In this document: positions 1-64,000 of the stretch, in pieces | Layout of the letters: each line of letters begins with the position of its first letter | Numbering within the stretch: position 1 is the first letter of the stretch | Assembly (NCBI GenBank): GCA_963738405.1 | Contig: CAVTWJ010000023.1 | Location: forward strand, 128,001 to 192,000 | Length of the DNA: 64,000 nucleotides | Origin: a candidate division FCPU426 bacterium | GTDB lineage: Bacteria; Oederibacteriota; Muellerivitia; Muellerivitales; Muellerivitaceae | Reading direction: 5' to 3' | Notes under the pieces: generated by a model | What the model was told of the DNA's origin: nothing | Database searches by the model: none | What the model saw: the letters and a program-made list of their open reading frames with translations, nothing else | Position numbers and translations under genes: made by a program

Positions 1-929
1 GCCACAGCTTTTTCTTGGGCTTCTTTTTCTTTTTTCTCTTGAAGGGCTTCCAAGCCTTCCTGTTCCTTCAACTTTTTCAACGCCAGTTTGTCGGCCTTTT
101 CCTGGCGCCTTTCCTTGGCGGCCATGGCATCCGACATTTCCTGGGTGATCTCGGGCAATTGGGTTTGAACATAGACCCGCAGAACATCCTTGAGGGATTT
201 CATGGGCTGGAGGTTGATGGAGCCCTGGATCTTGGACATGACTGCCTTTTCATCCATGCTTCCCCAGAAATTCCCGCTTAATTTATAGGCGGGGGTGTTA
301 TTGATGACTTCAACTTGGTTGTCGTGGATGCTGTTATTGTGAAATTCCAACTCGCCGAAGCTTTTCAGGAAAAGGCCGTAGGTGTTTTGAACAATCGTGT
401 TGAAGTTCATCGAAATCTTGTTTTTACCGTCCGAAACCAAGCCCGTGGCGTTTCCATAGATTTTGCAGCTTTTAATGGTGGCGGTGTTAACCCCTTGCAG
501 GTAAATCCCGCTTCCCTGGGTTAAATCGCTTCCCTCCAGGGCCAGTTGGGAGTCCTTGGATAAAAAGATACCCCCCACAAATTTGGCGTTTACGATATTG
601 GCGGTGCCGCCATTGAGGAAAAATTTGCTTTGAAGCCCCCCCTGGATCATGTTGAAGACAACGGGGGACGCGGCTGAACCGTGGGCCAAAAGGGTTCCAT
701 CTACTTCCAATTGGGAGGTACCCTGAAAAACCACCTGGACTCCCGGGCCGATGGAAAGCATGACGCCCTGTGGAACGGTGATATTTCCGGAAATTTGGTA
801 GGGACTTCCCGCCTGATTCCATTGGGTATCGGAAACGAGGCTGGAAGTAACCGTTGTGGCGGCGTTAAGTGAAATGGAGGTTAAAAAAAGAGGGAGACAC
901 CAAGCCAGCCAAGAGATCGTTCGCTTCAT
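1..929 (-). CDS. Secreted right-handed parallel beta-helix repeat protein (3' end beyond window)
   Basis: Manually translated from ATG at 929: MKRTISWLAWCLPLFLTSISLNAATTV...WNQAGSPYQISGNITVPQGVMLSIGPGV... It has a signal peptide, a GSPY beta-helix cap, Asn-ladder repeats and an NFWG motif. The frame is open to the left edge, so it is absent from the ORF track. Confidence 0.75.
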   Translation of the reverse strand, partial: MKRTISWLAWCLPLFLTSISLNAATTVTSSLVSDTQWNQAGSPYQISGNITVPQGVMLSIGPGVQVVFQGTSQLEVDGTLLAHGSAASPVVFNMIQGGLQSKFFLNGGTANIVNAKFVGGIFLSKDSQLALEGSDLTQGSGIYLQGVNTATIKSCKIYGNATGLVSDGKNKISMNFNTIVQNTYGLFLKSFGELEFHNNSIHDNQVEVINNTPAYKLSGNFWGSMDEKAVMSKIQGSINLQPMKSLKDVLRVYVQTQLPEITQEMSDAMAAKERRQEKADKLALKKLKEQEGLEALQEKKEKEAQEKAV

Positions 930-1044
930 AAGAGTGGAACACCCCGGAAAATAATGTTCAGACCATCCCTAAAAGCTCCGCAAAGCCCAGTTACTATAAC
1001 AAAAGAATCGTTATGAGAAAATCACAAACCAAACCAATAAAAAC

Positions 1045-1078
1045 AAAAATAAAGGGGAGAACCAAGCGGCCCTCCCCC
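1045..1078 (-). terminator. Intrinsic terminator downstream of ppdK
   Basis: GGGGAG...CTCCCC hairpin followed by a T-rich tract on the minus strand. Confidence 0.55.
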
Positions 1079-1106
1079 GTTTAAACCATAAACCCGATAG
1101 AAGAGA

Positions 1107-3917
1107 TTACTTTGAGGAATACTCCTTAGCGCCCTTCTTGGAGTTTTTCAACGCGGCTTGGGCCGCTGCCAGTCTGGCGATGGGAACCCGGTAGGGAGAA
1201 CAGGAAACGTAATTCAGCCCCACCAGATGGCAGAATTCGACGGAGTTGGGATCACCCCCATGCTCTCCGCAGATACCCACCTTGAGCTTGGGCTTGACCG
1301 ACCGGCCCTTTTCAACGCCCATTCTCACCAATTGCCCTACCCCAGCACGGTCCAAAACCTGGAAGGGGTCCTTTTCCATGACCGCGTGGTCTTGGTAGTA
1401 GCGGATAATCTTTCCGGTATCGTCCCGGGAAAATCCGAAGGTGGTCTGGGTCAGATCATTGGTGCCGAAGCTGAAGAAATCGGCTTCCTCGGCGATTTTG
1501 TCGGCAGTAACGGCCGCCCGGGGCAGCTCAATCATGGTACCGATAAGGTATTCCAGCTTAACTCCGTATTTCTTGATGGTTTCCTCAGCGATTTTAACCA
1601 CGATGGCCTTTTGATTCTTCAACTCGGCCACATCCCCAACCAAGGGGATCATGATTTCCGGAACGATTTTCTTTCCGCTTTTCACCAGCTCGCAGGCGGC
1701 CGCGATAACGGCTTCGGTCTGCATCTCGGTGATCTCCGGATAGGTAATCCCTAAGCGGCATCCGCGGTGGCCCAGCATGGGGTTGAACTCGTGGAGTTCC
1801 TCGACCCGGGACAGAAGCTTTTTGGCCTTATCCAGGTCCGATCCCCCGCCAGGCACCAACTCGAGGGCTTTTTTGATCATATCGTTGGAGGTCGAGGATT
1901 TTCCCGAGGCTTCGAGCTTGGCAATCTCTACCATCAGCTCTTCCCTTTTGGGCAGGAACTCATGCAGTGGGGGATCCAGGAAGCGGATCGTCACCGGATG
2001 GCCTTCCATCGCCTCAAAAAGACCCCTGAAGTCTGATTGCTGCATGGGCAGAAGCTTTTTCAAAGCCGCCCGGCGGGAGGCCTCGTCGGTCGCCAAAATC
2101 ATGGTCTGCATGTGGGGAAGACGGTCTTCCGCAAAAAACATGTGTTCGGTACGGCACAACCCGATTCCCTCGGCCCCAAAACCACGGGCCACCTTGGCGT
2201 CTCGGGGAATATCGGCGTTGGCGCGAACTTTGAGAGTCCGAACCGCATCCGCCCATGCCATCAGGGTTCCAAAATCCCCGGATAATTCGGGATCCACGGT
2301 CGGAACCTTACCGTGAATAACTTCACCCGTCGAACCATTGATCGAAATCCAATCACCCTCGTTAATGGTGACAGAGCCCACTGAAAACTTCCGGCCGTGC
2401 TCGTCCACCTTAATGGTTTCGCAGCCGGCCACGCAGGTTTTGCCCATTCCGCGCGCCACCACCGCCGCATGGCTGGTCATTCCGCCCCGGGCAGTGAGAA
2501 TACCCTCGGCGGCATCCATGCCATGGATGTCATCGGGAGAGGTTTCCAAACGAACCAAAATCACCTTTTTACCGTCGTTTTTCCATTCCACGGCGACGTC
2601 CGCCGTGAAAACCGCCTGGCCGGTAGCGGCCCCAGGCGAGGCCGGAAGGCCCTTGGTGATCACATCTTTCTTGGCCTTGGTGTCAAACACCGGATGCAAG
2701 AGCTGGTCGAGCTGGATCGGTTCCACCCTCAAAAGGGCTTCTTCCTTGGTGATGAGCTTCTCGGCGACCAAGTCGATGGCGATCTTCACCGCCGCTGCCG
2801 CGGTGCGCTTGCCCGTGCGGGTTTGCAGCATGAAAAGCTTTCCCTTTTCAATGGTGAACTCAAAATCCTGGATGTCCCGGTAATGCTTCTCCAGTTTCTT
2901 GGTGGTGTCATACAGCTGCTTGAATACCTGGGGCATGTCCTGTTCCAGGTGGGTAATGGGCAGGGGTGTGCGCACACCAGCCACCACGTCTTCGCCCTGG
3001 GCGTTTAAAAGATACTCGCCGTAGAATTTCTTCTCACCCGTGGCAGGATTACGGGTAAAGCCGACGCCCGTTCCCGAATCGTCGCCCATATTGCCGAACA
3101 CCATGGACTGAACGTTAACAGCGGTTCCGATGTCATGGGGAATGTCGTTTTGCTTGCGGTAATAGATGGCCCGGTCATTCATCCAGGAGCGAAACACGGC
3201 GTCGCGGGCCCCGCGAAGCTGGTCCATAACATCCTGGGGAAAGTCGTGGCCCGTCTTCTCTTTGATGAGCTTCTTGAACTTCTCAACCATTTCTTTCAGG
3301 TCCGCGGCCAAGAGTTCCGTGTCAAGCTTGACGCGTTTTTCTTCCTTCATGTGGTCAATCACGCGCTCAAACACTTCCTTACCCATTTCCATCACCACGT
3401 TGCCGTACATTTGCACGAAACGGCGGTAGGAATCCCAGGCGAAGCGTTCGTTGTTGGTGGAAGCGATCAAACCCTTCACGGTCTCGTCATTCAAACCGAG
3501 GTTGAGGATAGTATCCATCATGCCCGGCATGGAAAACTTGGCGCCGGAGCGAACGGATACAAGCAGTGGATTGTTGCGGTCGCCAAACTTTTTGCCCAGA
3601 GCCTTTTCCAGCCTGGCCAAATGAACCTGCATTTCCTTGTCGATGGACTCGGGAACTTCTTTTTTGTTTTCGTAATAGATGCGGCAGGTTTCGGTCGTGA
3701 TGGTGAAACCCGGGGGGACAGGAACGCCCGCGTTGGTCATCTCGGCCAACCCTGCTCCCTTTCCGCCCAATTCGGCTTTCATGGTGCCGGTTCCTTCGGC
3801 CTTGCCGTTACCGAAGAAATAGACGAACTTGTTGGAACGCTTGGGAGCTTTGGAGGCGGAGCTTTTCGTATTCTTTTTTTCTTTATCTTTCTTGTGCTTC
3901 TTGTCTTTTTTCGACAT
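1107..3917 (-). CDS. ppdK: Pyruvate, phosphate dikinase
   Basis: LGGKGAGLAEM, SMPGMMDT, GGMTSHAAVVARG phospho-His motif, GIGLCRTEHMF and GICGEHGG. Start placed at MSKKD after a GGAGG RBS; Lys-rich N-terminal extension. Confidence 0.97.
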   Translation of the reverse strand: MSKKDKKHKKDKEKKNTKSSASKAPKRSNKFVYFFGNGKAEGTGTMKAELGGKGAGLAEMTNAGVPVPPGFTITTETCRIYYENKKEVPESIDKEMQVHLARLEKALGKKFGDRNNPLLVSVRSGAKFSMPGMMDTILNLGLNDETVKGLIASTNNERFAWDSYRRFVQMYGNVVMEMGKEVFERVIDHMKEEKRVKLDTELLAADLKEMVEKFKKLIKEKTGHDFPQDVMDQLRGARDAVFRSWMNDRAIYYRKQNDIPHDIGTAVNVQSMVFGNMGDDSGTGVGFTRNPATGEKKFYGEYLLNAQGEDVVAGVRTPLPITHLEQDMPQVFKQLYDTTKKLEKHYRDIQDFEFTIEKGKLFMLQTRTGKRTAAAAVKIAIDLVAEKLITKEEALLRVEPIQLDQLLHPVFDTKAKKDVITKGLPASPGAATGQAVFTADVAVEWKNDGKKVILVRLETSPDDIHGMDAAEGILTARGGMTSHAAVVARGMGKTCVAGCETIKVDEHGRKFSVGSVTINEGDWISINGSTGEVIHGKVPTVDPELSGDFGTLMAWADAVRTLKVRANADIPRDAKVARGFGAEGIGLCRTEHMFFAEDRLPHMQTMILATDEASRRAALKKLLPMQQSDFRGLFEAMEGHPVTIRFLDPPLHEFLPKREELMVEIAKLEASGKSSTSNDMIKKALELVPGGGSDLDKAKKLLSRVEELHEFNPMLGHRGCRLGITYPEITEMQTEAVIAAACELVKSGKKIVPEIMIPLVGDVAELKNQKAIVVKIAEETIKKYGVKLEYLIGTMIELPRAAVTADKIAEEADFFSFGTNDLTQTTFGFSRDDTGKIIRYYQDHAVMEKDPFQVLDRAGVGQLVRMGVEKGRSVKPKLKVGICGEHGGDPNSVEFCHLVGLNYVSCSPYRVPIARLAAAQAALKNSKKGAKEYSSK

Positions 3918-4089
3918 TCGACCCTCCCTGGGATATTGAGGCGGATTCAACGATGCGGACAAAAGCCAGCAAAATGGCCCTCATTGTAGCAGACGAATTT
4001 TCCTTTTCAATGACGGCAGAAAGGTACAGAACGTGACACGATAAACACTAACGCAAGAAGTTTTTATGAATTTTCAGGAGAATTTGTAC

Positions 4090-6210
4090 TCAAGGGGTGG
4101 GGGAAGACTCGTTTCCATACACTAATTTTCTGAAATCGCACAAAACCAGCAGAACCTGGGCGGCCTGAGCCAACAAAGCCAAACGGTTTTTTCGGATATT
4201 AGGTTTTTTATCCATGACCATTACCTTTTCAAAAAAGGCATGGATAGGCGGAATCAAGGTTTTCAAGTGGGTTACGACTTGGTCGTAATAATCCTGGCTG
4301 TTCGAGTCCGAATCATCAATTAAAGTTTGTGCAAACTGGATTTTCTCAAAGAGGTCTTTTTCTTCTTCTAATTTAAGCAAAGGTTTCGAAACCTTATCAG
4401 CGACGCCCTTTTCCGGAAGAATGCGCAAAACCCTCCCTGCCGCAGTGACGAGCTTCTGGAACTCGGGGTCGGATTTGTATTTTTGAACGGTTTCGGCCTT
4501 CGACACCATATCCACGAGAGTCAAGACTTTCGTCACGGCGACGGCATTGATGACGTCATAGGCCAAACCCCTTGTTTCCAAAAGGCTTTGGAGGCGGGTT
4601 TTAAGAAAATCCAAAACCTCAATGCTTTCTTTGGGTTTGGCCTTTCCACCATATTGTTTTTGAACCGCATGGACCATGTCTTCCAAGGATACGGCGTATC
4701 GATTTTCCAAAAGAATTTGAAGGACCCCCAAAGCCTGGCGCCGGAGTGCAAAAGGATCTTGAGACCCTGAAGGAATCAATCGTGCCTTGAAACAACCCAC
4801 GATGGTGTCCAACTTGTCGGCCATGCTCAAAAGGGCGGCAGGGCCCGTGGGTGGCAGCTGATCCCCTGCAAAACGGGGATAATAATGAAATTGGATCGCC
4901 TTTCCGGCCTCCGGTTTTCCCTGTTTCGCGGCATAAATGCCCCCCATGACGCCCTGAAGGCTGTTGAATTCTTTTTCTCGGATGATGTTCGTGGCCAGAT
5001 CGGCTTTGCAAAGAAGCGCGGCTTCTTCGGCATCTTTTACGGTCTCTTTCGGTAGTCCGCAGAGGGTTCCAAGTTTTTTAACCAAGCCTTCCAACCGGAT
5101 GGACTTGTCCGCCATGGTGCCTTGACCTTCCAACCAGGTAATGCCCGAAAGTTTTTCTCCCCAAGTTACCAGTGGAAGTTTCAAATCTTCGGATACAAAA
5201 AACCGGGCATCTTCCAACCTTGCCTTCAAAACCCCTTCGTTCGCCCGGATGACAACACCTTTATCCACCGGTGTGCCGTTAATGACCCCGATAAAACATG
5301 GGGCCAAATGGCCGTCGGAATCGCGCAAGGCGAAATACTTTTGGTGTTCTCTCATGGCCGTCACAATCACCTGTTCGGGCAGGTCCAGGTATTGGGGGTC
5401 AAAAGAGCCCAGGATGACATCCGGGGATTCGATCAGGTTATTCACGTCGTTTAAAAGATCCGGATCGGGGATGACCTGGATATTCTTTTCGGAAGCGGCC
5501 TGTTGAACCTTATTCCAGATCATCTGGCGGCGCTCGTCCGGGTCCGCGACCACCCCGGCCCCCCTTAACACCTCCAAATAATCACCCGCCTCCACAACGT
5601 CCAATGGCCCCAGTTTTAAGGCTCTCAGGCCCTGGGTTTCCCTGCTGCTGTAAAGGCCCGCCACTTCGAAAGGGATAATGGCATGTGAAAAGACTGCCAA
5701 AACCCAGCGGATGGGCCTGGCAAATTGGAAATCGCCGTTTCCCCAGCGCTGGACCTTGGGAAAACGGATCTTCTTGATGATCGTGGGGAACACGTCGGCC
5801 AAAATCTCGGATGTCAGCCTGCCGCCGCTTTTCTTGAGGGCCACCACCACCTCGCCCTTGGGAGTCATTTTGCGCTTCAAGGAGGCGGCGGAAACGCCCT
5901 GCGCCTTGGCAAATCCTTCCCCAGCGCGGGTGGGCAAACCGTGGGCGTCAAAGGCGATGGAAACAAGGGGGCCAGTCACTTCCTGGCTGGCTTCCGATTG
6001 AATTTCATGCATTCCTTTAAGAAATAACGCCAAGCGACGTGGCGTGTAATAGGTGTAGATCTTTTGGCAGGTCAGTTTGTGTTCTTTAAGAGAGGCTTCA
6101 GCAGCCGACACCATCTGGTCGATGGCAGGCCGTATATAGGAAGAGGGCAATTCCTCACAGCCAATCTCCAGAACCGCGTCCTTCAAGGGAGTGATGTGTT
6201 CGATGGTCAT
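4090..6210 (-). CDS. glyS: Glycine-tRNA ligase beta subunit
   Basis: LEIGCEELP, TPRRL, FARPIRW, GSQDPFALRR and C-terminal FFEKVMVM...NRLALL; follows glyQ. Confidence 0.95.
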   Translation of the reverse strand: MTIEHITPLKDAVLEIGCEELPSSYIRPAIDQMVSAAEASLKEHKLTCQKIYTYYTPRRLALFLKGMHEIQSEASQEVTGPLVSIAFDAHGLPTRAGEGFAKAQGVSAASLKRKMTPKGEVVVALKKSGGRLTSEILADVFPTIIKKIRFPKVQRWGNGDFQFARPIRWVLAVFSHAIIPFEVAGLYSSRETQGLRALKLGPLDVVEAGDYLEVLRGAGVVADPDERRQMIWNKVQQAASEKNIQVIPDPDLLNDVNNLIESPDVILGSFDPQYLDLPEQVIVTAMREHQKYFALRDSDGHLAPCFIGVINGTPVDKGVVIRANEGVLKARLEDARFFVSEDLKLPLVTWGEKLSGITWLEGQGTMADKSIRLEGLVKKLGTLCGLPKETVKDAEEAALLCKADLATNIIREKEFNSLQGVMGGIYAAKQGKPEAGKAIQFHYYPRFAGDQLPPTGPAALLSMADKLDTIVGCFKARLIPSGSQDPFALRRQALGVLQILLENRYAVSLEDMVHAVQKQYGGKAKPKESIEVLDFLKTRLQSLLETRGLAYDVINAVAVTKVLTLVDMVSKAETVQKYKSDPEFQKLVTAAGRVLRILPEKGVADKVSKPLLKLEEEKDLFEKIQFAQTLIDDSDSNSQDYYDQVVTHLKTLIPPIHAFFEKVMVMDKKPNIRKNRLALLAQAAQVLLVLCDFRKLVYGNESSPTP

Positions 6211-6213
6211 GGG

Positions 6214-7095
6214 CTATCCCCTTCCCATCAAGGGGTAACCAAGGGTTTCCCGTTCCTTCACATAGGCGGTGGCCACGGCCTTGGCCATGCCACGGACTCG
6301 GCCGATAAAGTTGGTTCTCTCAGCCACGGATATCGCGCCCCTGGCGTCCAAAAGGTTGAAAGTATGGGAAGCCTTCACAACGTAATCGTATGCCGGGGCT
6401 ACCAGGTTCAGTTCCAAAAGACGCCGCGCTTCCCCCTCGTAATCTTTGAAATGTCGTAGAAGCATCTTGGCGTTGGAATGCTCGAAGTTAAAAGCCGAGA
6501 AGGTTTTCTCGCTTTGATGAAAGATATCCCGGTAGGTCAGGTCTTTTCCCCCGTAATGGAGGTCCCACACGCTGTTGACCCCTTGGATCACGGTCGCAAT
6601 GCGCTCTAGGCCAAAGGTGATCTCGCCAGAAACAGGTTTCAGTTCCAGCCCGCCCGTCGTCTGGAAAAAAGTGAACTGGGTAATCTCGATACCATCCATC
6701 CAAACCTGCCATCCCAATCCCGAGGCCCCGAGAGTCGGTGATTCCCAGTCGTCTTCGACAAATCGGATGTCATGCTCATTCTGTTTGATCCCGATTTCTT
6801 CCAGGCTTCCCAGGTAAAGTTCCACCATGTTCTCAGGCGAGGGCTTAAGGATGATCTGGTACTGGTAGTAATGCTGCATACGGTTGGGGTTTTCGCCGTA
6901 ACGGCCGTCCTTAGGTCGGCGGCAGGGGTCCACATAGGCCACATGGAAGGGTTCGGGGCCCAAAACACGGAAAAAGGTGGCCGGATTAAAGGTTCCCGCG
7001 CCCTTTTCAAGGTCGTAGGGCTGTTGGATGACGCAGCCTTGGCGGCTCCAATATTGGTTGAGGGTAAAGATAAGTTCTTGAAACGAAAGCGGCAT
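6214..7095 (-). CDS. glyQ: Glycine-tRNA ligase alpha subunit
   Basis: [39 protein letters not shown]. Confidence 0.97.
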
Positions 7096-7222
7096 ATTGG
7101 TCTCGCGTGAATCAGGATATAGCCCCAAAGGGCCACCATCATAAAGGAAAGTGCCGGAGGGGCAAAGCGGGCTTTCAAGATAATCGGGTTATTTAAAGCC
7201 CCCGCCAAAGGATTCGGGACAT

Positions 7223-7261
7223 AAAAAAAGGCCCTCGGCATAAGCCGGGAGCCTTATTTTT
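7223..7261. terminator. Intrinsic terminator, possibly bidirectional
   Basis: A-tract, AAGGCCCTCGGC-ATAA-GCCGGGAGCCTT hairpin, T-tract. Confidence 0.6.
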
Positions 7262-7272
7262 AAAGAAGCTGT

Positions 7273-7722
7273 CTAGCGCAGGGTCAAAGAAAGAAAAGCG
7301 AACTCCAAGAAAACCAATCCAAATATGAAAATAGTTCCCATGATGAACCAGCCCCAACCCTCGGTATAAGGAGCGCCCATCAGGGGTTTCTTCTCGGGCC
7401 AGACTTGGATGAAATCCCCCACGGCTGGTTCCAATTGGTCGGGCCAGGCGGGGTATAGGCAATAAACCTGGTCGTATTTCTTTTGATCGATCTTCACGGA
7501 AGCTGAAAAGAGTCCGCCAATCCTGCAGCCTGTTTGCATTTTGCCCAGGTGGTTCGAAACGGTCTGAACCTTGGCTTCATCGCCGCCCCGTGACACGATC
7601 AGTGAAACCACCGGGTAGACGGTAAATACGGCCGCAAGTCCCAGAAAAACCACCGCCAGAATGACTCCTACGATTTTCAGCGCGATAAACCGAAGGGAGT
7701 CTTTCCAATCAAACGTGGCCAT
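7273..7722 (-). CDS. Hypothetical membrane protein (two TM helices)
   Basis: Hydrophobic N- and C-terminal segments; start placed at MATFDWK. Confidence 0.7.
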   Translation of the reverse strand: MATFDWKDSLRFIALKIVGVILAVVFLGLAAVFTVYPVVSLIVSRGGDEAKVQTVSNHLGKMQTGCRIGGLFSASVKIDQKKYDQVYCLYPAWPDQLEPAVGDFIQVWPEKKPLMGAPYTEGWGWFIMGTIFIFGLVFLEFAFLSLTLR

Positions 7723-7823
7723 GGGTTTCCTTTGAAGTGGGTTTGAGGAGAAAACATTGTATCGGCGGACTTTGGAACTTCCCACCGAATTTTGGTTAAA
7801 AGAATTTCAAAAACAGAATTTTC

Positions 7824-7915
7824 ACCACCAAGTCACCAAGACACAAAGAAAAGCATTGATTACTAATCCAAAAAAACCATTTAAGTCTTTCTTGGTGCCT
7901 TGGCGTCTTGGTGGT
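7824..7915. repeat. Tandem-unit inverted repeat element (family A), copy 1
   Basis: ACCACCAAG-TCACCAAG-ACACAAAG ... CTTGGTGC-CTTGGCGT-CTTGGTGGT. Confidence 0.9.
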
Positions 7916-7945
7916 AGATAGTTTTTCTGGTTCAAAAATCTTCTT

Positions 7946-8512
7946 TTACATCATTCCCAATTGAAGCCGGGCGGCTTCGGTCATTAGGCTCTGGTTCCAG
8001 GGCGGCTCGAAGGTGACCTCCACCGCCGCCTCACGAACGCCCGGTATCCTAGCTAATTTTTCCTCGATCTCCGCCTTAAGCACCGTGGACATGCCGCAGC
8101 CGGGGGCTGTCAGGGTCATCACCACCTCCACCCTTTTGCCGCCCTCGGGATGGTCTTTGATGACGCAGCCATAAACCAGGCCCAGTTCAACGATATCCAC
8201 CGGAATTTCGGGGTCATAGCAGGTCTTGAGGGCCATTTGCACCTTCTTTTCAACCGTGGCCGAGTCCACTTCCCCCTGGTCTTTGTAGTCGATTTTGAAA
8301 ATCTTGGCTTCGGCAGGCACTTCCTTGCCCAGGGAGTCGGCGTCTTTGCCTTCGATGCGGACCAACTGGCCGTTGTCCCGTTGAACCGTGAAACTTCCGC
8401 CCAGGGTCTGGGTCAGGTAAACCTTCTCGTCTTTGAAAACCAAAGTTTCGGTTCCATAGGGAATGCTGATGGCCTTGGCGTCCCTCGTGACCGTTAAAAG
8501 TTCGTATTTCAT
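7946..8512 (-). CDS. sufT: Fe-S cluster assembly protein SufT (DUF59)
   Basis: YDPEIPVDIVELGLVY, MTLTAPGCGM, EPPW; last gene of the suf operon. Confidence 0.9.
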   Translation of the reverse strand: MKYELLTVTRDAKAISIPYGTETLVFKDEKVYLTQTLGGSFTVQRDNGQLVRIEGKDADSLGKEVPAEAKIFKIDYKDQGEVDSATVEKKVQMALKTCYDPEIPVDIVELGLVYGCVIKDHPEGGKRVEVVMTLTAPGCGMSTVLKAEIEEKLARIPGVREAAVEVTFEPPWNQSLMTEAARLQLGMM

Positions 8513-8979
8513 TCCCCACTCCCCATGCCGTCATCAGTGGATACCGGTTCTTTTTTCTCGCGAAGGGCTGCGTCCATCGTGTGCCAAGCCAGGCTGGCGC
8601 ATTTCACACGCGCGGGAAATTCCCGCACCCCCTCGAACACCTTCAGCTTGCCCAGACCCTCCGTCGAGGCTTTTTCCTGTCCAGTCACCATCTCGTGGAA
8701 TTGGTGAAACAAGTTTTCGGCTTCCCCCGTGCTCTTTCCCTTCAAGGCGTCCGTCATCATGGAAGCGGAAGCCTTGGAGATGGCGCAGCCTGATCCCTTG
8801 AACTTGATGTCCTCAATCACGCCCTTGGCATCCACCTTGAGGTTCAAGGAAATGCGGTCCCCGCAAAGGGGGTTGAAGCCGTCCGCGTGGCGGTTGGGCG
8901 ATTCCAAATCGCCGAAATTATGCGGGTGCTTTTGGTGATCCAAAATCAATTCCTGGTACAGGTCCCTTAAATCCGACAT
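8509..8979 (-). CDS. sufU: SUF system NifU-family sulfur transfer protein
   Basis: LYQELILDH, NPLCGD, GCAISKASAS, RVKCA. Confidence 0.95.
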   Translation of the reverse strand: MSDLRDLYQELILDHQKHPHNFGDLESPNRHADGFNPLCGDRISLNLKVDAKGVIEDIKFKGSGCAISKASASMMTDALKGKSTGEAENLFHQFHEMVTGQEKASTEGLGKLKVFEGVREFPARVKCASLAWHTMDAALREKKEPVSTDDGMGSGE

Positions 8980-9004
8980 GGCATCCTCTTGAGTTCGTTG
9001 ATCT

Positions 9005-10252
9005 TCATGAAAAAAGCTCCTGAGCCTTCTTTAACCCCACAACCAGAGCGTCCAAATCTTGGGTCGTGTTGTAAAGGGCCAGGGAGGCACGGGCAGTCGC
9101 CGGGATGCCGAAGCGATCCATCACCGGCTGGGCGCAATGGTGGCCCGCCCGAATCGCGATGCCTTCCTGATCCAGGATGGTTCCCAGGTCGTGGGGGTGG
9201 ATGTCGCCCAAGGTAAAAGAAAGCACCCCTGCCTTGTGGGCCGAGGTACCGATCAAGGTCAAACCGGGAATCTGCTTTAAGACCCTTGTTCCATAGGAAA
9301 GCAGGGTTTCTTCATGGGCCGCGATGGCCGGTAAGCCAATCCCAGTCACATAATCCAAGGCCGTTCCTAAGCCGATCACCTCGGCAATGGCCGGGGTGCC
9401 CGCCTCAAACTTATGGGGCGGCTTCTTATAGAGAGTCTTTTCAAAGGTGACCGAGGCAATCATGTCCCCGCCGCCCTGATAAGGGGGCATGGCATCCAAA
9501 AGGGCATATTTGCCGTACAAAACCCCAATCCCAGTGGGGCCGTAAATCTTGTGGCCGGAGAAGACATAAAAGTCGCAGTCAAGTGCCCGAACATCCACTG
9601 GAATATGGGGAACGGCCTGAGCCCCATCTACCAAAACCTTGGCGCCCTTTTCATGGGCCAGCCTTATCAGGTCCGCCACAGGGTTCACGGTTCCCAGGGC
9701 GTTTGAAACTTGGGTGAGTGCCAACATTTTGGTTTTGGGGCTCAAGAGTTCAGAGATTTTCTTTAGGTCCAGGTTGCCTTCATCGGTAATGGGGATCACC
9801 TTCAGCTTGGCGCCTTTTTCGTCGCAAATCATCTGCCAGGGAACGATGTTGGAATGGTGTTCCATTTCGGTGATCAAGACTTCATCCCCGGCCTTTAGGT
9901 TGGCTTTGCCCCAGGTTTGGGCCACCAGGTTGATGCCTTCGGTGGTTCCCCGGGTAAAAATAATTTCTTTTGCGTCGGCGGCGTTCAAGAATTTCTGAAT
10001 CTTAATCCGCGCTCCCTCATAGGCCTGGGTGGCCTGCTCGCTCAAGAAATGAACCCCCCGGTGGATATTGGCGTTTTGCTGGCAATAATAATTGTCAAGC
10101 GTCCCGATGACCGCCAGGGGTTTTTGCGTGGTGGCGGCGTTATCCAGATAAACCAGGGGTTTCCCGTGGATGGTGATCGAGAGAATCGGGAAATCATTCT
10201 TGATCTTTTGGGGGTTAAAAACCGGGGCGGTGGTTTCTTTTAGGGCGTTCAT
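9005..10252 (-). CDS. sufS: Cysteine desulfurase
   Basis: YLDNAATTQKP, SGHK PLP lysine, RAGHHCAQP. Confidence 0.96.
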   Translation of the reverse strand: MNALKETTAPVFNPQKIKNDFPILSITIHGKPLVYLDNAATTQKPLAVIGTLDNYYCQQNANIHRGVHFLSEQATQAYEGARIKIQKFLNAADAKEIIFTRGTTEGINLVAQTWGKANLKAGDEVLITEMEHHSNIVPWQMICDEKGAKLKVIPITDEGNLDLKKISELLSPKTKMLALTQVSNALGTVNPVADLIRLAHEKGAKVLVDGAQAVPHIPVDVRALDCDFYVFSGHKIYGPTGIGVLYGKYALLDAMPPYQGGGDMIASVTFEKTLYKKPPHKFEAGTPAIAEVIGLGTALDYVTGIGLPAIAAHEETLLSYGTRVLKQIPGLTLIGTSAHKAGVLSFTLGDIHPHDLGTILDQEGIAIRAGHHCAQPVMDRFGIPATARASLALYNTTQDLDALVVGLKKAQELFS

Positions 10253-11571
10253 GGTTTTTTATCCCCCATCCAATCCTGGACCATCTTTTGAATGGGCTCC
10301 TTCAGGTAGTCCGAAGGCACCCGGCCCACCATTTCACCGGCAAAGGCGTAAACCAAAACTTCCCTCGCCTCATTTTTGTCCAGGCCTCGGGAACGAAGAT
10401 AAAACAGGGCTTCCTCATCCAACTGGCCGGTGGCCGAACCGTGGGAGCATTTCACGTCATCGGCGTAAATTTGAAGCTGGGGTTTGGAATAAACCAACGC
10501 GCTGTCGGAAAGCTGAAGGTTTTTATTTGCCTGGCGGGCGTCGGTTTTTTGCGCCCCTTCCCGAACCAAAATACGTCCGTCAAAAATACCCGTGGAATGT
10601 CCGCTCAAGACCTGCTTGAAAAGCTGTTCGCTTTGGCAGGATTCCACCGAGTGGTCCACAAAGGTGCGCGTATCCAGCCGCTGCTTGCCGGAACCCAGGT
10701 TCAAACCCTCGAAAACACACTGGGAATGGGGTCCAACGAGGGCCGTTTCGATTTCACTGCGGCCCAAGGCCCCGCCCAAGGAAAATACCCTGGCGTTCAA
10801 GCGGCTTCCCTGGGCCTGGTGGGCCGCCAAGGAACCTATGTGGTAGCTCAGGGGGCTTTCCTGCTGAATTTTCGTGTGGTCCAAATGGGCGTCTTTTTCT
10901 AAAGCTATCTTGGTCACCGTATTGGTGAAATAGGGGTTCAGGTTGTTGCCCCAATAATGTTCAATCACCGAGGCCGAAGAACCCTCTTCTAATAAAATCA
11001 AATTCCGTATGTGGGACTGGGTCGCCAAGCCGGAATTGCTGGAAAGATAAACCAGGTGAAGAGGCTTTTCTAAATGAACCCCCGGTCCGAGATGGAGAAA
11101 GACTCCGTCAGTGAAAAAAGCGTAATTGAGCGAGACAAAGGGCCTGTTTTCGAATGGAAGAATATGGGCGAAATACCGTTTTAAAGGGCCGTCGGCCAAG
11201 CTTTCAATGAGGCTTCGCACCCTCGCTCCCCGTGGCAAACCGCCGATGGTTGAAAGTTCCAGGTTGAAATGGCCGTTCACGAAAACCATCAAATGGGCCC
11301 GGGCCGTATCGAAACCCTGGGATTCCAGCTCGGCCTTGACCGCGTCTTTCACATGACGTTCTTGGGTCAAGTTAAAGGAAATTTTTAAAAAATCATCCAG
11401 GCTCGTGTGTTTCCAGGATTCGTCTTCCGAGGTGGGAAAACCCGTTTCCCGAAAAGAGGCCAGGGATTTTTCACGGGTGTCCTTCAGCCAGAAGGGGTCC
11501 TTGATCAGGGCCGTTTTTTCCCAATCGGGATAGAGGGAGATGTAATTGTTTTTGGCTTCGAGAGTTTCCAT
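10249..11571 (-). CDS. sufD: Fe-S cluster assembly protein SufD
   Basis: PQLQIYADDVKCSHG, LFYLRSRG. Confidence 0.93.
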   Translation of the reverse strand: METLEAKNNYISLYPDWEKTALIKDPFWLKDTREKSLASFRETGFPTSEDESWKHTSLDDFLKISFNLTQERHVKDAVKAELESQGFDTARAHLMVFVNGHFNLELSTIGGLPRGARVRSLIESLADGPLKRYFAHILPFENRPFVSLNYAFFTDGVFLHLGPGVHLEKPLHLVYLSSNSGLATQSHIRNLILLEEGSSASVIEHYWGNNLNPYFTNTVTKIALEKDAHLDHTKIQQESPLSYHIGSLAAHQAQGSRLNARVFSLGGALGRSEIETALVGPHSQCVFEGLNLGSGKQRLDTRTFVDHSVESCQSEQLFKQVLSGHSTGIFDGRILVREGAQKTDARQANKNLQLSDSALVYSKPQLQIYADDVKCSHGSATGQLDEEALFYLRSRGLDKNEAREVLVYAFAGEMVGRVPSDYLKEPIQKMVQDWMGDKKP

Positions 11572-12332
11572 TACGCTTTCACTTCTTCCTTGGCCTCGGG
11601 AATCCAGCCGTAGCCGCTTTTTTCAAGTTCCAGGGCCAGTTCCTTGCCGCCGGATTTCACGATGCGCCCTTGGGCCAACACATGAATATGATCAGGCACG
11701 ATATATTCCAAGAGGCGCTGGTAATGGGTCACCAACAAAAAGGCCCGGTCCTTGCGGCGCAAGGCGTTTACACCGTCCGCCACTACCTTGAGGGCGTCGA
11801 TATCCAGGCCCGAATCGGTCTCATCCAAAATAGCCAGTTTGGGTTCTAGTACCGCCATTTGAAGCACTTCATTCTTTTTCTTTTCCCCGCCGGAAAAACC
11901 CTCGTTCACCGCGCGAGTCAGCATCGATTCATCCATTTTGAGGGGTTTCAACTTGGCCTTGACCAGTTCCAAAAAATCCATGGCGTCCAATTCTTCCTCG
12001 CCCCTGTTTTTGCGCAGGGCGTTCAAGGCCGCCTTGAGGAAATAGGTGTTGTTCACACCCGGGATTTCGACCGGGTATTGAAAGGCCAAAAAGATGCCCG
12101 CCCGGGCCCGATCTTCAGGCGCCATAGGCAAAAGGTCCTTCCCCTCGAATAAAACCGACCCACCGGTGACTTCATACCCTTCCCGGCCCGCCAGGATGTG
12201 GGCGAGGGTGCTTTTACCGGAACCGTTCGGCCCCATGATGGCATGCACTTCCCCGGCACCAACAGACAAGTTGATGCCCTTGAGGATTTGTTTGTCTTCG
12301 GCTTTAACTTGTAAATTCTTGATTTCTAACAC
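11571..12332 (-). CDS. sufC: Fe-S cluster assembly ATPase SufC
   Basis: GPNGSGKST, FQYPVEIPGV, GFSGGEKK, LDETDSGLD. Confidence 0.97.
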   Translation of the reverse strand: MLEIKNLQVKAEDKQILKGINLSVGAGEVHAIMGPNGSGKSTLAHILAGREGYEVTGGSVLFEGKDLLPMAPEDRARAGIFLAFQYPVEIPGVNNTYFLKAALNALRKNRGEEELDAMDFLELVKAKLKPLKMDESMLTRAVNEGFSGGEKKKNEVLQMAVLEPKLAILDETDSGLDIDALKVVADGVNALRRKDRAFLLVTHYQRLLEYIVPDHIHVLAQGRIVKSGGKELALELEKSGYGWIPEAKEEVKA

Positions 12333-12356
12333 TTGTATCTCCCAATAAAGGTTTTC

Positions 12357-12437
12357 ACCACAAGGGCACCAAGAAAATCTTGAGGGTTTAAATCCAAATC
12401 TTTTTTGCTGTCCTTGGTGACTTGGTGTCTTGGTGGT
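12357..12437. repeat. Family A inverted repeat element, copy 2 (between sufB and sufC)
   Basis: ACCACAAGGGCACCAAG ... CTTGGTGACTTGGTGTCTTGGTGGT. Confidence 0.88.
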
Positions 12438-12452
12438 TAATCGGTTTTTTTC

Positions 12453-13898
12453 TCATCCAACGCTTCCTTCAAGGCTCACAGCCAGCAGTTTTTGGGCTTC
12501 CACCGCGAACTCCATGGGCAGTTTGCGGAAAACTTCCTTGCAGAATCCGTTCACGATCAGGTTCACCGCGTCTTCGGAGGATAGCCCCCTTTGACGGCAG
12601 TAGAAAATCTGATCTTCGCTGATTTTGGATGTGGAAGCCTCATGCCCCACCTTGGCGCTGTTGTTGCGCACGTCGATGTAAGGCACCGTATGGGCCCCGC
12701 ACTCGGAACTCATCAATAGCGAATCGCACTGGGTGTAGTTTTGGGCGCCTTCCGCTTTAGGCATGATCCGCACCAGGCCCCGGTAGGTGTTTTGGCCGTG
12801 GCCGGCCGAGATTCCCTTTGAAATAACGGTACTTTTGGTGTTTTTACCCATGTGGATCATCTTGGTGCCCGTATCGGCCTGTTGGTAGTTATTGGCCACC
12901 GCCACGGAGTAAAACTCGCCCACCGAATTATCGCCCTGCAAAATACAGCTGGGATATTTCCAGGTAATAGCCGACCCGGTTTCTACCTGGGTCCATGAAA
13001 TTTTGGAAGAATCGCCCCGGCAGGCGCCCCGCTTGGTGACGAAGTTGTAAACCCCGCCCTTGCCCTCTTTGTCGCCGGGATACCAGTTTTGGACGGTGGA
13101 ATATTTGATTTCGGCATTGCCCAGCGCGATCAGTTCCACCACCGCCGCGTGTAATTGATTTTCGTCCCGCATGGGGGCCGTACAGCCTTCCAGGTAGCTC
13201 ACATAAGAACCTTCGTCGGCGATGAGGAGAGTACGCTCGAACTGTCCGGTCTTGGCGGCGTTGATGCGGAAGTAGGTGGAAAGTTCCATCGGGCACCGCA
13301 CGCCCTTGGGGATGTAGCAGAAAGACCCGTCGGTGAAGACCGCGCTGTTCAGGGCCGCGTAAAAGTTGTCGTTGTAAGGCACAACCGTTCCTAAATATTT
13401 TTCAATTAGGTCGGGGTGTTCCAGCACCGCCTCGGAGAAAGAGCAAAAGATAACCCCCATTTCGCCGAGTTTCTTTTTAAAGGTTGTGCCTACCGATACG
13501 CTGTCGAATACCGCGTCCACCGCCACCCCTGCCAGCATTTCCCGTTCTTGAAGGGGCACTCCAAGTTTTTCGAAGGTCTTGAGGATTTCCGGGTCCACTT
13601 CGGCCAAGCTCTTGGGACCTTGCTTGGGGGCTGAGTAATAACACATGTCCTGGTAGTTGATGGCGGGGTAATGCACCGAGGCCCACTTGGGTTCTTTCAT
13701 CTTGGTCCAATAGCGGTAGCACTTCAGGCGCCATTGCAAAAGAAAATCAGGCTCTTTCTTCTTGTGCGAAATGAAGCGGATGATTTCTTCGTTTAATCCA
13801 GGGGGGGCCGAATCGGCTTCGATATCGGTGATAAAACCGAATTTATAGTCTTCCTGGGTGACCTGTTCGACTGTTTTATTTTGGGTTTCAGCAGCCAT
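12453..13898 (-). CDS. sufB: Fe-S cluster assembly protein SufB
   Basis: [42 protein letters not shown]. Confidence 0.98.
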
Positions 13899-13907
13899 GG
13901 CTTTTCC

Positions 13908-14474
13908 TTACTTTGTCTGGGTTGTCAGACCCTGTTCTTGGTTCGTAGCTTTAAATCTTCGGTCTTCTTTTAAATCAATGGTTTGGTCGTTCTTGGTGTC
14001 TTCGCGTCTTCGTGGTGGATTTGCCGTTGCTTCCTGAAGATATTTCTGCATTTCAGGTTCGGTTTGAACCAAGTCCGAGAGCTTGCATTTTTTTAGGTAA
14101 CTGGAAACCGACAGATCCAGTCCCATCCAAAGGGAACGAATAGCGCAATCCATGTTATGAATACAGCCCAGGTGGTCACTCGAAGCGGTATCGCAATATT
14201 CTTCCTGGTTGAAGAACTTGCCCGACAGGGCTTCCATGACTTCGTTTACGTTAATTTCCTGGGGAGCGCGGCTGAGCTGGTATCCCCCGCTTTGGCCCCG
14301 AAGGCTCTGAACCAGCCCGGACTTGCGAAGAATACTCATGATTTTGCCCACATAGGCCGGGGTCAAAGCTTCCTTTTGGGCCAATTCCACAATGGTGGTA
14401 TTGCCCTTCAGGCCCTTTTTGGCCATTTGAAGCATGCAACGAAGGCCGTATTCTTCTGTGGATGAGAACTTCAC
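13908..14474 (-). CDS. Rrf2-family (IscR/SufR-like) transcriptional regulator
   Basis: EYGLRCM, wHTH with SLRGQSGGYQL and three Cys (C-x9-C-x5-C); heads the suf operon. Confidence 0.9.
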   Translation of the reverse strand: MKFSSTEEYGLRCMLQMAKKGLKGNTTIVELAQKEALTPAYVGKIMSILRKSGLVQSLRGQSGGYQLSRAPQEINVNEVMEALSGKFFNQEEYCDTASSDHLGCIHNMDCAIRSLWMGLDLSVSSYLKKCKLSDLVQTEPEMQKYLQEATANPPRRREDTKNDQTIDLKEDRRFKATNQEQGLTTQTK

Positions 14475-14498
14475 TTAGTCCCGCCTAAAACCTTGGAT

Positions 14499-14562
14499 TT
14501 GACTTTAATTTGAGCAATCTTGACAAGAAAGTCAAGTATAGGGAAAAAGATGGATATTTCAA
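14499..14562 (-). promoter_or_regulatory. suf operon sigma70 promoter and overlapping Rrf2-type operator
   Basis: Minus strand TTGAAA-16-TATACT (14562-14535). The palindrome CTTGAC-N6-GTCAAG (14519-14536) overlaps the -10/TSS, and an imperfect second copy lies at 14499-14517. Confidence 0.65.
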
Positions 14563-14681
14563 GCATTTTGAACTTTGACGGGTTATTGGGGGATATTCAA
14601 GGGAACTTTCGAATTTAAAACGAAACGGAATCTTAGATCGTTATTTTCCCGTAGAGGATAGGTACATGCTTCGACTCTCCT

Positions 14682-16280
14682 CTAATTCGATTGTGCAATA
14701 GTCCCAAGAATTTCTAAGTTTGGGCAATATGGATCGATCTTCTGTGCAAGATCGATATAATTTTTCGCCTTATCGGGATACCCCAATTTCATCTCGGCCA
14801 AAGCCAAATAACACGCGTAATCGGCTTGATAAGCGGGATAAAAGACATTTTTCATAGCATCTTTCAAAAGGGGCATGGCGATATCGCACTGCCCCATTGC
14901 CACCAAAACCTTACCTCTCGTTCCCTTATAGTGCGGAATCCAGAAACCGTTCCTGAAAGCCTTTTCGGAACCTTCATCCGCAGTTTTCAGCAGATCTTGA
15001 TCCTTCATTCCCAGATAGGCTTCCGAAAGGTCGGCCATCGCTTGGTATTGGGCGACCGGGGTCATGTCACCACTTTCTATAAGTTCTGTATAGAGTCTCC
15101 GTGCTTCCGCGAATTGGGCACTCTTCAATAACCAATAGGCGTAAGACATCATGAATTTCCCCACATTGCGATACTGTGGCAACTTCTCTTCAAAAAATGC
15201 TTTCGCAACCGTAGCATATTTTTTACGGGTCAGCCCACTAAAGGCCGCACTCATGCTGTAACTGCTTGCGAGATTCTGGTCCACCACCGACTGAGACCTG
15301 AAAAATGTGGTCAAGATGGTCATTCCGTCATTCGCATTCTTTTGAGTAATGTAGTCAAGCCGAAGGGGAATGATGTTATAGATAAAGGCTACACCGTTCA
15401 TGATGGCAATCGAACCTAGAAAGACAACGGCCAGATCGAGGGGGATTGATTCTTGACCTATGGATCCAAAACTCAAGGTGGTATATCGCCCGAAAACCAT
15501 TAAGGCCCACCAAGAGGTCAAACAAAGTATCAAATTCATGAGGGGCCCCGCCAAGCTAACCAAGAATTGTTTAGCACGATATTGGTTGGAAGAGGTCGAA
15601 CCGATAAAGGCGGCACCACCGAACGGATATTGATGAACTTGCACGGAGATTCCAAAAATTTTGAACTTGAATAGTGGGGTGCCAAACCCGCATTGGATCC
15701 AATAGACTTCCCAACCTAAAAGTTGGGCCATCCAGGCGTGCCCTAATTCATGAGGAATCACGGAAATAATCCGAGCCAAGATCAACGAGAACATCAAGAA
15801 CATCGGCCAACCCACCGAATCTTGAGGGTGGGCGAGAATGTTATATAGCCCTACGGCACCGAAGAAGAGGTAAACGCTGAGGTAGATATACATTTGTTTG
15901 AAAGCAGTTTTATTGGAACATTCAAAACATATGTATCTGGACCCTGATAAGGGCTTGAAGACCTCTTTCATTTCCGAAATCCGGCCACAAACGGTGCACT
16001 GATAGCTTTCGACACGAGAAAGGATCGGACCGTTCTTTTCGTTACGGATTATATTGAACTTCCCGTCTTGGTTAGTAACGTCAACCAAGGACCCTTCTTT
16101 GACTGATATCTTTTCAGCCAACCACTCTGGTATGACGACATATAAGAAATCCCCTTTTACCGAGGAGGTCGGGGGGGCGATTGGTGCCAATTCCTGACCG
16201 CCCATGCGCAGAGGAATTCGAAGAGTGAGATGACCATCGATGAGCTCGATGGGGCCAACGATGGATATTTCTTTTTCCAT
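14682..16280 (-). CDS. Site-2 protease (M50) family protein with Zn-ribbon and C-terminal TPRs
   Basis: PHELGH, AGPLMN and NDG motifs in a TM region; CxxC-x17-CxxC-like pair; TPR-like C-terminus. Confidence 0.8.
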   Translation of the reverse strand: MEKEISIVGPIELIDGHLTLRIPLRMGGQELAPIAPPTSSVKGDFLYVVIPEWLAEKISVKEGSLVDVTNQDGKFNIIRNEKNGPILSRVESYQCTVCGRISEMKEVFKPLSGSRYICFECSNKTAFKQMYIYLSVYLFFGAVGLYNILAHPQDSVGWPMFLMFSLILARIISVIPHELGHAWMAQLLGWEVYWIQCGFGTPLFKFKIFGISVQVHQYPFGGAAFIGSTSSNQYRAKQFLVSLAGPLMNLILCLTSWWALMVFGRYTTLSFGSIGQESIPLDLAVVFLGSIAIMNGVAFIYNIIPLRLDYITQKNANDGMTILTTFFRSQSVVDQNLASSYSMSAAFSGLTRKKYATVAKAFFEEKLPQYRNVGKFMMSYAYWLLKSAQFAEARRLYTELIESGDMTPVAQYQAMADLSEAYLGMKDQDLLKTADEGSEKAFRNGFWIPHYKGTRGKVLVAMGQCDIAMPLLKDAMKNVFYPAYQADYACYLALAEMKLGYPDKAKNYIDLAQKIDPYCPNLEILGTIAQSN

Positions 16281-16353
16281 AGAACACCTTCTAAATTGGA
16301 AAAACCAAGGGCTAGGCCAACACCCAACACTTTACAAACCACAAATACGAAAC

Positions 16354-17094
16354 CTATTTGTTCAATACCAATTCAGTTTTTCGATAGGACTTGGGCATCT
16401 GATCCCATGTGCGCCCGTCCAACGTCCGGCCGTTTTTCTTTTTCCAAACACCGCCCCACTGCTTGAAGAAAAAGGGAACCTTCGCCTTACGGCATTGTTT
16501 TTGAATATCAAGAACCCATTCCTTCTCCATGGGCCGAGCGCCTGGGCCTGATTCACCCCCGACGATGGCCCAATGAATGCCTTTCAGCTTCAAATTGGGA
16601 ATGGGGCTTAACAATGGTTCCAAAGAAAGAAATTTAATCTTAGCTTTTGTTTTTCTTAGTGAGTCTATGCGGTATGTGAACTTGTCGGATTCCACGCTTA
16701 CGCCCATCCAGATGTTGGGGGTCCATTTGAGGCCGGGACTAAGCATCTCAAGCCGGTCGGCCCTTTTAGTCAGCACTTGGAACTGGTGCCAATGGGCCTG
16801 GTTCATGACTTCAAAAATCTTCTTTACGAACTTTAATGGTATTTCCTGATGGAATAGATCGGACATCGAATTGACGAAAATGGTGCGGGGTTCCTTCCAA
16901 GTTAGTGGGAGGTTCAATCGATCCGGCCAAGTTCTCAAGTCAAAACCCTGCTCGTATGGATGCCCTGGAATACCACGCCACCTTTCGGCGAAACGTTCTG
17001 CATAGCAGTTGGCGCAACCGGCGCTAACCTTGTGGCAACCCGTTACTGGGTTCCAAGTTGAGTTGGTCCATTCGATGGTAGAAACTTCAGCCAC
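16354..17094 (-). CDS. DUF5131 / phage Gp37-Gp68 family protein (three-Cys motif)
   Basis: IEWT..TWNPVTGCHKVSAGCANCYA, FVNSMSDLFH, IVGGESG, PFFFKQWGG. Confidence 0.92.
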   Translation of the reverse strand: MAEVSTIEWTNSTWNPVTGCHKVSAGCANCYAERFAERWRGIPGHPYEQGFDLRTWPDRLNLPLTWKEPRTIFVNSMSDLFHQEIPLKFVKKIFEVMNQAHWHQFQVLTKRADRLEMLSPGLKWTPNIWMGVSVESDKFTYRIDSLRKTKAKIKFLSLEPLLSPIPNLKLKGIHWAIVGGESGPGARPMEKEWVLDIQKQCRKAKVPFFFKQWGGVWKKKNGRTLDGRTWDQMPKSYRKTELVLNK

Positions 17095-17104
17095 TTATTT
17101 CTCC

Positions 17105-17968
17105 TTAAAATTCAAAACCCATTTGTGGGGTTATATTCTTTTTAGTGTCACTCCAAAAACGCTGTCCCAATGGTTTACGACTGAAAAGCATCAAGTGATA
17201 GAGCAGAACGTTTTTTCCTTCAATGGTAACCCTTATGGAATCACTTGGGCCTCCATAACGATAACCAAGTTCTTTCATCTTTTCACAAAAATAATCCAGG
17301 ACAAACAAGGCGAAATCCCTATTTCCCGAGGCTATTACCTTTTCCCATTCCTTGCGCCAGTTTTGATCCCCGAAGAATTCATCTATCAATGGGTCATCCG
17401 GGTCCAAGTAAATATCCTGGTTTCGGCGAGCGTCATAACCAGTAGGTATTAAAACCAAAAAATCAACATACAGTTCAGACAGTCGTTTGATCGTCTTGAA
17501 TTTAATGTCGCTGATGCGAAAAGGATCCACTAAGCAAAACGAAAGACAGGAGCTACCCTTACCAAATTTTGGAATTTCTTCCAAGATTGCTTCAACATTC
17601 TGGTTGACGTCTCCCGTAATGATTTTGAACTTATCCGCATCACAAACCGCCGAAACCCTCTCGGCCAAAGCCGTGTAACATTCCGGATCTTGTTCACAGA
17701 AAATGTATTTATCGAAACGGTGCTCTACCCCCAAAGCTAATAACGGGGAACCGGGTACGATGATTCCCTGTTCCTCAATCTTAGATCGCCCTGCACCTGA
17801 AAAAAGATCAATGTAAACCCGGTTGTCCCACTTGGCTTTCATGCTGGTACTGAAAATTTTCAGGTAATAACTGATCGCTTGATACTTCTTCAAAGAATGG
17901 TCTTTGATCGACGGCGTTAGTAGGCCGTCATCCGCCAGTTGTGGGATTTCAGATGAATGATTTTCCAT
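17105..17968 (-). CDS. tcmP: Three-Cys-motif partner protein TcmP (SAM-methyltransferase-like fold)
   Basis: HSLKK, YIDLFSGAG, GSPL, GDVN, LVDPF; directly upstream of DUF5131. Confidence 0.85.
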   Translation of the reverse strand: MENHSSEIPQLADDGLLTPSIKDHSLKKYQAISYYLKIFSTSMKAKWDNRVYIDLFSGAGRSKIEEQGIIVPGSPLLALGVEHRFDKYIFCEQDPECYTALAERVSAVCDADKFKIITGDVNQNVEAILEEIPKFGKGSSCLSFCLVDPFRISDIKFKTIKRLSELYVDFLVLIPTGYDARRNQDIYLDPDDPLIDEFFGDQNWRKEWEKVIASGNRDFALFVLDYFCEKMKELGYRYGGPSDSIRVTIEGKNVLLYHLMLFSRKPLGQRFWSDTKKNITPQMGFEF

Positions 17969-18115
17969 TGAACCAATTTCCTTAAATAGGTATACACAAG
18001 TATTCTAGCATATAGTGCAGTGCCACCAAAGGCCCTTGGTAGCGTTCATCCTTTTCACCCCGTCCAAACCTGATTTTTGGGGCATACCCTTTGACACTCG
18101 TTTTGTGAACGAGGG

Positions 18116-20545
18116 TCAGGGTGAATTCTGTACCGGTATAGATATCGCCATCTTCACCACTTTCGGGTTATAGGGCTTGGCGCCGCGCGTGTGCCAGTTG
18201 GTCTCGACCTTGTCCCATTCGCCTGGATCCACGACAAACAAAACATGGTTCCCCGGAGCGAGGTTTTGCAAAACGCCTTCCAAAGCCTTAGGGCTCTGCG
18301 CCATCTGCGGGTTTTGATCTACGCCCCAAACATGGTCGCCCGGCAGAAGGTTCGATTTTTCCACTGGGCTGTTTTGCCATTCCCCTTCCACCCGTCCCCC
18401 ATCGCCCAACAACACACCTTGGTTCAGGTAAGGCAATCCACTCACGGGTGCGTTCTTCCCCGCTCGGGCGTTTCGAATCCAAAATTCCAAGGCGGATAGC
18501 AAATGCTGGCAATCCTCAGCGGTGGCGCATTGAAACACCAAGGGCACCTTCAAACTCGATACCACCAATGAAAGCTGGTAGATCGGGTGGGGCGTTCCTG
18601 ACAACACCTCAATCTGGCAGGTGTGGATGGCCCTTACTTCTTCCCAATAAAATTCAATCTTGCTGGGCCCGCCTAATGGAAGGCCAAAGGGGTTATCCCC
18701 CTGAAAGGTCAAAACCAGGCTCGACATGTTGGGCATGAGTGTCAGTATCTTTTGGGTATCTTTTCCCACCTTCAGGGAATATTTTTCCGAATCCTGCATA
18801 TCCCCGGTTCGGCGCCCGGCCATGTCGGGGTTGATGCCCTCATCCGGCGTGACGGGAAAATCTTTCACCGTGGAGGGAAGAGGTATGGGGGCTATCTCAG
18901 CCTCCAGCATTTCTATTGTCTCGTCGGAAGCCTGCCAAGCATGACTGGGGAGATAGACTTGGACTGGGGTGTTAGAAACTGGTGTTAAAGGCTTTTTATC
19001 CCGGGGCCTTATTACCTTTTGGCCCGGGACAACTAAACCCCGCACCTCAGCCTGTTGCTTCGGTGCAAGTGACAGGTCACTCAAGGGTGTTTTTTGCGAG
19101 GCCTGATCGACCTTGGAAGCCGCACTCTCTGAATGGGTCCATGGGCTGAAAAGCCGGCCCACAAAACCCTCACCCCAACCAAGCATTCGGCCCGGATGGT
19201 GCCAAGCCCAAAGGATCGCCCAAAAGACCAAGAAGGTGAAAGCGAGCTGGATCAACCCGTTCACCCACTTTCCCTCGGCGCAAAGGCGGATGCCCTTTTC
19301 CAACATTCGATAGGGCAGTTTCACCAACCATTCCAGGCCCTTTAACAATTGGCTCCCAACCCATTTCAAGAATCTCAGCCATAAGGATTTGGATGCCTTG
19401 GCTTTAGAGCCCCCTTTGCCCTTAACGCCCCCCTTTGAACTGGCCTTCGCCTTGCCCTGGGCTTTTACCGTGCCTAAGTCTGAGGCGGCTTTTGTAAGGT
19501 GACCGGCCACTGCCGTTAGAACCTTGTGCAGCCCGCCCTGGGCGGGAGTGGGGGCATTGAGGGCGGCTTTGCCGTAATCCTCCGGTTGGTGGCCTTCCTT
19601 GATCCACGCCACAAAGGCCTTTACCTTGGCCTCGGTCATCTTATGTTCTATGGCCACGGCCAATGCCCGTCTAACCAAGTCTTGGGTTTCGGGGGGTATG
19701 ACGGGATAAGGCCATAGCTTTTGGGGTTCCAGCTGGGCTGAAGCCTCAAGCCGAAGCCCGTGACTTGCTTGTCCGGGCTCAATGGGGGTATCAGGAGCCG
19801 GGATCCCGACTTTCTTCTTGACCCCAGGCTTTAGGCCTGTTCCAGGGCCCAAACCTGCCAATTGTGCGGCGGCAATCTCGGAAATGCCCTTATTTCCCTT
19901 ATTTGAATTGCTCGTAATACGAGCAATTGAGGTCAATTCCGGGTTTGAATTGCTCGCAGTGCGAGCAATTAACTCCCTAGCCTCCGAGTTTAAGAGTGGT
20001 AAGAGCTTGATTGCCCTATTTACCTTCTCCTCGTCCATCTTTCTTTTGTCCGCGATCTGCCTTTGGGTGAGGTTCGGGTTGGCCTTTATCAGCAGTTCAA
20101 TGTGCAGGTAATCCCCCCACCAGCCCCTATCCCTGACCTTATTATCCCAATAGAGAAGATCGGCGGCTTCTTCGGGGTTCGGGTTGTGGATAAAGCCATC
20201 GATGCTCTCCCATTGAAGCAGTTCTGCGGCCCTGTCCCGCAGTTCCCCGCCATAGATCAAGTAATTGAAATCCCCCAGCTCCCAGGGCTTGCCATCCCCC
20301 CTTAGCCGGGGGTCATCGGGATGAAGCTGGGCCCCATTGGCCAGGGGGTTGGCCCTATCGGGACCCACCTGGATGGGGTTCTGGAGCCCCCTTTCGGCCA
20401 TATCATCCGCCTGATCCTTAATTTCTTGTTCGGTGGGCTTACCGGGGTTGTCCGGATTGCGGCGGAGGTTCTTGCGGGGGATCGGCTGTTTGCCGGGGAA
20501 AATTACAGGCAGAAGCTTCAAAACGTCTTCGATAGATACGGGCAT
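18116..20545 (-). CDS. ParB/Srx N-terminal domain + HTH fused to a membrane segment and an unknown C-terminal region
   Basis: GLQNPIQV, LIYGGELRDRA (ParB-like arginine patch), LTQRQIADKRKMDEEKVNRAIKLL HTH and a hydrophobic segment near aa 430-450. Confidence 0.7.
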   Translation of the reverse strand: MPVSIEDVLKLLPVIFPGKQPIPRKNLRRNPDNPGKPTEQEIKDQADDMAERGLQNPIQVGPDRANPLANGAQLHPDDPRLRGDGKPWELGDFNYLIYGGELRDRAAELLQWESIDGFIHNPNPEEAADLLYWDNKVRDRGWWGDYLHIELLIKANPNLTQRQIADKRKMDEEKVNRAIKLLPLLNSEARELIARTASNSNPELTSIARITSNSNKGNKGISEIAAAQLAGLGPGTGLKPGVKKKVGIPAPDTPIEPGQASHGLRLEASAQLEPQKLWPYPVIPPETQDLVRRALAVAIEHKMTEAKVKAFVAWIKEGHQPEDYGKAALNAPTPAQGGLHKVLTAVAGHLTKAASDLGTVKAQGKAKASSKGGVKGKGGSKAKASKSLWLRFLKWVGSQLLKGLEWLVKLPYRMLEKGIRLCAEGKWVNGLIQLAFTFLVFWAILWAWHHPGRMLGWGEGFVGRLFSPWTHSESAASKVDQASQKTPLSDLSLAPKQQAEVRGLVVPGQKVIRPRDKKPLTPVSNTPVQVYLPSHAWQASDETIEMLEAEIAPIPLPSTVKDFPVTPDEGINPDMAGRRTGDMQDSEKYSLKVGKDTQKILTLMPNMSSLVLTFQGDNPFGLPLGGPSKIEFYWEEVRAIHTCQIEVLSGTPHPIYQLSLVVSSLKVPLVFQCATAEDCQHLLSALEFWIRNARAGKNAPVSGLPYLNQGVLLGDGGRVEGEWQNSPVEKSNLLPGDHVWGVDQNPQMAQSPKALEGVLQNLAPGNHVLFVVDPGEWDKVETNWHTRGAKPYNPKVVKMAISIPVQNSP
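19906..19970. repeat. Two 23-bp palindromes inside the ParB-like gene (parS-like candidates)
   Basis: AATTGCTCGTA-A-TACGAGCAATT (19906-19928) and AATTGCTCGCA-G-TGCGAGCAATT (19948-19970), 42 bp apart. Confidence 0.85.
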
Positions 20546-20591
20546 ACATACCTCCGGCTATAAAAAGGTGAACGGCTGATTTTTCATATTT

Positions 20592-20632
20592 AATTCAGGC
20601 GGAAATAATTTTCCAGAAAATTTGAAGGCGGG
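20592..20632. repeat. Direct repeat (left) flanking the Sel1 gene
   Basis: AATTCAGGCGG plus ATAATTTTCCAGAAAATTTGAAGGCGGG, similar to 22007-22034. Confidence 0.6.
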
Positions 20633-20763
20633 GATAAAGAATTTACATTCGGTTTTGATAAAAGAGGCCAAAATCGGACAACTATTAGGCAAAATTTAAG
20701 GATGCACACTTTGAATGGGGTAAAATAACATCTCGTCTCGTTATTTTATTTTAGAGGTGTCCT

Positions 20764-21990
20764 ATGCAGAAATTATTCATGTTATTTTTTCTTGTCGGTT
20801 TCAGCTATGCCCAAACTATGGTTCTGACCCCATCCTTAACCTCTACCACTTCGCCGGTTACAACCCCGAACATGATTCCCTCCCCAACCTCCCCTGTTCC
20901 GGCTTCAAATGTTCCGGGTCAATTGGAATTCGACAAAGGTTTTGAGTTCTTAAATATAAGAGATTTTAAAAACGCGAGGGATTGGTTTGAAAAGGCCAAA
21001 CAAGCGGGAAACATCGAAGCCGAATATGAAATTTACGTCCTGGATCATTTTCCTGATCATGCCCAATTCGTAGGGACAAACGACATTACCTATATATCTG
21101 AAAGTGTTACCAATCAGGATGACGTCAAATCTGGCACCCAGGCGCTTCTGGAAATTACACTCCGGTCCGCCAACCAGGGAAATGTACGGGCTGAGGGACG
21201 CCTTTGGGGTTTTTATAGCAGGGATAAGGCCTATCTTGGATATCCCCAAAATATGGCGGAAGGCCTCAAATGGCTTAGAAAAGCCGCGGAACAAGGGGAC
21301 CCTAGTTCAGAGGACGCGCTTGGTCAATTCTACGAGCAAGGGCCGGAAATTAAGATCCAAACAGGCCTGCCGAAAGACATGGTATTAGCCAGGCATTGGT
21401 ACGAATTGGCCGCGGCACAGGGGTGGTCGGACGCGAAAACAAAAGTGGCCCAGTTTGACAGCGAAAACGAAGCAGTAACCTGTTGGGGCTTTATCGGAAA
21501 TCAGCTTACACATGGTTCCGAGACGACTCAGAGACTTGAATTGGAAAAACCTGTCACGTTAGGGAATCCCATCGGAGCCCTTCTTCTGTGCCCCATACAA
21601 AAAACAGAGACTTACATGCCCTACGCGAAGATAACGGGCAATATCCATTGGACTGGGTGGCGGCCTATGTTGAAAATCAATTCCGTCGAAATCATCCAGG
21701 ACCAGGGGAGCCATTTTATTGATCACATAACCGAAGCGTCCCAGTACGTGCCGGATATGGTTCTGGTCATGTTCAAAGAGGACACGCCAGAAAATGTAAT
21801 GTCAGAAATTCTTTCAAAAATGGGCGATTCCACACCCCTGGCCCAGAGATTACTCAAAAACAATTTTTCTATTAAGCTTAGAAAAGGGATGTCCGTAAAG
21901 GATGCCCTTAAAATTTTGCTGAACAACCCCAACGTGGAGTCCGCCGAACCCGACCAAATTAGAAATATTTCTTCTAGTGTGGGCTCATAA
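20764..21990 (+). CDS. Secreted Sel1-repeat protein with C-terminal subtilase propeptide-like domain
   Basis: Signal peptide, P/T linker, Sel1 repeats (WLRKAAEQG, WYELAAAQG) and C-terminal YVPDMVLVMFK...PNVESAEPD. Confidence 0.78.
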   Translation: MQKLFMLFFLVGFSYAQTMVLTPSLTSTTSPVTTPNMIPSPTSPVPASNVPGQLEFDKGFEFLNIRDFKNARDWFEKAKQAGNIEAEYEIYVLDHFPDHAQFVGTNDITYISESVTNQDDVKSGTQALLEITLRSANQGNVRAEGRLWGFYSRDKAYLGYPQNMAEGLKWLRKAAEQGDPSSEDALGQFYEQGPEIKIQTGLPKDMVLARHWYELAAAQGWSDAKTKVAQFDSENEAVTCWGFIGNQLTHGSETTQRLELEKPVTLGNPIGALLLCPIQKTETYMPYAKITGNIHWTGWRPMLKINSVEIIQDQGSHFIDHITEASQYVPDMVLVMFKEDTPENVMSEILSKMGDSTPLAQRLLKNNFSIKLRKGMSVKDALKILLNNPNVESAEPDQIRNISSSVGS

Positions 21991-22006
21991 AAAAATCATT
22001 TTATGG

Positions 22007-22034
22007 ATAATTTTTCCAGGAAAATTCAGGCGGG
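22007..22034. repeat. Direct repeat (right) flanking the Sel1 gene
   Basis: ATAATTTTTCCAGGAAAATTCAGGCGGG. Confidence 0.6.
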
Positions 22035-22199
22035 CTTCATCAAATGCCATCTCTGCAAAAAGGGTGTGAGGTTGATGACCAGCAGATCCCACAGGAACTT
22101 CAAAATAAACAGGGCCTGGTGCCAGTAACAAATACAAATAACCAATAGGGTCGCGAAAAGAATCGCAAAAACGCCTTTATAACTTCCTTCTTGATACAT
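22026..22199 (-). CDS. Small membrane protein (57 aa) coupled to gntK
   Basis: MYQEGSYKGVFAILFATLLVICICYWHQALFILKFLWDLL...; its ATG overlaps the gntK stop (TAATG). Confidence 0.55.
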   Translation of the reverse strand: MYQEGSYKGVFAILFATLLVICICYWHQALFILKFLWDLLVINLTPFLQRWHLMKPA

Positions 22200-22684
22200 T
22201 AGTTCTCCAGATTTAATCGCGAATGAATCTTCTCAACCATTTTATCCACTGGCAGGGCAATGTCCACCACAAGGGCTTCCGTCGGTTCTTCCAGGTCATG
22301 AAATTGGGTCTCAAGCAACTGGGTTGGAAAAAAATGTCCAGCTCGGGACAAGAGACGTCGATGGACTAAGTCATGATTCCCTTTTAAGTAAATCCACTTC
22401 AACTTCTCGTTCGATTCCAAAATGCGCCGGTATTTGGCCTTGAGGGCTGAACAGGCCAAAACAAAAATTGAATTTTGTTTTCTCCATTCTTTCATCTTTT
22501 CACTGATCAACTTTAACCAGGGTTCCCGGTCTTCGTCCGTTAAAGCCTCTCCCGTTTTCATCTTCCTCGCATTTTCAACCGGGTGAAAATCATCCCCCTC
22601 ATAGAAAGGGCAGTTCAAAACTTCCGCCAGCTTTTTCCCCACAGTCGTTTTTCCGCTTCCCGCTACTCCCATCACGATGATCAC
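22199..22684 (-). CDS. gntK: Gluconokinase
   Basis: MGVAGSGKTT, EGDDFHP, LTDEDREPWL, ACSALK, GHFF. Confidence 0.93.
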   Translation of the reverse strand: MIIVMGVAGSGKTTVGKKLAEVLNCPFYEGDDFHPVENARKMKTGEALTDEDREPWLKLISEKMKEWRKQNSIFVLACSALKAKYRRILESNEKLKWIYLKGNHDLVHRRLLSRAGHFFPTQLLETQFHDLEEPTEALVVDIALPVDKMVEKIHSRLNLEN

Positions 22685-22707
22685 TTTTAGTACCCTCCGA
22701 AATTTTC

Positions 22708-22794
22708 ACCACCAAGGCACCAAGACGCCAAGAAAACCTTCAGTTTTTAAAATCCTTGAATTTGCCTTCCTTGGTGACTTCGTGTCTTGGTGGT
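22708..22794. repeat. Family A inverted repeat element, copy 3
   Basis: ACCACCAAGGCACCAAGACGCCAAG ... CTTGGTGACTTCGTGTCTTGGTGGT. Confidence 0.9.
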
Positions 22795-22796
22795 AA

Positions 22797-23585
22797 TTAT
22801 TGGTTTTTTTCATTTTTTTCTTCCTTCGAAGAAAGGGACAGGTAGAAGTCGAGGGTCTTGAGGTGCTTTTCAAAGGTTTGTTGAAGGTATTCCAGGGTGG
22901 TCAATAAAACGGAACGGGCCTGGGAAGGCGTCAATTTCAAAAGCGTCGCCCGCGAAAGGGGTAATTCGAGCAGTTTCTTGAGCCATGCCAGGGACTGGGG
23001 ATTCACTTGAAGCCGGGAAGGACCCACGGGGGAGCAGGAAGCGCAAAGGGCCCCGCCCCGGTGGGGCACCAGATTCGCCTTTTTTCCCTGTAAGGATTCC
23101 CCGCATTCGGCGCAATCGGTGAATTCCAACGGGTAGCCCCCTTCCCTTAAAAAACGAAGGTTGAAGGCGGCTAGAAGCTGTTCCCTTTGGGCCGGTTCCT
23201 TTTCCCAACCTGCCAACAAGGCTCTCACCCCGTCAAAAAGAACAGGATGGGGTTCCCCCTCCGGCAGGCATCCCAAAAGAATATCGGCCAAAAGCTGAAG
23301 AAGGGCGATAGCGGTTAAATCTTTTTTTAAATCAGGGTGCCCGTTAAGAACCTTGGCCTGGGATAGGCTGTAAGAGTCGCCGCGTTTTGCGGGATGCAGC
23401 ACGAAGGATGATTCGGTGAAAAATTCCAGGGCGGGGGCCATCCGGCTCTTGGGCTTCCTTACCCCCCGGGCGAAGGCCCGGATTCTTCCGCTTTCCTTGG
23501 TCATCAAGCGGACCCACTTGTCCGCCTCGCCCGAAGGGCTGGCCGAAAGGACAAAGCCCCGTTCGGTTTTTAAAGGTTTAGACAA
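22797..23585 (-). CDS. recO: DNA repair protein RecO
   Basis: GEADK, ARGVRKPKSR and a CAEC...CASC zinc site; start placed at TTG 23585 after GAGAGG. Confidence 0.9.
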   Translation of the reverse strand: MSKPLKTERGFVLSASPSGEADKWVRLMTKESGRIRAFARGVRKPKSRMAPALEFFTESSFVLHPAKRGDSYSLSQAKVLNGHPDLKKDLTAIALLQLLADILLGCLPEGEPHPVLFDGVRALLAGWEKEPAQREQLLAAFNLRFLREGGYPLEFTDCAECGESLQGKKANLVPHRGGALCASCSPVGPSRLQVNPQSLAWLKKLLELPLSRATLLKLTPSQARSVLLTTLEYLQQTFEKHLKTLDFYLSLSSKEEKNEKNQ

Positions 23586-23597
23586 AAACAACCCTCT

Positions 23598-23738
23598 CAC
23601 CACCACGATACGTCCCCTCCAGGGACCGGCTTGTATCGCACAAAGACACCAAGGAAGGCCAGAAAAAAGATTTGGATTTACGGTGTTCATCAAACAACTT
23701 CTTAACGGTGTTCTTGGTGTCTTCGTGTCTTGGTGGTG
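23598..23738. repeat. Family A element, copy 4, with a hairpin inserted in the left arm
   Basis: CACCACCAC[GATACGTCCC..GGGAC..GTATC]GCACAAAGACACCAAG ... CTTGGTGTCTTCGTGTCTTGGTGGTG. Confidence 0.8.
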
Positions 23739-23780
23739 AAAATATCTTTTTCTTTTGAGTTTTTTTCACGGTTTTAAGAT

Positions 23781-24845
23781 TCAAACTTGAGATTCCCTTT
23801 CATCCAGCAGGGCCACCGAGAGGGCGGGAAAATAAAGGGCGCAAAAAACCACAAAAAAGGCCGCCGTGAACAGCATTCCAAAGAAACTCAAGAACCCCAC
23901 CAAAGGCACCAAAAGCGCCAGTATCAAGAAAATCTGGACCACGATAAAAAGCGCCGCTAGGCCTATCAGGGCCAAAAAGACGCACTTCGTGAAATGCCAG
24001 CCCTGGGCAGAGCAGGATTTCCAGCCAAGCGTTAAGGATTCGGCGATGCCTTTGCCGCTTCCCACCCAAGCCTTAACCGCCAGCGAATAGGCCACGATTC
24101 CAAAAGCCACGGCAAGGTAAAGGAGGAAAACAGGGATGCTGAAGCAAACCATGATGGCCAAAGAAAGGCCGTCGCTTAAATGCAGGGCATGGATGAATAA
24201 ACCAACCCCCATCCCAACGACGCGGAAACCCAGGCCGACCCCTAAGGAAATCACGAACAATAGAGCCAGGGTTGCCAGATAGGGGAGGAAACGCCCTAAG
24301 GCATCCTTAAAAAATTCTCCGAGGGAAAAACCCTTCCCCTCCCTCTTAAGCCTCCAAAAGGCCCCGTAGATACCGCCATTGACCAGGGCTTCCAAAAACA
24401 GCGCCCACAGGCAATAAAAAAACAGGAGACCCAAAAAAATACCAAGCCAGGAAGTATCGGATGTCCCTATGGAATAAAGTTTATTTGTAAATTCCTGGGG
24501 ATCGTAGCTGTCCGGGTTTTGAATAATATCCCCGAAGGCCTGCCCCATGGCCGCGATGAGCGGCCAACACCCAACCAGAAAAACCACCCCCAGCATGGCC
24601 AGGTTCATCAGGGCCGCCAGGGACTGGAGGATCAACAGGGGCCACATTTTCATGCAGGCTTGAAAGGCGTTTTGGAACAGGACAGAGAAGGAAGTTTCCG
24701 CGCCCACGGAGGGAGAAGGTGTGGCCGTTGCCTCGGGCGCGGCATTCGGGAGCACCACGCTTTCGACAGAACTTAAGCGGGGTTTGCGACGGGGTGTTCT
24801 GGGACGAGACGATTTTCTTACCGTCCGCTTCACTGATTTCGGCAT
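23781..24845 (-). CDS. Polytopic membrane protein of unknown function
   Basis: About six TM helices after a basic, Pro-rich N-terminus. Confidence 0.75.
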   Translation of the reverse strand: MPKSVKRTVRKSSRPRTPRRKPRLSSVESVVLPNAAPEATATPSPSVGAETSFSVLFQNAFQACMKMWPLLILQSLAALMNLAMLGVVFLVGCWPLIAAMGQAFGDIIQNPDSYDPQEFTNKLYSIGTSDTSWLGIFLGLLFFYCLWALFLEALVNGGIYGAFWRLKREGKGFSLGEFFKDALGRFLPYLATLALLFVISLGVGLGFRVVGMGVGLFIHALHLSDGLSLAIMVCFSIPVFLLYLAVAFGIVAYSLAVKAWVGSGKGIAESLTLGWKSCSAQGWHFTKCVFLALIGLAALFIVVQIFLILALLVPLVGFLSFFGMLFTAAFFVVFCALYFPALSVALLDERESQV

Positions 24846-24881
24846 ATTGATCTCCGTTGTTAATCTTTCTTTTTAAACCAC

Positions 24882-24909
24882 TGTCCAATCAGGATCCCCA
24901 TCGCGGACA
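24882..24909. repeat. Family B palindrome 1 (degenerate)
   Basis: TGTCCAATCAGGATCCCCATCGCGGACA. Confidence 0.7.
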
Positions 24910-24956
24910 AGCCAAACACTTCATTGAAATTTGTATTCGGGGTATAAATCACCCGT

Positions 24957-25694
24957 TTATTTACCTAGTCGCAACTTTAATACGCTCAAAACCTTTTGGC
25001 GAGTTAGAACTGGAAGTCGGCTCAAAACCAAAGCGGAAACTTCCTTCATTTGTTCAAACAAAACAGATTCTTCTGAAGTGTCCTTCAATAAAGATGCCGA
25101 ACTATCCTTCATTGCGTCTTCGACACCATCTTCATCCAATTTACGGTCTTGCTCAGTTTTGTTTTGGCGTTCTCTCTCCTCCTGTTCGCCCATGGAAGAG
25201 ATACGACTTTGGCTATCCGCATTCGAGGTCCAATCCTCTTTCAATTCATGAACACGATTCAACAATCGGTTAATTTCCTTCAAGCCTTCCCATATCTCTT
25301 CCCCCGAAATTCCCGGTATCTTTCGCAAATCGGAAAGAACAAAGTCTTTCACACCTCGATCCAAACCCTTACCCCAATTCCGCATATCGGAAACATCCTC
25401 TTTGCCCGAAACAAAACCGATAAATGTATTGCAGGTCTCTTCGCCTACTTGATTAATTATTTTTTTACTTTGTTGGGTCGACATACCACTAATTGTCTTC
25501 AAAAAACGGCCATCTCCAAATAATTCGTAACTATTTTTTTGAGTTTCTTCCTCGTTTCTTAAATCGCGAAGACGAGTTATCAATTCCGCCTGGTGGATCT
25601 TATAAGTTTTGAATTGTTGGAAGAGAAAATACGAAAGAACAACGAAAAGTAATAGAAAAAGGTAAAAGTTGGCTGAATATTTATTCTTTTTCAT
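24957..25694 (-). CDS. Hypothetical protein with N-terminal membrane anchor (cassette)
   Basis: 245-aa AT-rich ORF filling the interval between sites 1 and 2. Confidence 0.75.
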   Translation of the reverse strand: MKKNKYSANFYLFLLLFVVLSYFLFQQFKTYKIHQAELITRLRDLRNEEETQKNSYELFGDGRFLKTISGMSTQQSKKIINQVGEETCNTFIGFVSGKEDVSDMRNWGKGLDRGVKDFVLSDLRKIPGISGEEIWEGLKEINRLLNRVHELKEDWTSNADSQSRISSMGEQEERERQNKTEQDRKLDEDGVEDAMKDSSASLLKDTSEESVLFEQMKEVSALVLSRLPVLTRQKVLSVLKLRLGK

Positions 25695-25717
25695 ACTCGT
25701 CCCATTTTTCCTTTAAG

Positions 25718-25745
25718 TGTCCACGACGGGTCCCTGTCGTGGACA
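25718..25745. repeat. Family B palindrome 2
   Basis: TGTCCACGACGGGTCCCTGTCGTGGACA. Confidence 0.95.
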
Positions 25746-25757
25746 AGGTCTAGGGCG

Positions 25758-26201
25758 CTAAATCGGATTTCGAAAGTATTTTCCAAGAAATTCCCTAGGG
25801 GTAAGGATTTCCACTTCCTTCACTCGCTCCAGGGGACGGATATCTTGGTGGTCTCCCGTGACTAGGACACGGGCCTGGGCATCCACCGCGCATTCCAAAA
25901 TCCGGTTGTCAGCGTCTTTCCTTTTGATGGTTGTGAAATGGGAGCGGGGCTCGATGAGAACAAATACGGTTTTGAGCCTTCGCCTTAATTCAATGATGCG
26001 GTGATGGTCCCACCCGGCTTTTCGGGCCAGGGTATTTTCCAACTCGGCAAGGATATAGGACGAAACGACAGCTTCGATTTTTCCTTCCCGGGCCAATTCC
26101 AAGACTTTTAAGGGAGGGCTATCTTTTCCAAATGCCAGCGCGGAAAACAATACGTTGGTATCGACAACCACCCGTAATGGTTTACTTTCTGGCATCGTCA
26201 A
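25758..26201 (-). CDS. PIN-domain toxin (TIGR00305-like)
   Basis: RVVVDTNVLFSAL, DADNRILECA, LVTGD, ILTPREF. Confidence 0.88.
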   Translation of the reverse strand: MTMPESKPLRVVVDTNVLFSALAFGKDSPPLKVLELAREGKIEAVVSSYILAELENTLARKAGWDHHRIIELRRRLKTVFVLIEPRSHFTTIKRKDADNRILECAVDAQARVLVTGDHQDIRPLERVKEVEILTPREFLGKYFRNPI

Positions 26202-26430
26202 TCAGCTGTTCAACGTCCTCCGCCGTCCTGATTCCCATTTGGGCGGCCTTGCCTCGACCGTAAGAGACCAATTCCTGCCAATCCGCCTCCTCTTTTTGAT
26301 AACGCCTGAGCGCGTCCCGGAGCAACTCGGAGCGAGTCATTCCCTTTACCTTTGCCAGCCGGTCCATTTCACTGTAAACCTTTGGCGGGAGGGATATGGT
26401 TGTTGTTTTGCTGGTTCTTCCCGTGGCCAT
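26182..26430 (-). CDS. CopG/RHH antitoxin
   Basis: TTISLP..RSELLRDALRRY; overlaps the PIN gene. Confidence 0.85.
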   Translation of the reverse strand: MATGRTSKTTTISLPPKVYSEMDRLAKVKGMTRSELLRDALRRYQKEEADWQELVSYGRGKAAQMGIRTAEDVEQLIDDARK

Positions 26431-26551
26431 ATTTTTATCCTGTATTACTAAGTGTTACAATAAGCTTAATCCCAGAATACTTCGAATTCAATCCCGCAAT
26501 TCATTGAGAAACGGCCAAAATGAAAATCTGGGCTATTATCGGGCTTTCACC

Positions 26552-26579
26552 TGTCCACGATGGGTCCCCGTCGTGGACA
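26552..26579. repeat. Family B palindrome 3
   Basis: TGTCCACGATGGGTCCCCGTCGTGGACA. Confidence 0.95.
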
Positions 26580-26597
26580 ACCTTTTATTTTTTAAGT

Positions 26598-26990
26598 CTA
26601 TTCTTTTTCCAAATCCATTTCTAATTCTTTGAAAATAAGGTAAAGCTTATGGCTTTCCTCTTTCAGTTTTTCATTAATTTCAGTTCCGATTTGTCCATAT
26701 TTTCGCGGATCAAACCAACAATCTAAAAGAAGACTACCCATACCGCCTATCAGAGACTTCTTTAGAAAAGTTATTTGTTTCTTGGAAAGTGGGCCTTCTT
26801 GCACCTCGATTAAAGAAGCGATGGCATTAAGTTCTCCCCAGCGTACTAGGGCATAAGGGTCCGGAACTAAGTCATTAATTTTTCCAGGAACGTCTTTATC
26901 CAAATATAAAATTTCAAACTTATCACGTGTAAGAGGTTTAAAAACTTCAGCTGTGATCCTAAGTTGTTCAACAAATTTTTGTTTATTCAT
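26598..26990 (-). CDS. Hypothetical protein with GGMGS motif (cassette)
   Basis: 130-aa AT-rich ORF with a GAGGTGG RBS, filling the interval between sites 3 and 4. Confidence 0.75.
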   Translation of the reverse strand: MNKQKFVEQLRITAEVFKPLTRDKFEILYLDKDVPGKINDLVPDPYALVRWGELNAIASLIEVQEGPLSKKQITFLKKSLIGGMGSLLLDCWFDPRKYGQIGTEINEKLKEESHKLYLIFKELEMDLEKE

Positions 26991-27013
26991 AATTAAATAC
27001 CCACCTCAATATC

Positions 27014-27041
27014 TGTCCACGACGGGTCCCCGTCGTGGACA
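27014..27041. repeat. Family B palindrome 4 (perfect consensus)
   Basis: TGTCCACGACGGGTCCCCGTCGTGGACA. Confidence 0.97.
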
Positions 27042-27042
27042 T

Positions 27043-27399
27043 CTAATTCCAATTAGATTTTTTTCGTTTCATGTCAAATAATAACCTTAAAAATAATTTA
27101 CCTATTTTTGATAAAACAAAAATTGCCACAATACTAACAAAAACACTAATTATTCTAATTGTCCATACAATGCTTTCTGGAATAACACCCGCAAAAGATT
27201 GGCGGTGAGTTATCACGAAAACTGTGAAAAACCCGTCGAATAAATAAAAAATGGCGAAAGCGCAGACCAAAAAAAAGATGAGCAAAGCATCAGACCATTT
27301 TTTACGAAATTTATTTACTGGATCATCGTCAAAAGTATCAGGCATCTTTAATCCTAAGTTTTGTTTCTCTCTCAATTTATCTTCATTTTCTTTGTCCAC
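27043..27399 (-). CDS. Small two-TM membrane protein (cassette)
   Basis: AT-rich; stop codon 1 bp from site 4; GTG start inside site 5, or ATG at 27345. Confidence 0.7.
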   Translation of the reverse strand: MDKENEDKLREKQNLGLKMPDTFDDDPVNKFRKKWSDALLIFFLVCAFAIFYLFDGFFTVFVITHRQSFAGVIPESIVWTIRIISVFVSIVAIFVLSKIGKLFLRLLFDMKRKKSNWN

Positions 27400-27420
27400 G
27401 AAGGGTCCCCGTCGCGGACA
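27393..27420. repeat. Family B palindrome 5
   Basis: TGTCCACGAAGGGTCCCCGTCGCGGACA. Confidence 0.93.
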
Positions 27421-27423
27421 ACA

Positions 27424-27792
27424 TTAAATCCAATTTACTTTATTTGGGCCCTCAGGTTTAGGCGGATTCTTTTTCCGCAATTCATCCTGCTTTTTGACGA
27501 TTTTAATAACCCAATAAAACCAATTTATTAAAAATAGTGCTAACCAAAAAAGCCTCAAATTAGACACAGCATCTTGGGTATCCTGTTTTAATATCGAATG
27601 AACACAAAAGCTGGAAAGCGGGAAAAAGATAAACATTATTCCTGTCAAGGTGAACAAACCGCCAAATGCCCAAACCGCGCCTTCGTATTTCGATAAATTA
27701 GAAAATGCAAATTTAAAATATATCGTTGCTAATCCCGAAAGAAGAACCCCGCCTGATAATCCCCAAAATATAAATTCACCCATTCTTTTCAT
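27424..27792 (-). CDS. Small three-TM membrane protein (cassette)
   Basis: AT-rich; stop codon 3 bp from site 5 and start 20 bp from site 6. Confidence 0.72.
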   Translation of the reverse strand: MKRMGEFIFWGLSGGVLLSGLATIYFKFAFSNLSKYEGAVWAFGGLFTLTGIMFIFFPLSSFCVHSILKQDTQDAVSNLRLFWLALFLINWFYWVIKIVKKQDELRKKNPPKPEGPNKVNWI

Positions 27793-27812
27793 CCTTCAAA
27801 CCCATAATTTGT

Positions 27813-27840
27813 TGTCCACGAAGGGTCCCTGTCGTGAACA
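27813..27840. repeat. Family B palindrome 6
   Basis: TGTCCACGAAGGGTCCCTGTCGTGAACA. Confidence 0.92.
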
Positions 27841-27866
27841 ACATTTCCCGACCAACTCTTTAACTT

Positions 27867-28265
27867 TTATGGCAAACAATGAAATCCATGTTCTCCAAAA
27901 TGCTTGTCAAAGGTGTGAACGTTCTTGACCCCGTTTCGCCGCATAACTTCAAAGCTGACGCAATCCACGAGGCTCAAATTCCTTCGTTTGGCGGTCAGAA
28001 CGGCGGCAAGTCCCGCCTCATGGTAGTTCTCATCGACCCATTCCAATGATAGAAGCGGTACCACATCCCTTTGAAAATCGGCCACGGCTTCCAAACCCAA
28101 ACGGTTTTGGATTAGGGAGAACGTCTCTAAAAGGGTGTAATTAGTGGTCACCAAGGCGGCATCCGACTCCAGCAGGGATTTCCAAGCTTGATCGGCTTTT
28201 TCGTGGAAGCGGTCTTCTTTTGTCAAAAGTGCGATAAAAAAGGAAGTATCAATGAAAGAGGTCAC
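27867..28265 (-). CDS. vapC: VapC-family PIN toxin
   Basis: FIDTSFFIAL, D.FH, LSLVDCVSF, TFDKHF. Confidence 0.9.
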   Translation of the reverse strand: MTSFIDTSFFIALLTKEDRFHEKADQAWKSLLESDAALVTTNYTLLETFSLIQNRLGLEAVADFQRDVVPLLSLEWVDENYHEAGLAAVLTAKRRNLSLVDCVSFEVMRRNGVKNVHTFDKHFGEHGFHCLP

Positions 28266-28507
28266 TTGGCGTAGTCATCCGCCAGGTACTTGTCGTGATG
28301 GATGGAAAGATCGGTGTGCTTGGAATGAAATTTCCCGGAAATGGCGATGGCGCGTTTCCGCCGCTCCTCAGGGCTGATGATTCCATTCTTTAAAAATAAT
28401 TCAACCCCCTGCCGGATGGCCTCCGCCATGGATATATGACGTTCCTTGGCGATTTTTTTCAATGAAGTGGTTTGCTTTTGGGTTAATTGAATTTGGGTGC
28501 GAACCAC
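28262..28507 (-). CDS. CopG/RHH antitoxin (VapB-like)
   Basis: MVRTQIQL..SMAEAIRQGV..DLSIHHDKYL; 4-bp overlap with vapC. Confidence 0.88.
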   Translation of the reverse strand: MVRTQIQLTQKQTTSLKKIAKERHISMAEAIRQGVELFLKNGIISPEERRKRAIAISGKFHSKHTDLSIHHDKYLADDYAK

Positions 28508-28578
28508 GGACCCCTCCCGAGTGATAACACTTACAGCATTACGATAACACTAAAGACTAATCTTGAAGCGAGAAAATC

Positions 28579-28816
28579 GGGGCCACATTCTCATGCAGGC
28601 TTGGAAGGCGTTTTGGAACAGGGTGGAGAAAGAAGTTTCCGCGCCAACGGACGAGGAAGGCGCGACCGGTGTCTCGGGCGCAGCATTCGGGAGCACCACG
28701 CTTTCGACGGAGGCCGGTACGCTTTTGCGGCGCGGGGCCCTGCGGGGGGAAGCAGTTTTCCTGGTTCTTTTGACCGGCTTCGGCATGTGTATCTCCGTTG
28801 TTAATCTTTCTTTTTA
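28579..28816 (-). pseudogene. Truncated duplicate of the 5' end and upstream region of the 23781-24845 gene
   Basis: Colinear with 24638-24875 (offset 3941): MPKPVKRT..VESVVLPNAAPE..LFQNAFQACMRMWP, after which similarity stops. Confidence 0.85.
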
Positions 28817-28841
28817 TGGACAACCATTACTTAAATTTCAT

Positions 28842-28869
28842 TGTCCACGATGGATCCCAATCATGGACA
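28842..28869. repeat. Family B palindrome 7
   Basis: TGTCCACGATGGATCCCAATCATGGACA; an extra half-site TGGACA lies at about 28817. Confidence 0.85.
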
Positions 28870-28879
28870 AGGCTATCTT

Positions 28880-29290
28880 TCAAATCCAGGGATTGAAAAG
28901 CTTCAACCTTGAAAATGAAAAGTCATGGGTATTGCGGGTGACCAGGGTGAGATTGTGGGTAATTGCTGTTGCCGCGATAAACGCGTCCACCGTCGGCAAT
29001 GGGCGATTGGCCTGTGCTTCCAAAAGTCCCCAAGCTTCGGCTACCTTGATATCCACTGGCAATATTCTTTCTTCAAATTGAATTGGGACGTCTTTCTCAA
29101 GGAATTGAATAAGCTTGGTTTTCCGGGAACCATGTTCCATTTTCTCAATTCCTTTTCGGATTTCCCCCACGGTCAAAACGCTCAAATAAAGCGATCCTTG
29201 GTCCGCATCCTTCAGCCAACTTGACACCTTGGGTTCCGGATGTTTCTTGAAGAGTTCGGAAAGGACGTTGGTGTCCAAAAGGTATTTCAA
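28880..29290 (-). CDS. vapC: VapC-family PIN toxin
   Basis: YLLDTNVLSE, DAFIAATA, LVTRNTHDF. Confidence 0.92.
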   Translation of the reverse strand: MKYLLDTNVLSELFKKHPEPKVSSWLKDADQGSLYLSVLTVGEIRKGIEKMEHGSRKTKLIQFLEKDVPIQFEERILPVDIKVAEAWGLLEAQANRPLPTVDAFIAATAITHNLTLVTRNTHDFSFSRLKLFNPWI

Positions 29291-29535
29291 AACTTCACCT
29301 TTCGCGAGACGGATTTATTCCTTTGAAAATTCAAATCCAATCCGCGAAAAGGAGAATGCCTAAAAAACTCAACTAGGTTGGGTTTGGTTTTTCTCAGGCG
29401 CTCGTAGTCCTTTTTGGAAATCACAACGGCCTCTTCACGACCGTGTAATGTGATGGACTGCGGACCATTGTTTTTCACTGTTCGAATCAGTTCGCTGAAC
29501 CTGGCCTTGGCGGTTTGCAGTTGCCACGAAGTCAT
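29287..29535 (-). CDS. Phd/YefM-family antitoxin
   Basis: WQLQTAKARFSELI..GPQSITLHG..AVVIS. Confidence 0.92.
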   Translation of the reverse strand: MTSWQLQTAKARFSELIRTVKNNGPQSITLHGREEAVVISKKDYERLRKTKPNLVEFFRHSPFRGLDLNFQRNKSVSRKVKF

Positions 29536-29575
29536 CGGTTGCCCCCGTTGAAATATTTATGACTATTCTGACTAG

Positions 29576-29604
29576 ATTCTATATAGGACGAAACGCTTTG
29601 TCAA
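29576..29604 (-). promoter_or_regulatory. Sigma70 promoter of the Phd-VapC cassette
   Basis: TTGACA-17-TAGAAT on the minus strand, 8 bp inside site 8; a tandem GACTA(G)TTCT-like repeat just downstream may be the operator. Confidence 0.75.
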
Positions 29605-29612
29605 TTTTCCAT

Positions 29613-29641
29613 TGTCCGCGCCGGGGACCCCCTCGCGGACA
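29613..29641. repeat. Family B palindrome 8 (inverted core, 29 bp)
   Basis: TGTCCGCGCCGGGGACCCCCTCGCGGACA. Confidence 0.8.
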
Positions 29642-29864
29642 ACAGATCCCGACCCACTCTTTAACTTTTATGGCAAACAATGAAATCCATGTTCTCCAAA
29701 ATGCTTGTCAAAGGTGTGGACGTTCTTGACCCCGTTTCGCCTCATCACCTCAAAGTTGACGCAATTCACGAGGCTTAAATTCCTTCGTTTGGCGGTCAGA
29801 ACGGCGGCAAGTCCCGCCTCATGGTAGTTCTCATCGACCCATTCCAATGATAGAAGCGGCACCA
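29642..29864 (-). pseudogene. 3' fragment duplicate of vapC (27867-28265)
   Basis: Colinear with 27841-28063 (offset 1801). It lacks the N-terminal half, and LVDCVS has become LVNCVN. Confidence 0.88.
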
Positions 29865-29890
29865 GTGGTTAATTGGTTTTGATATAGATT

Positions 29891-30391
29891 TTAGCGGTAA
29901 TTATTGAACTGGAGGGGAACCTTGATCTCCTGGGCGCTCCGAAGCAACTGCATCACCCCTTGAAGATCGTCCTTGTCCTTACCTGAAACCCTTACCTTCT
30001 CATCCACGATGGATACCTGCACCTTGAGCTTAGAATCCTTGACCCGCTTCACGATATCCTTGCAGGCCTCCATGGGCATTCCGCTGACGATCTTGACCTT
30101 CTGGTTAACCGTGCCGCTGAAGGCCGATTCGGCCTTTTGGTAATCCATGGCCTTGGGGGAGATGTTGCGCTTGATGAGTTTGCCGTTTAATACGTCCACC
30201 ACCGCTTTGAGGCGGGAATCATTATCAGAAACGATTTCCAATTCTTTGGTGGCCTTGTTGAGGGTGATCTTGCTGATGCTTCCCTTGAAATCGTAGCGCT
30301 GGGTAATTTCTTTCATCGCTTGGTTGACGGCGTTGTCCACTTCCTGCAGGTCCACCTCGGAAACCACGTCAAAGGAGTATTGATCAGCCAT
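29891..30391 (-). CDS. yajQ: YajQ family cyclic di-GMP/nucleotide-binding protein
   Basis: SFDVVSEVDLQEVDNAVNQ, RYDFKGS, PLQFNNYR. Confidence 0.96.
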   Translation of the reverse strand: MADQYSFDVVSEVDLQEVDNAVNQAMKEITQRYDFKGSISKITLNKATKELEIVSDNDSRLKAVVDVLNGKLIKRNISPKAMDYQKAESAFSGTVNQKVKIVSGMPMEACKDIVKRVKDSKLKVQVSIVDEKVRVSGKDKDDLQGVMQLLRSAQEIKVPLQFNNYR

Positions 30392-30425
30392 AGGTCACCT
30401 CCCAAATTATTAAAAAAGCAAATTA

Positions 30426-30518
30426 ACCACCAAGGCACAAAGACACCAAGTTAAACCTGGGATTTTAAACCCTAATCATTAATCTTTGTCTTTCTTGGTG
30501 ACTTGGTGTCTTGGTGGT
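30426..30518. repeat. Family A element, copy 5
   Basis: ACCACCAAGGCACAAAGACACCAAG ... CTTGGTGACTTGGTGTCTTGGTGGT. Confidence 0.92.
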
Positions 30519-30551
30519 GAAAAAGGTTTTTATCCTTGCGCCCCCGGTTTT

Positions 30552-31487
30552 TCAGTCACCGTCGCTGACATCCTTATCCGCTGAGGTTTGGGCTCCCTGG
30601 GGAAGGGTGATCTCCACAACCTGTCCGGTAACGCCCAAAACGCCCAGGGGCTTGCCGTTGAGCTGGATATCCACGCCCCCGGCATTTCCGATGCGAAGCT
30701 TGAAATATTTTGTGGCCTGGAAAACCCTGGTATCTCCCTGGGCCATATCCAAGGCTTGGCTGGTTGTGCTGTCATCCAAGGTGACCAAGACCCAAGCCTT
30801 GTCCAAAGCCTTGATGGTTAGGTGTTGGTAAGGATCTTTCGTTTTGGAAGCATCGTTCGGGGATTCCGCCTCGGCTAGCTCAGAGGCCGCCGACTGGACC
30901 AGCGGGGACGCGTTGGGGGTATCGGAAGTCGACGCGCTTTTGAAAACAGGCCAATGAAACTTGGCGAAGAGAGATTGTCCCTTTTCCCATCCCAGCCAGC
31001 AGACTCCAAAAAAACAAAGAACCAAAACGACCTGGCCCACAAAGGAATAAAAGGATCTCCACTTAACCCTCCGTCGCCCGGTTCCGGACCGGGATGGCAT
31101 GGGCTCGTGCAGTTCGGGTAAATCCTCCCCAAGTTCCACATCGGCATTTGCTTGAACCGCGTCCAACCGCTGAATGACCGCGGGCCGGGGGCCCAAAAAG
31201 GGGTTCCGTTTTTCCATCTCGGCTTCGGCGTTCATGGGCTCGATCTTGACCTGCACCTCGGGCACTTGGGCCTTGAATTCCTGGGTCATCTTCTTTTCGT
31301 CCAGCCCCACCACTTTGCAATAGGCCCTAATAAAACCTTTGGCGTAGGTTTGGGAAGGAAAAACCTCGTAATGGTCTTCTTCCAAAGATTCCAGGTACTT
31401 CACGGGAATGCGGGTTTTTTGGGAAATGGTTTCCAGCGAAATCTTTTTGGATTCCCTGGCCGACTTCAGGTCTGATCCGACGCTCAT
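30552..31487 (-). CDS. rodZ: RodZ-like protein (HTH_25 + TM + DUF4115)
   Basis: LKSARE..YAKGFIRAY; C-terminal IGNAGGV. Confidence 0.88.
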   Translation of the reverse strand: MSVGSDLKSARESKKISLETISQKTRIPVKYLESLEEDHYEVFPSQTYAKGFIRAYCKVVGLDEKKMTQEFKAQVPEVQVKIEPMNAEAEMEKRNPFLGPRPAVIQRLDAVQANADVELGEDLPELHEPMPSRSGTGRRRVKWRSFYSFVGQVVLVLCFFGVCWLGWEKGQSLFAKFHWPVFKSASTSDTPNASPLVQSAASELAEAESPNDASKTKDPYQHLTIKALDKAWVLVTLDDSTTSQALDMAQGDTRVFQATKYFKLRIGNAGGVDIQLNGKPLGVLGVTGQVVEITLPQGAQTSADKDVSDGD

Positions 31488-32218
31488 TGGAAAATGTCTC
31501 CTTCTACAACCTGCGCGGTTTTGGGGGGTGTGAATTCAAAAATTTCATCCTTGAGGCCTTTATTCAGGGTGAGCTGGGAAAACCTTGCCTTGTTGATCAT
31601 GGCGGGGGTTGTGATTTCAACCTGGGAGGGCCACCAGTCTTTTTTTCGAATCGTAACCTTCATATGGTCAAAGCCGGACTGGTCTTTATCGAGAGGTGTG
31701 AAATCCAGCACCACTTCGTCACCGTTTTCCGAGGCGATCTTGACCTTGCTGATTGTGATGTATTGTTTGAGCTGTTGGCCGACTCCCAGATAAACGGGCT
31801 TGGCATCCTTGCCCTTGACCCCCTTTTGGACATAGACCATCTTTTCAGAGGGCTGGTACATCTGGGAACCTTTGGCCCCAACGTAAAGAAATTGTTCTTC
31901 CGGCTTGGTGTAGTGGACAAAAATCTTGTCCGGGGACTTGGTAAAGACCTTGCCTTCGTAATTCTGGGTTTGGCCCGAGAGGGAGTCTTTCATTTCCATC
32001 CGCAGGTCCATCTGGGAATCCAGGGCCGCCAATTGGGCCGCCTCCACCAGGTCCGAAATATCCCCTACGGTGAGGGGCTTTTTATCTTCCGCTTGGGCCG
32101 AACCCAGGAAACCCAATAGGATTCCGGATAGAAGAAAAATAATCCCCAAAGGGCGGGCGGCAGTCCAAAACCTTTTATTCGGGTTCATATCAATCCAGCT
32201 TTTCATTGATTTCCTCAT
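31484..32218 (-). CDS. lolA: LolA-family outer-membrane lipoprotein carrier
   Basis: Signal peptide, beta-rich fold and C-terminal FEFTPP; lies between ftsK and rodZ. Confidence 0.75.
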   Translation of the reverse strand: MRKSMKSWIDMNPNKRFWTAARPLGIIFLLSGILLGFLGSAQAEDKKPLTVGDISDLVEAAQLAALDSQMDLRMEMKDSLSGQTQNYEGKVFTKSPDKIFVHYTKPEEQFLYVGAKGSQMYQPSEKMVYVQKGVKGKDAKPVYLGVGQQLKQYITISKVKIASENGDEVVLDFTPLDKDQSGFDHMKVTIRKKDWWPSQVEITTPAMINKARFSQLTLNKGLKDEIFEFTPPKTAQVVEGDIFQ

Positions 32219-34595
32219 CTTCCGTCATCGGCCCTTCGTTTCCATTCATCGTTTGGACGAGGATCTTTCGGGGTTTGTTTCCATCGGCGGGGCCCACGAT
32301 GCCCCTCACCTGCATGTCATCCAAAAGCCGGGCCGCGCGCCCGTAGCCTATTTTAAGCCGTCTTTGAAGCAGGGAGGTGGAGGCCTGCTTGGCCCTCATG
32401 ACAATTTCCACCGCGTCGTCGTACAGCTCGTCCTCGCTGTCCTCGGTCACCAGATCCTTGTTCTTGGCGGGGCTTAAATCGGCCGAAAACAGGGGACCCC
32501 CTTGGGAAGTCCAGAAATCCACCAAACGCTCAATTTCCTCCATCGTAACGAAGGCACCCTGGAGCCGCAAGGGTTTGGGGGCGCCGGAAGCCAGGTAGAG
32601 CATATCCCCGCGGCCCAAAAGCGCCTCGGCACCGTTCATGTCGAGGATGGTGCGGGAATCGGTCTTGGAAAAAACCTGGAAGGCGATGCGGGAAGGGAAA
32701 TTGGCCTTGATGATGCCCGTGATCACTTCAACGGAAGGACGCTGGGTTGCCAGCACCAAGTGGATGCCGACCGCCCGGGCCATCTGAGCCAGGCGGGTGA
32801 TGGAATCTTCCACCTGGTCCTTCGCGGTCATCATCAGGTCCGCCAGCTCGTCCACCAGCACCACGATGTAATACATCGGAAGCTTGTCCTTTTCCCCCGC
32901 TTCCCGCTTTGCCGCCATCTTCTGGTTGAAGGTGTCGATGTCGCGGGCGCCCACGTGGGCCAGCTGTTGGTAGCGGTCTTCCATTTCCCTCACCAGCCAC
33001 TTGAGAGCCAAATGGGCTTCCTTGGGATCATTCACCACCGGCAGGGCCAGGTGGGGCAGGCCCTTGTAGATGGTCATCTCGACCCTCTTGGGGTCGACCA
33101 ACACCATGCGCAATTCTTCCGGGGTGTACTTGAAGATCAAACTGGCGATGAAGGTATTGACGCACACGCTCTTGCCCGAACCGGTCGACCCCGCTACCAG
33201 TACGTGGGGCATTTCCTTGATGCTGGCGAAGATGCCGTCCCCGGCGATGTCCTTGCCCAGTGCCACCAAGAGTTTCTTGCCGGACGAGATGAATTTGTCC
33301 TCGGCCATAAGTTCCTTCAGGGTCACGATCCGCCCGCTGGCGTTGGGCACCTCCACTCCCACGGTCGCCTTGCCGGGGATGGGCGCGACAATGCGCAGGT
33401 GGCCGCATTTCAAAGACAGGGCCAGATCGTCGGACAGGGAGACGATACTGGTGATCTTCACCCCGGCGGCGGGCTGGAGTTCGTATTGGGTCACGGTAGG
33501 CCCGGGATTGACCCCCACCACCTTGGCTTCCACCCCGAAATTGGCCAGGGTTTGCATGAGGGTGCGGCTGACGGCCTCATAATCATCGACCACCTTTTCC
33601 CTGGAGTCCTCGAGGGTCTTGAGGATATGCACCGTCGGCAGCTGCCATTGGCGGATGATCCGCTTGGGGGTTTCTTCTTCTGGTTCTTCTTCCTCATCCG
33701 CCATCTCGATGCTGGCGGCTTCCATTTTTTGCTTGGTGGTCATGGAATTGCCGGTGGCACCCTTGGCCTCGGCGAGGGCCGCCGAAACCATATCCTCTTC
33801 TTCCGGGAGATCCGATGTTAAAGCGGGTTTTTCTTCGATTTCTTCGGCAACACCGGTGAAAAGAATGGGAGCGGGTTTGGAGGGCTGGGGTTTGACGACA
33901 GCTGTTGCCGGTCTTTCGGGGGCAGAGGCGTGTGTGTGGTTTTTCTGGAGCTTTTCACGGGCCGCTTCCGCCACCGACTTGGTTTCCTGGCGCGTTCGAT
34001 AATCCTGATAGGCTTTTTGCAGGCGTTCCTTAAGGATGGTCACCGCCTCAAACCCGTGTTCCTCAAGGAACTTGCCGCCCCTTTGGAACCCTTCCCCGAC
34101 TCTCTTGGCGGCTGTGACCAAGTGTTCCTCTTTTTCCAAAAACCAGGCCGAGAGGACCAAAGTCATCAAGCAAATCACCACGGTGCCAAACCGGGTGAGA
34201 ACCGATTCCATCCGGTCTCCCACTTGGATTCCCAGCAAACCCGACCATTCCACGCCTTCCCGCATTTGGGAGGGGGAAAACATCTGCACGCCGTGAAAAA
34301 AGACCCGCATCAGGACGCAGGTGGAGAGGATGCCCAGGAAGAGGCCCAACAACTTTAACCCAGGTTTGGTGAAGGGAGCGTCTTCATACCTGGAATAGGC
34401 GAACCGGAAAAGCACCAGGGGGAAAACCCAGGCGCAAAGCCCGAACCCCGCGTAGAGGAAATAAGCCACATAGGAGCCGGGCATTCCCAGCAGGTTGGGC
34501 TTGTCGGCGGTGGGTACCAGCGCCAAAAGCAGAAGAATCCCAAAACAAGCGACAAGAAAAACCACCAGGAAATGGTGGCGTTCGTTTTTGGCCAT
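32190..34595 (-). CDS. ftsK: DNA translocase FtsK
   Basis: 4TM N-terminus, GSTGSGKS, DELADLMM, ATQRPS and gamma domain LLQRRLKIGYGRAAR. Confidence 0.97.
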   Translation of the reverse strand: MAKNERHHFLVVFLVACFGILLLLALVPTADKPNLLGMPGSYVAYFLYAGFGLCAWVFPLVLFRFAYSRYEDAPFTKPGLKLLGLFLGILSTCVLMRVFFHGVQMFSPSQMREGVEWSGLLGIQVGDRMESVLTRFGTVVICLMTLVLSAWFLEKEEHLVTAAKRVGEGFQRGGKFLEEHGFEAVTILKERLQKAYQDYRTRQETKSVAEAAREKLQKNHTHASAPERPATAVVKPQPSKPAPILFTGVAEEIEEKPALTSDLPEEEDMVSAALAEAKGATGNSMTTKQKMEAASIEMADEEEEPEEETPKRIIRQWQLPTVHILKTLEDSREKVVDDYEAVSRTLMQTLANFGVEAKVVGVNPGPTVTQYELQPAAGVKITSIVSLSDDLALSLKCGHLRIVAPIPGKATVGVEVPNASGRIVTLKELMAEDKFISSGKKLLVALGKDIAGDGIFASIKEMPHVLVAGSTGSGKSVCVNTFIASLIFKYTPEELRMVLVDPKRVEMTIYKGLPHLALPVVNDPKEAHLALKWLVREMEDRYQQLAHVGARDIDTFNQKMAAKREAGEKDKLPMYYIVVLVDELADLMMTAKDQVEDSITRLAQMARAVGIHLVLATQRPSVEVITGIIKANFPSRIAFQVFSKTDSRTILDMNGAEALLGRGDMLYLASGAPKPLRLQGAFVTMEEIERLVDFWTSQGGPLFSADLSPAKNKDLVTEDSEDELYDDAVEIVMRAKQASTSLLQRRLKIGYGRAARLLDDMQVRGIVGPADGNKPRKILVQTMNGNEGPMTEDEEINEKLD

Positions 34596-34749
34596 CAGGT
34601 CCTCAAGGGGGGTGTGGAATCACCCCAAAAATTTAGTGTTTGCCGGGGATAGAAGAAAAAACACATGCTGGAAATAAAGTATAACTGAGGCTTAAGGACC
34701 TTTTGAAGCAAATACTTGGTTTAATGGTTCTTTCCAAACAAAAATTTTC

Positions 34750-34918
34750 ACCACCAAGACACATGCCGACCTTCCATTAAGACTTTTGAAGAGGTCGGTA
34801 TAGTCCTGGATCCCTTAGCCCAAACGGCTAAGGAGGACAAAGACACCAAGAAAACCCAAAGGTATTAAATCTAAAATCTCTGCGCTGTTCTTACTTGGTG
34901 ACTTGGTGCCTTGGTGGT
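34750..34918. repeat. Family A element, copy 6, with nested hairpins
   Basis: ACCACCAAGACAC[about 75-bp insert]AAAGACACCAAG ... CTTGGTGACTTGGTGCCTTGGTGGT. Confidence 0.85.
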
Positions 34919-34995
34919 TATACAGACTTTGCCTATCTTGGTCATTGGATTTTATGATAAAAAGGTGGGCCCCAAATCTGACCCTAGGCGGAACA

Positions 34996-35916
34996 ATGTT
35001 CACCTTTTTCTTCCATGTCGCATTCAACGTTGTGCTTCCCATTTTTCTGGTCATGGGCCTGGGCTACGGCCTGGCGAAAAAATTCACTCTCGATTTGAAC
35101 ACCCTTTCCAAACTGAACTTTTATGTCTTCATACCGGTTTATATGTTTTACAGCCTCCTTTGGTTCAAGCCCAACTCCCAGGACATGGTCGAGTCGGTCG
35201 GCTTCAATGTTCTTTTCGTGGGCCTTTCCTTCGCCGCCATGGCTTTGATCGCGAAGGTCCTGCGCTTCCAACCCTCCCTGGTTCCCATGTCGCTGCTCAC
35301 TTCCGTGATCTTCAACTCGGCCAATTACGGCATCCCCGTGGTCCAGCAGGCTTTTCAGGGCGAGGCTATTCCCATTCAAATCGTCACCATTACCGTCATG
35401 AATGTTTTGACCTATACGGCGGGAGTCTTGATCACGGGAGGTTGGGGAGAATGGCGGGAGGGGCTCAAGACCATCCTCAAATTACCCATCCTTTACGCCC
35501 TTTTCGGCGCATTGATCTTGCGGGCCCTGACACTTCCCCTGCCGGACGCCTTAATGTCTTCCCTCAAGTGGACCTCGGATGGAATGTTGGCCATCGCTTT
35601 GTTGACCCTGGGGGCCCAGTTGGCCCAAGGCGGGCTTTCGTTAAAACATCCCAAGGAACTATGGGTGACGGTGGCAGGACGCCTCATCTTGGGGCCGATT
35701 TTGGCTCTATTAATTTTAAAAGTTCTGGGAATCACCGGCCTGGCGGCCAAGGTGCTTTTCGTTTCCAGCGCCTTCCCCACCGCGGTGATCACCGTGATGT
35801 TCGGCATCGAATATAAAAAGTCCCCCCTATTCGCGGCCGATGTGGTGTTCCTCACCACCCTGCTATCCGCTGGCAGCGTAACCCTCGCCATCGGATTGGC
35901 CAATTACTTGTTTTGA
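34996..35916 (+). CDS. AEC family transporter
   Basis: VLPIF, NSANYGIP, PTAV and about 10 TMs. Confidence 0.9.
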   Translation: MFTFFFHVAFNVVLPIFLVMGLGYGLAKKFTLDLNTLSKLNFYVFIPVYMFYSLLWFKPNSQDMVESVGFNVLFVGLSFAAMALIAKVLRFQPSLVPMSLLTSVIFNSANYGIPVVQQAFQGEAIPIQIVTITVMNVLTYTAGVLITGGWGEWREGLKTILKLPILYALFGALILRALTLPLPDALMSSLKWTSDGMLAIALLTLGAQLAQGGLSLKHPKELWVTVAGRLILGPILALLILKVLGITGLAAKVLFVSSAFPTAVITVMFGIEYKKSPLFAADVVFLTTLLSAGSVTLAIGLANYLF

Positions 35917-35924
35917 GGAGTTCC

Positions 35925-36089
35925 ATGAAACGGCCTCCCAATCCTTTCAACAGCAAGCACCAAAAGCTCCTTAAAAACCCGGCCTATAAAAACATGATCA
36001 ATCCTTACGAAAGCAAATACCCCCAAACAAATGCCGCGCGAAAAAAACCAATCCCCGGGCTTTACGGACACAAGGAAAAATCCAAATGA
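35925..36089 (+). CDS. Small basic protein (54 aa)
   Basis: GAGGAG RBS; MKRPPNPFNSKHQKLLKNPAYKNMINPYESKYP...; the stop overlaps the GH2 start (ATGA). Confidence 0.55.
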   Translation: MKRPPNPFNSKHQKLLKNPAYKNMINPYESKYPQTNAARKKPIPGLYGHKEKSK

Positions 36090-37831
36090 TCTTTCCGCAA
36101 AAAAACACTTTCCGGCAGACTCAAGACCTTTCAGGACTTTGGGAATTCAAACTGGACCCCAAGGGAGAGGGAAAACAAAAGAAGTGGTACCTCGGCCTCA
36201 AAAAAACAAGAAAGATCACCGTTCCTTCCAGCTGGGACAACCAGTTCGAAGATACCCGAAATTATTTGGGTGACGCCTGGTACCAACTGCGGTTCAACCC
36301 CTCTCTCAAGGGCGCCCGGCAATTCATTCGATTCGGTTCCGTAAATTATCTGGGCGAGGTTTGGCTCAATGGCCGCCGCTTGGGAGCGCACGAGGGCGGA
36401 CATCTGCCTTTTGTATTTGAAATCACCCAACACCTGAAAAAAAGCGGGAACCTTGTGGCGGTTCGGGTGAACGGCTCCCTGGCCCCCGACCGGGTTCCCC
36501 CGGGAAAGGTTCCTTTCGATCCCCGGGACGCCTTCGCCAACAACTTCAACCCGCCCGCTTCTTTCGACTTTTTTCCCTTTTGCGGCATTCAGCGTCCCGT
36601 TCAACTCTTTAGCTTGCCGATGAAATCCATTCAAGATGTGACCGTTACCACCGACATTGAGGGAAAAACGGGAAGGGTCCGGGTTGCGGCAGAAACCCAA
36701 TCCTCAGCCGGGCTTTCTTACCGGATTTCGTTAAAAGGTTTTGGATGGGAGACCCGTTCGGGAGGACCCCTCAAATCCAACCATATCGAAACCCTTTTAT
36801 CCGTTCCGAACGCCAAACTTTGGGCGCCCGGCTCGCCCAACCTCTACCGCCTCCAGGTGGATTTGTTGAATGGGAACAAAACAGTCGATCGAATCGATCT
36901 TCCCGTCGGTGTTCGCACGATCAAAGTAAAGGGAAGCCAATTGCTCCTGAACGGAAAGCCGGTTTTTCTTAAAGGTTTTGGCCGCCATGAGGACAATCCT
37001 AAAACCGGACGTTATCTGCCCCCTGCTGTCATGAAAAAGGACTACCAAAATTTAAAGTGGATCGGCGCTAACTCCTTTAGAACCAGTCACTACCCCTATT
37101 CGGACGAAGACATGGATATGGCCGACCAGCTGGGTTTCCTCGTCATTGATGAAACTCCCGCCGTGGGGCTCTTTTTTCATGCAAAGGGATTTAAAAAGCG
37201 CCTTCAGCTTTGCCGTCAATTCACCCAAGAGCTTATCGATAGGGACAAGAACCACCCCAGCGTGATTCTGTGGAGCATCGCCAACGAGCCCCATTCCAAA
37301 AGACCTTCGGCCGTTCCCTTTTTCAAAAACCTCATTCAATTGGCCCGAAAACTGGATAAAACCCGCCCCCTCACCCTGGCCAGCTACCTGGGAACCGAGG
37401 AAGAATCCTTCCGATTTTTGGATGTGGTTTGTGTAAACCGTTATTTCGGATGGTATAGCGAACCGGGAGATCTGAATTCGGCTATTCCCAAATTGTCCAA
37501 AGACTTGGACTCTATTTATCGCAAGTTTAGGAAACCCGTGATCATGACCGAATTCGGGGCCGACGCCATACCCGGAAGCCATGCCGACCCGCCCGAGATG
37601 TTTTCAGAGGAATACCAGGCTGAAATGGTGGAGCGATATTGGAAAGTCTTGAAGAAGAAACCCTATGTGGGCGGCGCCCAGGTCTGGAACTTGAACGACT
37701 TCAGGACCGCCCAAGCCACCCACCGGCCCAACGGAATGAACTATAAGGGATTCTTTACCCGGGACCGCAAACCCAAACTGGCGGCCCATACCTTGAAGAG
37801 GCTTTGGAGAAGCCCTTCATCCGGTAAATGA
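36086..37831 (+). CDS. uidA: Beta-glucuronidase (GH2)
   Basis: KGFGRHED, NSFRTSHYPY, WSIANEP, NRYFGWY, TEFGAD and the NxKG motif (NYKG). Confidence 0.9.
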   Translation: MIFPQKNTFRQTQDLSGLWEFKLDPKGEGKQKKWYLGLKKTRKITVPSSWDNQFEDTRNYLGDAWYQLRFNPSLKGARQFIRFGSVNYLGEVWLNGRRLGAHEGGHLPFVFEITQHLKKSGNLVAVRVNGSLAPDRVPPGKVPFDPRDAFANNFNPPASFDFFPFCGIQRPVQLFSLPMKSIQDVTVTTDIEGKTGRVRVAAETQSSAGLSYRISLKGFGWETRSGGPLKSNHIETLLSVPNAKLWAPGSPNLYRLQVDLLNGNKTVDRIDLPVGVRTIKVKGSQLLLNGKPVFLKGFGRHEDNPKTGRYLPPAVMKKDYQNLKWIGANSFRTSHYPYSDEDMDMADQLGFLVIDETPAVGLFFHAKGFKKRLQLCRQFTQELIDRDKNHPSVILWSIANEPHSKRPSAVPFFKNLIQLARKLDKTRPLTLASYLGTEEESFRFLDVVCVNRYFGWYSEPGDLNSAIPKLSKDLDSIYRKFRKPVIMTEFGADAIPGSHADPPEMFSEEYQAEMVERYWKVLKKKPYVGGAQVWNLNDFRTAQATHRPNGMNYKGFFTRDRKPKLAAHTLKRLWRSPSSGK

Positions 37832-37877
37832 ATCAGAAATTTTAAAAATCTTGAACCGGGTCTACCCACCAGTCTTA

Positions 37878-39026
37878 TTAAAGGTATTTCATAACGGTCG
37901 CCTGCCAGTTGGCACTTCCATCAAAAAAGGCAACATAAGTTTTCCCATTACTAACAAAAAGCGACGGGAAATTAGCCCCACCCTGTGTAAGAGCTCCACC
38001 ACCAAGAGCGAACCAGGCGCTCCCATTGAATTGCATTACCACTAGTTGATTATTTGAATTGATGTAGGCCAGGCTGGGGATGCCGTTGTATACAAAGAAA
38101 GAGGAGTTTCCAAAACCAATCGAGGTGGAAGTGAAACCTGGGATTCCGACCGTAACCCATGAGGTTCCAGTCCATTTCATAACGGTGGCGTTGCCGCCAT
38201 GTGCGGGATCGCTGAAGGCGACGAAAGGAACCCCATTGGAAGTTGAAAGGTAAAGAGCCACATCCTGGGTTGTCGCGAAGCCGGGGGTTCCAAGGTTGCT
38301 CCAGGTGCCCCCATTGAAGCTCATGACCGTGATGTTTCCAGAGGCGTCGGTATAGGCCACGCAGGTCATGCCGTTGGCGGCGCTGATCGCCGGGAAATAG
38401 GGAGGCGGGGTGAAATCCGGATTTCCCACAACAGCGCAGGAGCCTCCCTGGCACATTGTGACGGTGCCAGCGAAGCTGCTCATGGCGTCCCCGCTAAATT
38501 CGAGGAGTGCCCCGTTAAAAAAAGTGTAGGGCGGCTCGGACCCCTCGTAAAAACCGCCCACGGGCGTCTGGGACAATCCCTGCCAACCGCTTCCAGAGGT
38601 ATAGTCCGCGAGAAATAGATCAACGCCGTTGGAGGAAAAATACTCAACATAGGGGATGCCGTTATTAACGAACATTTGCGGCACGATATCAGTGGGATAG
38701 CAAAAGCCGAAATCGGGGCTGCCCACGTTTCCCCAGCTGGTTCCATTGAATTTTTCCACGGTGATGGAAACCCCATTGTCGGCCAAAGCCAGGTAGGGGG
38801 TGGTGTTATCCACAAAGAGCGATAGAAAGGAATTCGCGGGGCCGGAAAGTGACGTAAGGCCCTTTTGACCCACGACCGACCAGTTCGCGGCGGAAGGCAA
38901 TGGATTAGTTGGAAAAATGCCCCGACAGCCCCAGATACCAAGAACCATCCCGCCGATGATGACCGCGTATATCCAAGATGATTTTTTCCACGGCATGCGG
39001 GTTCCCTTAGCGGAAAGTCGGTTCAT
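37878..39026 (-). CDS. Lipoprotein with repeated beta-strand (propeller-like) motifs
   Basis: IWGC lipobox-like; repeats of PYVA..D..ITV.KFNG.SW..VG.PGF; the start may be MPWKK (38996). Confidence 0.75.
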   Translation of the reverse strand: MNRLSAKGTRMPWKKSSWIYAVIIGGMVLGIWGCRGIFPTNPLPSAANWSVVGQKGLTSLSGPANSFLSLFVDNTTPYLALADNGVSITVEKFNGTSWGNVGSPDFGFCYPTDIVPQMFVNNGIPYVEYFSSNGVDLFLADYTSGSGWQGLSQTPVGGFYEGSEPPYTFFNGALLEFSGDAMSSFAGTVTMCQGGSCAVVGNPDFTPPPYFPAISAANGMTCVAYTDASGNITVMSFNGGTWSNLGTPGFATTQDVALYLSTSNGVPFVAFSDPAHGGNATVMKWTGTSWVTVGIPGFTSTSIGFGNSSFFVYNGIPSLAYINSNNQLVVMQFNGSAWFALGGGALTQGGANFPSLFVSNGKTYVAFFDGSANWQATVMKYL

Positions 39027-39135
39027 TCCAAACCCTTAATGATTCCAAAAAGAGTTTATCACAGGGTCTTTTGCCGCCAGGGAACCTTCATTTTAAAACC
39101 GGGTAATGGCCAAGCAGGACACGCCCAATCTATTC

Positions 39136-40467
39136 TCAACTCCCAGAAAGAGGGTCATTCACCCGGCCCATGAACAGCACAGTGTTCGAGGCGTTATCCA
39201 CGATCATGAAGATGAAAGGATGGTCCGCCACGAAGGGGATTGGGGGCGGCGGAATAAAAACCGCCTGGCAATTATTGCAACCTATTACGACCCCGGTCGC
39301 TGCGGCGGCGGTCGTTCCCTTTTCCGACACATCCACGTAGGCCTGGTGAACCACGTCCGTGATGTACAAATTATTCGTCCCGTCGATATTCCAGAAATTG
39401 GCGCCCATCATGGTCGTGGGACCAGGCGGGGTGAAGGCCAAGCTCATTCCCATGGAAGAAAGGGTATTGCTCAAATCATAGCTGGTCTTGAAGGTGAATT
39501 TCGGCAGGGCCAAATCCACCCGCGACACAGCTGTAGCGGAGGTCATGAGGGCCGAGTTAGCCGCAAGCCAGCTGTTGATGTTGTTCCCTGTCATGGCGCC
39601 CTCCAGGGCCGGCATGCCCCCTTCCGGTGGAAGGAATACGTACATGGAAGACTCACCATTCGTGTAGGGAATGGCCAGCACACTGGCTGCCCCGTTGAAA
39701 CTTCCCACGTTCGCGTTAAAAGTGATGTGCATCATGCTAACCGGCTCGGTGGTAGAGGTGGTGAGATTGAAAATCTGTTGGTTTGTATTGGTGACCGGGA
39801 ATTGGTATTGCCAGTCGCCCTTGAAATAAATAGCGTTGGTCAGCACCAGTTTTGTGTTGGAAGGGAGGGAAGAAAAAAGATCCGGAATAAACCCCGCCGT
39901 CTCCTGTGAAACCGCGCCGTTGATGGTCTGTAAGGCCGCCGTGGGGTTATTCACGAAATCCACATTGGTAACGCCCGCGTCATAATAGGTTTGAACGGTG
40001 TTGATATAAGCCTGTTGAAAGGGAAAACCCACCTGAAGCCACATGTTATCGGCCGTATCTAAGGTATAGGACTTGCCTGGAGCGTTGATTTCGTTGATCA
40101 GGGACTGGAAACCCGTCAACCTCGTCGTGGTGTTGGGGTTTAGGTTTAGGACATTCTGCATCTGGACCTGGGTGTTGCCGACCGCGCCTTCTTGGGCCAT
40201 GGCTAGACAGGTGATAATGCTGAAGGGTGAAAAAAAGATATTGCCGGATTGATTCTGATAAAAGTTATAAAGGCCGCAACCCAGCATATCGGTGGCTTGC
40301 GGAGGGGTATAAACCGCGGCGTTACTGGGAATGGGGGTGGAAACAGGACCGATGGGGCTGTTGGATAGCGGAGAAAGGGTGGTTTGAACCCGGCTGCATC
40401 CCGCGCCTCCCAAAAGGGTGAAAGTCGCCAAAACGAAACACATACCCAGCAAAAAATATTTTTTCAT
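39136..40467 (-). CDS. Serpin family protease inhibitor (lipoprotein)
   Basis: NIFFSPFSI, NAIYFKGDW, LPKF, EKGTTAAAAT hinge, FVADHPFIF, LFMGRV; GAGC lipobox. Confidence 0.95.
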   Translation of the reverse strand: MKKYFLLGMCFVLATFTLLGGAGCSRVQTTLSPLSNSPIGPVSTPIPSNAAVYTPPQATDMLGCGLYNFYQNQSGNIFFSPFSIITCLAMAQEGAVGNTQVQMQNVLNLNPNTTTRLTGFQSLINEINAPGKSYTLDTADNMWLQVGFPFQQAYINTVQTYYDAGVTNVDFVNNPTAALQTINGAVSQETAGFIPDLFSSLPSNTKLVLTNAIYFKGDWQYQFPVTNTNQQIFNLTTSTTEPVSMMHITFNANVGSFNGAASVLAIPYTNGESSMYVFLPPEGGMPALEGAMTGNNINSWLAANSALMTSATAVSRVDLALPKFTFKTSYDLSNTLSSMGMSLAFTPPGPTTMMGANFWNIDGTNNLYITDVVHQAYVDVSEKGTTAAAATGVVIGCNNCQAVFIPPPPIPFVADHPFIFMIVDNASNTVLFMGRVNDPLSGS

Positions 40468-40528
40468 GATGCTTTACTCCAAAAAACGATTTATCCCATT
40501 CATTCAGTCTCAGGAGGATTTCAATGTG

Positions 40529-40554
40529 TAGTGATCAAAAGGGTTCTTTATTCC
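40529..40554 (-). promoter_or_regulatory. Putative ECF promoter upstream of the serpin gene
   Basis: GGAATAAA-N13-CACTA on the minus strand. Confidence 0.6.
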
Positions 40555-40687
40555 ATGGCGGAAACAGAAAGGGGATAGTTACCCATTCAAAATCAGGCTT
40601 ATCGAGAAACCAACGTTTTCAGGCGATCCCCCCTTCAGAACAACCTTTTAGGTTTATGAAAATATTTCAACGAGGGGAATAGGTGTG

Positions 40688-40714
40688 TAGTGATTATCAA
40701 AACCGGTTTATTCC
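40688..40714 (-). promoter_or_regulatory. Second putative ECF promoter upstream of the serpin gene
   Basis: GGAATAAA-N14-CACTA on the minus strand. Confidence 0.5.
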
Positions 40715-40850
40715 CGTCCGAAATGGAATTTTTTATCAATGGGACTTTCCCGCCCTATTCGCATAGGCAGGCGGTAAAATGAACCGATTCGAGAATAGAA
40801 CTATAAATTATTAACCGATCATTTTTGTTTCCCAAAGGTCTTCGCCTCCC

Positions 40851-41228
40851 ATGAATCAACATTTTCCAATTAAACATTTTTCCCGCTTCCTAATCTTGAT
40901 CACCGCACTTTTTTTAGCCGTTTCCCCCGTCCCGGCCGTACAAACACCCCCCGATGGAGGTTGTTTCGTCTACCCCTCTCCGGCCTCCGGAAATCTGGCT
41001 TGGGTGGTTTACAACCTATCGGATAGCGGAACCGCCGCCATCTATATTTACAACGAGGCGGGAGACCTCATCACCCAGGAACAGGCTTCCAACTCCTCCG
41101 GCCTTCAACAGACACCCTTCGATCTCACCCATTACCAAAGCGGGGTTTATATATGCCGTGTGGTTCTTACCCTGGATTCAGGCGGCACCCAAGCGCTTAA
41201 ACTTTTCAAGTTTATCGTTATCAAATGA
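40851..41228 (+). CDS. Small secreted protein consisting of a T9SS type A sorting / FlgD-Ig-like domain
   Basis: Signal peptide, then YPSP...IYIYNEAGDLI...SGVYI...KFIVIK. Confidence 0.72.
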   Translation: MNQHFPIKHFSRFLILITALFLAVSPVPAVQTPPDGGCFVYPSPASGNLAWVVYNLSDSGTAAIYIYNEAGDLITQEQASNSSGLQQTPFDLTHYQSGVYICRVVLTLDSGGTQALKLFKFIVIK

Positions 41229-42562
41229 GGGACAGCGTCCGCAAACAATTTCGAATCTGTCTCTTTCTAGCAATAGCGGAAATCTTGTTGTGCCATTCCT
41301 CTTTTGGCCAAACGGTTTACACCACCGCCCTATCTACCAATCCCCTGGAAAATCTGGGCCATTCACCCCGAGCTTCGGCCATGGGAAACGCCTTCACGGC
41401 GATGGACGGCGACGCGGCCTGCCTTTTTTACAATCCCGCAGGATTGAACAACCTGTCGGAAACCCAATTATCCCTGGTTCACCAATCCTGGATTGCAGGG
41501 ATGTCGCAGGAAACCATGCTGGCGGGGGTTCCCACGGGATCCTTCGGGGCCTTTGCCGCAGGCGTCAATTACCTTAGCTACGGCATCCTGGATGGCTATG
41601 ACGCCACCGGTACCTCTACTTCCCCGCTGATCCCCTTTAGAGGCTCGCTCTCCTTGGGATGGGGCGGCCCAATGACCCGCAGTCTTTCGCTGGGGCTTGC
41701 CGCCCGCGGCCTTATTCAATCGCTCACGGCTTCCAACTCCAGTTTTTCCTCTTCCGTGCAAGCCGGCGCGCTTTGGACCTTTCCGCCCAATTTAAGACTT
41801 GGCGTGACTTACGATTTTTTGAATAACAATAACTCGTCCAAGTTCGGCGTCTTGACGCTCGGCATTTCCGGTTCCGTTCCCATCTTTTTTAAAATTCCTA
41901 CCCTATTGCTTGCCAACTATACCCTTCCCCTTTATTCCGTTTCCGAAATTCAATTTGGCGCGGAACAACACTTTCTCAATATCCTCTGCGCCCGTTTAGG
42001 CTACCAATGGGAAATTGACGATAACCAGATTACCGGCTTCAGGGGATTCACCGCCGGATTGGGATTCGAAATGGGGGATTTCTCTCTTGATTACAGTTAC
42101 GTTCCCGACGGTGATCTGGGCGACTCCCAGATGGTCGGCCTCAGCTATCGTTTCCCCGGAGAAAAACCGGCCCTCCATGCCACTTCCCTCACGCCCCTTC
42201 CCCCAGCCTCCACCCCGACTCCCTCATCCCAGCTCAACTTTAACCCACCGGCCCAAGTGTCCCCCGCAGACAAGGTGGTTAGGGTAGAAACCCGCTTCCA
42301 GATACCCGATACGGACAGCGCCCCCGCTTCGGAAGCCTACACCCCGGAACTCCGAAAAAATCTGGCGGCGGCGGGTATTAAGGTCGAGCAAAACCCAAAG
42401 GATTTTCAGGCCTGGATGGATCTGGGCAACCTCTATTGGCGTTTGGGCCAGGCGGATTACACCGTACAATGTTTCCAGGAAGCCCTTCATTTACAGCCTG
42501 AAAACGGGGCTTTAAAGGCCTGGTTGGACCATTATTTGAAGCTCCACCCCGGCAGGGAATAA
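41225..42562 (+). CDS. PorV/PorQ-like outer-membrane barrel with C-terminal TPR
   Basis: RASAMGNAFTA..D...FYNPAGL, RLGY, GFTAGLG, LDYSY; TPR at the C-terminus. Confidence 0.8.
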   Translation: MRDSVRKQFRICLFLAIAEILLCHSSFGQTVYTTALSTNPLENLGHSPRASAMGNAFTAMDGDAACLFYNPAGLNNLSETQLSLVHQSWIAGMSQETMLAGVPTGSFGAFAAGVNYLSYGILDGYDATGTSTSPLIPFRGSLSLGWGGPMTRSLSLGLAARGLIQSLTASNSSFSSSVQAGALWTFPPNLRLGVTYDFLNNNNSSKFGVLTLGISGSVPIFFKIPTLLLANYTLPLYSVSEIQFGAEQHFLNILCARLGYQWEIDDNQITGFRGFTAGLGFEMGDFSLDYSYVPDGDLGDSQMVGLSYRFPGEKPALHATSLTPLPPASTPTPSSQLNFNPPAQVSPADKVVRVETRFQIPDTDSAPASEAYTPELRKNLAAAGIKVEQNPKDFQAWMDLGNLYWRLGQADYTVQCFQEALHLQPENGALKAWLDHYLKLHPGRE

Positions 42563-42581
42563 ACCTTTTTCCTGAACACTA
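42556..42581 (+). promoter_or_regulatory. Putative autoregulatory ECF promoter
   Basis: GGAATAAA-N13-CACTA, 16 bp upstream of the sigma ATG. Confidence 0.6.
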
Positions 42582-42597
42582 TACCTGCGAGGAAGTA

Positions 42598-43170
42598 ATG
42601 CCCGACGAAAGGGAGCTGGTAAAAAAAATACTCGCGGGCAATGTGGAGGTGCAGACTTTTTTCTACCGGGAAAACGCCCGGCGCCTCTTCCACATCTGCA
42701 TCCACTTCCTGGGCCCGGAGGACGACGAGGCGGATGACATCGTCCAGCAAACCTTCCTCATCGCGCTGGAAAAACTGGGGACCTTCGAGTTCCGGTCGAG
42801 CCTCTACACCTGGCTTTCCAACATCTGCGCGAACCTTTGCTACGAAAGGCTGAGGCGTAAAAAAAAGGTCCTGGCTTCCCTGGAAGAAGAGTTGGAACAG
42901 CTGATGGTCCCGCCCCCCGGCACCACGCCGGATACGGAGATAGACGAGGATGAAAAAAAGGCCCGGCTGGCCCTTTTGGAGCGGTTGGTTCAATCCATGA
43001 GCGAAAGATGCCGACAGGTGCTGGAACTTCGGGATAAACGGGGAGAAAGTTACATCCATATTTCAAAGGCTTTGAAAATACCATTGGGAACGGTGATGTC
43101 CCAATTGGCCCGCTGCCGCAAGGCATTGGGAAATCTCTTCAAGAATGAATGGAACGGGAGCGGATTGTGA
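42598..43170 (+). CDS. ECF RNA polymerase sigma factor
   Basis: ADDIVQQTF, FEFRSSLYTWL and region 4 SY..IS..LKIPLGTVMSQLAR. Confidence 0.92.
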   Translation: MPDERELVKKILAGNVEVQTFFYRENARRLFHICIHFLGPEDDEADDIVQQTFLIALEKLGTFEFRSSLYTWLSNICANLCYERLRRKKKVLASLEEELEQLMVPPPGTTPDTEIDEDEKKARLALLERLVQSMSERCRQVLELRDKRGESYIHISKALKIPLGTVMSQLARCRKALGNLFKNEWNGSGL

Positions 43171-43958
43171 AGGAACTGGTGGAAGATTACTTTAAGCGGG
43201 ATTTGAACCCCGAGGAAGAAGAGCGGCTGGGCAAATGGTTGGCTTCTTCCTCTGAAGGTTCCCAACGCTTGATCGAGTTGGCGGAAAACCATTTCCGTCA
43301 ACTGGGCGTTCAGGAACCCGATTGGCAAGAAGGCCCCTTGCCTTCCTATTTCCCGAAATCCCGCAGCCGTTTTCTTTTGGTCGCCCTTTGCGCCCTTATT
43401 ACCTGCGTGCTGGCTCTGCTGGGTTATTCCGCCATCCGCCGGTTCGGTTTGAAACCCACACCCGCTTCGTCCGTCCTCGAAACCAAAACCAATGTCGCGC
43501 CCAATCAACCCCTTACCTCTTCCACCTCCCAAAAGCAGGCGGTCAGCAAAAAACAGGAAGTCCCGGAAGATTCGTCCCGCGCATCCACTTCCGCGCCGTC
43601 TCTATCAACTGAAAAGGCGTCTCTCCATACCTTGCCGAGTGGAACGGCCGCAAATAACCCTTCATCCGTCCCTCCCGCCCTGGCGCCGCCTTCAACGGCC
43701 CAAGGAAAGCTCTACGAAGAACTTTCCGTCGTGGTCGAGACCGCCCATCCAGGCCTCGCCACCGTTAGGGTCTTGAACGATCAGAACAAGGTAATCCGCC
43801 TTCTCTATGCGGGCATCTTAGCGCCCGGGCAACGAACCTTTACTTGGGATGGAAAAGACGACAATGGAATAGTAGCTTCTGCGGGGATTTATTACCTGGA
43901 GGTAAATTCAGGAGCTAAAGTCATGCGACAAGAAGTGCGTGTGGGGCAAACTCCCTGA
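43149..43958 (+). CDS. Putative anti-sigma factor with C-terminal FlgD Ig-like domain
   Basis: Overlaps the sigma gene; DYF..DL.PEEE..L..WL, one TM, S/P linker, FTWDGKDDNG...SAGIYY. Confidence 0.78.
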   Translation: MERERIVKELVEDYFKRDLNPEEEERLGKWLASSSEGSQRLIELAENHFRQLGVQEPDWQEGPLPSYFPKSRSRFLLVALCALITCVLALLGYSAIRRFGLKPTPASSVLETKTNVAPNQPLTSSTSQKQAVSKKQEVPEDSSRASTSAPSLSTEKASLHTLPSGTAANNPSSVPPALAPPSTAQGKLYEELSVVVETAHPGLATVRVLNDQNKVIRLLYAGILAPGQRTFTWDGKDDNGIVASAGIYYLEVNSGAKVMRQEVRVGQTP

Positions 43959-43979
43959 TTTAAAACTCATTGGGTGTCA

Positions 43980-44345
43980 TTACGAAATGGCTTCGTATTT
44001 GCGTTTGCCCGCCGAATAAGAAATAACCATCCGGGCGTCCGATTCGCCCAAATTTTTGAACCCGTGGGCTGAACCCGCCGGGGACAAAACCGAGTCCCCC
44101 GCGTTTAATATGATTCTTTCCTTCTCCAGCGAAACTTCCACCCTTCCCTCGGCGATGTAAATGAGCTCATGGCAATTGGAGTGGGCGTGCACGGGTGTTT
44201 TTTTCCCGCCCTTGATGGTCATCACCGCCACGCTGATTCCGACACCCGGCACGAGGCTGTCATCCACCAGCCATTCGGTACTGCCCCAATCTTCCTCGGT
44301 CAATTTGGGGCGCAAAGGGTGGATCGAATTGAAATGAAGACGCAT
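43980..44345 (-). CDS. Cupin domain protein
   Basis: HAH...ELIYI..G, P.G..HGFKN. Confidence 0.85.
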   Translation of the reverse strand: MRLHFNSIHPLRPKLTEEDWGSTEWLVDDSLVPGVGISVAVMTIKGGKKTPVHAHSNCHELIYIAEGRVEVSLEKERIILNAGDSVLSPAGSAHGFKNLGESDARMVISYSAGKRKYEAIS

Positions 44346-44425
44346 GGAAAACCTTTTAAATGAAATTGGGGTTTCTAATTTCTGTTAAACTCTACCCCGT
44401 TACAATCCCTATTCCAGAGACATCG

Positions 44426-45280
44426 ATGAAACAATGGAAAGTTATCCTTTTCCCGGTTGTTTTGGCCTATTTGACCATCCTGGGAGGATTCTTACTGGCT
44501 CAAAGAAGCTTGATTTTTCATCCCGTTCCCCTCAACGGCACCACTCCTGCCCAATTTCACTTGGTCGCAGGTAAAGATTACCACGATGTCTCCTTTACTT
44601 CTGCGGACGGCGTCACGCTGACGGGCTGGTGGATTGACCACCAAGACCCAGGGTCCAACCGTCCCTTTCTTCTCTATTGCCACGGCAATGGGGATTGCCT
44701 TTCCCAATTGGCCGAAGTTTCTAAGTTGTTTTACAATTTTGGATTTAACGCCCTCATTTTCGACTATCGGGACTATGGCGCCAGCGGAAAGGGCCCTTTA
44801 AGTGAAAAGGCATTCGATGGGGATGCCCTCGCGGCTTACCGTTGGGTTCAAAACAAGGGTGTTCCTGAAAACCGCATCCTAATTTGGGGCCATTCGCTGG
44901 GTTCTTCGGTGGCGGCCTGGCTGGCAACCCAGACCCATCCTGCGGGCTTAATACTGGAAGGAGCGTTCCCTTCAACATTGGCAGTCAGTTACAAACGCTA
45001 CCCCTGGCTTCTGGTGCTTCCCTTCATGATTCAAGACCCTTTCGATACCGAGATTTACGTTCAAAAGAGAACCTGTCCCCTGCTCCAATTTCACGCGGAG
45101 AGGGACACCATCATCCCCATTGATTTAGGGGAAAGGGTCTATTCCAAGGCGGTGGAGCCGAAGCAATTTGTGGTAGTGAAGGATACGGACCACAATGATT
45201 TTCCGAGCGTGGCCGAACAATATAAGGATGTGGTGGTGGGTTTTACGAACCGGTGCCTGCAACAAGCGCCCAGCCATTAA
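44426..45280 (+). CDS. Alpha/beta hydrolase
   Basis: CHGNG, DYRDYGAS, GHSLGS nucleophile elbow, D.IIP, HND. Confidence 0.88.
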   Translation: MKQWKVILFPVVLAYLTILGGFLLAQRSLIFHPVPLNGTTPAQFHLVAGKDYHDVSFTSADGVTLTGWWIDHQDPGSNRPFLLYCHGNGDCLSQLAEVSKLFYNFGFNALIFDYRDYGASGKGPLSEKAFDGDALAAYRWVQNKGVPENRILIWGHSLGSSVAAWLATQTHPAGLILEGAFPSTLAVSYKRYPWLLVLPFMIQDPFDTEIYVQKRTCPLLQFHAERDTIIPIDLGERVYSKAVEPKQFVVVKDTDHNDFPSVAEQYKDVVVGFTNRCLQQAPSH

Positions 45281-45291
45281 CGAAAGACGTC

Positions 45292-45873
45292 CTAGGATTT
45301 TTTGTAAATTTTATTTTTCATTTGGTCCAATTCTTCCAGCAAACGAAGAATGGGCCTTTCCAAAAAGGAATTCAAAACGTAATCCCCCGCCTCGCAACCA
45401 GGCGGAGTGACACAGAAAATTCCGGCCGCCTTGGCTCCCGCCACACCCTCCGGGGTCGTTTCAAAAGCGATGACTTTCATAGGCTTTAACCCGAGCGTAT
45501 CCAAAGAAATTTCATAGAGTTCGGTCCCCGGCTTCAAGACGGTAACATCCTCTTTGCAGCGGATGCTGTCGAAATCACTCGCCAAACCCGGGCCCGAAAG
45601 TTCCCGAACCACTTCCTCGGATGAAAGGTTGGAAGTCAGGGCAAGACGAATTTCATAACGCCGGAGATTGATAAAAGTTTCTTTTAAACCCTCGGCCGTG
45701 GATTTTAAATCCTGGTGGTCAGGCATGGGTCTTTCCGCCTGGGACATTTCGTGTTGAATCCAACCCAGATCAAAAAGAAGGGCCTTGGTGATCCAGTAGC
45801 TTTCAGGCGCGTGGGCGTAAAAACGGTTGTGGGGACTATTGACGTCGGAAGGGCCAAAATGAATAGGGCTCAT
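45292..45873 (-). CDS. Degenerate HAD-like hydrolase
   Basis: LLFDLG, ALTSN, KP..LY, AFETT..GV..AKAAG. Confidence 0.6.
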   Translation of the reverse strand: MSPIHFGPSDVNSPHNRFYAHAPESYWITKALLFDLGWIQHEMSQAERPMPDHQDLKSTAEGLKETFINLRRYEIRLALTSNLSSEEVVRELSGPGLASDFDSIRCKEDVTVLKPGTELYEISLDTLGLKPMKVIAFETTPEGVAGAKAAGIFCVTPPGCEAGDYVLNSFLERPILRLLEELDQMKNKIYKKS

Positions 45874-45878
45874 TCGAT

Positions 45879-47340
45879 TTAGGCGTCCAGCTTCTTCTTC
45901 AGAACTTCATTCACTAATTTAGGGTTAGCCTTGCCCTGGCTGGCCTGCATCACCTTGCCTACCAGGAAGCCGATAACCCCCTGTTTGCCGCCTTTGTAGT
46001 CAGCCACTACAGTAGGGTTTTCAGCCAGCACTTTATCCACGGCGCTTTCGATGGCCTTGGGGTCGGACACCTGGGCCATGCCGCGGGTTTTCACTACCTC
46101 GGCGGGTGAGATTCCTGCCTCGAACATTTCAGCGAAGACTTCCTTGGCTTGCTTGCTGTTAATGGTTCCCGCCTCGACCAGGTCTACTAATTCACACAAT
46201 TTCTTCTGGTCGAATTTGAGGTCTTTGAGTTCCTTTTCCTTTTCTTTCATCTGGGCGGCCATGTCGCCCATCATCCAATTGGCCAATCCCTTGGGGCTTT
46301 TTGTGTGCTTGGCCCCTTCCTCAAACCAATGGGCCAGTTCCTGCTCGGAGGTTAAAACGCCGGCGTCATAGGGCGTCAAGCCATATTGGGTGGCGAACCG
46401 CGCCATCTTGGCGCCGGGTAATTCGGGCAGGCAATCCTTGATCTTCTGAACATATTCCTCGCTCAAAATGATAGGAACCAGGTCCGGCTCTGGAAAGTAA
46501 CGGTAGTCGTGGGCTTCTTCTTTGGAACGCATGGTTTTGGTTTTGTTTTCGGTGACATCCCAAAGACGTGATTCCTGGACCACCCTTTCACCCTTATCGA
46601 GCAAGGCCGCTTGGCGCTTAATCTCGTATTCGATGGCCTGCTTGGCAAACTTGAAGCTGTTCATGTTCTTGATTTCAGTTCGGGTGCCGAACTTTTCAAC
46701 GCCCTTGGGGCGAATGGACACGTTGGCGTCGCAACGGAGGGACCCTTCTTCCATGTTGCAGTCGGAGACATCAATATAAAGAAGGATACTCTTAAGAGCC
46801 GTTAGGTAGGCGTAGGCTTCCTCAGCGCTTCGAATATCGGGCTCGGAAACGATCTCCACCAGAGGAATCCCGCCCCGGTTGTAATCGGCCAGGGAGTAGT
46901 CGGAAGAATCCAGGCGTCCAGCTTTGCCGCCCGCATGGACCAATTTCCCCGCGTCTTCTTCCAAATGGGCCCGGGTCACACCGATCCGCTTGGTTCCCTC
47001 TTTGGTGATGATATCCAAATGGCCCCCGTAATTAAGGGGCTTGTCATATTGGGAAATCTGGTAGGCCTTGGGCAGATCCGGGTAATAGTAGTTTTTCCGG
47101 TCCATTTTGGAATATTTGGCGATTGAGCAATTCAGGGCTAAGCCGATTTTGACCGCGTATTCCACGGCTTTTTGATTCATGACCGGCAAGGTACCGGGTA
47201 AGCCCTAAACAAACCGGGCAAACCTGGGTATTAGCCTCGTTGCCAAAAGTCGTGTGACAGCCGCAGAACAGCTTGGTAGCTGTTTTCAGCTCACAATGGA
47301 CTTCAAGTCCTATAACTGGTTCGTAATCTTCAATGGGCAT
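45879..47340 (-). CDS. gatB: Asp/Glu-tRNA amidotransferase subunit B, split by a 1-bp frameshift at about 47204
   Basis: N-terminal VIGLEVH..TKLFC..CPVCLG in one frame; [27 protein letters not shown] in the other. Confidence 0.93.
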
Positions 47341-48807
47341 TTAACTTTCCCTCAAACTTGGCTTTTGTTTATGCCAATCGGTTGCCTGTTCATAAGCGTA
47401 AGCGGTTTTTAATAAAGCGGCCTCATCGAAGGCCTTGCCGATCAACTGCAAACCGATGGGCAAGCCCGTCTTAGAAAGGCCGCAGGGCACGGACAAACCC
47501 GGTAAACCGGTGATGTTGATGGAAACGGTGAAGACATCTTCCAGGTACATGGAAAGGGGGTCGCCGGTTTTTTCTCCAAAACGGAAGGCCGGATTGGGCG
47601 CGGTGGGGGTAGCGATCACATCCACCTTCTCGAAAGCCTTATCGTAATCTTGTTTGATCAACCGGCGGACCTTCAAGGCTTTTAAATAGTAAGCGTCGTA
47701 ATAGCCGGAAGAAAGTGCGTAGGTTCCCAGCATGATGCGGCGCTTTACCTCGGGCCCAAACCCAGCCGCGCGGGTTTTGGAATACATTTCAACGATGTTT
47801 TCACCGGGCACCCGTAAGCCATACCGCACCCCGTCATAACGGGCCAGGTTAGAGGAGGCTTCGGAAGGCGCCAGCACATAATAGGCGGCTAGGGCATAGG
47901 GGGAGGCGGGTAGAGAAACTTCATGGATTTCCGCTCCCTGCTTTTTCAGCTCCTCAATAGCCTTTTTCACAGAGTCAGCCACTTCTTTGTTTAATCCCTC
48001 AGGGAAGAATTCCTTGGGGATACCGATTTTCAAACCTTTTACCGATTTCTTCATCTCGGCCGTGTAATCGGGTACCGGCAGATCGGCGGAGGTGGAATCC
48101 TTGGGATCATGCCCGGCGATCGCCCCCATCATGATGGCGCAGTCCTCAACGTCTTTTCCAAAGGGGCCGATCTGGTCAAGGGAGGAAGCAAATGCTATGA
48201 GGCCATAACGGGAAACCCGCCCATAGGTGGGTTTTAACCCCACGATGCCGCAAAGGGCCGCGGGCTGGCGGATGGAACCGCCCGTATCGGACCCCAGGGA
48301 GGCGAAGGCCTGGTCAGCGGAGACGCTGGCGGCGGAACCGCCCGAGGAGCCGCCCGGTACGCAGGCAAGGTTCCAGGGGTTTTTGGTTTTCTTGAAGTAA
48401 GAAGATTCGGTAGAGGAACCCATGGCATATTCATCCATGTTGGTTTTGCCCACTGAGACCGCGCCCATCGAGTAGAGCTTCTCGACTACCGTGGCGTTAT
48501 AGGGAGGGACAAAGTTCTCGAGCATTTTCGAGGCGCAGGTGGTGCGGATGCCCTTGGTACATAGCAGGTCCTTAATCGCCACTGGAACGCCGGTAAGAGG
48601 CGTGAGGTTTTGGCCCGAAGCCAAGCGCTTATCGGCCTCGGCGGCCTGCTTGAGGGCCTCGTCCCGAGTAATAGTGATAAAGGCCTGAACCTGGGGTTCT
48701 ACCTTTTCCAGGTGGTCCATGACGGACTTGGTCAACTCAACCGAGGAAATCTTTTTGGCCTTCAGGTCGACCGAAACTTCATGGATGGTTTTTTGATAAA
48801 GTTCCAT
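47341..48807 (-). CDS. gatA: Amidotransferase subunit A
   Basis: [37 protein letters not shown]. Confidence 0.97.
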
Positions 48808-48814
48808 GGCGGCC

Positions 48815-49099
48815 TTACATGATCTTGGGCACTTTAAAGTGCCCCGATTGGACTTCCGGCCCGTTGGAAAGGACTTCCTGCTGGGTCAGGGAGGGACGAA
48901 CCACGTCTTCCCGAAAGACGTTCTTCACGTCCAAAGGATGGGTGAGAGGTTCCACATTTGCCGTATCGAGTTGGTTGAGCTGTTCGACATACTTAAGAAT
49001 ATTGGCTAATTGCCCGGTATATTTGGCCACTTCCTGGTCGGTCACTTCCAGGCGGGCCAATTTGGCCACATATTGAACGTCTTTTTCGGATAGGGACAA
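48815..49099 (-). CDS. gatC: Amidotransferase subunit C
   Basis: VAKLARL, REDVV, FKVPKI; first gene of gatCAB. Confidence 0.93.
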
Positions 49100-49221
49100 A
49101 ACGGTTCTCCTAGGGGAAACTCAAGGGGGCTTATATTGCCAGAAGAAGAAAGAAAGCTCAACATTCAAGGCCGACGCTCTACTTTGTTCCCGTTGGCCAA
49201 CCCAGTGTTTAAAATAAGGCA

Positions 49222-50349
49222 ATGTCACCTTTGAAAACCCCGAATCGATTCCCCCTGCTCATCCTGTGCCTTCTAATAACTGGTTGCGCGACCACCCGCC
49301 CCTCGCTTTATATTCCACCCTCTGATTCCAAAATTCGCACCTTTGAACCTCCCCCTGCCACCATCATTCGCTTGCCGGTTAACTTTAATATGCCCCATTG
49401 GGAAAACCTGACTCCATTTCCAAAATGGGAGAGCATATCCAAATCCATGATCGACTTTTTCAACAGCCAGTTTAAAATTGTCAAACCCAACATCAATTTC
49501 CCCAGCATCAATCGGGTGCTTGAACCCTCCTTCGGGGAAATTTCAACTTTTTGGAGCTCGGCTCAGGAACCCATCTTTATCGACAAGGGCGTCTGGCTTT
49601 TGATTCAGCCCCAATCCATCAGCAGCGGCTTGACCCAACCCGACCCCAAGCACCCCCTGAAAATCAGGATCGACCTGGAAATGACCGCCTTCCCCATCCT
49701 GGTTTTTGGCAAGGAACCAGGAGTGGAAAAGAAAATCATGCCCCCTTTGAAAATCTACAAAACGGGGCCTTCCGGATTTCACGCCGTCAGCAACACCGTC
49801 ATCAGTTTCAAGGAAGCCAACAAACAGTTGACCGACCCCCGATTCGGATTGATTGACCGGGTCATTCCCGGAAGCGGGAATTACAAGCTTCGCATCGAGG
49901 GCCTCAAGCTATACGGCTCGGGGGGACAAGTGATCGTTGAGGTTAAAATTGAATATAACCCCCTCATTAACCTGGGCGACAAACCCGCCCATATGACGGT
50001 TTATTTCCGGGGTGTTCCCCAATATAACCCGCAAAAAGAACTATTTACTTTACGACATTTGGATTTCGACTTGAAAACCGGGGATTTGTTGATGCAGGTC
50101 GCCGATTGGATTTTCAAATCGGATATTTTGAAGGTTCTTCGACAGAAGGCCCGCGTACCCATCGGGCCCAAACTTGACCAGCTAAAGGAAAGAATGAACG
50201 AAGTCTTGAACCTGCCCGTGGGCCAGCACAGCCGGCTTCAAACCCAAGTGAAATCTTTTAGGGTGCTAAATGCTTTCGTGGACAGCGACGGGATTCAAGC
50301 TCAAGTGTCATTGGATGGGGATGCCCAGCTAAATATGTTCTGCCGTTAA
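49222..50349 (+). CDS. Lipoprotein, DUF4403-like
   Basis: LITGC lipobox; W...QEP, WLLIQP and G.P.Y motifs. Confidence 0.65.
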   Translation: MSPLKTPNRFPLLILCLLITGCATTRPSLYIPPSDSKIRTFEPPPATIIRLPVNFNMPHWENLTPFPKWESISKSMIDFFNSQFKIVKPNINFPSINRVLEPSFGEISTFWSSAQEPIFIDKGVWLLIQPQSISSGLTQPDPKHPLKIRIDLEMTAFPILVFGKEPGVEKKIMPPLKIYKTGPSGFHAVSNTVISFKEANKQLTDPRFGLIDRVIPGSGNYKLRIEGLKLYGSGGQVIVEVKIEYNPLINLGDKPAHMTVYFRGVPQYNPQKELFTLRHLDFDLKTGDLLMQVADWIFKSDILKVLRQKARVPIGPKLDQLKERMNEVLNLPVGQHSRLQTQVKSFRVLNAFVDSDGIQAQVSLDGDAQLNMFCR

Positions 50350-50357
50350 CCAAAAAC

Positions 50358-52559
50358 TCATTCTATCTTTTCAAGCTTTGCCAGTTTCACCAGCAATTGC
50401 TTTTTGCCGTGGTTGGGAAAAGACACCGTGACCTTCAAATCTTCCCCCGATCCCATCAGGCCTATCACCATGCCCAGGCCAAACATCTTATGTTTGACCC
50501 TATCCCCCAAGGCAAAGGGAATGACCGCTTCCTCATCCCATTCCGGATCCCGGAGTTCATCAAATTCCTTTTTCTTCACATTAGCCACTTCATAGAGCCC
50601 GGCCTGGGTAGCTACGATGGAGGCCGCCTTGCCTGTCACCTGGATCATGTCCTTAGGGATTTCAGAAAGGAAACGGGAGGGCGCCCGCCACTGGGGAGTG
50701 CCGTAAACGTAGCGGCAGGCCGCGCCCGTGAGATAGAGGATATCCATGGCCCGGGTCATGCCCACGTAGCAAAGCCTACGCTCCTCCTGCACTTCTTTAT
50801 CTTCTTCCATCGAGTTGTTGTGGGGAAACAAGCCCTCTTCCATGCCGGTAATGAAAACAATGGGGTATTCCAACCCCTTGGCATTGTGCATGGTCATGAG
50901 GGTCACGCAATTTTTTTTATCTTCCAGCTTGTCCACATCCGCCACCAGGGAAACCTGGTCCAGGTAGCCTTCCAGGGTGGGCGTTTCGGCCGTGGATTCG
51001 TAATCCACCACCGAATTCACCAGTTCCTTTAGGTTTTCAGCCCTCATTTTCGATTCCAAAGTGTCATCGGCCGCCAATTCGATCAGATAGCCCGAGCGTT
51101 CCAAAACTTTTCGGACAAATTCAGAGGGTTTGAGACCTTCTTTTTCGGCGATCAGGGAATCCATCATGGAAACAAAGAGACCCAGGGCCTGGGATGCTTT
51201 TTTGGGGAAATCGCCGTTCCCGGCGCATTCCCGGGCCGCTTCCAGCATGGTGATATCCTTCAATTTGGCGGTTTCTTCCAATTTTGCCACCGTTCCCGAT
51301 CCAATGCCCCGGATAGGTACGTTGATCATGCGGCGCAGGGCCACCGAATCTTTTGGGTTGGAAAGAACATGCAGGTAGGCCAGCATGTCTTTGACTTCTC
51401 TTCGGTCGTAGAACTTGAGCCCGCCCACAATGATGTAGGGAATATTGTTGCGCCGGCAGGCGTCTTCCAGCACGCGGGACTGGGCGTTGGTGCGGTAAAG
51501 AATAGCCACATGGCGAAAACTGCGCCCCGGCTGGCCCAGCCTCTCATAAATGGTTTTGAGGACGAATTCCGCCTCGTCCTTGTCGTCCTCGGCCTGGTAA
51601 TAGATAGGTGTTTCTCCCATTTCCCTGAGGGAAAAAAGCTCTTTTTCTTTGCGCTGGGAATTGTTTCGAATTACCGCCTGGGCGGATTGGATGATGGATT
51701 TGGTGGATCGGTAATTTTGCTGCAGCTTAAATACCTTAGCCCCGTAAAAATCATGTTCAAACCGGAGGATATTGCGGATATCCGCCCCGCGCCATCCGTA
51801 GATTGATTGGTCCGGGTCCCCCACCACGCAGAGATTGTTGAGGGGATGGGCGATCATGGAAATGAGTTGATATTGAGCTGTATTAATATCCTGATATTCA
51901 TCCACCGAAATGTACTGAAAGCGGCGCCGATAGCTTTCCAAAACCTCTGGGTGATCTTTTAAAAGGGTTACAGTATTAAAAAGCATGTCGTCAAAATCCA
52001 TCCCGTTGTTTTGTTTAAGTTTGATTTGGTATAGGGGATATATCCTGGCTACCTTTTCCATAAAAACCCCCGTAGCCATTTCCTGGTATTCCTTAGGGTT
52101 TTTCAGTTCGTTCTTGGCCGAGCTGATAAAGCTATGGACAGCATTGGGATGGACCTGTTTTTCGTCAAACTTGAGTTCCCAGAGGCATTCCTTGATCAGT
52201 GCCTTCTGATCCGAATCGTCATAGATGCTGAAGTTGGGCTGATAGCCTAATTTGTCCGCATGGATCTTGAGGATGCGCAAACACAAAGAATGGAAGGTGC
52301 CGATGAAAAGATCCCGGGCCTTGCCGCCGCCCGCCAAAACCGCCACCCGGTCCCGCATTTCCTGGGCCGCCTTGTTGGTAAAGGTAACGGCCAGAAGATT
52401 AAGGGGGGATACACTCATTTGATCCAGCAGACGGATCAGCCGGTAGGTTACTACCCGGGTCTTGCCCGAACCCGCGCCGGCCAAAATGAGGGCTGGGCCT
52501 GCGTTATGCAATACCGCTTCCCGTTGCTCTTCATTCAAGTCTTGATATGTGTTTTTCAT
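50358..52559 (-). CDS. pcrA: ATP-dependent DNA helicase PcrA/UvrD
   Basis: AGAGSGKT, TFTNKAA, DEYQD, GDPDQSIY, KGLEY, EERRLCYVGMTRA and a C-terminal Tudor domain. Confidence 0.96.
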   Translation of the reverse strand: MKNTYQDLNEEQREAVLHNAGPALILAGAGSGKTRVVTYRLIRLLDQMSVSPLNLLAVTFTNKAAQEMRDRVAVLAGGGKARDLFIGTFHSLCLRILKIHADKLGYQPNFSIYDDSDQKALIKECLWELKFDEKQVHPNAVHSFISSAKNELKNPKEYQEMATGVFMEKVARIYPLYQIKLKQNNGMDFDDMLFNTVTLLKDHPEVLESYRRRFQYISVDEYQDINTAQYQLISMIAHPLNNLCVVGDPDQSIYGWRGADIRNILRFEHDFYGAKVFKLQQNYRSTKSIIQSAQAVIRNNSQRKEKELFSLREMGETPIYYQAEDDKDEAEFVLKTIYERLGQPGRSFRHVAILYRTNAQSRVLEDACRRNNIPYIIVGGLKFYDRREVKDMLAYLHVLSNPKDSVALRRMINVPIRGIGSGTVAKLEETAKLKDITMLEAARECAGNGDFPKKASQALGLFVSMMDSLIAEKEGLKPSEFVRKVLERSGYLIELAADDTLESKMRAENLKELVNSVVDYESTAETPTLEGYLDQVSLVADVDKLEDKKNCVTLMTMHNAKGLEYPIVFITGMEEGLFPHNNSMEEDKEVQEERRLCYVGMTRAMDILYLTGAACRYVYGTPQWRAPSRFLSEIPKDMIQVTGKAASIVATQAGLYEVANVKKKEFDELRDPEWDEEAVIPFALGDRVKHKMFGLGMVIGLMGSGEDLKVTVSFPNHGKKQLLVKLAKLEKIE

Positions 52560-52602
52560 GATTCCTGGGAAAGGCGGAGGATAAACCGCAAAGGCTATAA
52601 AT

Positions 52603-52634
52603 AAAAATCCCGCGAGGGAGAACCCTTGCGGGAT
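52603..52634 (-). terminator. Intrinsic terminator after the PilZ gene
   Basis: ATCCCGCAAGGG-TTCT-CCCTCGCGGGAT-TTTT on the minus strand. Confidence 0.7.
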
Positions 52635-52672
52635 GTGGATTTTCTTATAAAGTTCCTAAAAATGCTACCGCA

Positions 52673-53029
52673 TCAAATCAAATGATTCACGAAATCGCGA
52701 ATAGCCTTCCGGGTTTCCTCATCCACGACGATGAACTGGTATCCCAAGTGCTTTTCGGAATTCCAAGCCAATTTGCTATAAACATCCACGGTCTTATCTT
52801 TATTGACCCTGAAGTTAAGTTTGAGAATATGACTTGGAGGTTTGGGAATTCCCAATTCCAACCTTATGCCGCCCTCGCTTAGATCAACGGCTTTGACGGT
52901 TAAAGGGTTTCCTTGAACCTCAAGAACATTTCCCGATTTTGATTCGACAACGGGATGAATTTGAACTTGATCCAGGAATCTAACCCGGGAATGTTTTCGT
53001 CTTTCATCTTTTCGTTCGGAGGCCGGCAC
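52673..53029 (-). CDS. PilZ domain protein
   Basis: ERRKHSR and DLSEGG c-di-GMP motifs. Confidence 0.88.
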   Translation of the reverse strand: MPASERKDERRKHSRVRFLDQVQIHPVVESKSGNVLEVQGNPLTVKAVDLSEGGIRLELGIPKPPSHILKLNFRVNKDKTVDVYSKLAWNSEKHLGYQFIVVDEETRKAIRDFVNHLI

Positions 53030-53160
53030 ATAATTTCCTTAATAAAAGGTAATAAAACGGTAAACTAAACCGCTTTAAGTTTCAATGGAAACCTGGAATC
53101 GTTATCTTGTCGTGTCTATTTTTTTATTGAAATTGGACCGCTTTTTTAAAAACAAATATC

Positions 53161-55107
53161 TTATTTTTTAAATAATTCCAGGTAAAAAATCCCAGAAACC
53201 CAGGACAAATATAAGTTTTTCCCCACCCACCGGGTGGAGACGGAAATATTCATGGGCTTACCCTGTTGGTCCAAAGCCCTCACTTTTAAACGGGGATCTT
53301 TTTGATAACGATACAAAACAAATTTTGCTTGGATCGGTTCCATTAGCACCGGTTCTTTTCCAATATCAAGAACCTTCGTTTTTTTCTCGTTATAAACCAT
53401 TCCAGTATTTTCACAGTGGGAGACCGCCGACAGGATCAGGTGATCCGAAACCGTAATAGCCTTGGGTGTAAGCGATGCCAATGCGAAGGAGGCATAGGTA
53501 TTCGGCGTTTCCATCGCCCAGGTTGAATTATTGAATTTGCGATGTCCCAGAAAGCCTATCAGGGCCTGAAACCGCGGGCTCTCAATTTTTACGATTCCCA
53601 CGTTTCCCTGCCAAGTCAATTGGCCCGTATCGGAGACAAAGGTTTTTGTCTTGGTGTCGATCTTAGCCTTCAATTTTCCCGAGATATCGGTTTGAATCCC
53701 CTTGGCTTCCAACCCAGACTTGTGGGCCTGAGCCGCGAGAGCCGATTCCATATCCAAAGTTTGTCCCTGAGTGAGCGTCGGAAGAACATAGGTTTTACCT
53801 TCTTTCAAATCTCCCCTCATAACCGCCAATGCGGCCAAGGGCCATTGGCTGGAAATCAGCGGATTCCCAATAAAACTATTGGGATCTGGCAAAGCTGTTA
53901 CATCTGAACTGGGGAATCCTTTCCCCACACAAGCCGACCAGCCCTGCAGACATTGTTGAGCGGCCATCCAAAGGGGCAAACCCGCGACATATTCATTGGG
54001 CCAATTCGCTGCCCACCGGACACCAAATGGTTGATTCAAGGGTCGTTGAGTTATCAATTGAAGAGACATGCTTTTCTCGGGATAAAGAACCCAAGGTTGA
54101 TCTGAGAAGGAAACAGGCGGGGAGGACGTTTGAGGCTGATCACCAGCTTCGGCCCACTGAACCGACGAAGAAGAATCCGTGGGCGTGTAAGCTGCGTTCG
54201 GTGAAGGTGTTGCCAATATTTCTTGGCTTTGATCAAAACCCCAATTTCTTGAGGCCACAGTGGCCTTCAAAGAATCATCTTCTTGAGAGTTTAAATTATC
54301 TTGGACGCTGACGGGTGCCTGAAACAGGACGGACACATCCAGGAGAGTTCCCCGAAAATCAGGAAGACCCGCCTTAACCGGAAACCATCCGGTCGTGTCA
54401 TTTATTATTGTCTTTTCGGGCTTAGGAGAAAGGGCCGTCACGGGAACCTGAATATCTGAGGCTGTTATGGCGAAAAGCATGGGCACCGGCGCCTTGCCTT
54501 CGGACTTAAAAAGAATGGCCTGGATCGGGACAGTTGGGCGTGGATTAGGCCAGGCAAAAAGATTAAGGCCCGTTTCAGCGCCCTTATCCTTGTGCCACCA
54601 AGCCAGGTAACTTTCGGCCGTGTCGTCGGCACCCCAAAAATTGACCAGTTCCCTTTCGACCCTCAAGGGGATCATCTCCACCTGAGAATCGGCGTAAACC
54701 ACGTCATATTCGGCGACTTTATTATCCGGACCCGTGGAGGCCCAGCGGCATCCCTGCAGAAAATATAACTCGCCTACGGTTTGATTTCCAAAAGGTATGG
54801 ACATTCCCTGGGGATACTGCGAAAGAGCCTTTCCCCTTAAAACCAAAAAGGAATGGCCGGAGTTTTGGACAGGGTCCAAAAGGCGAAAGGGTATTCCACG
54901 AAGGGTTTGGAGGCCCGTGGGAAGGTCTTTGAGGGCGTTTTGTTGTTCGGAGTCCCCCGGACCGGGTTCTTTCCCATCAAAGGGATCCGCAAAACCCCGG
55001 TTAGCCACCGTGGAAAGGTCCAAGTTCCAAAAGCGGGCATCAACCTGGGAGGCCGCGAAATAAATGAAAACCAGGGTGAAACTCGCGAGACAACGGCGCG
55101 AACCCAT
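53161..55107 (-). CDS. Secreted carbohydrate-enzyme-associated hypothetical protein
   Basis: Signal peptide; ANRGF.D..LP.G...GIPF N-domain and SDTGQL.W C-domain, both typical of glycoside-hydrolase accessory modules. Confidence 0.55.
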   Translation of the reverse strand: MGSRRCLASFTLVFIYFAASQVDARFWNLDLSTVANRGFADPFDGKEPGPGDSEQQNALKDLPTGLQTLRGIPFRLLDPVQNSGHSFLVLRGKALSQYPQGMSIPFGNQTVGELYFLQGCRWASTGPDNKVAEYDVVYADSQVEMIPLRVERELVNFWGADDTAESYLAWWHKDKGAETGLNLFAWPNPRPTVPIQAILFKSEGKAPVPMLFAITASDIQVPVTALSPKPEKTIINDTTGWFPVKAGLPDFRGTLLDVSVLFQAPVSVQDNLNSQEDDSLKATVASRNWGFDQSQEILATPSPNAAYTPTDSSSSVQWAEAGDQPQTSSPPVSFSDQPWVLYPEKSMSLQLITQRPLNQPFGVRWAANWPNEYVAGLPLWMAAQQCLQGWSACVGKGFPSSDVTALPDPNSFIGNPLISSQWPLAALAVMRGDLKEGKTYVLPTLTQGQTLDMESALAAQAHKSGLEAKGIQTDISGKLKAKIDTKTKTFVSDTGQLTWQGNVGIVKIESPRFQALIGFLGHRKFNNSTWAMETPNTYASFALASLTPKAITVSDHLILSAVSHCENTGMVYNEKKTKVLDIGKEPVLMEPIQAKFVLYRYQKDPRLKVRALDQQGKPMNISVSTRWVGKNLYLSWVSGIFYLELFKK

Positions 55108-55112
55108 GAAGG

Positions 55113-55853
55113 TTAGTTCACTTTTTTGTAGCGGTAATAATCCAAGATGATTTTTACCACTTCTGCGGGCTTATCCACGATATGGAAAATATCCAGATCC
55201 TCCAGGTTGATGTACTGTCGGTCCCTCAAAATGGTTTTTTTAATCCAATCCAAGCCCCCCGCCCAATAATCTCTGTCCACCAAGATGATGGGAACCGGCT
55301 CGATTTTTTGGGTTTGCACCAGGGTCAAAAGCTCAAAAAGCTCATCCAGTGTGCCAAAGCCGCCCGGCATGACCACCACCGCCGAGGCGTAGCGCAGGAA
55401 CATCACCTTGCGGATAAAAAAATAGTGAAAGTTGATGGGAAGATTCACAAAGGGATTACCCTTTTGCTCAAAGGGCAGTTCGATATTGCACCCGACCGAC
55501 CGGCCCCCCGCGTCATGGGCTCCCCGATTGGCGGCTTCCATGATCCCAGGCCCTCCGCCGGTGACGATGCTGAAACCCTTTTTAGAAAGTTGATGGCCTA
55601 TTTCCTGCGCCAGCTTGTAATCGGGAGAATCAGGCAGGGTCCGTGCGGACCCGAACACAGTGACGGCAGGGCGGATATTACGAAGGGCCTCAAAACCTTC
55701 CACGAATTCGGAGATGATGCGGAACATCCGCCAGGTATCTTGATCCTTGAAGTCGTTGGCGATCAGGGGGTTATAGGATTGCGGATGGTGATTGCGACCG
55801 TTGGTTTTAGGTTTCGACCCCTTCTTCTTGCTTGGCATGGCCATTCCTTTCAT
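55113..55853 (-). CDS. LOG family (TIGR00730) protein
   Basis: VFGSAR, TGGGPGIMEA, RKVMF, PGGFGTLDE. Confidence 0.93.
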   Translation of the reverse strand: MKGMAMPSKKKGSKPKTNGRNHHPQSYNPLIANDFKDQDTWRMFRIISEFVEGFEALRNIRPAVTVFGSARTLPDSPDYKLAQEIGHQLSKKGFSIVTGGGPGIMEAANRGAHDAGGRSVGCNIELPFEQKGNPFVNLPINFHYFFIRKVMFLRYASAVVVMPGGFGTLDELFELLTLVQTQKIEPVPIILVDRDYWAGGLDWIKKTILRDRQYINLEDLDIFHIVDKPAEVVKIILDYYRYKKVN

Positions 55854-55862
55854 TTTTTAAAA

Positions 55863-56300
55863 TCAGGCGATAACAGCTTCCGACAGGCCTTCCAGCGCGT
55901 CCATGATCCTACGAGGGTGGTCCGTAATCATGGAAGGTAGTGAATCCACGGGGAAATACTTCAGTTCGCTCGTTTCTCCGCTCAAGCGCAGTTCCCCACC
56001 TGTCGCCCGGCACAATAGGGAGACCCTTACCGTATGCCATTCCCGGCCTTGGGCGTAATGTAATGATCCGTCCGTATCGGAATAAATTCCCACGAGCCGA
56101 ACCACCTCGGCCTGAAGACCCGTTTCTTCTTCCAATTCCCGTAAGCCAGCTTGGGCGACGGTTTCACCCAGTTCCATGTGGCCCCCGGGGATGCACCAAA
56201 GACCATTGTCCGTTCTTTTGGCCAAAAGCACTTCACCCTTTTCATTGAACACCAATGCGTTCACCGCGATTTTGGGGGTGATTTGGGGCCGATGGATCAT
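55863..56300 (-). CDS. NUDIX hydrolase
   Basis: GGHMELGETVAQAGLRELEEETGL Nudix box. Confidence 0.92.
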   Translation of the reverse strand: MIHRPQITPKIAVNALVFNEKGEVLLAKRTDNGLWCIPGGHMELGETVAQAGLRELEEETGLQAEVVRLVGIYSDTDGSLHYAQGREWHTVRVSLLCRATGGELRLSGETSELKYFPVDSLPSMITDHPRRIMDALEGLSEAVIA

Positions 56301-56330
56301 GGGACCTCTTAACCTAGCGGGATAGAAACC

Positions 56331-56368
56331 AAAAAAAATCCCACGCCCCTTTGGAAGGAACGTGGGAT
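56331..56368 (-). terminator. Terminator of rplM-rpsI
   Basis: ATCCCACG...CGTGGGAT followed by a T-tract on the minus strand. Confidence 0.75.
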
Positions 56369-56414
56369 GGTAAACAGTCCGCCTCGATCGGGGCCCGAGG
56401 GACCCAAGAGACTT

Positions 56415-56810
56415 TTAGCGCTTCGAGAACTGGAAGCGTTTGCGGGCCTTCTTGCGGCCGTATTTTTTGCGCTCCACCATACGAGGGTCGCGGGTGAGAA
56501 ACCCGGCGGCCTTCAAGGGTTTGCGCATTTCCGCGTCCACTTTCAACAAGGCGCGGGAAATACCGTGGCGGAGAGCTTCCGCCTGTCCAGTCACTCCGCC
56601 GCCGGTTAGGTTGGCGTAAACATCATATTTATTGGAAGCCGAAACCAGCTCCAGAGGTGCTTTCACCGTGGGCACTTTGGCGAAGGGGAAAAATTTCTCG
56701 AGGGGCAGTCCGTTGATGATAAACAAACCCTTGCCGGGACGGAGAATCACGCGGGCCACGGAAGTTTTCCGGCGGCCCGTAGCGATGAATTGTTCCTTGG
56801 ATGCGGTCAC
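56415..56810 (-). CDS. rpsI: 30S ribosomal protein S9
   Basis: [30 protein letters not shown]. Confidence 0.98.
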
Positions 56811-57268
56811 TTGGCTTCTCCTCTTTTGGCGGGGTGGGGCAATGCTAGGGGCTGGGGTTTCTGGGCCGAATGGGGGTGAACTTCACCCTTATAGATATTC
56901 ACACGGCCAAACATCTTGTCCCCTTGGCTGGTCTTGGGCAACATGCCCTTGATGGCGTATTCCAAAATCCGCTCCGGTTTGGTGGTTCGGATGACCTTGT
57001 ATTCTTCGGTCGACAAGCCCCCCGGACGGCCGGAGGTGCGGTGATGGGCCTTGGTTTCCCACTTGTTGCCGGTGAGAACAATTTTATCGGCGTTAATGAT
57101 GACCACATGGTCCCCGTTTTCGACATGGGGCGTGAAGTTCACCTTATGTTTCCCGCGAAGAACGGCGGCGACCTGACTGGTCAAACGGCCGAGGATCATG
57201 TCCTTGGCGTCCACAATCCACCACTTCCGGTTGATTTCTTTTACTGTCGGCAAATGAGTTTTTTGCAT
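56807..57268 (-). CDS. rplM: 50S ribosomal protein L13
   Basis: WWIVDA..LGRL..LRGKHK..FTPH..GMLPK..HPHSAQ. Confidence 0.98.
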
Positions 57269-57340
57269 GGATCCTAACCTGTAGCTTTTCAAAAGGGCGT
57301 TAAAAGGGCCAAAAAGGCCTCTTCCTTGACAAGGGGTTGA

Positions 57341-57368
57341 ATTATAAGGTTTTTAATCAACGTGTCAA
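57341..57368 (-). promoter_or_regulatory. Consensus sigma70 promoter of rplM
   Basis: TTGACA-16-TATAAT. Confidence 0.85.
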
Positions 57369-57394
57369 GGAGAAGGTGGGGATCAATCCCAGCT

Positions 57395-58666
57395 TTAGGG
57401 AAGGGAAAGCCTAAGCCGGGCTTCCCCCTGCACCATGGAGAAACTGACGGCGCCCCGGTGCCTTAAGACCCATTCTTCCAAACGGGTTTTCCCCAAGGAC
57501 CTTCGGGGCGCCGGAATGCCAATCAAGTCCGCCAAAAAGCCGGGTTTGATTCGCCCCAATTGATGACCAAGACCCAAGGCCCTGGCGGGTTTGGTGGTCG
57601 CCATGGAAAGAATCTCTAAAGCGGAAACTTCCGGATGTTTTTTTTGAAACAGCCTCATCTCCCTAAAAAGGGAAAGGGAGGAATTGCTGGCCAGGCTGTC
57701 CGTTCCCAAGCAAACAGGAATACGGTGCCGTTGGAGCCTTCGGTAGGGAAAAGGATCATGTTTGAAAAAAGCGTGGCTTCCCGGGCAGTGTACCACCGTG
57801 ATGCGGTTTTTGGCCAAGAGGGTTAGGTCCCTTTCATCCGCGTGGTTCAGGTGAACCGCCAGGTCGATTTTCGGCAACCAGCCGCATTGGTTGAGATACT
57901 GCACGGGAGTGGTGCTCCGGGGAAGGTTCCAATCCGGATTCAGGACCTTGATCCGGTCCGCCAAGGGCCCCTTCCCTTTTCGGAAGAAATTCCATTCTTC
58001 CCTGCTCTCCCCCAAATGGAGGGTTGTGAGAATTCCACGATGGACGGAGAGAAACTTTCCCAGGAGGCCAAAGATTTCCTTCGACACCGTAAAGGGAGTG
58101 TGGGGCGAAAAACCGGCTCGGACCAGACCCTGGGGGTCGCCCTCCGTGGACAGGGCTTTCCACTTCTCGAGGGTTTGTTTCCAATAGGCGGCAGGGGAAG
58201 CCTGCCCCAGATCTAGAACTTCCAAAAATCCAAGAGCCCGCAAACCTGATTGAAAAAGGGGCTGAAGGCTTTCACCGCTGGTGGCCACGTCGCAAAGGGT
58301 GGTCGTTCCATAGGCCAGACTTTGTTGGATCCCCTCAAGGGCGGATCTTTTGAATTCCGAACGGGGAGTCAGGCTCGTTTTCATTCCCATGGTTCTGAGC
58401 CATTCGCGGAAAGAGTTCCGGTAAGGAACCTTTTCCTTGAAGCGAGTAAAATCCAAGTGACAATGGGCATTGATCAAACCGGGCAAGAGGACCGTATCGC
58501 CCAGATCGAGGGTCCGCACCGAGGGAAGAAAGGCCAGATCCTTGCGCTGACCCACCTGCAAAATTCGGCCGCCCTGAACCAGCACGAAAGCATTCTCAAC
58601 GGGCTTAGGTCTGTCGAGGGTGAGAAGGTATTTTGAAAAGAGAACCAACCGGTGGCTCGTGTTCAT
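57395..58666 (-). CDS. Amidohydrolase family protein (deaminase-like)
   Basis: PGLINAHCHL, HLGES, VHCPGS, LGTDS. Confidence 0.88.
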   Translation of the reverse strand: MNTSHRLVLFSKYLLTLDRPKPVENAFVLVQGGRILQVGQRKDLAFLPSVRTLDLGDTVLLPGLINAHCHLDFTRFKEKVPYRNSFREWLRTMGMKTSLTPRSEFKRSALEGIQQSLAYGTTTLCDVATSGESLQPLFQSGLRALGFLEVLDLGQASPAAYWKQTLEKWKALSTEGDPQGLVRAGFSPHTPFTVSKEIFGLLGKFLSVHRGILTTLHLGESREEWNFFRKGKGPLADRIKVLNPDWNLPRSTTPVQYLNQCGWLPKIDLAVHLNHADERDLTLLAKNRITVVHCPGSHAFFKHDPFPYRRLQRHRIPVCLGTDSLASNSSLSLFREMRLFQKKHPEVSALEILSMATTKPARALGLGHQLGRIKPGFLADLIGIPAPRRSLGKTRLEEWVLRHRGAVSFSMVQGEARLRLSLP

Positions 58667-58780
58667 GAACCTAGGTTACCAGCCTCGCCTCCGACCATAC
58701 AATCCAAAGGAAAAGACCATTTCTGTTCTCTTTTTCTTCTGGGTTGACCCTGACACAGGGCTCGCTTAGATTAGGCCCTC

Positions 58781-60073
58781 ATGCTCGACAATCAAATTTC
58801 AAACACCTTTTTCGATTTTACCAGCAAACTGACCACCCGTTTTCCCAGGGGTGGAGCATGGTTTTTTGACCACACTCTGATTCCTGCCCTCGGCAACCCG
58901 CTGACGAGACACTTGACCAGGCGCCATACCCTAAACACGCTCAAATCCATCAAGGATTTCCAGAGAATCCTGGTGGTATCGGATATCCACATCGGCGACG
59001 CCATCCTGGCGGCCGGGGGCGTGGCGGTTTTCAGGGACTTCTTCCCCAATGCCCGCATCGATTATGTGGTCAAAAAAACGGTGGCGTGCTTATTTGAGGG
59101 AAACCCGGACATCACCAACCTTTACCCCGTCTTTACCGGTGGGCAGTTCCCCAACGAAACAGACTTAGACGCTGTTAAAAAACTGGCTTTCGAGAACGAT
59201 TACGACCTTTGTCTTAACTGCTGTCCTTTTATCGAGGACGGGAAAATCTTTCCCCGGGGCCAGCGCGTGCTCAACATGGCGGTCCAGGGCGCCCCGAAGA
59301 TCCTGATGAACTTGACAGGTAAGACCGGCACCTGCCATTTCATGTACTCAACCTACGATCTGGCGGGGGAATTCCTTCCGAAAATCACTGGAAAAACCAG
59401 CCCCCGGCCCTTCAAGGGCATTCCCGTCACCCTTTCCGACCAGGCCCATTCCCTAGCCCTGGCCTTTATCAAAGAATCCAAGATACCCACGGATGGTCAT
59501 CTCTTTTTTCTGAACCCTGACACAGCCTCCCCCTTTAACCGCATCCCCTTTGAAAGCCAGTTGGTCCTCTTAAAGGGCCTGCTCAACCTGCCAGGGCATG
59601 TGCTCTTGGGTTCGGCCTTTACGGCCAAGGACATCGAACATCAACTTGTGGAAAGACTTTCGGAAAGCGAAAGAGCCCGCCTGACGGTTGTGCCTAAAAC
59701 ATTGGAATTGGACGCCTATGCGGCCTTGCTAGATTTTTCGGATATCTTTATTTCGGGAGATACAGGCCCCCTGCATATTGGCGCGGCCCGCAAGGTTTCT
59801 AAAACTGGAAATATAAAATTCAGGAATAAAACTTATGTCGTCTCGGTTTTCGGCGCCACCAACGCACGCATGTCGGGGTACGACTCCACCAATCCCCTTT
59901 TTCCGCCCGCGGACCAAGACAGTCCCTCGCGTTGTTATGTTTCCGAAAGCCCCTGCCGCAACATCACCTGCATGAACAAGATGTCCAAAACCTGCAAGGC
60001 CGTCCGCTGTTTTGAGTTTTTGGATGTGGAAAAGATTCTGGAAGATATCCGTACCCATCTGAAGAGCCTCTAA
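58781..60073 (+). CDS. Glycosyltransferase family 9 (heptosyltransferase-like)
   Basis: HIGDAIL, FPNARID, SGDTGPLHIGAA, VSVFGAT. Confidence 0.85.
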   Translation: MLDNQISNTFFDFTSKLTTRFPRGGAWFFDHTLIPALGNPLTRHLTRRHTLNTLKSIKDFQRILVVSDIHIGDAILAAGGVAVFRDFFPNARIDYVVKKTVACLFEGNPDITNLYPVFTGGQFPNETDLDAVKKLAFENDYDLCLNCCPFIEDGKIFPRGQRVLNMAVQGAPKILMNLTGKTGTCHFMYSTYDLAGEFLPKITGKTSPRPFKGIPVTLSDQAHSLALAFIKESKIPTDGHLFFLNPDTASPFNRIPFESQLVLLKGLLNLPGHVLLGSAFTAKDIEHQLVERLSESERARLTVVPKTLELDAYAALLDFSDIFISGDTGPLHIGAARKVSKTGNIKFRNKTYVVSVFGATNARMSGYDSTNPLFPPADQDSPSRCYVSESPCRNITCMNKMSKTCKAVRCFEFLDVEKILEDIRTHLKSL

Positions 60074-60090
60074 ATCGTCCAATGTTACTG

Positions 60091-60111
60091 CACCAAGCCG
60101 GGAGCTTGGTG
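60091..60111. terminator. Hairpin between convergent genes
   Basis: CACCAAGC-CGGGA-GCTTGGTG. Confidence 0.45.
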
Positions 60112-60139
60112 TTCCCCGCCGCTTACAATATTTATAGTC

Positions 60140-60688
60140 CTATTTTCCAGATATTAATTTAGTAACTGGAGACGGTTTAATATTTTTAAATTTTCCATCC
60201 GGATCAACTAATTGCCGCAAGAAAAGAACACAAGCATTGAAATCGTCTGGCAATTTAGAAATTCTGTTAAGTTTTCGGATCAAAAGAATCAAATTAAAAC
60301 TTGCAACAAATATCCAAAAAAAGACCGATCGCCAAGGTTGATCAAAATACATAATTGGTAAAATGGTCCACAAAATCACGGACTTAAAAACAAAACCAAT
60401 CCAAATCCTAAAGTTTGAAATGCCATATACAGCAAGGCCATTACCATCCATGCCATAACCCTCCCACCTAAACGTTACAGAAAACGTGTCATCTTTCTTA
60501 ATGTTACGTCCGTAAATCTTTTTTACCAAACTCACATTCGCAGAAATACCTTTTTCATCCCATTCAGAAACTTGAAAATAGGGAACATGATTTTTCTCTA
60601 ACATTTTTTCATGTTTTTTAAAAACATCGTTACATCCTTTCAAATCCAAATCGGTTCTAATATGTGTTATTTTGGGAATCGAAAACAT
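60140..60688 (-). CDS. AT-rich hypothetical membrane protein (lone cassette-like gene)
   Basis: Two C-terminal TMs; ATG 22 bp from family B site 9. Confidence 0.7.
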   Translation of the reverse strand: MFSIPKITHIRTDLDLKGCNDVFKKHEKMLEKNHVPYFQVSEWDEKGISANVSLVKKIYGRNIKKDDTFSVTFRWEGYGMDGNGLAVYGISNFRIWIGFVFKSVILWTILPIMYFDQPWRSVFFWIFVASFNLILLIRKLNRISKLPDDFNACVLFLRQLVDPDGKFKNIKPSPVTKLISGK

Positions 60689-60710
60689 ATTGCCCCTGAC
60701 GTTATTTTCT

Positions 60711-60738
60711 TGTCCACGACGGGTCCCCGTCGTGGACA
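60711..60738. repeat. Family B palindrome 9 (perfect consensus)
   Basis: TGTCCACGACGGGTCCCCGTCGTGGACA, identical to 27014-27041. Confidence 0.97.
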
Positions 60739-60769
60739 AGATTTATGATCAAAACAAAACCAACAATTC

Positions 60770-61678
60770 CTATTTCGGCAATGTCTTGGGTGGTCCCGAC
60801 TTGGGAGTGGGCGGGGGCGGGGCGGTGGAACGCCGCACCATCAGTTCTGGCTCGATCAAGATATGCTGCCGGGCCTTTTGGGGGTCCAGCACGATAGAAT
60901 CCAACATCTCGACGGCAATTCGACCCATCTCATAGAAGGGCTGGTGGATGGTGGTCAATGGCGGGCTATGCAAGGCAGCCTGGTCGTAATTATCAAAACC
61001 CACCACCGAAAGATTTCCCGGAATGCGCAGGTCTATTTCTGCCGCTTTCTGCATGGCGCCAAAGGCGATCATGTCGCTGGCGCAGACTAGGGCCGTGGGG
61101 CGCACCGTTTCGGGCAGGGCCAAAAGCTCTCCCGCCGCTTCCCTTCCGAAATCGGAGGAAAATACCCCATGCCTCACCCAATCGGCGTTTTCCAAGATGC
61201 CCCTTTCCTTCATCGCCGTTTGAAACCCCGCATAGCGGTCCCGGGCGTTGGAGGAAAGCTCCAATTCACCGCCCAAATAGCCGATGCGGTTGTGACCCAG
61301 GTGGATTAAATGTTCCGTGGCCTTGCGGGCTCCCTCCTGGTTGTCCAAATCCACCCAGGAATATTCCTCCCCCTCATCCCTGTGGAAAAGAAGAACAATA
61401 GGGATTTTGACGTCTTTCAGGATGCTCAAGTCCTGGTTCCGAGTGCGGGGCGCCATAATGACCAACCCCGAAAGCTCTTCTTTCTTAAGAAATTCCGCCT
61501 CCCCTCCCAATTCACCTACCACATTTTTCAGAAGAAGGGGAAATTCAGAACGGGTGATGCCGTCAATGATGCCGGTAAGGGTTTGCTGATAATAGGTTTC
61601 CGAAAGATGAGGGGAACATTCCCAGAAGGAAAGAAGTCCCAGGGAACGGTGGGATTTGGATATAGAGTTTTGAGTCAT
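60770..61678 (-). CDS. LacI-type ligand-binding domain protein without HTH
   Basis: DNQEGA..ATEHLIHLGH..IG, SDMIAFG, LSVVGFD, PPLTTIHQP, RRST. Confidence 0.85.
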   Translation of the reverse strand: MTQNSISKSHRSLGLLSFWECSPHLSETYYQQTLTGIIDGITRSEFPLLLKNVVGELGGEAEFLKKEELSGLVIMAPRTRNQDLSILKDVKIPIVLLFHRDEGEEYSWVDLDNQEGARKATEHLIHLGHNRIGYLGGELELSSNARDRYAGFQTAMKERGILENADWVRHGVFSSDFGREAAGELLALPETVRPTALVCASDMIAFGAMQKAAEIDLRIPGNLSVVGFDNYDQAALHSPPLTTIHQPFYEMGRIAVEMLDSIVLDPQKARQHILIEPELMVRRSTAPPPPTPKSGPPKTLPK

Positions 61679-61732
61679 TCTTTGCCTCGACCAAAGCTTG
61701 GACCACAGAATTACTCAAAAAAAGATAATTTA

Positions 61733-61812
61733 GCCACAGATTCATGAGATTCATGGGATCAAAACCATTTACGTCTTTTGCTTCATCTGCTTGCATCCCA
61801 TGCATCTGTGGC
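61733..61812. repeat. Tandem-unit inverted repeat related in architecture to family A (9-bp units)
   Basis: GCCACAGATTCATGAGATTCATGGGAT ... ATCTGCTTGCATCCCATGCATCTGTGGC. Confidence 0.7.
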
Positions 61813-61869
61813 AAAAAAGCTTTTGGCTACACAGTAAAAATCTTACGCCTCAACTTACGTTATGAAAAC

Positions 61870-62769
61870 TTATTTCGTCACGTAATCTTCCATGGTCTCA
61901 AACTTATCGAAAGGTTTTTTATCCGTGGAAATCCCCCCGCGCGTTTTGAGCACTTGGAGTTCCTCGTTGGTGGGATCCACCCGGTAAAGGGAGGGAGTGA
62001 AATAGTCGAAAGTTATCCCCTGTTTTTTCAATTTCTTCACGTTGGATTCCATCACCCGGATTGAAATGGGGGAAGCGGAAGCCATGCGGTAGGTCCAGCC
62101 CATTCCAAAACAGGGCATTTCTACCCGGGCAGTGAGAATGTTCGAAAACACCGAGCGGAAGGTTTTATAAATCGTGGCGAAGGAGTCTGGAAAGAGATAA
62201 TAGTTGTCCGTGTGAATTCCGATCAACCCGCCCTTCTTCAACCTTTTCTTGCAGGTTTGGTAAAACTCCTTGGTGTAAAGCATCTTGGAAGGACCATGGG
62301 GCTCCGTCAGGTCAATGATGAGCACATCGTATTTTTCGGGGTTTTCTACCAGCCGCTTGCGGGCGTCTTCGTAAATGATCTCCACCCTTGGATCCTTGAG
62401 GCACTTTTCAATTTCAGGGTAATTTTTCCGGCAAAAATCCACCACGCCCTTGTCAATCTCGACCATCAGGATGCGCTTGAGGGTCTTAAACTTCACCGCC
62501 TCTTCCAAAGCGAAACAATCCCCTCCCCCAATCACACAGATGCTTTCGGGTTTTCGGTGGGCTAATAGCGGCGCTGAGACTAGGTACTGGTGATAGCGGT
62601 TTTCGTCCCCGCGGCTGATCTGGATTTTTCCATCCAGAAAGAGCAGAGTCCCAAAGGTGTCGTTCTCGAAGATTTCCATCGATTGATAGGGCGTCTGGCC
62701 CTTATAGAGGGACTGGCCCTTATAGACATGGCCGAAGGTATTGGTGGTCCACTCTGTTTTGATATCCAT
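61870..62769 (-). CDS. speE: Polyamine aminopropyltransferase (spermidine synthase family)
   Basis: TPYQ, LFLDG, VIGGGD, VEID, YDVLIIDLTEP, LYTKEFY. Confidence 0.88.
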   Translation of the reverse strand: MDIKTEWTTNTFGHVYKGQSLYKGQTPYQSMEIFENDTFGTLLFLDGKIQISRGDENRYHQYLVSAPLLAHRKPESICVIGGGDCFALEEAVKFKTLKRILMVEIDKGVVDFCRKNYPEIEKCLKDPRVEIIYEDARKRLVENPEKYDVLIIDLTEPHGPSKMLYTKEFYQTCKKRLKKGGLIGIHTDNYYLFPDSFATIYKTFRSVFSNILTARVEMPCFGMGWTYRMASASPISIRVMESNVKKLKKQGITFDYFTPSLYRVDPTNEELQVLKTRGGISTDKKPFDKFETMEDYVTK

Positions 62770-62857
62770 TGGGATGGCTCCTGGGGAGGGGGTGCTTTTG
62801 CCGGGGATTATATCGGAATTCAGGGAAAGGGCCTGGAAAAACCTTGGTAACAAATAG

Positions 62858-63961
62858 CTAGAACAGATATAGATCCAGGGAAAACCTTAAATCAAAGCCT
62901 GTGTAATCAATGGCGGCATAGTCCCCATTGCCCTGACCCAGGCTTTGGCTGGACTGAACCCCCAGCGTGCCGTTTCGCAAAACTGCCAGGGCCGCCGTGG
63001 TTCCAACCGCCTGGTTGGTGGCGCTTCCCTGAACCTGGGGAATCTTGGCATAACGAAACCTGCCGGAAAGTTCCAGACCCACTTCTCTCGTCACGAACCA
63101 CTCGTTTCCTACCCCTAAGGCGCAGCCCAAAGCCCCGCCGGTAAACTGTCCCACCACCGGGTTCATGGGATCGGCCTGGTAATACCTTACCTGAGTAAAA
63201 TAATATCCGACCCCGCCCATGGCGAACAAACGGCTTTTGCCGCTTGTCAAATTTCGGTAATAGTTCAAATCCAAAGCGTAGGTGTCGGGAGTCACCGACT
63301 GAATCAGATTGGCGTTTGAGGAAACCACCGTAACTTGGTAACCCTCGCCGCCTAAATAATCCAACCCCACGGAAAACACATTCGCCTCATCCAGGTTGCA
63401 TCCCCCTTCCAACCCCAGTTCGACTCCCGTATTGCGGGCGGTGGCCAAGCCATTGGAGGTTCCGATACCTGAGGATTTATTCCAAGACTGAGCCCCCGAT
63501 TCCAGGTCCGACATGTTGGCGAAACCGAAGCTGGAATTTAATTTGAGCCAAACCGGAAAACGGGGACCTGAGGGTTTATGGGATACATAGGATGGATAGG
63601 GCATGGCGTAACCGGAAACTTGGGCCAAGAGATCGGTGGAAACGATCACGGCTTGCGGATGGGCATAGCCGTATTCGACCGTCTCAAGGGGCTGCAAGGA
63701 AAAGGAAGAAGTTAGGGAGGAGGACGAGAACTGCAGTTTCTTGAAATTATTGAGAAGTCCCGGATTGTTGGGATTAATCTTTAAGCTTTCCTGATAGGCC
63801 CCCATCGCGGCGTCCCTTTGCTGAAGGACAAAATAGCAGTTACCGATCATGTGGTAGGTTTTCCAGGAGTCCAGGTTTTCATCGGCGGCTAAATAGAAAT
63901 GGTGGAGGGCTTCCTGGTACTTGCCTAACTGGTAAAGATGAAAGCCCGTTTCATATTCCAA
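62858..63961 (-). CDS. TPR + outer-membrane beta-barrel protein (start uncertain, may extend past the window edge)
   Basis: N-terminal TPRs, amphipathic beta strands and C-terminal YLF. Confidence 0.7.
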   Translation of the reverse strand: MEYETGFHLYQLGKYQEALHHFYLAADENLDSWKTYHMIGNCYFVLQQRDAAMGAYQESLKINPNNPGLLNNFKKLQFSSSSLTSSFSLQPLETVEYGYAHPQAVIVSTDLLAQVSGYAMPYPSYVSHKPSGPRFPVWLKLNSSFGFANMSDLESGAQSWNKSSGIGTSNGLATARNTGVELGLEGGCNLDEANVFSVGLDYLGGEGYQVTVVSSNANLIQSVTPDTYALDLNYYRNLTSGKSRLFAMGGVGYYFTQVRYYQADPMNPVVGQFTGGALGCALGVGNEWFVTREVGLELSGRFRYAKIPQVQGSATNQAVGTTAALAVLRNGTLGVQSSQSLGQGNGDYAAIDYTGFDLRFSLDLYLF

Positions 63962-64000
63962 GGCTCCGGACTTTTCAGGAGCGCCAAAACAAGGCGAACC

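Follow-up and report, generated by a model that had tools for sequence, protein, structure and literature searches.

Integrons are the textbook gene-cassette system, and they need a tyrosine integrase and folded attC sites. In REP/RAYT systems, the repeats flank the RAYT gene, and conserved guide bases lie beside the hairpin. Serine integrases are thought to depend on a zinc ribbon and a coiled-coil for synapsis and tight binding. In LI integrase, the recombinase domain contacts 13 bp; without its zinc domain the enzyme binds about 25-fold worse, and without its coiled-coil it excises any pair of sites and performs no recombination between molecules (PMC3783163). As described in the available part of PMC11470126, SCC cassettes of 17–48 kb occupy one locus and are served by full-length enzymes. 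The available part of PMC13141974 describes the pdif sites of Acinetobacter as lying on plasmids, with distinct arms for XerC and XerD, a 6-bp spacer that varies and an orientation that alternates. No cassette sites appear in the available part of a report on small serine recombinases and defence (PMC13552941), and our literature search found no description of the cassette system presented here, which belongs to an uncultured soil bacterial family and probably relies on a shortened serine recombinase rather than on any integron part.

The window, which is the whole 64-kb stretch of DNA that was analyzed, contains an array bordered by a membrane-protein gene and yajQ, and a single further site. 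The features are as follows.

23781..24845, minus strand: chromosomal gene for a membrane protein of 354 aa, bordering the array on the left
24882..24909: site 1, 13-TC-13, left arm degenerate
24957..25694, minus strand: cassette 1 ORF, 245 aa, hydrophobic N-terminal stretch, no family, interval 39% GC
25718..25745: site 2
25758..26430, minus strand: cassette 2, toxin-antitoxin (TA) pair with 121 nt of upstream DNA
26182-26430, minus strand: RHH antitoxin of cassette 2
25758-26201, minus strand: PIN_3 toxin of cassette 2
26552..26579: site 3
26598..26990, minus strand: cassette 3 ORF, 130 aa, no family, interval 34% GC
27014..27041: site 4, perfect consensus
27043..27348, minus strand: cassette 4 ORF, ~101 aa, membrane-type, no family
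27393..27420: site 5
27424..27792, minus strand: cassette 5 ORF, 122 aa, membrane-type, no family
27813..27840: site 6
27867..28507, minus strand: cassette 6, TA pair, 5' site lost in the window
28262-28507, minus strand: RHH antitoxin of cassette 6
27867-28265, minus strand: PIN toxin (VapC) of cassette 6
28579..28816, minus strand: copied 5' fragment of the flanking membrane gene, 238 bp, 77% to 24638-24875
28842..28869: site 7
28880..29535, minus strand: cassette 7, TA pair
29287-29535, minus strand: Phd/YefM antitoxin of cassette 7
28880-29290, minus strand: PIN toxin of cassette 7
29576..29604, minus strand: putative sigma-70-type promoter of cassette 7, 11/12 consensus, a consensus match only
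29613..29641: site 8, 29 nt, broken 3-nt core, below the matrix threshold
29624..29864, minus strand: copy (93%) of the right part of site 6 and the 3' third of the cassette 6 PIN gene
29891..30391, minus strand: yajQ (DUF520), right border of the array
60711..60738: ninth site, single and perfect, with a LacI-type gene on one side and an AT-rich ORF on the other

The site search recovered the eight copies at the spacings claimed in an initial annotation of this DNA (836, 834, 462, 379, 420, 1029 and 771 bp), as seven good sites and a degenerate eighth. Searching with the consensus arms at ≤3 mismatches matched five of the eight window sites, compared with none in 100 shuffles; sites 1 and 7 lie further from the consensus. 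All cargo genes lie on the minus strand and their stop codons are 1–47 nt from a site, both as annotated, and the annotated distance of non-TA starts from the next site (20–23 nt) was found for cassettes 1, 3 and 5. In cassette 4, the ATG at 27348 has a ribosome-binding motif, and the alternative start is a GTG within site 5. Of the intervals, each described as one AT-rich ORF or one TA pair, only the four with a single ORF are AT-rich (30–39% GC); the three TA intervals are at 45–50% GC against 52% for the genome, and interval 6–7 holds an additional membrane-gene fragment. This interval consists of a truncated cassette and a fragment copied from the chromosome; their junction carries no site, and a short right-arm remnant follows the fragment. 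Site 8 is probably inactive; reading it as an inverted site was ruled out, because its right flank copies the right flank of site 6. A promoter-consensus scan of the window gave 4 matches, compared with 8.0 in shuffles. Cassettes 1 and 3 had no usable ESM Atlas match, and an Rfam scan of 22000–32000 gave two chance-level matches only.

The initial annotation had assigned the site an 11-6-11 geometry. The palindrome instead reaches a 2-bp centre, so the 28-bp site is 13-TC-13, which is the geometry of serine recombinases. This genome carries 56 copies in 21 loci, and the site is present in 26 of 30 family genomes; no site was found at 1 mismatch in G010, G019, G022 and G045, and viral contigs gave 0 exact matches to the site pattern. 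The central TC is retained in 517 of 550 sites, with positions 12–13 more variable, and the same core occurs in 444; the arms are symmetric, and only 69 sites are perfect palindromes. Neighbouring sites are co-oriented in 389 of 397 cases. The expected excess of degeneracy in the outer arms at array ends was weak (p 0.05–0.07). An ordinary REP had been named as the pattern that would speak against a cassette array; the motif does occur genome-wide, but 48 of the 56 copies are clustered with accessory genes, so the pattern is not that of an ordinary REP.

Across the family, the median cassette is 799 bp long (sizes of ~0.4–1.5 kb, at many loci) and holds one gene or one TA pair, with the stop codon a median of 18 nt from the site. 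The longest ORF lies on the common strand in 359 of 389 cassettes. Among 141 sampled cassette ORFs, 27 are TA toxins and 70 have no Pfam match. Several genes are found with sites in some places and without them in others.

Comparison of the genomes shows cassette movement from locus to locus and across genera, and the breakpoints fall within the site. The window locus is empty in all 20 relatives examined, where the membrane gene adjoins yajQ with no site between them, and the best scores for a cryptic target site in the empty locus were below -7 in six relatives. At the place of the ninth site, G001 has a different gene and no site. There are 29 whole-cassette families, and near-identical cassettes recur across genera: G001 and G024 share a 416-bp cassette that shows no difference from position 14 of one site through the end of the following one, and an 828-bp cassette of this genome was found again in G004. 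The homology of cassette 6 with its G041 copy begins at 27826 and that of cassette 7 with its G014 copy at 28855, each being position 14 of the site (central TC). Elsewhere, cassette 6 has a site at each end (790 bp in G020, 798 bp in G041), and cassette 7 has a site-to-site relative in G008. Cassette 5 has a 71% relative in G001 without sites, and 9 of 13 relatives of the window cassette genes have no nearby site, indicating that these genes are also found, and also move, independently of the site.

Among 539 sites with both flanks, 127 of 128 flank-sharing pairs share one flank only (91 left only, 36 right only, 1 both); kin genomes are non-independent, and some genome labels are possibly the same genome. 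In intron-free, independent comparisons, the 24 edges that share the left flank show differences at 9 left-arm and 19 right-arm positions, against 88 left-arm and 11 right-arm positions for the 32 edges that share the right flank. The comparison of genomes also shows that each half-site travels with its own flank and that orientation is fixed. The few informative pairs bound the crossover to positions 14–17 only, and in some pairs there are differences on the linked side. No excised circles were seen, and sequencing-run data, in short contigs only, gave no informative joints. The between-genome differences in content, with their breakpoints inside the site, support the annotated capture and shuffling platform served in trans.

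The enzyme proposed in the initial annotation, a tyrosine recombinase or HUH transposase, finds no such support, since none of the 12 loci of these genes in this genome has a site within ~1.5 kb. A site does lie 8–36 nt past the stop codon of the short serine recombinase in 5 of 5 intact genomic copies, and likewise in the one metagenome copy that retains its stop. This protein carries Resolvase (PF00239) and Recombinase (PF07508) domains, both over the cut-off, and fold comparison gives it the serine-integrase fold. Its 19 best homologues are 275–283 aa long, and 19 of 19 clade members end before the zinc ribbon and have no coiled-coil; R18-V-S20 and D89-R90 are invariant in 22 sequences. The short recombinases form one clade in a quick tree (SH-aLRT 100), with dN/dS of 0.05–0.18. 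No sites were found near longer LSRs, at 7 family LSR loci or beside 8 full-length metagenome LSRs. The enzyme-adjacent site recurs at the 3' end of an array, on which the enzyme gene converges. An intact short gene was found in only 5 of 31 family genomes, and this genome is not among them: it retains a 3' remnant of the short recombinase only, and no PF00239/PF07508 protein matched in the assembly, which is 90.7% complete. G021 has 73 matches and the short recombinase as fragments only. A site also terminates twelve other recombinase tails, one of them in this genome; a pseudo-site origin of these tails was considered and rejected, as their 5' junctions have no site-like sequence, except in G000 C4.

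Compared with integrons and CALINs, the arrays share co-oriented, compact, mostly promoterless single-gene cassettes, many TA cassettes, arrays without an enzyme, and group II introns inserted beside sites. They differ in having no IntI, no attC ends, no hairpin selection and a near-constant 28-bp double-stranded site, with a serine recombinase gene converging on the array 3' end and ~20 small arrays in each genome in place of a single platform. No protein in 31 family genomes exceeds the cut-off of the IntI model TIGR02249 (76 bits for the best own-genome protein tested, compared with a cut-off of 265), and GTTRRRY was near 0 of 8 window sites, with one stray RYYYAAC, which agrees with the annotated absence of attC ends. 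With the large serine integrases (LI/A118, Bxb1, phiC31, SPbeta, TP901-1), the system shares the catalytic and recombinase domains, the catalytic serine motif, a 2-bp asymmetric centre, a 13-bp contact per recombinase domain and a gene ending at its own site. Unlike those enzymes, the short recombinase has no zinc ribbon or coiled-coil and is accompanied by dozens of sites per genome, which form one symmetric 28-bp family with freely assorting half-sites rather than longer attP/attB pairs. SCC/SCCmec elements (CcrAB, CcrC) also use a serine recombinase in trans on several direct att sites and include cassettes without their own enzyme, whereas the cassettes here are far shorter and spread over many loci; the CcrB model scored 74 bits against a cut-off of 900. 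The pdif modules of Acinetobacter (XerC/XerD) are likewise shuffling one-gene or TA units bounded by 28-bp sites, while the present sites are chromosomal direct repeats with symmetric arms and a fixed core.

Taken together, the 28-bp palindromes are likely to be the double-stranded sites at which a shortened large serine recombinase carries out crossover, with each cassette running from TC to TC. Alternatively, the site could be the attachment site of a conjugative island carrying the shortened recombinase, with the arrays as SCC-like piles of satellites or remnants and no dedicated platform. In G001, G044 and G020, the recombinase does have ArdC genes upstream of it, accompanied in G001 by a TraG-type ATPase; a 7-kb block of G044 that ends in the recombinase is bounded by sites, and Ccr recombinases excise tandem cassettes in all combinations, according to the available part of PMC11470126. 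We consider this explanation unlikely, because the compact single-gene cassettes indicate a streamlined design and not decay, the G004 recombinase is close to housekeeping genes, and the DNA examined for the G001, G024, G004 and G020 islands contained no far-end site. The island explanation shares its enzyme and chemistry with the one we prefer. It is somewhat less probable still that a lone chromosomal Xer-type tyrosine recombinase moves the cassettes on 11-6-11 sites in the manner of pdif, with the serine recombinase as a passenger. G010, G019, G022 and G045 all carry Xer and show no site at 1 mismatch, so the site is not their dif; the orientation and spacers that vary in pdif, as the available part of PMC13141974 has it, are here almost uniform around one palindromic core; and the site behind all five short serine recombinases would be left unexplained. 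These points outweigh the match in length between the site and dif, the single Xer homologue in 30 of 31 genomes, which would be available where the serine enzyme is missing, and the tolerance of pdif recombination for one spacer-edge mismatch (available part of PMC13141974).

Another explanation takes the palindrome as a single-strand hairpin for a HUH transposase (RAYT or IS200/IS605-type), or as an attC-like folded site. Perfect copies do fold well (z -5.9), the genome has three Y1 genes, and group II introns sit next to the site. However, no arm-to-arm covariation was found across the 550 sites, pairing being at the independent expectation at nearly all 13 positions; site 1, the recombinase-adjacent site and the hybrid sites do not fold; no sequence flanking the site is conserved beyond one base, leaving no guide bases; and none of the 3 Y1 loci has a site within 1.5 kb. 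A hairpin substrate is thus very improbable. A role in marking foreign genes, as an operator or an RNA processing hairpin with no recombination, is scarcely credible: it would suit a motif lying directly upstream of start codons in fixed orientation, but regulation does not produce half-site exchange at the centre with reassortment of flanks, the motif has no Rfam match, and the breakpoint data already largely refute it.

For the preferred explanation, crossover at a double-stranded site, the serine-recombinase family suggests how the reaction may proceed. A dimer would bind the two 13-bp arms, and a tetramer would cut around TC/GA and then rotate. Because the dinucleotide is asymmetric, only co-oriented products should form, by excision of a circle between direct repeats and insertion of the circle into another site. 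As the enzyme lacks both zinc ribbon and coiled-coil, attP and attB would not be distinguished and every product site would stay usable, so that arrays could grow and reshuffle. Given the defects of LI integrase without these parts, insertion by the short enzyme would need some compensation. The enzyme may ride at the edge of ArdC-bearing conjugative-type islands and act in trans; this genome, as assembled, holds arrays and no more than a remnant of the enzyme. The TA cassettes, with their presumed own promoters, probably stabilize the arrays, and the promoterless cassettes are probably read through.

On balance, we favor the broader proposal that a minimized serine recombinase of ~277 aa has converged on the logic of integrons: it would excise and insert single-gene circles at any copy of a symmetric 28-bp site, seed new arrays at many chromosomal places and exchange cassettes family-wide, as a compact, cofactor-free serine counterpart of Cre/lox. 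The 277-aa enzyme and its 28-bp site are a candidate genome-engineering tool. Whether a serine integrase works without the zinc ribbon and coiled-coil has become testable, as has how cassettes are born, given the genes that occur with and without sites. If the proposal is true, integron-finding tools miss a class of arrays, and cassette capture would have evolved independently, on a cut-down serine integrase.

The eight sites of the array (24882..29641) and their spacings were re-found in the window sequence at the positions first claimed; the whole cargo lies on the minus strand. Five window sites match the consensus arms with three or fewer mismatches (0 in 100 shuffles). Sites 1 and 7 fit the consensus less well, and the 29-nt site 8 has a 3-nt core. 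The 11-6-11 geometry proposed earlier was replaced by 13-TC-13, because the palindrome extends two bases into either end of the supposed 6-bp spacer. Four of the cassettes hold a single ORF with no family assignment, and the other three each hold a toxin-antitoxin pair (RHH/PIN_3, RHH/PIN and Phd/PIN). The array is only partly regular: it also carries two copied fragments, neither with a site at its junctions:

28579-28816: copy of the 5' end of the flanking membrane-protein gene (77%)
29624-29864: copy of site 6 and the 3' end of VapC, the cassette 6 PIN toxin (93%)

Because these fragments are copied, the locus reads, from its sequence, as two side-by-side versions of VapC-site-[cassettes]-site-membrane gene with differing cassettes inside. 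The membrane-gene copy is in frame (34 codons the same, 16 synonymous and 19 non-synonymous) and may therefore derive from a sister lineage or from a duplication long ago; the VapC copy has 57 identical, 6 synonymous and 2 non-synonymous codons.

The genome and its relatives were scanned for the motif, as the initial annotation had proposed. A weight matrix detected 56 copies at 21 loci of the source genome (0, 1 and 0 in three shuffled genomes), with 48 copies grouped into clusters that each contain two to eight. Of the 30 other family genomes, 26 contain the pattern, as does the one other genome of the same order; 15 genomes from the phylum's other orders all lack it. A named record that has the site carries the title Candidatus Firestonebacteria. 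The yajQ region, which flanks the array on the right, was compared in 20 of the 29 relatives having a yajQ match, three of the 20 from the same genus; all 20 lack a site or cassette between yajQ and the membrane gene, and the two genes adjoin. The stretch 60140-60738 of the window holds a lone perfect site flanked on one side by an AT-rich ORF; at this place the relative G001 has another gene and lacks the site. A further REP-like family, unrelated to the site, consists of inverted arm pairs, rich in CACCAAG / CTTGGTG, around an AT-rich spacer; it sits between housekeeping genes and has 86 core matches in the source genome. Its window copies are:

7805-7915
12338-12470
22689-22827
23580-23770
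30407-30551
34731-34918

The source genome and the loci fetched from relatives yielded 550 distinct sites, a sample of each genome and no census. Adjacent sites share orientation in 389 of 397 cases. Of 389 cassettes, 359 have the longest ORF on the same strand, 23 have it on the opposite strand and 7 have none. Cassettes have a median length of 799 bp and a median stop-to-site distance of 18 nt. The few opposite-orientation cases include L156:12272-13722 (G001), where part of an array is duplicated inverted.

Cassette content was expected to vary with breakpoints at the site, and flanks do reassort, with homology beginning at position 14. Among 539 sites with two flanks, 91 pairs have only the left 60 nt in common and 36 only the right; a single pair has both in common. 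With intron-adjacent sites left out and only independent edges counted, 24 left-shared pairs show 9 left-arm vs 19 right-arm differences and 32 right-shared pairs show 88 vs 11; each half-site therefore travels with its own flank. G001 and G024 share a 416-bp cassette that differs up to position 13 and is identical from position 14 through the end of the next site; an 828-bp cassette of the source genome is found again in G004, with three differences inside it. In G020 and G041, window cassette 6 has a site at each end, and its homology in G041 begins at site 6 position 14. Cassette 7 is found site-to-site in G008; in G014, homology runs from position 14 of site 7, and the right half-site alone remains. 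Altogether, 29 whole-cassette families were found again beside new neighbours. Nine of 13 relatives of window cassette genes have no nearby site, which counts against a strict site-cassette link. We are highly confident that the cassettes are mobile at the site. In the full set of 550 sites, the arm that precedes cassette starts varies about twice as much as the arm after stops (mean 2.0 vs 0.9 mismatches), perhaps a trace of cassette formation.

The exchange occurs inside the site, with the crossover bounded to positions 14-17; the polarity of sites and cassettes is fixed, and a conserved enzyme gene is anchored at a site. A hairpin as the substrate is argued against by the absence of arm covariation and by perfect palindromes making up just 69 of 550 sites. 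The initial annotation had looked to a tyrosine recombinase or RAYT beside the sites, but 0 of 9 tyrosine recombinase loci and 0 of 3 Y1 transposase loci of the source genome have a site. IntI above the cut-off was found in 0 of 31 family genomes. The host's lone Xer homologue is a weak formal rival, because the 30 of 31 genomes that encode it include four without any site.

Among 30 resolvase-domain loci from relatives, three scored a site, each behind a 275-281-aa protein. Five of 31 family genomes have an intact gene for this short recombinase, an LSR-type serine recombinase (275-283 aa) without zinc ribbon and coiled-coil, and in all five a site follows its stop by 8-36 nt (split by a group II intron in G020); a metagenome copy has the same arrangement. 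Longer LSRs have no site at seven family loci or at eight full-length metagenome genes. The short protein combines a Resolvase and a Recombinase domain, its catalytic motifs are invariant, and its predicted structure (pLDDT 77.8) best matches serine integrases. Its 19 best homologues (68-96% identity) end before the zinc ribbon and form one clade in a quick tree, which is under purifying selection (dN/dS 0.05-0.18). Twelve further 5'-truncated recombinase tails end in a site, one in the source genome (C4:54282-54421). The four copies in G001 have a common left arm, and the first cassette after each differs. Site matches per genome, among kin that are not independent, have a median of 48 with an intact gene vs 4 in the others. 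ArdC genes lie upstream in 3 of 5 cases. The enzyme of the system is predicted, with good probability, to be the short serine recombinase.

By analogy with its family, this recombinase would make double-strand cuts around TC/GA, followed by subunit rotation. A study of LI integrase (PMC3783163) assigns 13 bp of contacts to the recombinase domain and positions 16-24 to the zinc domain, so a 13-bp arm fits an enzyme with a recombinase domain but no zinc domain. In the same study, loss of the zinc domain weakens binding about 25-fold; without the coiled-coil, LI integrase excises all four tested site pairs, resembling an unregulated resolvase, and carries out no intermolecular recombination. Such weak binding and lost intermolecular recombination are the main objection to the short recombinase. 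Excision is accordingly better supported than insertion, although array growth requires insertion.

Other elements occur at the sites. A group II intron ends 2 nt outside 24 of 550 sites, and insertion takes two forms, 2 nt outside either arm or inside the site (recombinase-adjacent, G020). These ends echo group IIC-attC introns (PMC3001079). The introns lie at:

G001: L148:7757-9346, L157, L155, L158, L160
G020: L147

IS110-family transposases lie within G001 arrays (L155, L153, L160, L151), one type directly adjoining a site. A degenerate right arm with a short GC-rich inverted repeat behind it recurs (source genome C5:28712, C12:86328, C23:104817; L156, L215, L217) and is possibly the end of another site-inserting element.

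Cargo was counted by hand as the longest ORF of 141 of 146 cassettes from other genomes, some calls of which may err: 27 of 141 are TA toxins, 5 are GNAT acetyltransferases, and for 70 Pfam gives no match at 1e-5. An HflX-like GTPase gene forms a 1.5-kb cassette in the source genome (C4:2223-3539, C11:82000-83316) and occurs also in G001 and G004. A ParB-like protein family (360-810 aa) is expanded, several members adjoining cassette arrays:

window 18116-20545
source genome C4:46861, C5:686, C14:60064, C23:8188, C23:284129

In the literature covered, which excludes most subscription journals, no account of the site, the enzyme clade or the system was found. The system has serine-integrase parts in common with standard LSR systems, yet differs from them. 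The short recombinase gene converges on the array 3' end, an orientation unlike that of intI. Although it is no integron, the cassette system acts as integrons do.

Follow-up and report, generated by a model that had tools for sequence, protein, structure and literature searches.

Palindromic 28-30 bp sites at which whole genes appear to be exchanged in arrays of co-oriented gene cassettes

The stretch of DNA that we analyzed, in the following called the window, comprises 64 kb and contains an array of small genes separated by copies of a short palindromic site (Table 1). The eight sites of the array are located 836, 834, 462, 379, 420, 1029, and 771 bp apart, with starts and spacings exactly as in the original prediction, which had been made from the sequence alone. 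Each interval contains either one AT-rich ORF or one toxin-antitoxin pair, and all ORFs between the sites are located on the minus strand.

Table 1. Sites, cassettes, and flanking genes in the 64-kb window.
Feature	Position	Strand	Remarks
Flanking 354-aa membrane-like gene	23781..24845	-	preceded by site 1, followed by RecO
Site 1	24882..24909	-	last site in gene direction; degenerate; core GGGATC, variant 3' arm CTGATTGGACA
Cassette ORF, 245 aa	24957..25694	-	AT-rich; no family match
Site 2	25718..25745	-	pattern match, folding
Toxin-antitoxin cassette	25758..26430	-	PIN_3 toxin (25758-26201), RHH antitoxin (26182-26430)
Site 3	26552..26579	-	pattern match, folding
Cassette ORF, 130 aa	26598..26990	-	ORF prediction
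Site 4	27014..27041	-	exact consensus copy; -15 kcal/mol
Cassette ORF, ~100 aa from ATG at 27345	27043..27345	-	alternative GTG start at 27399, within site 5
Site 5	27393..27420	-	pattern match, folding
Cassette ORF, 122 aa	27424..27792	-	ORF prediction
Site 6	27813..27840	-	pattern match, folding
Toxin-antitoxin cassette	27867..28507	-	PIN (27867-28265), RHH (28262-28507)
Diverged duplicate of the 354-aa gene (5' end and leader)	28550..28841	-	homology begins just past site 7
Site 7	28842..28869	-	degenerate; core GGGATC
Toxin-antitoxin cassette	28880..29535	-	PIN (28880-29290), Phd/YefM (29287-29535)
Site 8	29613..29641	+	29 bp; core inverted relative to sites 1-7
Duplicate of 3' end of PIN gene 27867-28265	29642..29864	-	sequence comparison
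Flanking core gene, YajQ/DUF520 family	29891..30391	-	upstream of the array
Solitary AT-rich cassette-like ORF, 182 aa	60140..60688	-	start 22 nt past the ninth site
Ninth site	60711..60738	-	exact copy; -18.7 kcal/mol; 31 nt past the stop codon of a LacI-type gene

A pattern search allowing up to three mismatches yielded six matches in the window, five of them in the array, compared to 0.00 expected from 100 shuffled sequences. A profile derived from 114 sites of other genomes recognized exactly nine places in the 64 kb and nothing else above noise, i.e., the eight array sites and an exact copy missing from the original list. The eight 28-bp palindromic copies that had been announced are thus present, but within the array only site 4 matches the consensus exactly, sites 1 and 7 deviate from it by 7 and 5 mismatches, respectively, and site 8 is one base pair longer. 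Sites 1 to 7 have a common core orientation, as predicted, and the profile matched site 8, whose core is inverted, on the opposite strand.

In gene sense, the site reads T-TGTCCACGACG-GGGACC-CGTCGTGGACA-A and has a length of 28-30 bp; its consensus is a perfect palindrome. Alignment of the sites revealed a conserved stretch of 30 nt with a sharp drop at both ends and no conserved guide or cleavage motif beyond it. Conservation is highest in the outer parts of the arms and in the centre (103 of 124 sites have the core GGGACC), and one arm is variable in its inner part. Canonical sites form strong hairpins as DNA (-9.5 to -18.7 kcal/mol), whereas variant sites do not fold; site 1, for example, reaches only -3.1 kcal/mol (z = -0.14), and the hairpin is lost in sites with the recurrent arm haplotype CGGA(T/A/G)TGGACA. 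Compensatory covariation in the stem was absent (9 compensated cells versus 8.6 in shuffles), which indicates that the sequence and not merely the fold is conserved, as in a protein-binding site. Strong sequence selection acts on the site across genomes. Past the site, an A-rich stretch, G-rich positions, and an ATG-like signal come one after the other at ~17-20 nt. Since no T-run follows, an intrinsic terminator in gene sense was ruled out. No Rfam family matched the site, and its sequence was not found in the literature searched.

The stop codons of the array genes lie 1-47 nt from the downstream site, as predicted. Start codons of single ORFs had been placed about 20-23 bp from the upstream site or within it. 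This is correct for ORF245, ORF130, and ORF122 (23, 23, and 20 nt) and for the fourth ORF if the GTG inside site 5 is used, but its ATG is 47 nt away. Each of the three toxin-antitoxin pairs has the expected additional upstream DNA, 77-121 nt or more (121 nt up to site 3 for the PIN_3/RHH cassette), and an 11/12 sigma-70-like promoter is located at 29576-29604 upstream of the PIN and Phd/YefM genes. The single-ORF segments have a GC content of 0.30-0.39 compared to ~0.51 for the window. For the 130-aa protein, a set of 5.8 billion proteins contained one homologue besides itself (63% identity), and BLASTP of the window cassette proteins against the proteins of the other loci gave no match at E ≤ 1e-5. 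Two duplicated segments adjoin sites. The copy of the 5' end of the 354-aa gene shows 83% mean column identity in a 326-column alignment that includes unrelated DNA upstream of the sites, and the copy of the PIN gene is nearly identical as far as the site, where homology ends.

Outside the window, at least 116 sites were found in 34 regions of eight assemblies of uncultured bacteria; seven assemblies as well as the window contain exact 28-mers. The segments between sites (n = 87) have a median length of 881 bp, and 63 of them do not exceed 1500 bp. At 111 of the 116 sites, the 150 nt upstream include the end of a sense ORF (antisense control 78), and at 83 this end is no more than 40 nt away (antisense control 30). 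The sites keep a tighter distance to stop codons than to start codons. Considering ORFs of 150 aa or more, the closest one has the orientation of the site in 101 of 111 cases on the upstream side and in 91 of 105 on the downstream side. Along runs of accessory genes there is one site per gene boundary, and the cargo is diverse, including toxin-antitoxin pairs, GNATs, defence genes, and orphan ORFs. Of the 34 regions, eight contain a single site.

This distribution could reflect a REP-like hairpin repeat that spreads just past stop codons and acts mainly at the level of RNA or DNA structure, e.g., in mRNA 3'-end protection. The mosaics described below would then be secondary, produced by copies that recombine homologously and by mobile elements targeting the hairpin. 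Like REP, BIME, and REPIN elements, the site is a short, GC-rich, multi-copy palindrome in transcribed intergenic space, 0-40 nt past stop codons in 83 of 116 cases, and its canonical copies are strong hairpins. Some single copies follow ordinary genes, in one case (L055) at a convergent gene pair, and REPs sit after ordinary genes and at convergent gene ends. IS110-family elements and group II introns are inserted in sense orientation, precisely abutting the 3' edge of the site; both kinds of element target REPs or terminator hairpins, REPs being known targets of the IS110 family. A dedicated recombinase was also missing among the 441 flank proteins, i.e., proteins of at least 70 aa encoded within 6 kb of the sites (thresholds 1e-5 or 1e-8). 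However, in the profile scan ~55 housekeeping intergenic regions of the window lacked the site, which is confined to the array and one AT-rich ORF. A different REP-like repeat of CTTGGTG units occupies seven such regions. Unlike REPs, the sites cluster at accessory-gene boundaries, one per boundary, rather than being scattered among housekeeping operons. About 90% of the copies are co-oriented with the genes, and inverted pairs or doublets do not occur within the regions compared, the only departures being site 8 of the window and one or two unusual sites. The lack of compensatory covariation, the haplotype that abolishes the hairpin, the missing T-run, and the absence of Y1 transposases, including RAYT, from the flank proteins also argue against a REP-like element, which we consider the strongest alternative to the explanation preferred below but less likely than it. 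The motif is thus not scattered among the housekeeping regions of the window like an ordinary REP, but in other assemblies single sites also follow ordinary genes.

Comparison of the regions revealed mosaics with junctions at the sites. A block consisting of a site, 863 bp, and a second site is 99.9-100% identical in four contigs, where it adjoins three different neighbours on its upstream side and two on its downstream side, with identity switching at the outer site edges; several mosaic contigs stem from one binned assembly and may represent co-assembled strain variants or paralogous loci. Conversely, three contigs have a 6-kb left flank in common up to the first site, past which their cassettes differ. 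Overall, 192 homology endpoints are internal, and 42 of these coincide with a site ± 5 bp, compared to 2.3 expected. The recurrence of identical units in different surroundings, with junctions precisely at the sites, supports the original prediction. Rare 3'-arm variants travel with the downstream unit: the arm CTTCGTGAACA accompanies a Cas1 unit in three of three contexts, in one of them with a different 5' arm, and the arm CATCG accompanies the 863-bp cassette in all three upstream contexts. The sites are therefore composite, with arms linked to opposite flanks. Sites 1 and 7 have the rare core GGGATC in common and differ in the 3' arm despite homologous downstream DNA, indicating that the crossover point is not uniform.

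These breaks of homology bear on the view that the palindrome is a regulatory signal travelling with genes, either the operator of a global dimeric protein or an RNA hairpin recognized by a processing nuclease, by which the transcripts of acquired genes would be silenced or cleaved. Such a role would agree with the conservation of sequence rather than fold, the fixed centre of the palindrome, its position immediately 5' of the next gene's ribosome-binding site and start codon, and the frequency of PIN-domain nucleases among the cargo. It leaves unexplained why the same site is found on unrelated genes and why homology breaks there, unless the units are mobile anyway. As the site is also positioned more tightly relative to stop than to start codons and no regulator gene is consistently linked to sites in the flanks, we regard this view as improbable.

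The original prediction also supposed a recombinase or HUH transposase encoded elsewhere and suggested a look for tyrosine recombinase or RAYT genes beside other copies of the site. No such enzyme was identified: of the 441 flank proteins, just one is a tyrosine recombinase, a truncated integrase of phage type encoded at the end of a contig, and neither a Y1/HUH transposase nor an intact serine recombinase was present in this set. The 64 scanned proteins of the window included neither a tyrosine recombinase nor a Y1/HUH protein. Excised circles, circle junctions, or empty sites were not observed. These data are relevant for a mobilization of hairpin-bounded units as single strands by a trans-acting HUH (Y1) enzyme, as known from IS200/IS605 or REPIN systems. 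Excision and reinsertion would then be possible for any segment bounded by two hairpins of like orientation. All copies within a region have one strand polarity, the window sites are leading-strand sequence, as deduced from the negative GC skew of the plus strand and the location of the genes on the minus strand, canonical sites fold well as single-stranded DNA, and the hairpin-recognizing group II introns have the polarity of the site in 11 of 11 cases. But variant sites do not fold, a guide or cleavage motif is lacking outside the 30-nt unit, no Y1/HUH protein was detected in either protein set, and the hybrid sites with arms tied to opposite flanks fit better to a crossover inside the site than to distant cleavage. 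A single-strand mechanism therefore seems quite unlikely.

The explanation that we prefer, and to which we give about an even chance, is an integron-analogous pool of mobile cassettes common to a lineage, with the palindromes as joints at which whole genes appear to be swapped. The 5' arm of a site would represent the tail of the upstream unit and the 3' arm the head of the downstream unit, so that a crossover inside the site could move, delete, or insert whole genes without damaging them. Repeated crossovers would build up co-oriented arrays of mostly promoterless small ORFs and self-promoted toxin-antitoxin pairs. The exchange would be site-specific and catalyzed in trans by an enzyme encoded elsewhere, the simplest candidate being a tyrosine recombinase acting on a double-stranded 11-6-11 core site, as in lox or dif, whose asymmetric centre would set the direction. 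The earlier view of gene capture and shuffling is thus partly supported, namely by the mosaicism at the sites, but not by a recombinase or HUH gene in the flanks or the window. Arguments against the preferred explanation are the missing catalyst, the lack of observed circle junctions or empty sites, the single sites after ordinary genes, the differing 3' arms of sites 1 and 7, and the origin of several mosaic contigs from one assembly. Moreover, 28-30 bp of identity may suffice for RecA to mediate exchange, and the breakpoints would then be the same.

Functionally, the array is comparable to an integron or CALIN array, yet it is neither. It resembles these in its co-oriented, mostly promoterless, single-gene units of cassette size with one conserved site between them, in toxin-antitoxin cassettes with their own promoters, in diverse, often orphan cargo, in the occurrence of the same cassette in different arrays, in sites split between adjacent cassettes, and in many arrays without adjacent integrase. 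The predicted cassette logic is thus supported by the bounding of cassette-sized units in eight other assemblies, but the term 'platform' was overstated: no IntI-type integrase, attI, or Pc was found in the window or the site flanks, and each genome has dozens of arrays and single sites instead of a single platform. attC sites usually have a length of ~57-141 bp. The site described here is shorter, its consensus is a perfect palindrome without R''/R' AAC...GTT triplets or extrahelical bases, and attC identity was rejected, as predicted. Like attC sites, it is parasitized by group II introns and IS110/IS1111-type elements, but according to PMC3001079 these insert into the bottom strand of attC, antisense to the cassettes, whereas here they are sense-oriented at the 3' edge.

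Further similarities exist to the dif modules of Acinetobacter (pdif, XerC/XerD sites), as described in PMC6449649 and in further abstracts on these modules: 28-bp sites with 11-6-11 geometry bound small accessory modules, often toxin-antitoxin pairs, the same module occurs in different contexts, the sites are targeted by insertion sequences, and the recombinase acts in trans, as proposed here. In dif sites, however, it is the inner arm parts that are conserved, with variation in the outer parts and in the 6-bp centre (PMC6449649). This is the reverse of the pattern observed here, so that the site is not dif-like in its conservation, in line with the missing match to dif in the original prediction. 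Moreover, dif modules are flanked by inversely oriented sites and located on plasmids, whereas our sites are direct repeats in chromosomal arrays among core genes.

With lox/FRT-type core sites, the palindrome has in common two inverted arms around a short, asymmetric, invariant, direction-setting centre, but no cognate recombinase is known for it. No lox/FRT-like sites are known that punctuate multi-cassette chromosomal arrays. Direct repeats of this type would give rise to excised circles carrying one site each. As a minor observation, the sequence ATTGGACG (gene sense) at ~60076-60086, after the 182-aa ORF, is possibly a remnant of a variant arm.

Direct reading and scans of different stringency were used to check the original prediction of an array built on a palindromic site. 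Six matches to the palindrome with at most three mismatches were present in the window, compared to none in 100 shuffled sequences, and direct reading together with looser scans recovered all eight predicted sites, spaced 836, 834, 462, 379, 420, 1029, and 771 bp apart as predicted. The description of these as eight copies of one sequence applied in part: all were present, but the exact sequence occurs at site 4 alone, and the copies at sites 1 and 7 are degenerate. A common orientation had been assigned to sites 1 to 7; site 8 is 29 bp long and has an inverted core, so that the profile matches it on the opposite strand. A ninth site, again an exact copy, was missing from the original list. 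In the 64 kb, a profile derived from 114 sites in other genomes hit these nine sites and no other place above noise level.

Positions of sites, repeats, and other features in the window and in site-bearing regions of other assemblies (L-numbers)
Feature	Location	Remark
Sites 1 to 8	window 24882, 25718, 26552, 27014, 27393, 27813, 28842, 29613	array
Ninth site	window 60711-60738	near a solitary AT-rich ORF
Match to variant 3' arm	window 60076-60086	8-9 nt of ATTGGACG, gene sense
PIN 3' fragment	window 29642-29864	near-identical to the PIN gene at 27867-28265 up to the site, unrelated past it
354-aa gene 5' end and leader, diverged copy	window 28550-28841	homology from just after the site, unrelated before
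CTTGGTG-like repeat	window 7824-7915, 12413-12437, 13992-14016, 22705-22807, 23704-23750, 30423-30531, 34894-34918	intergenic
Serpin gene and two sorting-domain proteins	window 39136-40467, 40851-41228, 43149-43958	
ORF-less introns of ~800 nt	L053:6028-6828, L023:6028-6828 and 7737-8538, L052:7105-7905, L028:858-1657, L016:215-1015	
Nested IS110 element	L028:2844-3989, L027:3434-4579	inside introns
Cas1 unit	L001:2113-3153, L028:9785-11157, L036:6677-8049	
Non-coding DNA with hairpins	L027:6060-7050	~1 kb
Fluoride riboswitch (crcB motif)	L016:31-96	51 bits
Plasmid/ICE-type gene block	L021:1445-5213, L057:64-2311, L032:3400-5700	directly before arrays

All genes of the array interval lie on the minus strand, as predicted. 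In the direction of the genes, the interval comprises, in this order, YajQ, a PIN gene 3' fragment, site 8, a Phd/PIN pair, site 7, a 354-aa gene 5' fragment, an RHH/PIN pair, site 6, a 122-aa ORF, site 5, an ORF of about 100 aa, site 4, a 130-aa ORF, site 3, an RHH/PIN_3 pair, site 2, a 245-aa ORF, site 1, the 354-aa gene, and RecO. The distances of stop codons to one site (1-47 bp) and of start codons outside toxin-antitoxin (TA) pairs to the next (about 20-23 bp, or inside it) held as well. Single-ORF segments have a GC content of 0.30-0.39, that of the window being about 0.51. A sigma-70-like promoter matching at 11 of 12 positions lies directly after site 8 and belongs to the Phd/PIN pair. 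Promoters within the sites were considered and rejected, as none of the sites contains a sigma-70-like match, and the array as a whole has four promoter-like matches versus 8.5 expected. BLASTP of the window cassette proteins against the proteins of the other site-bearing loci gave no match, and the 130-aa ORF has a single homologue in a set of 5.8 billion proteins.

The presence of the site in other organisms was analyzed by a degenerate-pattern scan of species-representative genomes, which yielded at least 59 loci, merged into at least 37 regions totaling 409 kb. Three of the 37, high in GC, actinobacterial, and looking like chance matches, were set aside; the remaining regions, at least 34, come from eight assemblies of uncultured bacteria. 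They contain at least 116 sites (28-mer scan, up to six mismatches), with up to 10 per region, and the exact consensus occurs in the window and, among the matches listed, in seven assemblies. In gene sense the logo reads T-TGTCCACGACG-GGGACC-CGTCGTGGACA-A, with background-level conservation on both sides and, downstream, an A-rich stretch followed by weak RBS and ATG signals. The 5' arm and the core are most conserved, and the inner four bases of the 3' arm vary most. A longer conserved unit or an attI-like flank was sought and dismissed, as conservation ends at 30 nt.

Site orientation is nearly uniform inside each region and follows the genes. Among the matches listed, 111 of 116 sites are preceded within 150 nt by the end of a sense ORF (antisense control 78), and 83 within 40 nt (control 30); at 92 sites, the start of a sense ORF follows within 120 nt (control 56). 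Neighboring ORFs of at least 150 aa are co-oriented in 101 of 111 cases upstream and 91 of 105 downstream, again among the matches listed. The 87 inter-site segments among these matches have a median length of 881 bp (quartiles 633 and 1818 bp, range 262-5919 bp). Their cargo includes many TA pairs (PIN/VapB, MazEF, HigBA, BrnT, MqsA-like), GNAT acetyltransferases, reductases, many ORFs without a family, and defense-type genes (GmrSD, DndB-like, D12 methylase, Cas1).

The original observation stands and is extended: the site is a conserved, lineage-wide joint between accessory-gene units, at which gene-content mosaics break. In one assembly, a block consisting of a site, 863 bp, and a second site is 99.9-100% identical in four contigs, with three different upstream and two different downstream neighbors, and the switch in identity coincides exactly with the outer site edges. 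A 6-kb left flank found in three contigs (96-98% identity) stops at the right edge of the first site and is followed by different cassettes. A short site-flanked cassette of one assembly has an 86% identical copy in another, also between sites, one of which bears an intron. Over all region pairs, 42 of 192 internal homology endpoints fell within 5 bp of a site compared to 2.3 expected, an excess due in part to the insertion of introns and IS elements at sites and to the homology of the sites to each other. Several contigs start or stop in a site, which is expected if the assembly forks there. Both internal duplications of the window are bounded by sites, and the two gene fragments together suggest that the locus was duplicated long ago and then underwent deletion and cassette turnover.

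Variants of the 3' arm bear on where units are joined. In two cases a variant is tied to the downstream unit over three contexts: the arm CATCG was kept with the 863-bp cassette, and the rare arm CTTCGTGAACA was kept with a unit carrying Cas1, the 5' arm being different in one context. This linkage places the crossover inside the site; in the Cas1 case, which is the informative one, its bounds are position 5 and about position 18. The rare core GGGATC is common to window sites 1 and 7, whose downstream DNA is homologous but whose 3' arms are different, which argues against a uniform crossover point. An alternative haplotype, CGGA(T/A/G)TGGACA and its relatives, is present at about 18 sites of several assemblies, including window site 1. 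In many cases it adjoins core-like DNA of higher GC where an array ends downstream, but it also occurs inside arrays; it was therefore rejected as a strict array-end marker, and no extended flank common to the variant-arm sites was found. In the window, the solitary AT-rich ORF near the ninth site has no second full site on its far side. A short match to the variant arm lies there beside the terminator-like hairpin of a convergent gene, and is perhaps a remnant of the alternative haplotype near 60080.

The Cas1 unit consists of a Cas1 gene and an unrecognised 111-aa ORF behind a site and behaves as a mobile unit, with 99.7-99.8% identity between three loci of one assembly. Its far end resembles a decayed site. 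The ORF after Cas1 was considered as Cas2 and is not recognised as such, and the fetched flanks of the unit contain no CRISPR array or effector genes. CRISPR, in which repeats of 23-50 bp alternate with similarly short spacers beside cas genes, was discarded as an explanation of the arrays, as the segments are 262-5919 bp long and carry genes, no short-period array occurs in the window or the fetched regions, and Cas1 appears only as cargo, at three loci among the matches listed.

The canonical sites form strong DNA hairpins (-9.5 to -18.7 kcal/mol, z -2.6 to -8.2); window site 1 does not fold. Stem covariation was tested over 74 distinct sites and rejected, with nine compensated changes compared to 8.6 in shuffles and 142 unpaired cells. 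Selection thus targets the sequence and not its pairing, which points to recognition by a protein. Co-evolution of the two half-sites of one cassette, the upstream 3' arm complementing the downstream 5' arm, failed when the window array was inspected by eye. An intrinsic terminator was likewise rejected: in gene sense an A-rich tract and not a T-run follows, and the only terminator-like site is so on the antisense strand. Rfam was scanned at the gathering threshold over the window and seven loci and permissively over 23700-30600, and in neither scan did a family match the sites. A purely regulatory role is improbable in our view.

A putative enzyme acting on the site was sought among the 64 ORFs scanned in the window and the 441 ORFs of at least 70 aa within 6 kb of sites in other assemblies. 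The flank ORFs were searched for domains in three batches, one at a threshold of 1e-5 and the later two at 1e-8. The window ORFs include no recombinase or transposase, and no xer gene was detected in window or flanks. Serine recombinases were represented in the flanks by a 78-aa fragment only. A tyrosine-recombinase domain was present in one of the 441 flank ORFs among the matches listed, at the contig end of region L027. This protein scored 43 bits against the integron-integrase model (cut-off 265), and its N-terminus, without a domain match, looks by eye like the arm-binding region of phage-type integrases; being phage-type and truncated by the contig end, it was set aside as a candidate for the cassette enzyme. 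Between it and a perfect site, about 1 kb of non-coding DNA contains at least 10 different short hairpins, each followed by a T-run, with TTGGTAG-like motifs in between, and gave no Tandem Repeats Finder call and no Rfam match. Four contigs have a conserved stretch ahead of their first site, which was also considered as a recombinase locus and encodes a divergent SpoVG-like gene, ArdC, RadC, and HigBA instead.

A RAYT, the Y1 HUH transposase of REPs, had been named as a gene to look for beside other copies of the site, and no Y1 or HUH transposase was found in the 441 flank or 64 window proteins. HUH-type single-strand mobilisation, to which folding sites would be suited, has little probability in our view. 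If an enzyme acting on the sites exists, its absence from the flanks means that it is encoded elsewhere. Of the predicted cassette platform served in trans, the breaking of gene-content mosaics at sites stood, but neither a recombinase nor an HUH enzyme was found in flanks or window. We give about an even chance to site-specific cassette exchange by a putative trans-acting recombinase.

Alternatively, the site could be a REP-like element, with mosaics arising by general recombination and mobile elements. It resembles REPs in size, palindromy, and place after stop codons. In contrast to REPs, it has a single orientation, clusters at accessory-gene boundaries, forms direct repeats instead of inverted doublets, and has no Y1 transposase beside it in the flanks and window scanned. 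The window is ordinary chromosome (glyQS, suf operon, gatCAB, rpsI/rplM, uvrD, ftsK, rodZ, lolA) and contains a palindromic repeat with a CTTGGTG unit, unrelated to the 28-bp site, in 10 half-copies at seven intergenic places between housekeeping genes. Its copies are often inverted pairs forming long hairpins, and it behaves as an ordinary REP/REPIN-type element of the genome. An ordinary REP-like element is thus already present in this genome, and its distribution differs from that of the 28-bp site. Scatter between housekeeping genes, which the original prediction had set against a cassette array, was not seen in the window, where the multi-copy site (at least 116 copies in at least 34 regions) is restricted to the array and one AT-rich ORF. 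We consider a REP-like element rather unlikely. The only DNA common to the window and the other site-bearing loci is the site, which is uninformative because the regions are not orthologous.

Mobile elements also target the site. In seven loci, Rfam identified 11 5' domains of group II introns; every one is in gene sense, and eight start directly after a site. The ORF-less introns, about 800 nt long, begin directly behind ...GTGGACA(TC) and end just before the ribosome-binding site of the next gene; they are near-identical and hence presumably mobilised in trans. GTGGACA is also immediately adjoined, at either side of the palindrome, by an IS110-family element whose transposase has 358 aa, and introns harbor a second IS110 type. 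Terminator hairpins are known insertion points of class C introns, as REPs are of IS110 elements. The insertions at the site show that it is recognised as a target, by its hairpin or its sequence, and they are compatible with both trans-acting cassette exchange and a REP-like element without choosing between them. Integron attC sites likewise draw class C introns, of a lineage of their own, and elements of the IS1111-attC group, on the bottom strand and antisense to the cassettes (PMC3001079).

Regarding known systems, the arrays resemble integrons and CALINs (attC arrays without integrase) in having co-oriented, mostly promoterless cassettes with one site each and the same cassette in different arrays. 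The attC site is an imperfect palindrome of about 57-141 bp with R'' (RYYYAAC) and R' (GTTRRRY) ends and extrahelical bases. In contrast, the conserved unit here is 30 nt long with a perfect 11-6-11 consensus palindrome and no AAC...GTT ends, which bears out the predicted lack of R'' and R' motifs. IntI, attI, and Pc are needed for a complete integron and not for a CALIN; none of them was found, and the 64 window proteins contain no Phage_integrase domain. The arrays thus work like integron/CALIN arrays yet fail the test that defines these. With dif and pdif, the site shares a length of 28 bp with two 11-bp arms and a 6-bp center. The closest parallel is provided by the dif modules of Acinetobacter, which are small and served in trans. 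As published, dif has conserved inner arms and variable outer parts and center, and modules lie between inversely oriented sites (PMC6449649). Measured against that pattern, conservation here is reversed and the sites are direct repeats.

We regard this as a cassette array with a novel simple site; the cassette logic itself is already known. The site sequence did not occur in a search of 8.4 million full texts, nor did concept searches return a description of such a site. Among general systems of cassette capture, integrons are the textbook case and, to our knowledge, nearly the only one; their function depends on the peculiar folded single-stranded attC site. Tentatively, and with somewhat less than even confidence, the arrays may represent an undescribed cassette system, analogous to integrons but independent of them, with a lox-like 28-bp core split between neighboring cassettes, a putative dedicated trans recombinase, dozens of small arrays per genome in an uncultured lineage, a site common across species, and its own parasites (group II introns, IS110) parallel to those of attC. 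If so, a second system with integron-like genome logic and a double-stranded-type site would mean that cassette economies have arisen at least twice in evolution. Such a system would offer a tractable 28-bp site for finding a new recombinase, with possible tool uses, and reveal a large hidden mobile pool of accessory genes (TA, defense, orphans) in uncultured bacteria, invisible to integron-detection software. If the site is REP-like instead, it would be a repeat that organises accessory-gene mosaics and draws hairpin-targeting introns and RNA-guided IS110 elements.

Several arrays start right after a plasmid/ICE-type gene block (ArdC, RadC, HigBA, a TraG/TraD C-terminal domain, and a divergent SpoVG-like gene), so that some arrays may ride on or abut conjugative elements. 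A fluoride riboswitch adjoins one array. As to the lineage of the source organism, a look-alike search with the 354-aa protein weakly favored Nitrospirota, and a second such search had no outcome; a different hint is provided in the window by a bacterial serpin gene and two proteins with a Por_Secre_tail (type IX secretion sorting) or FlgD-Ig domain.
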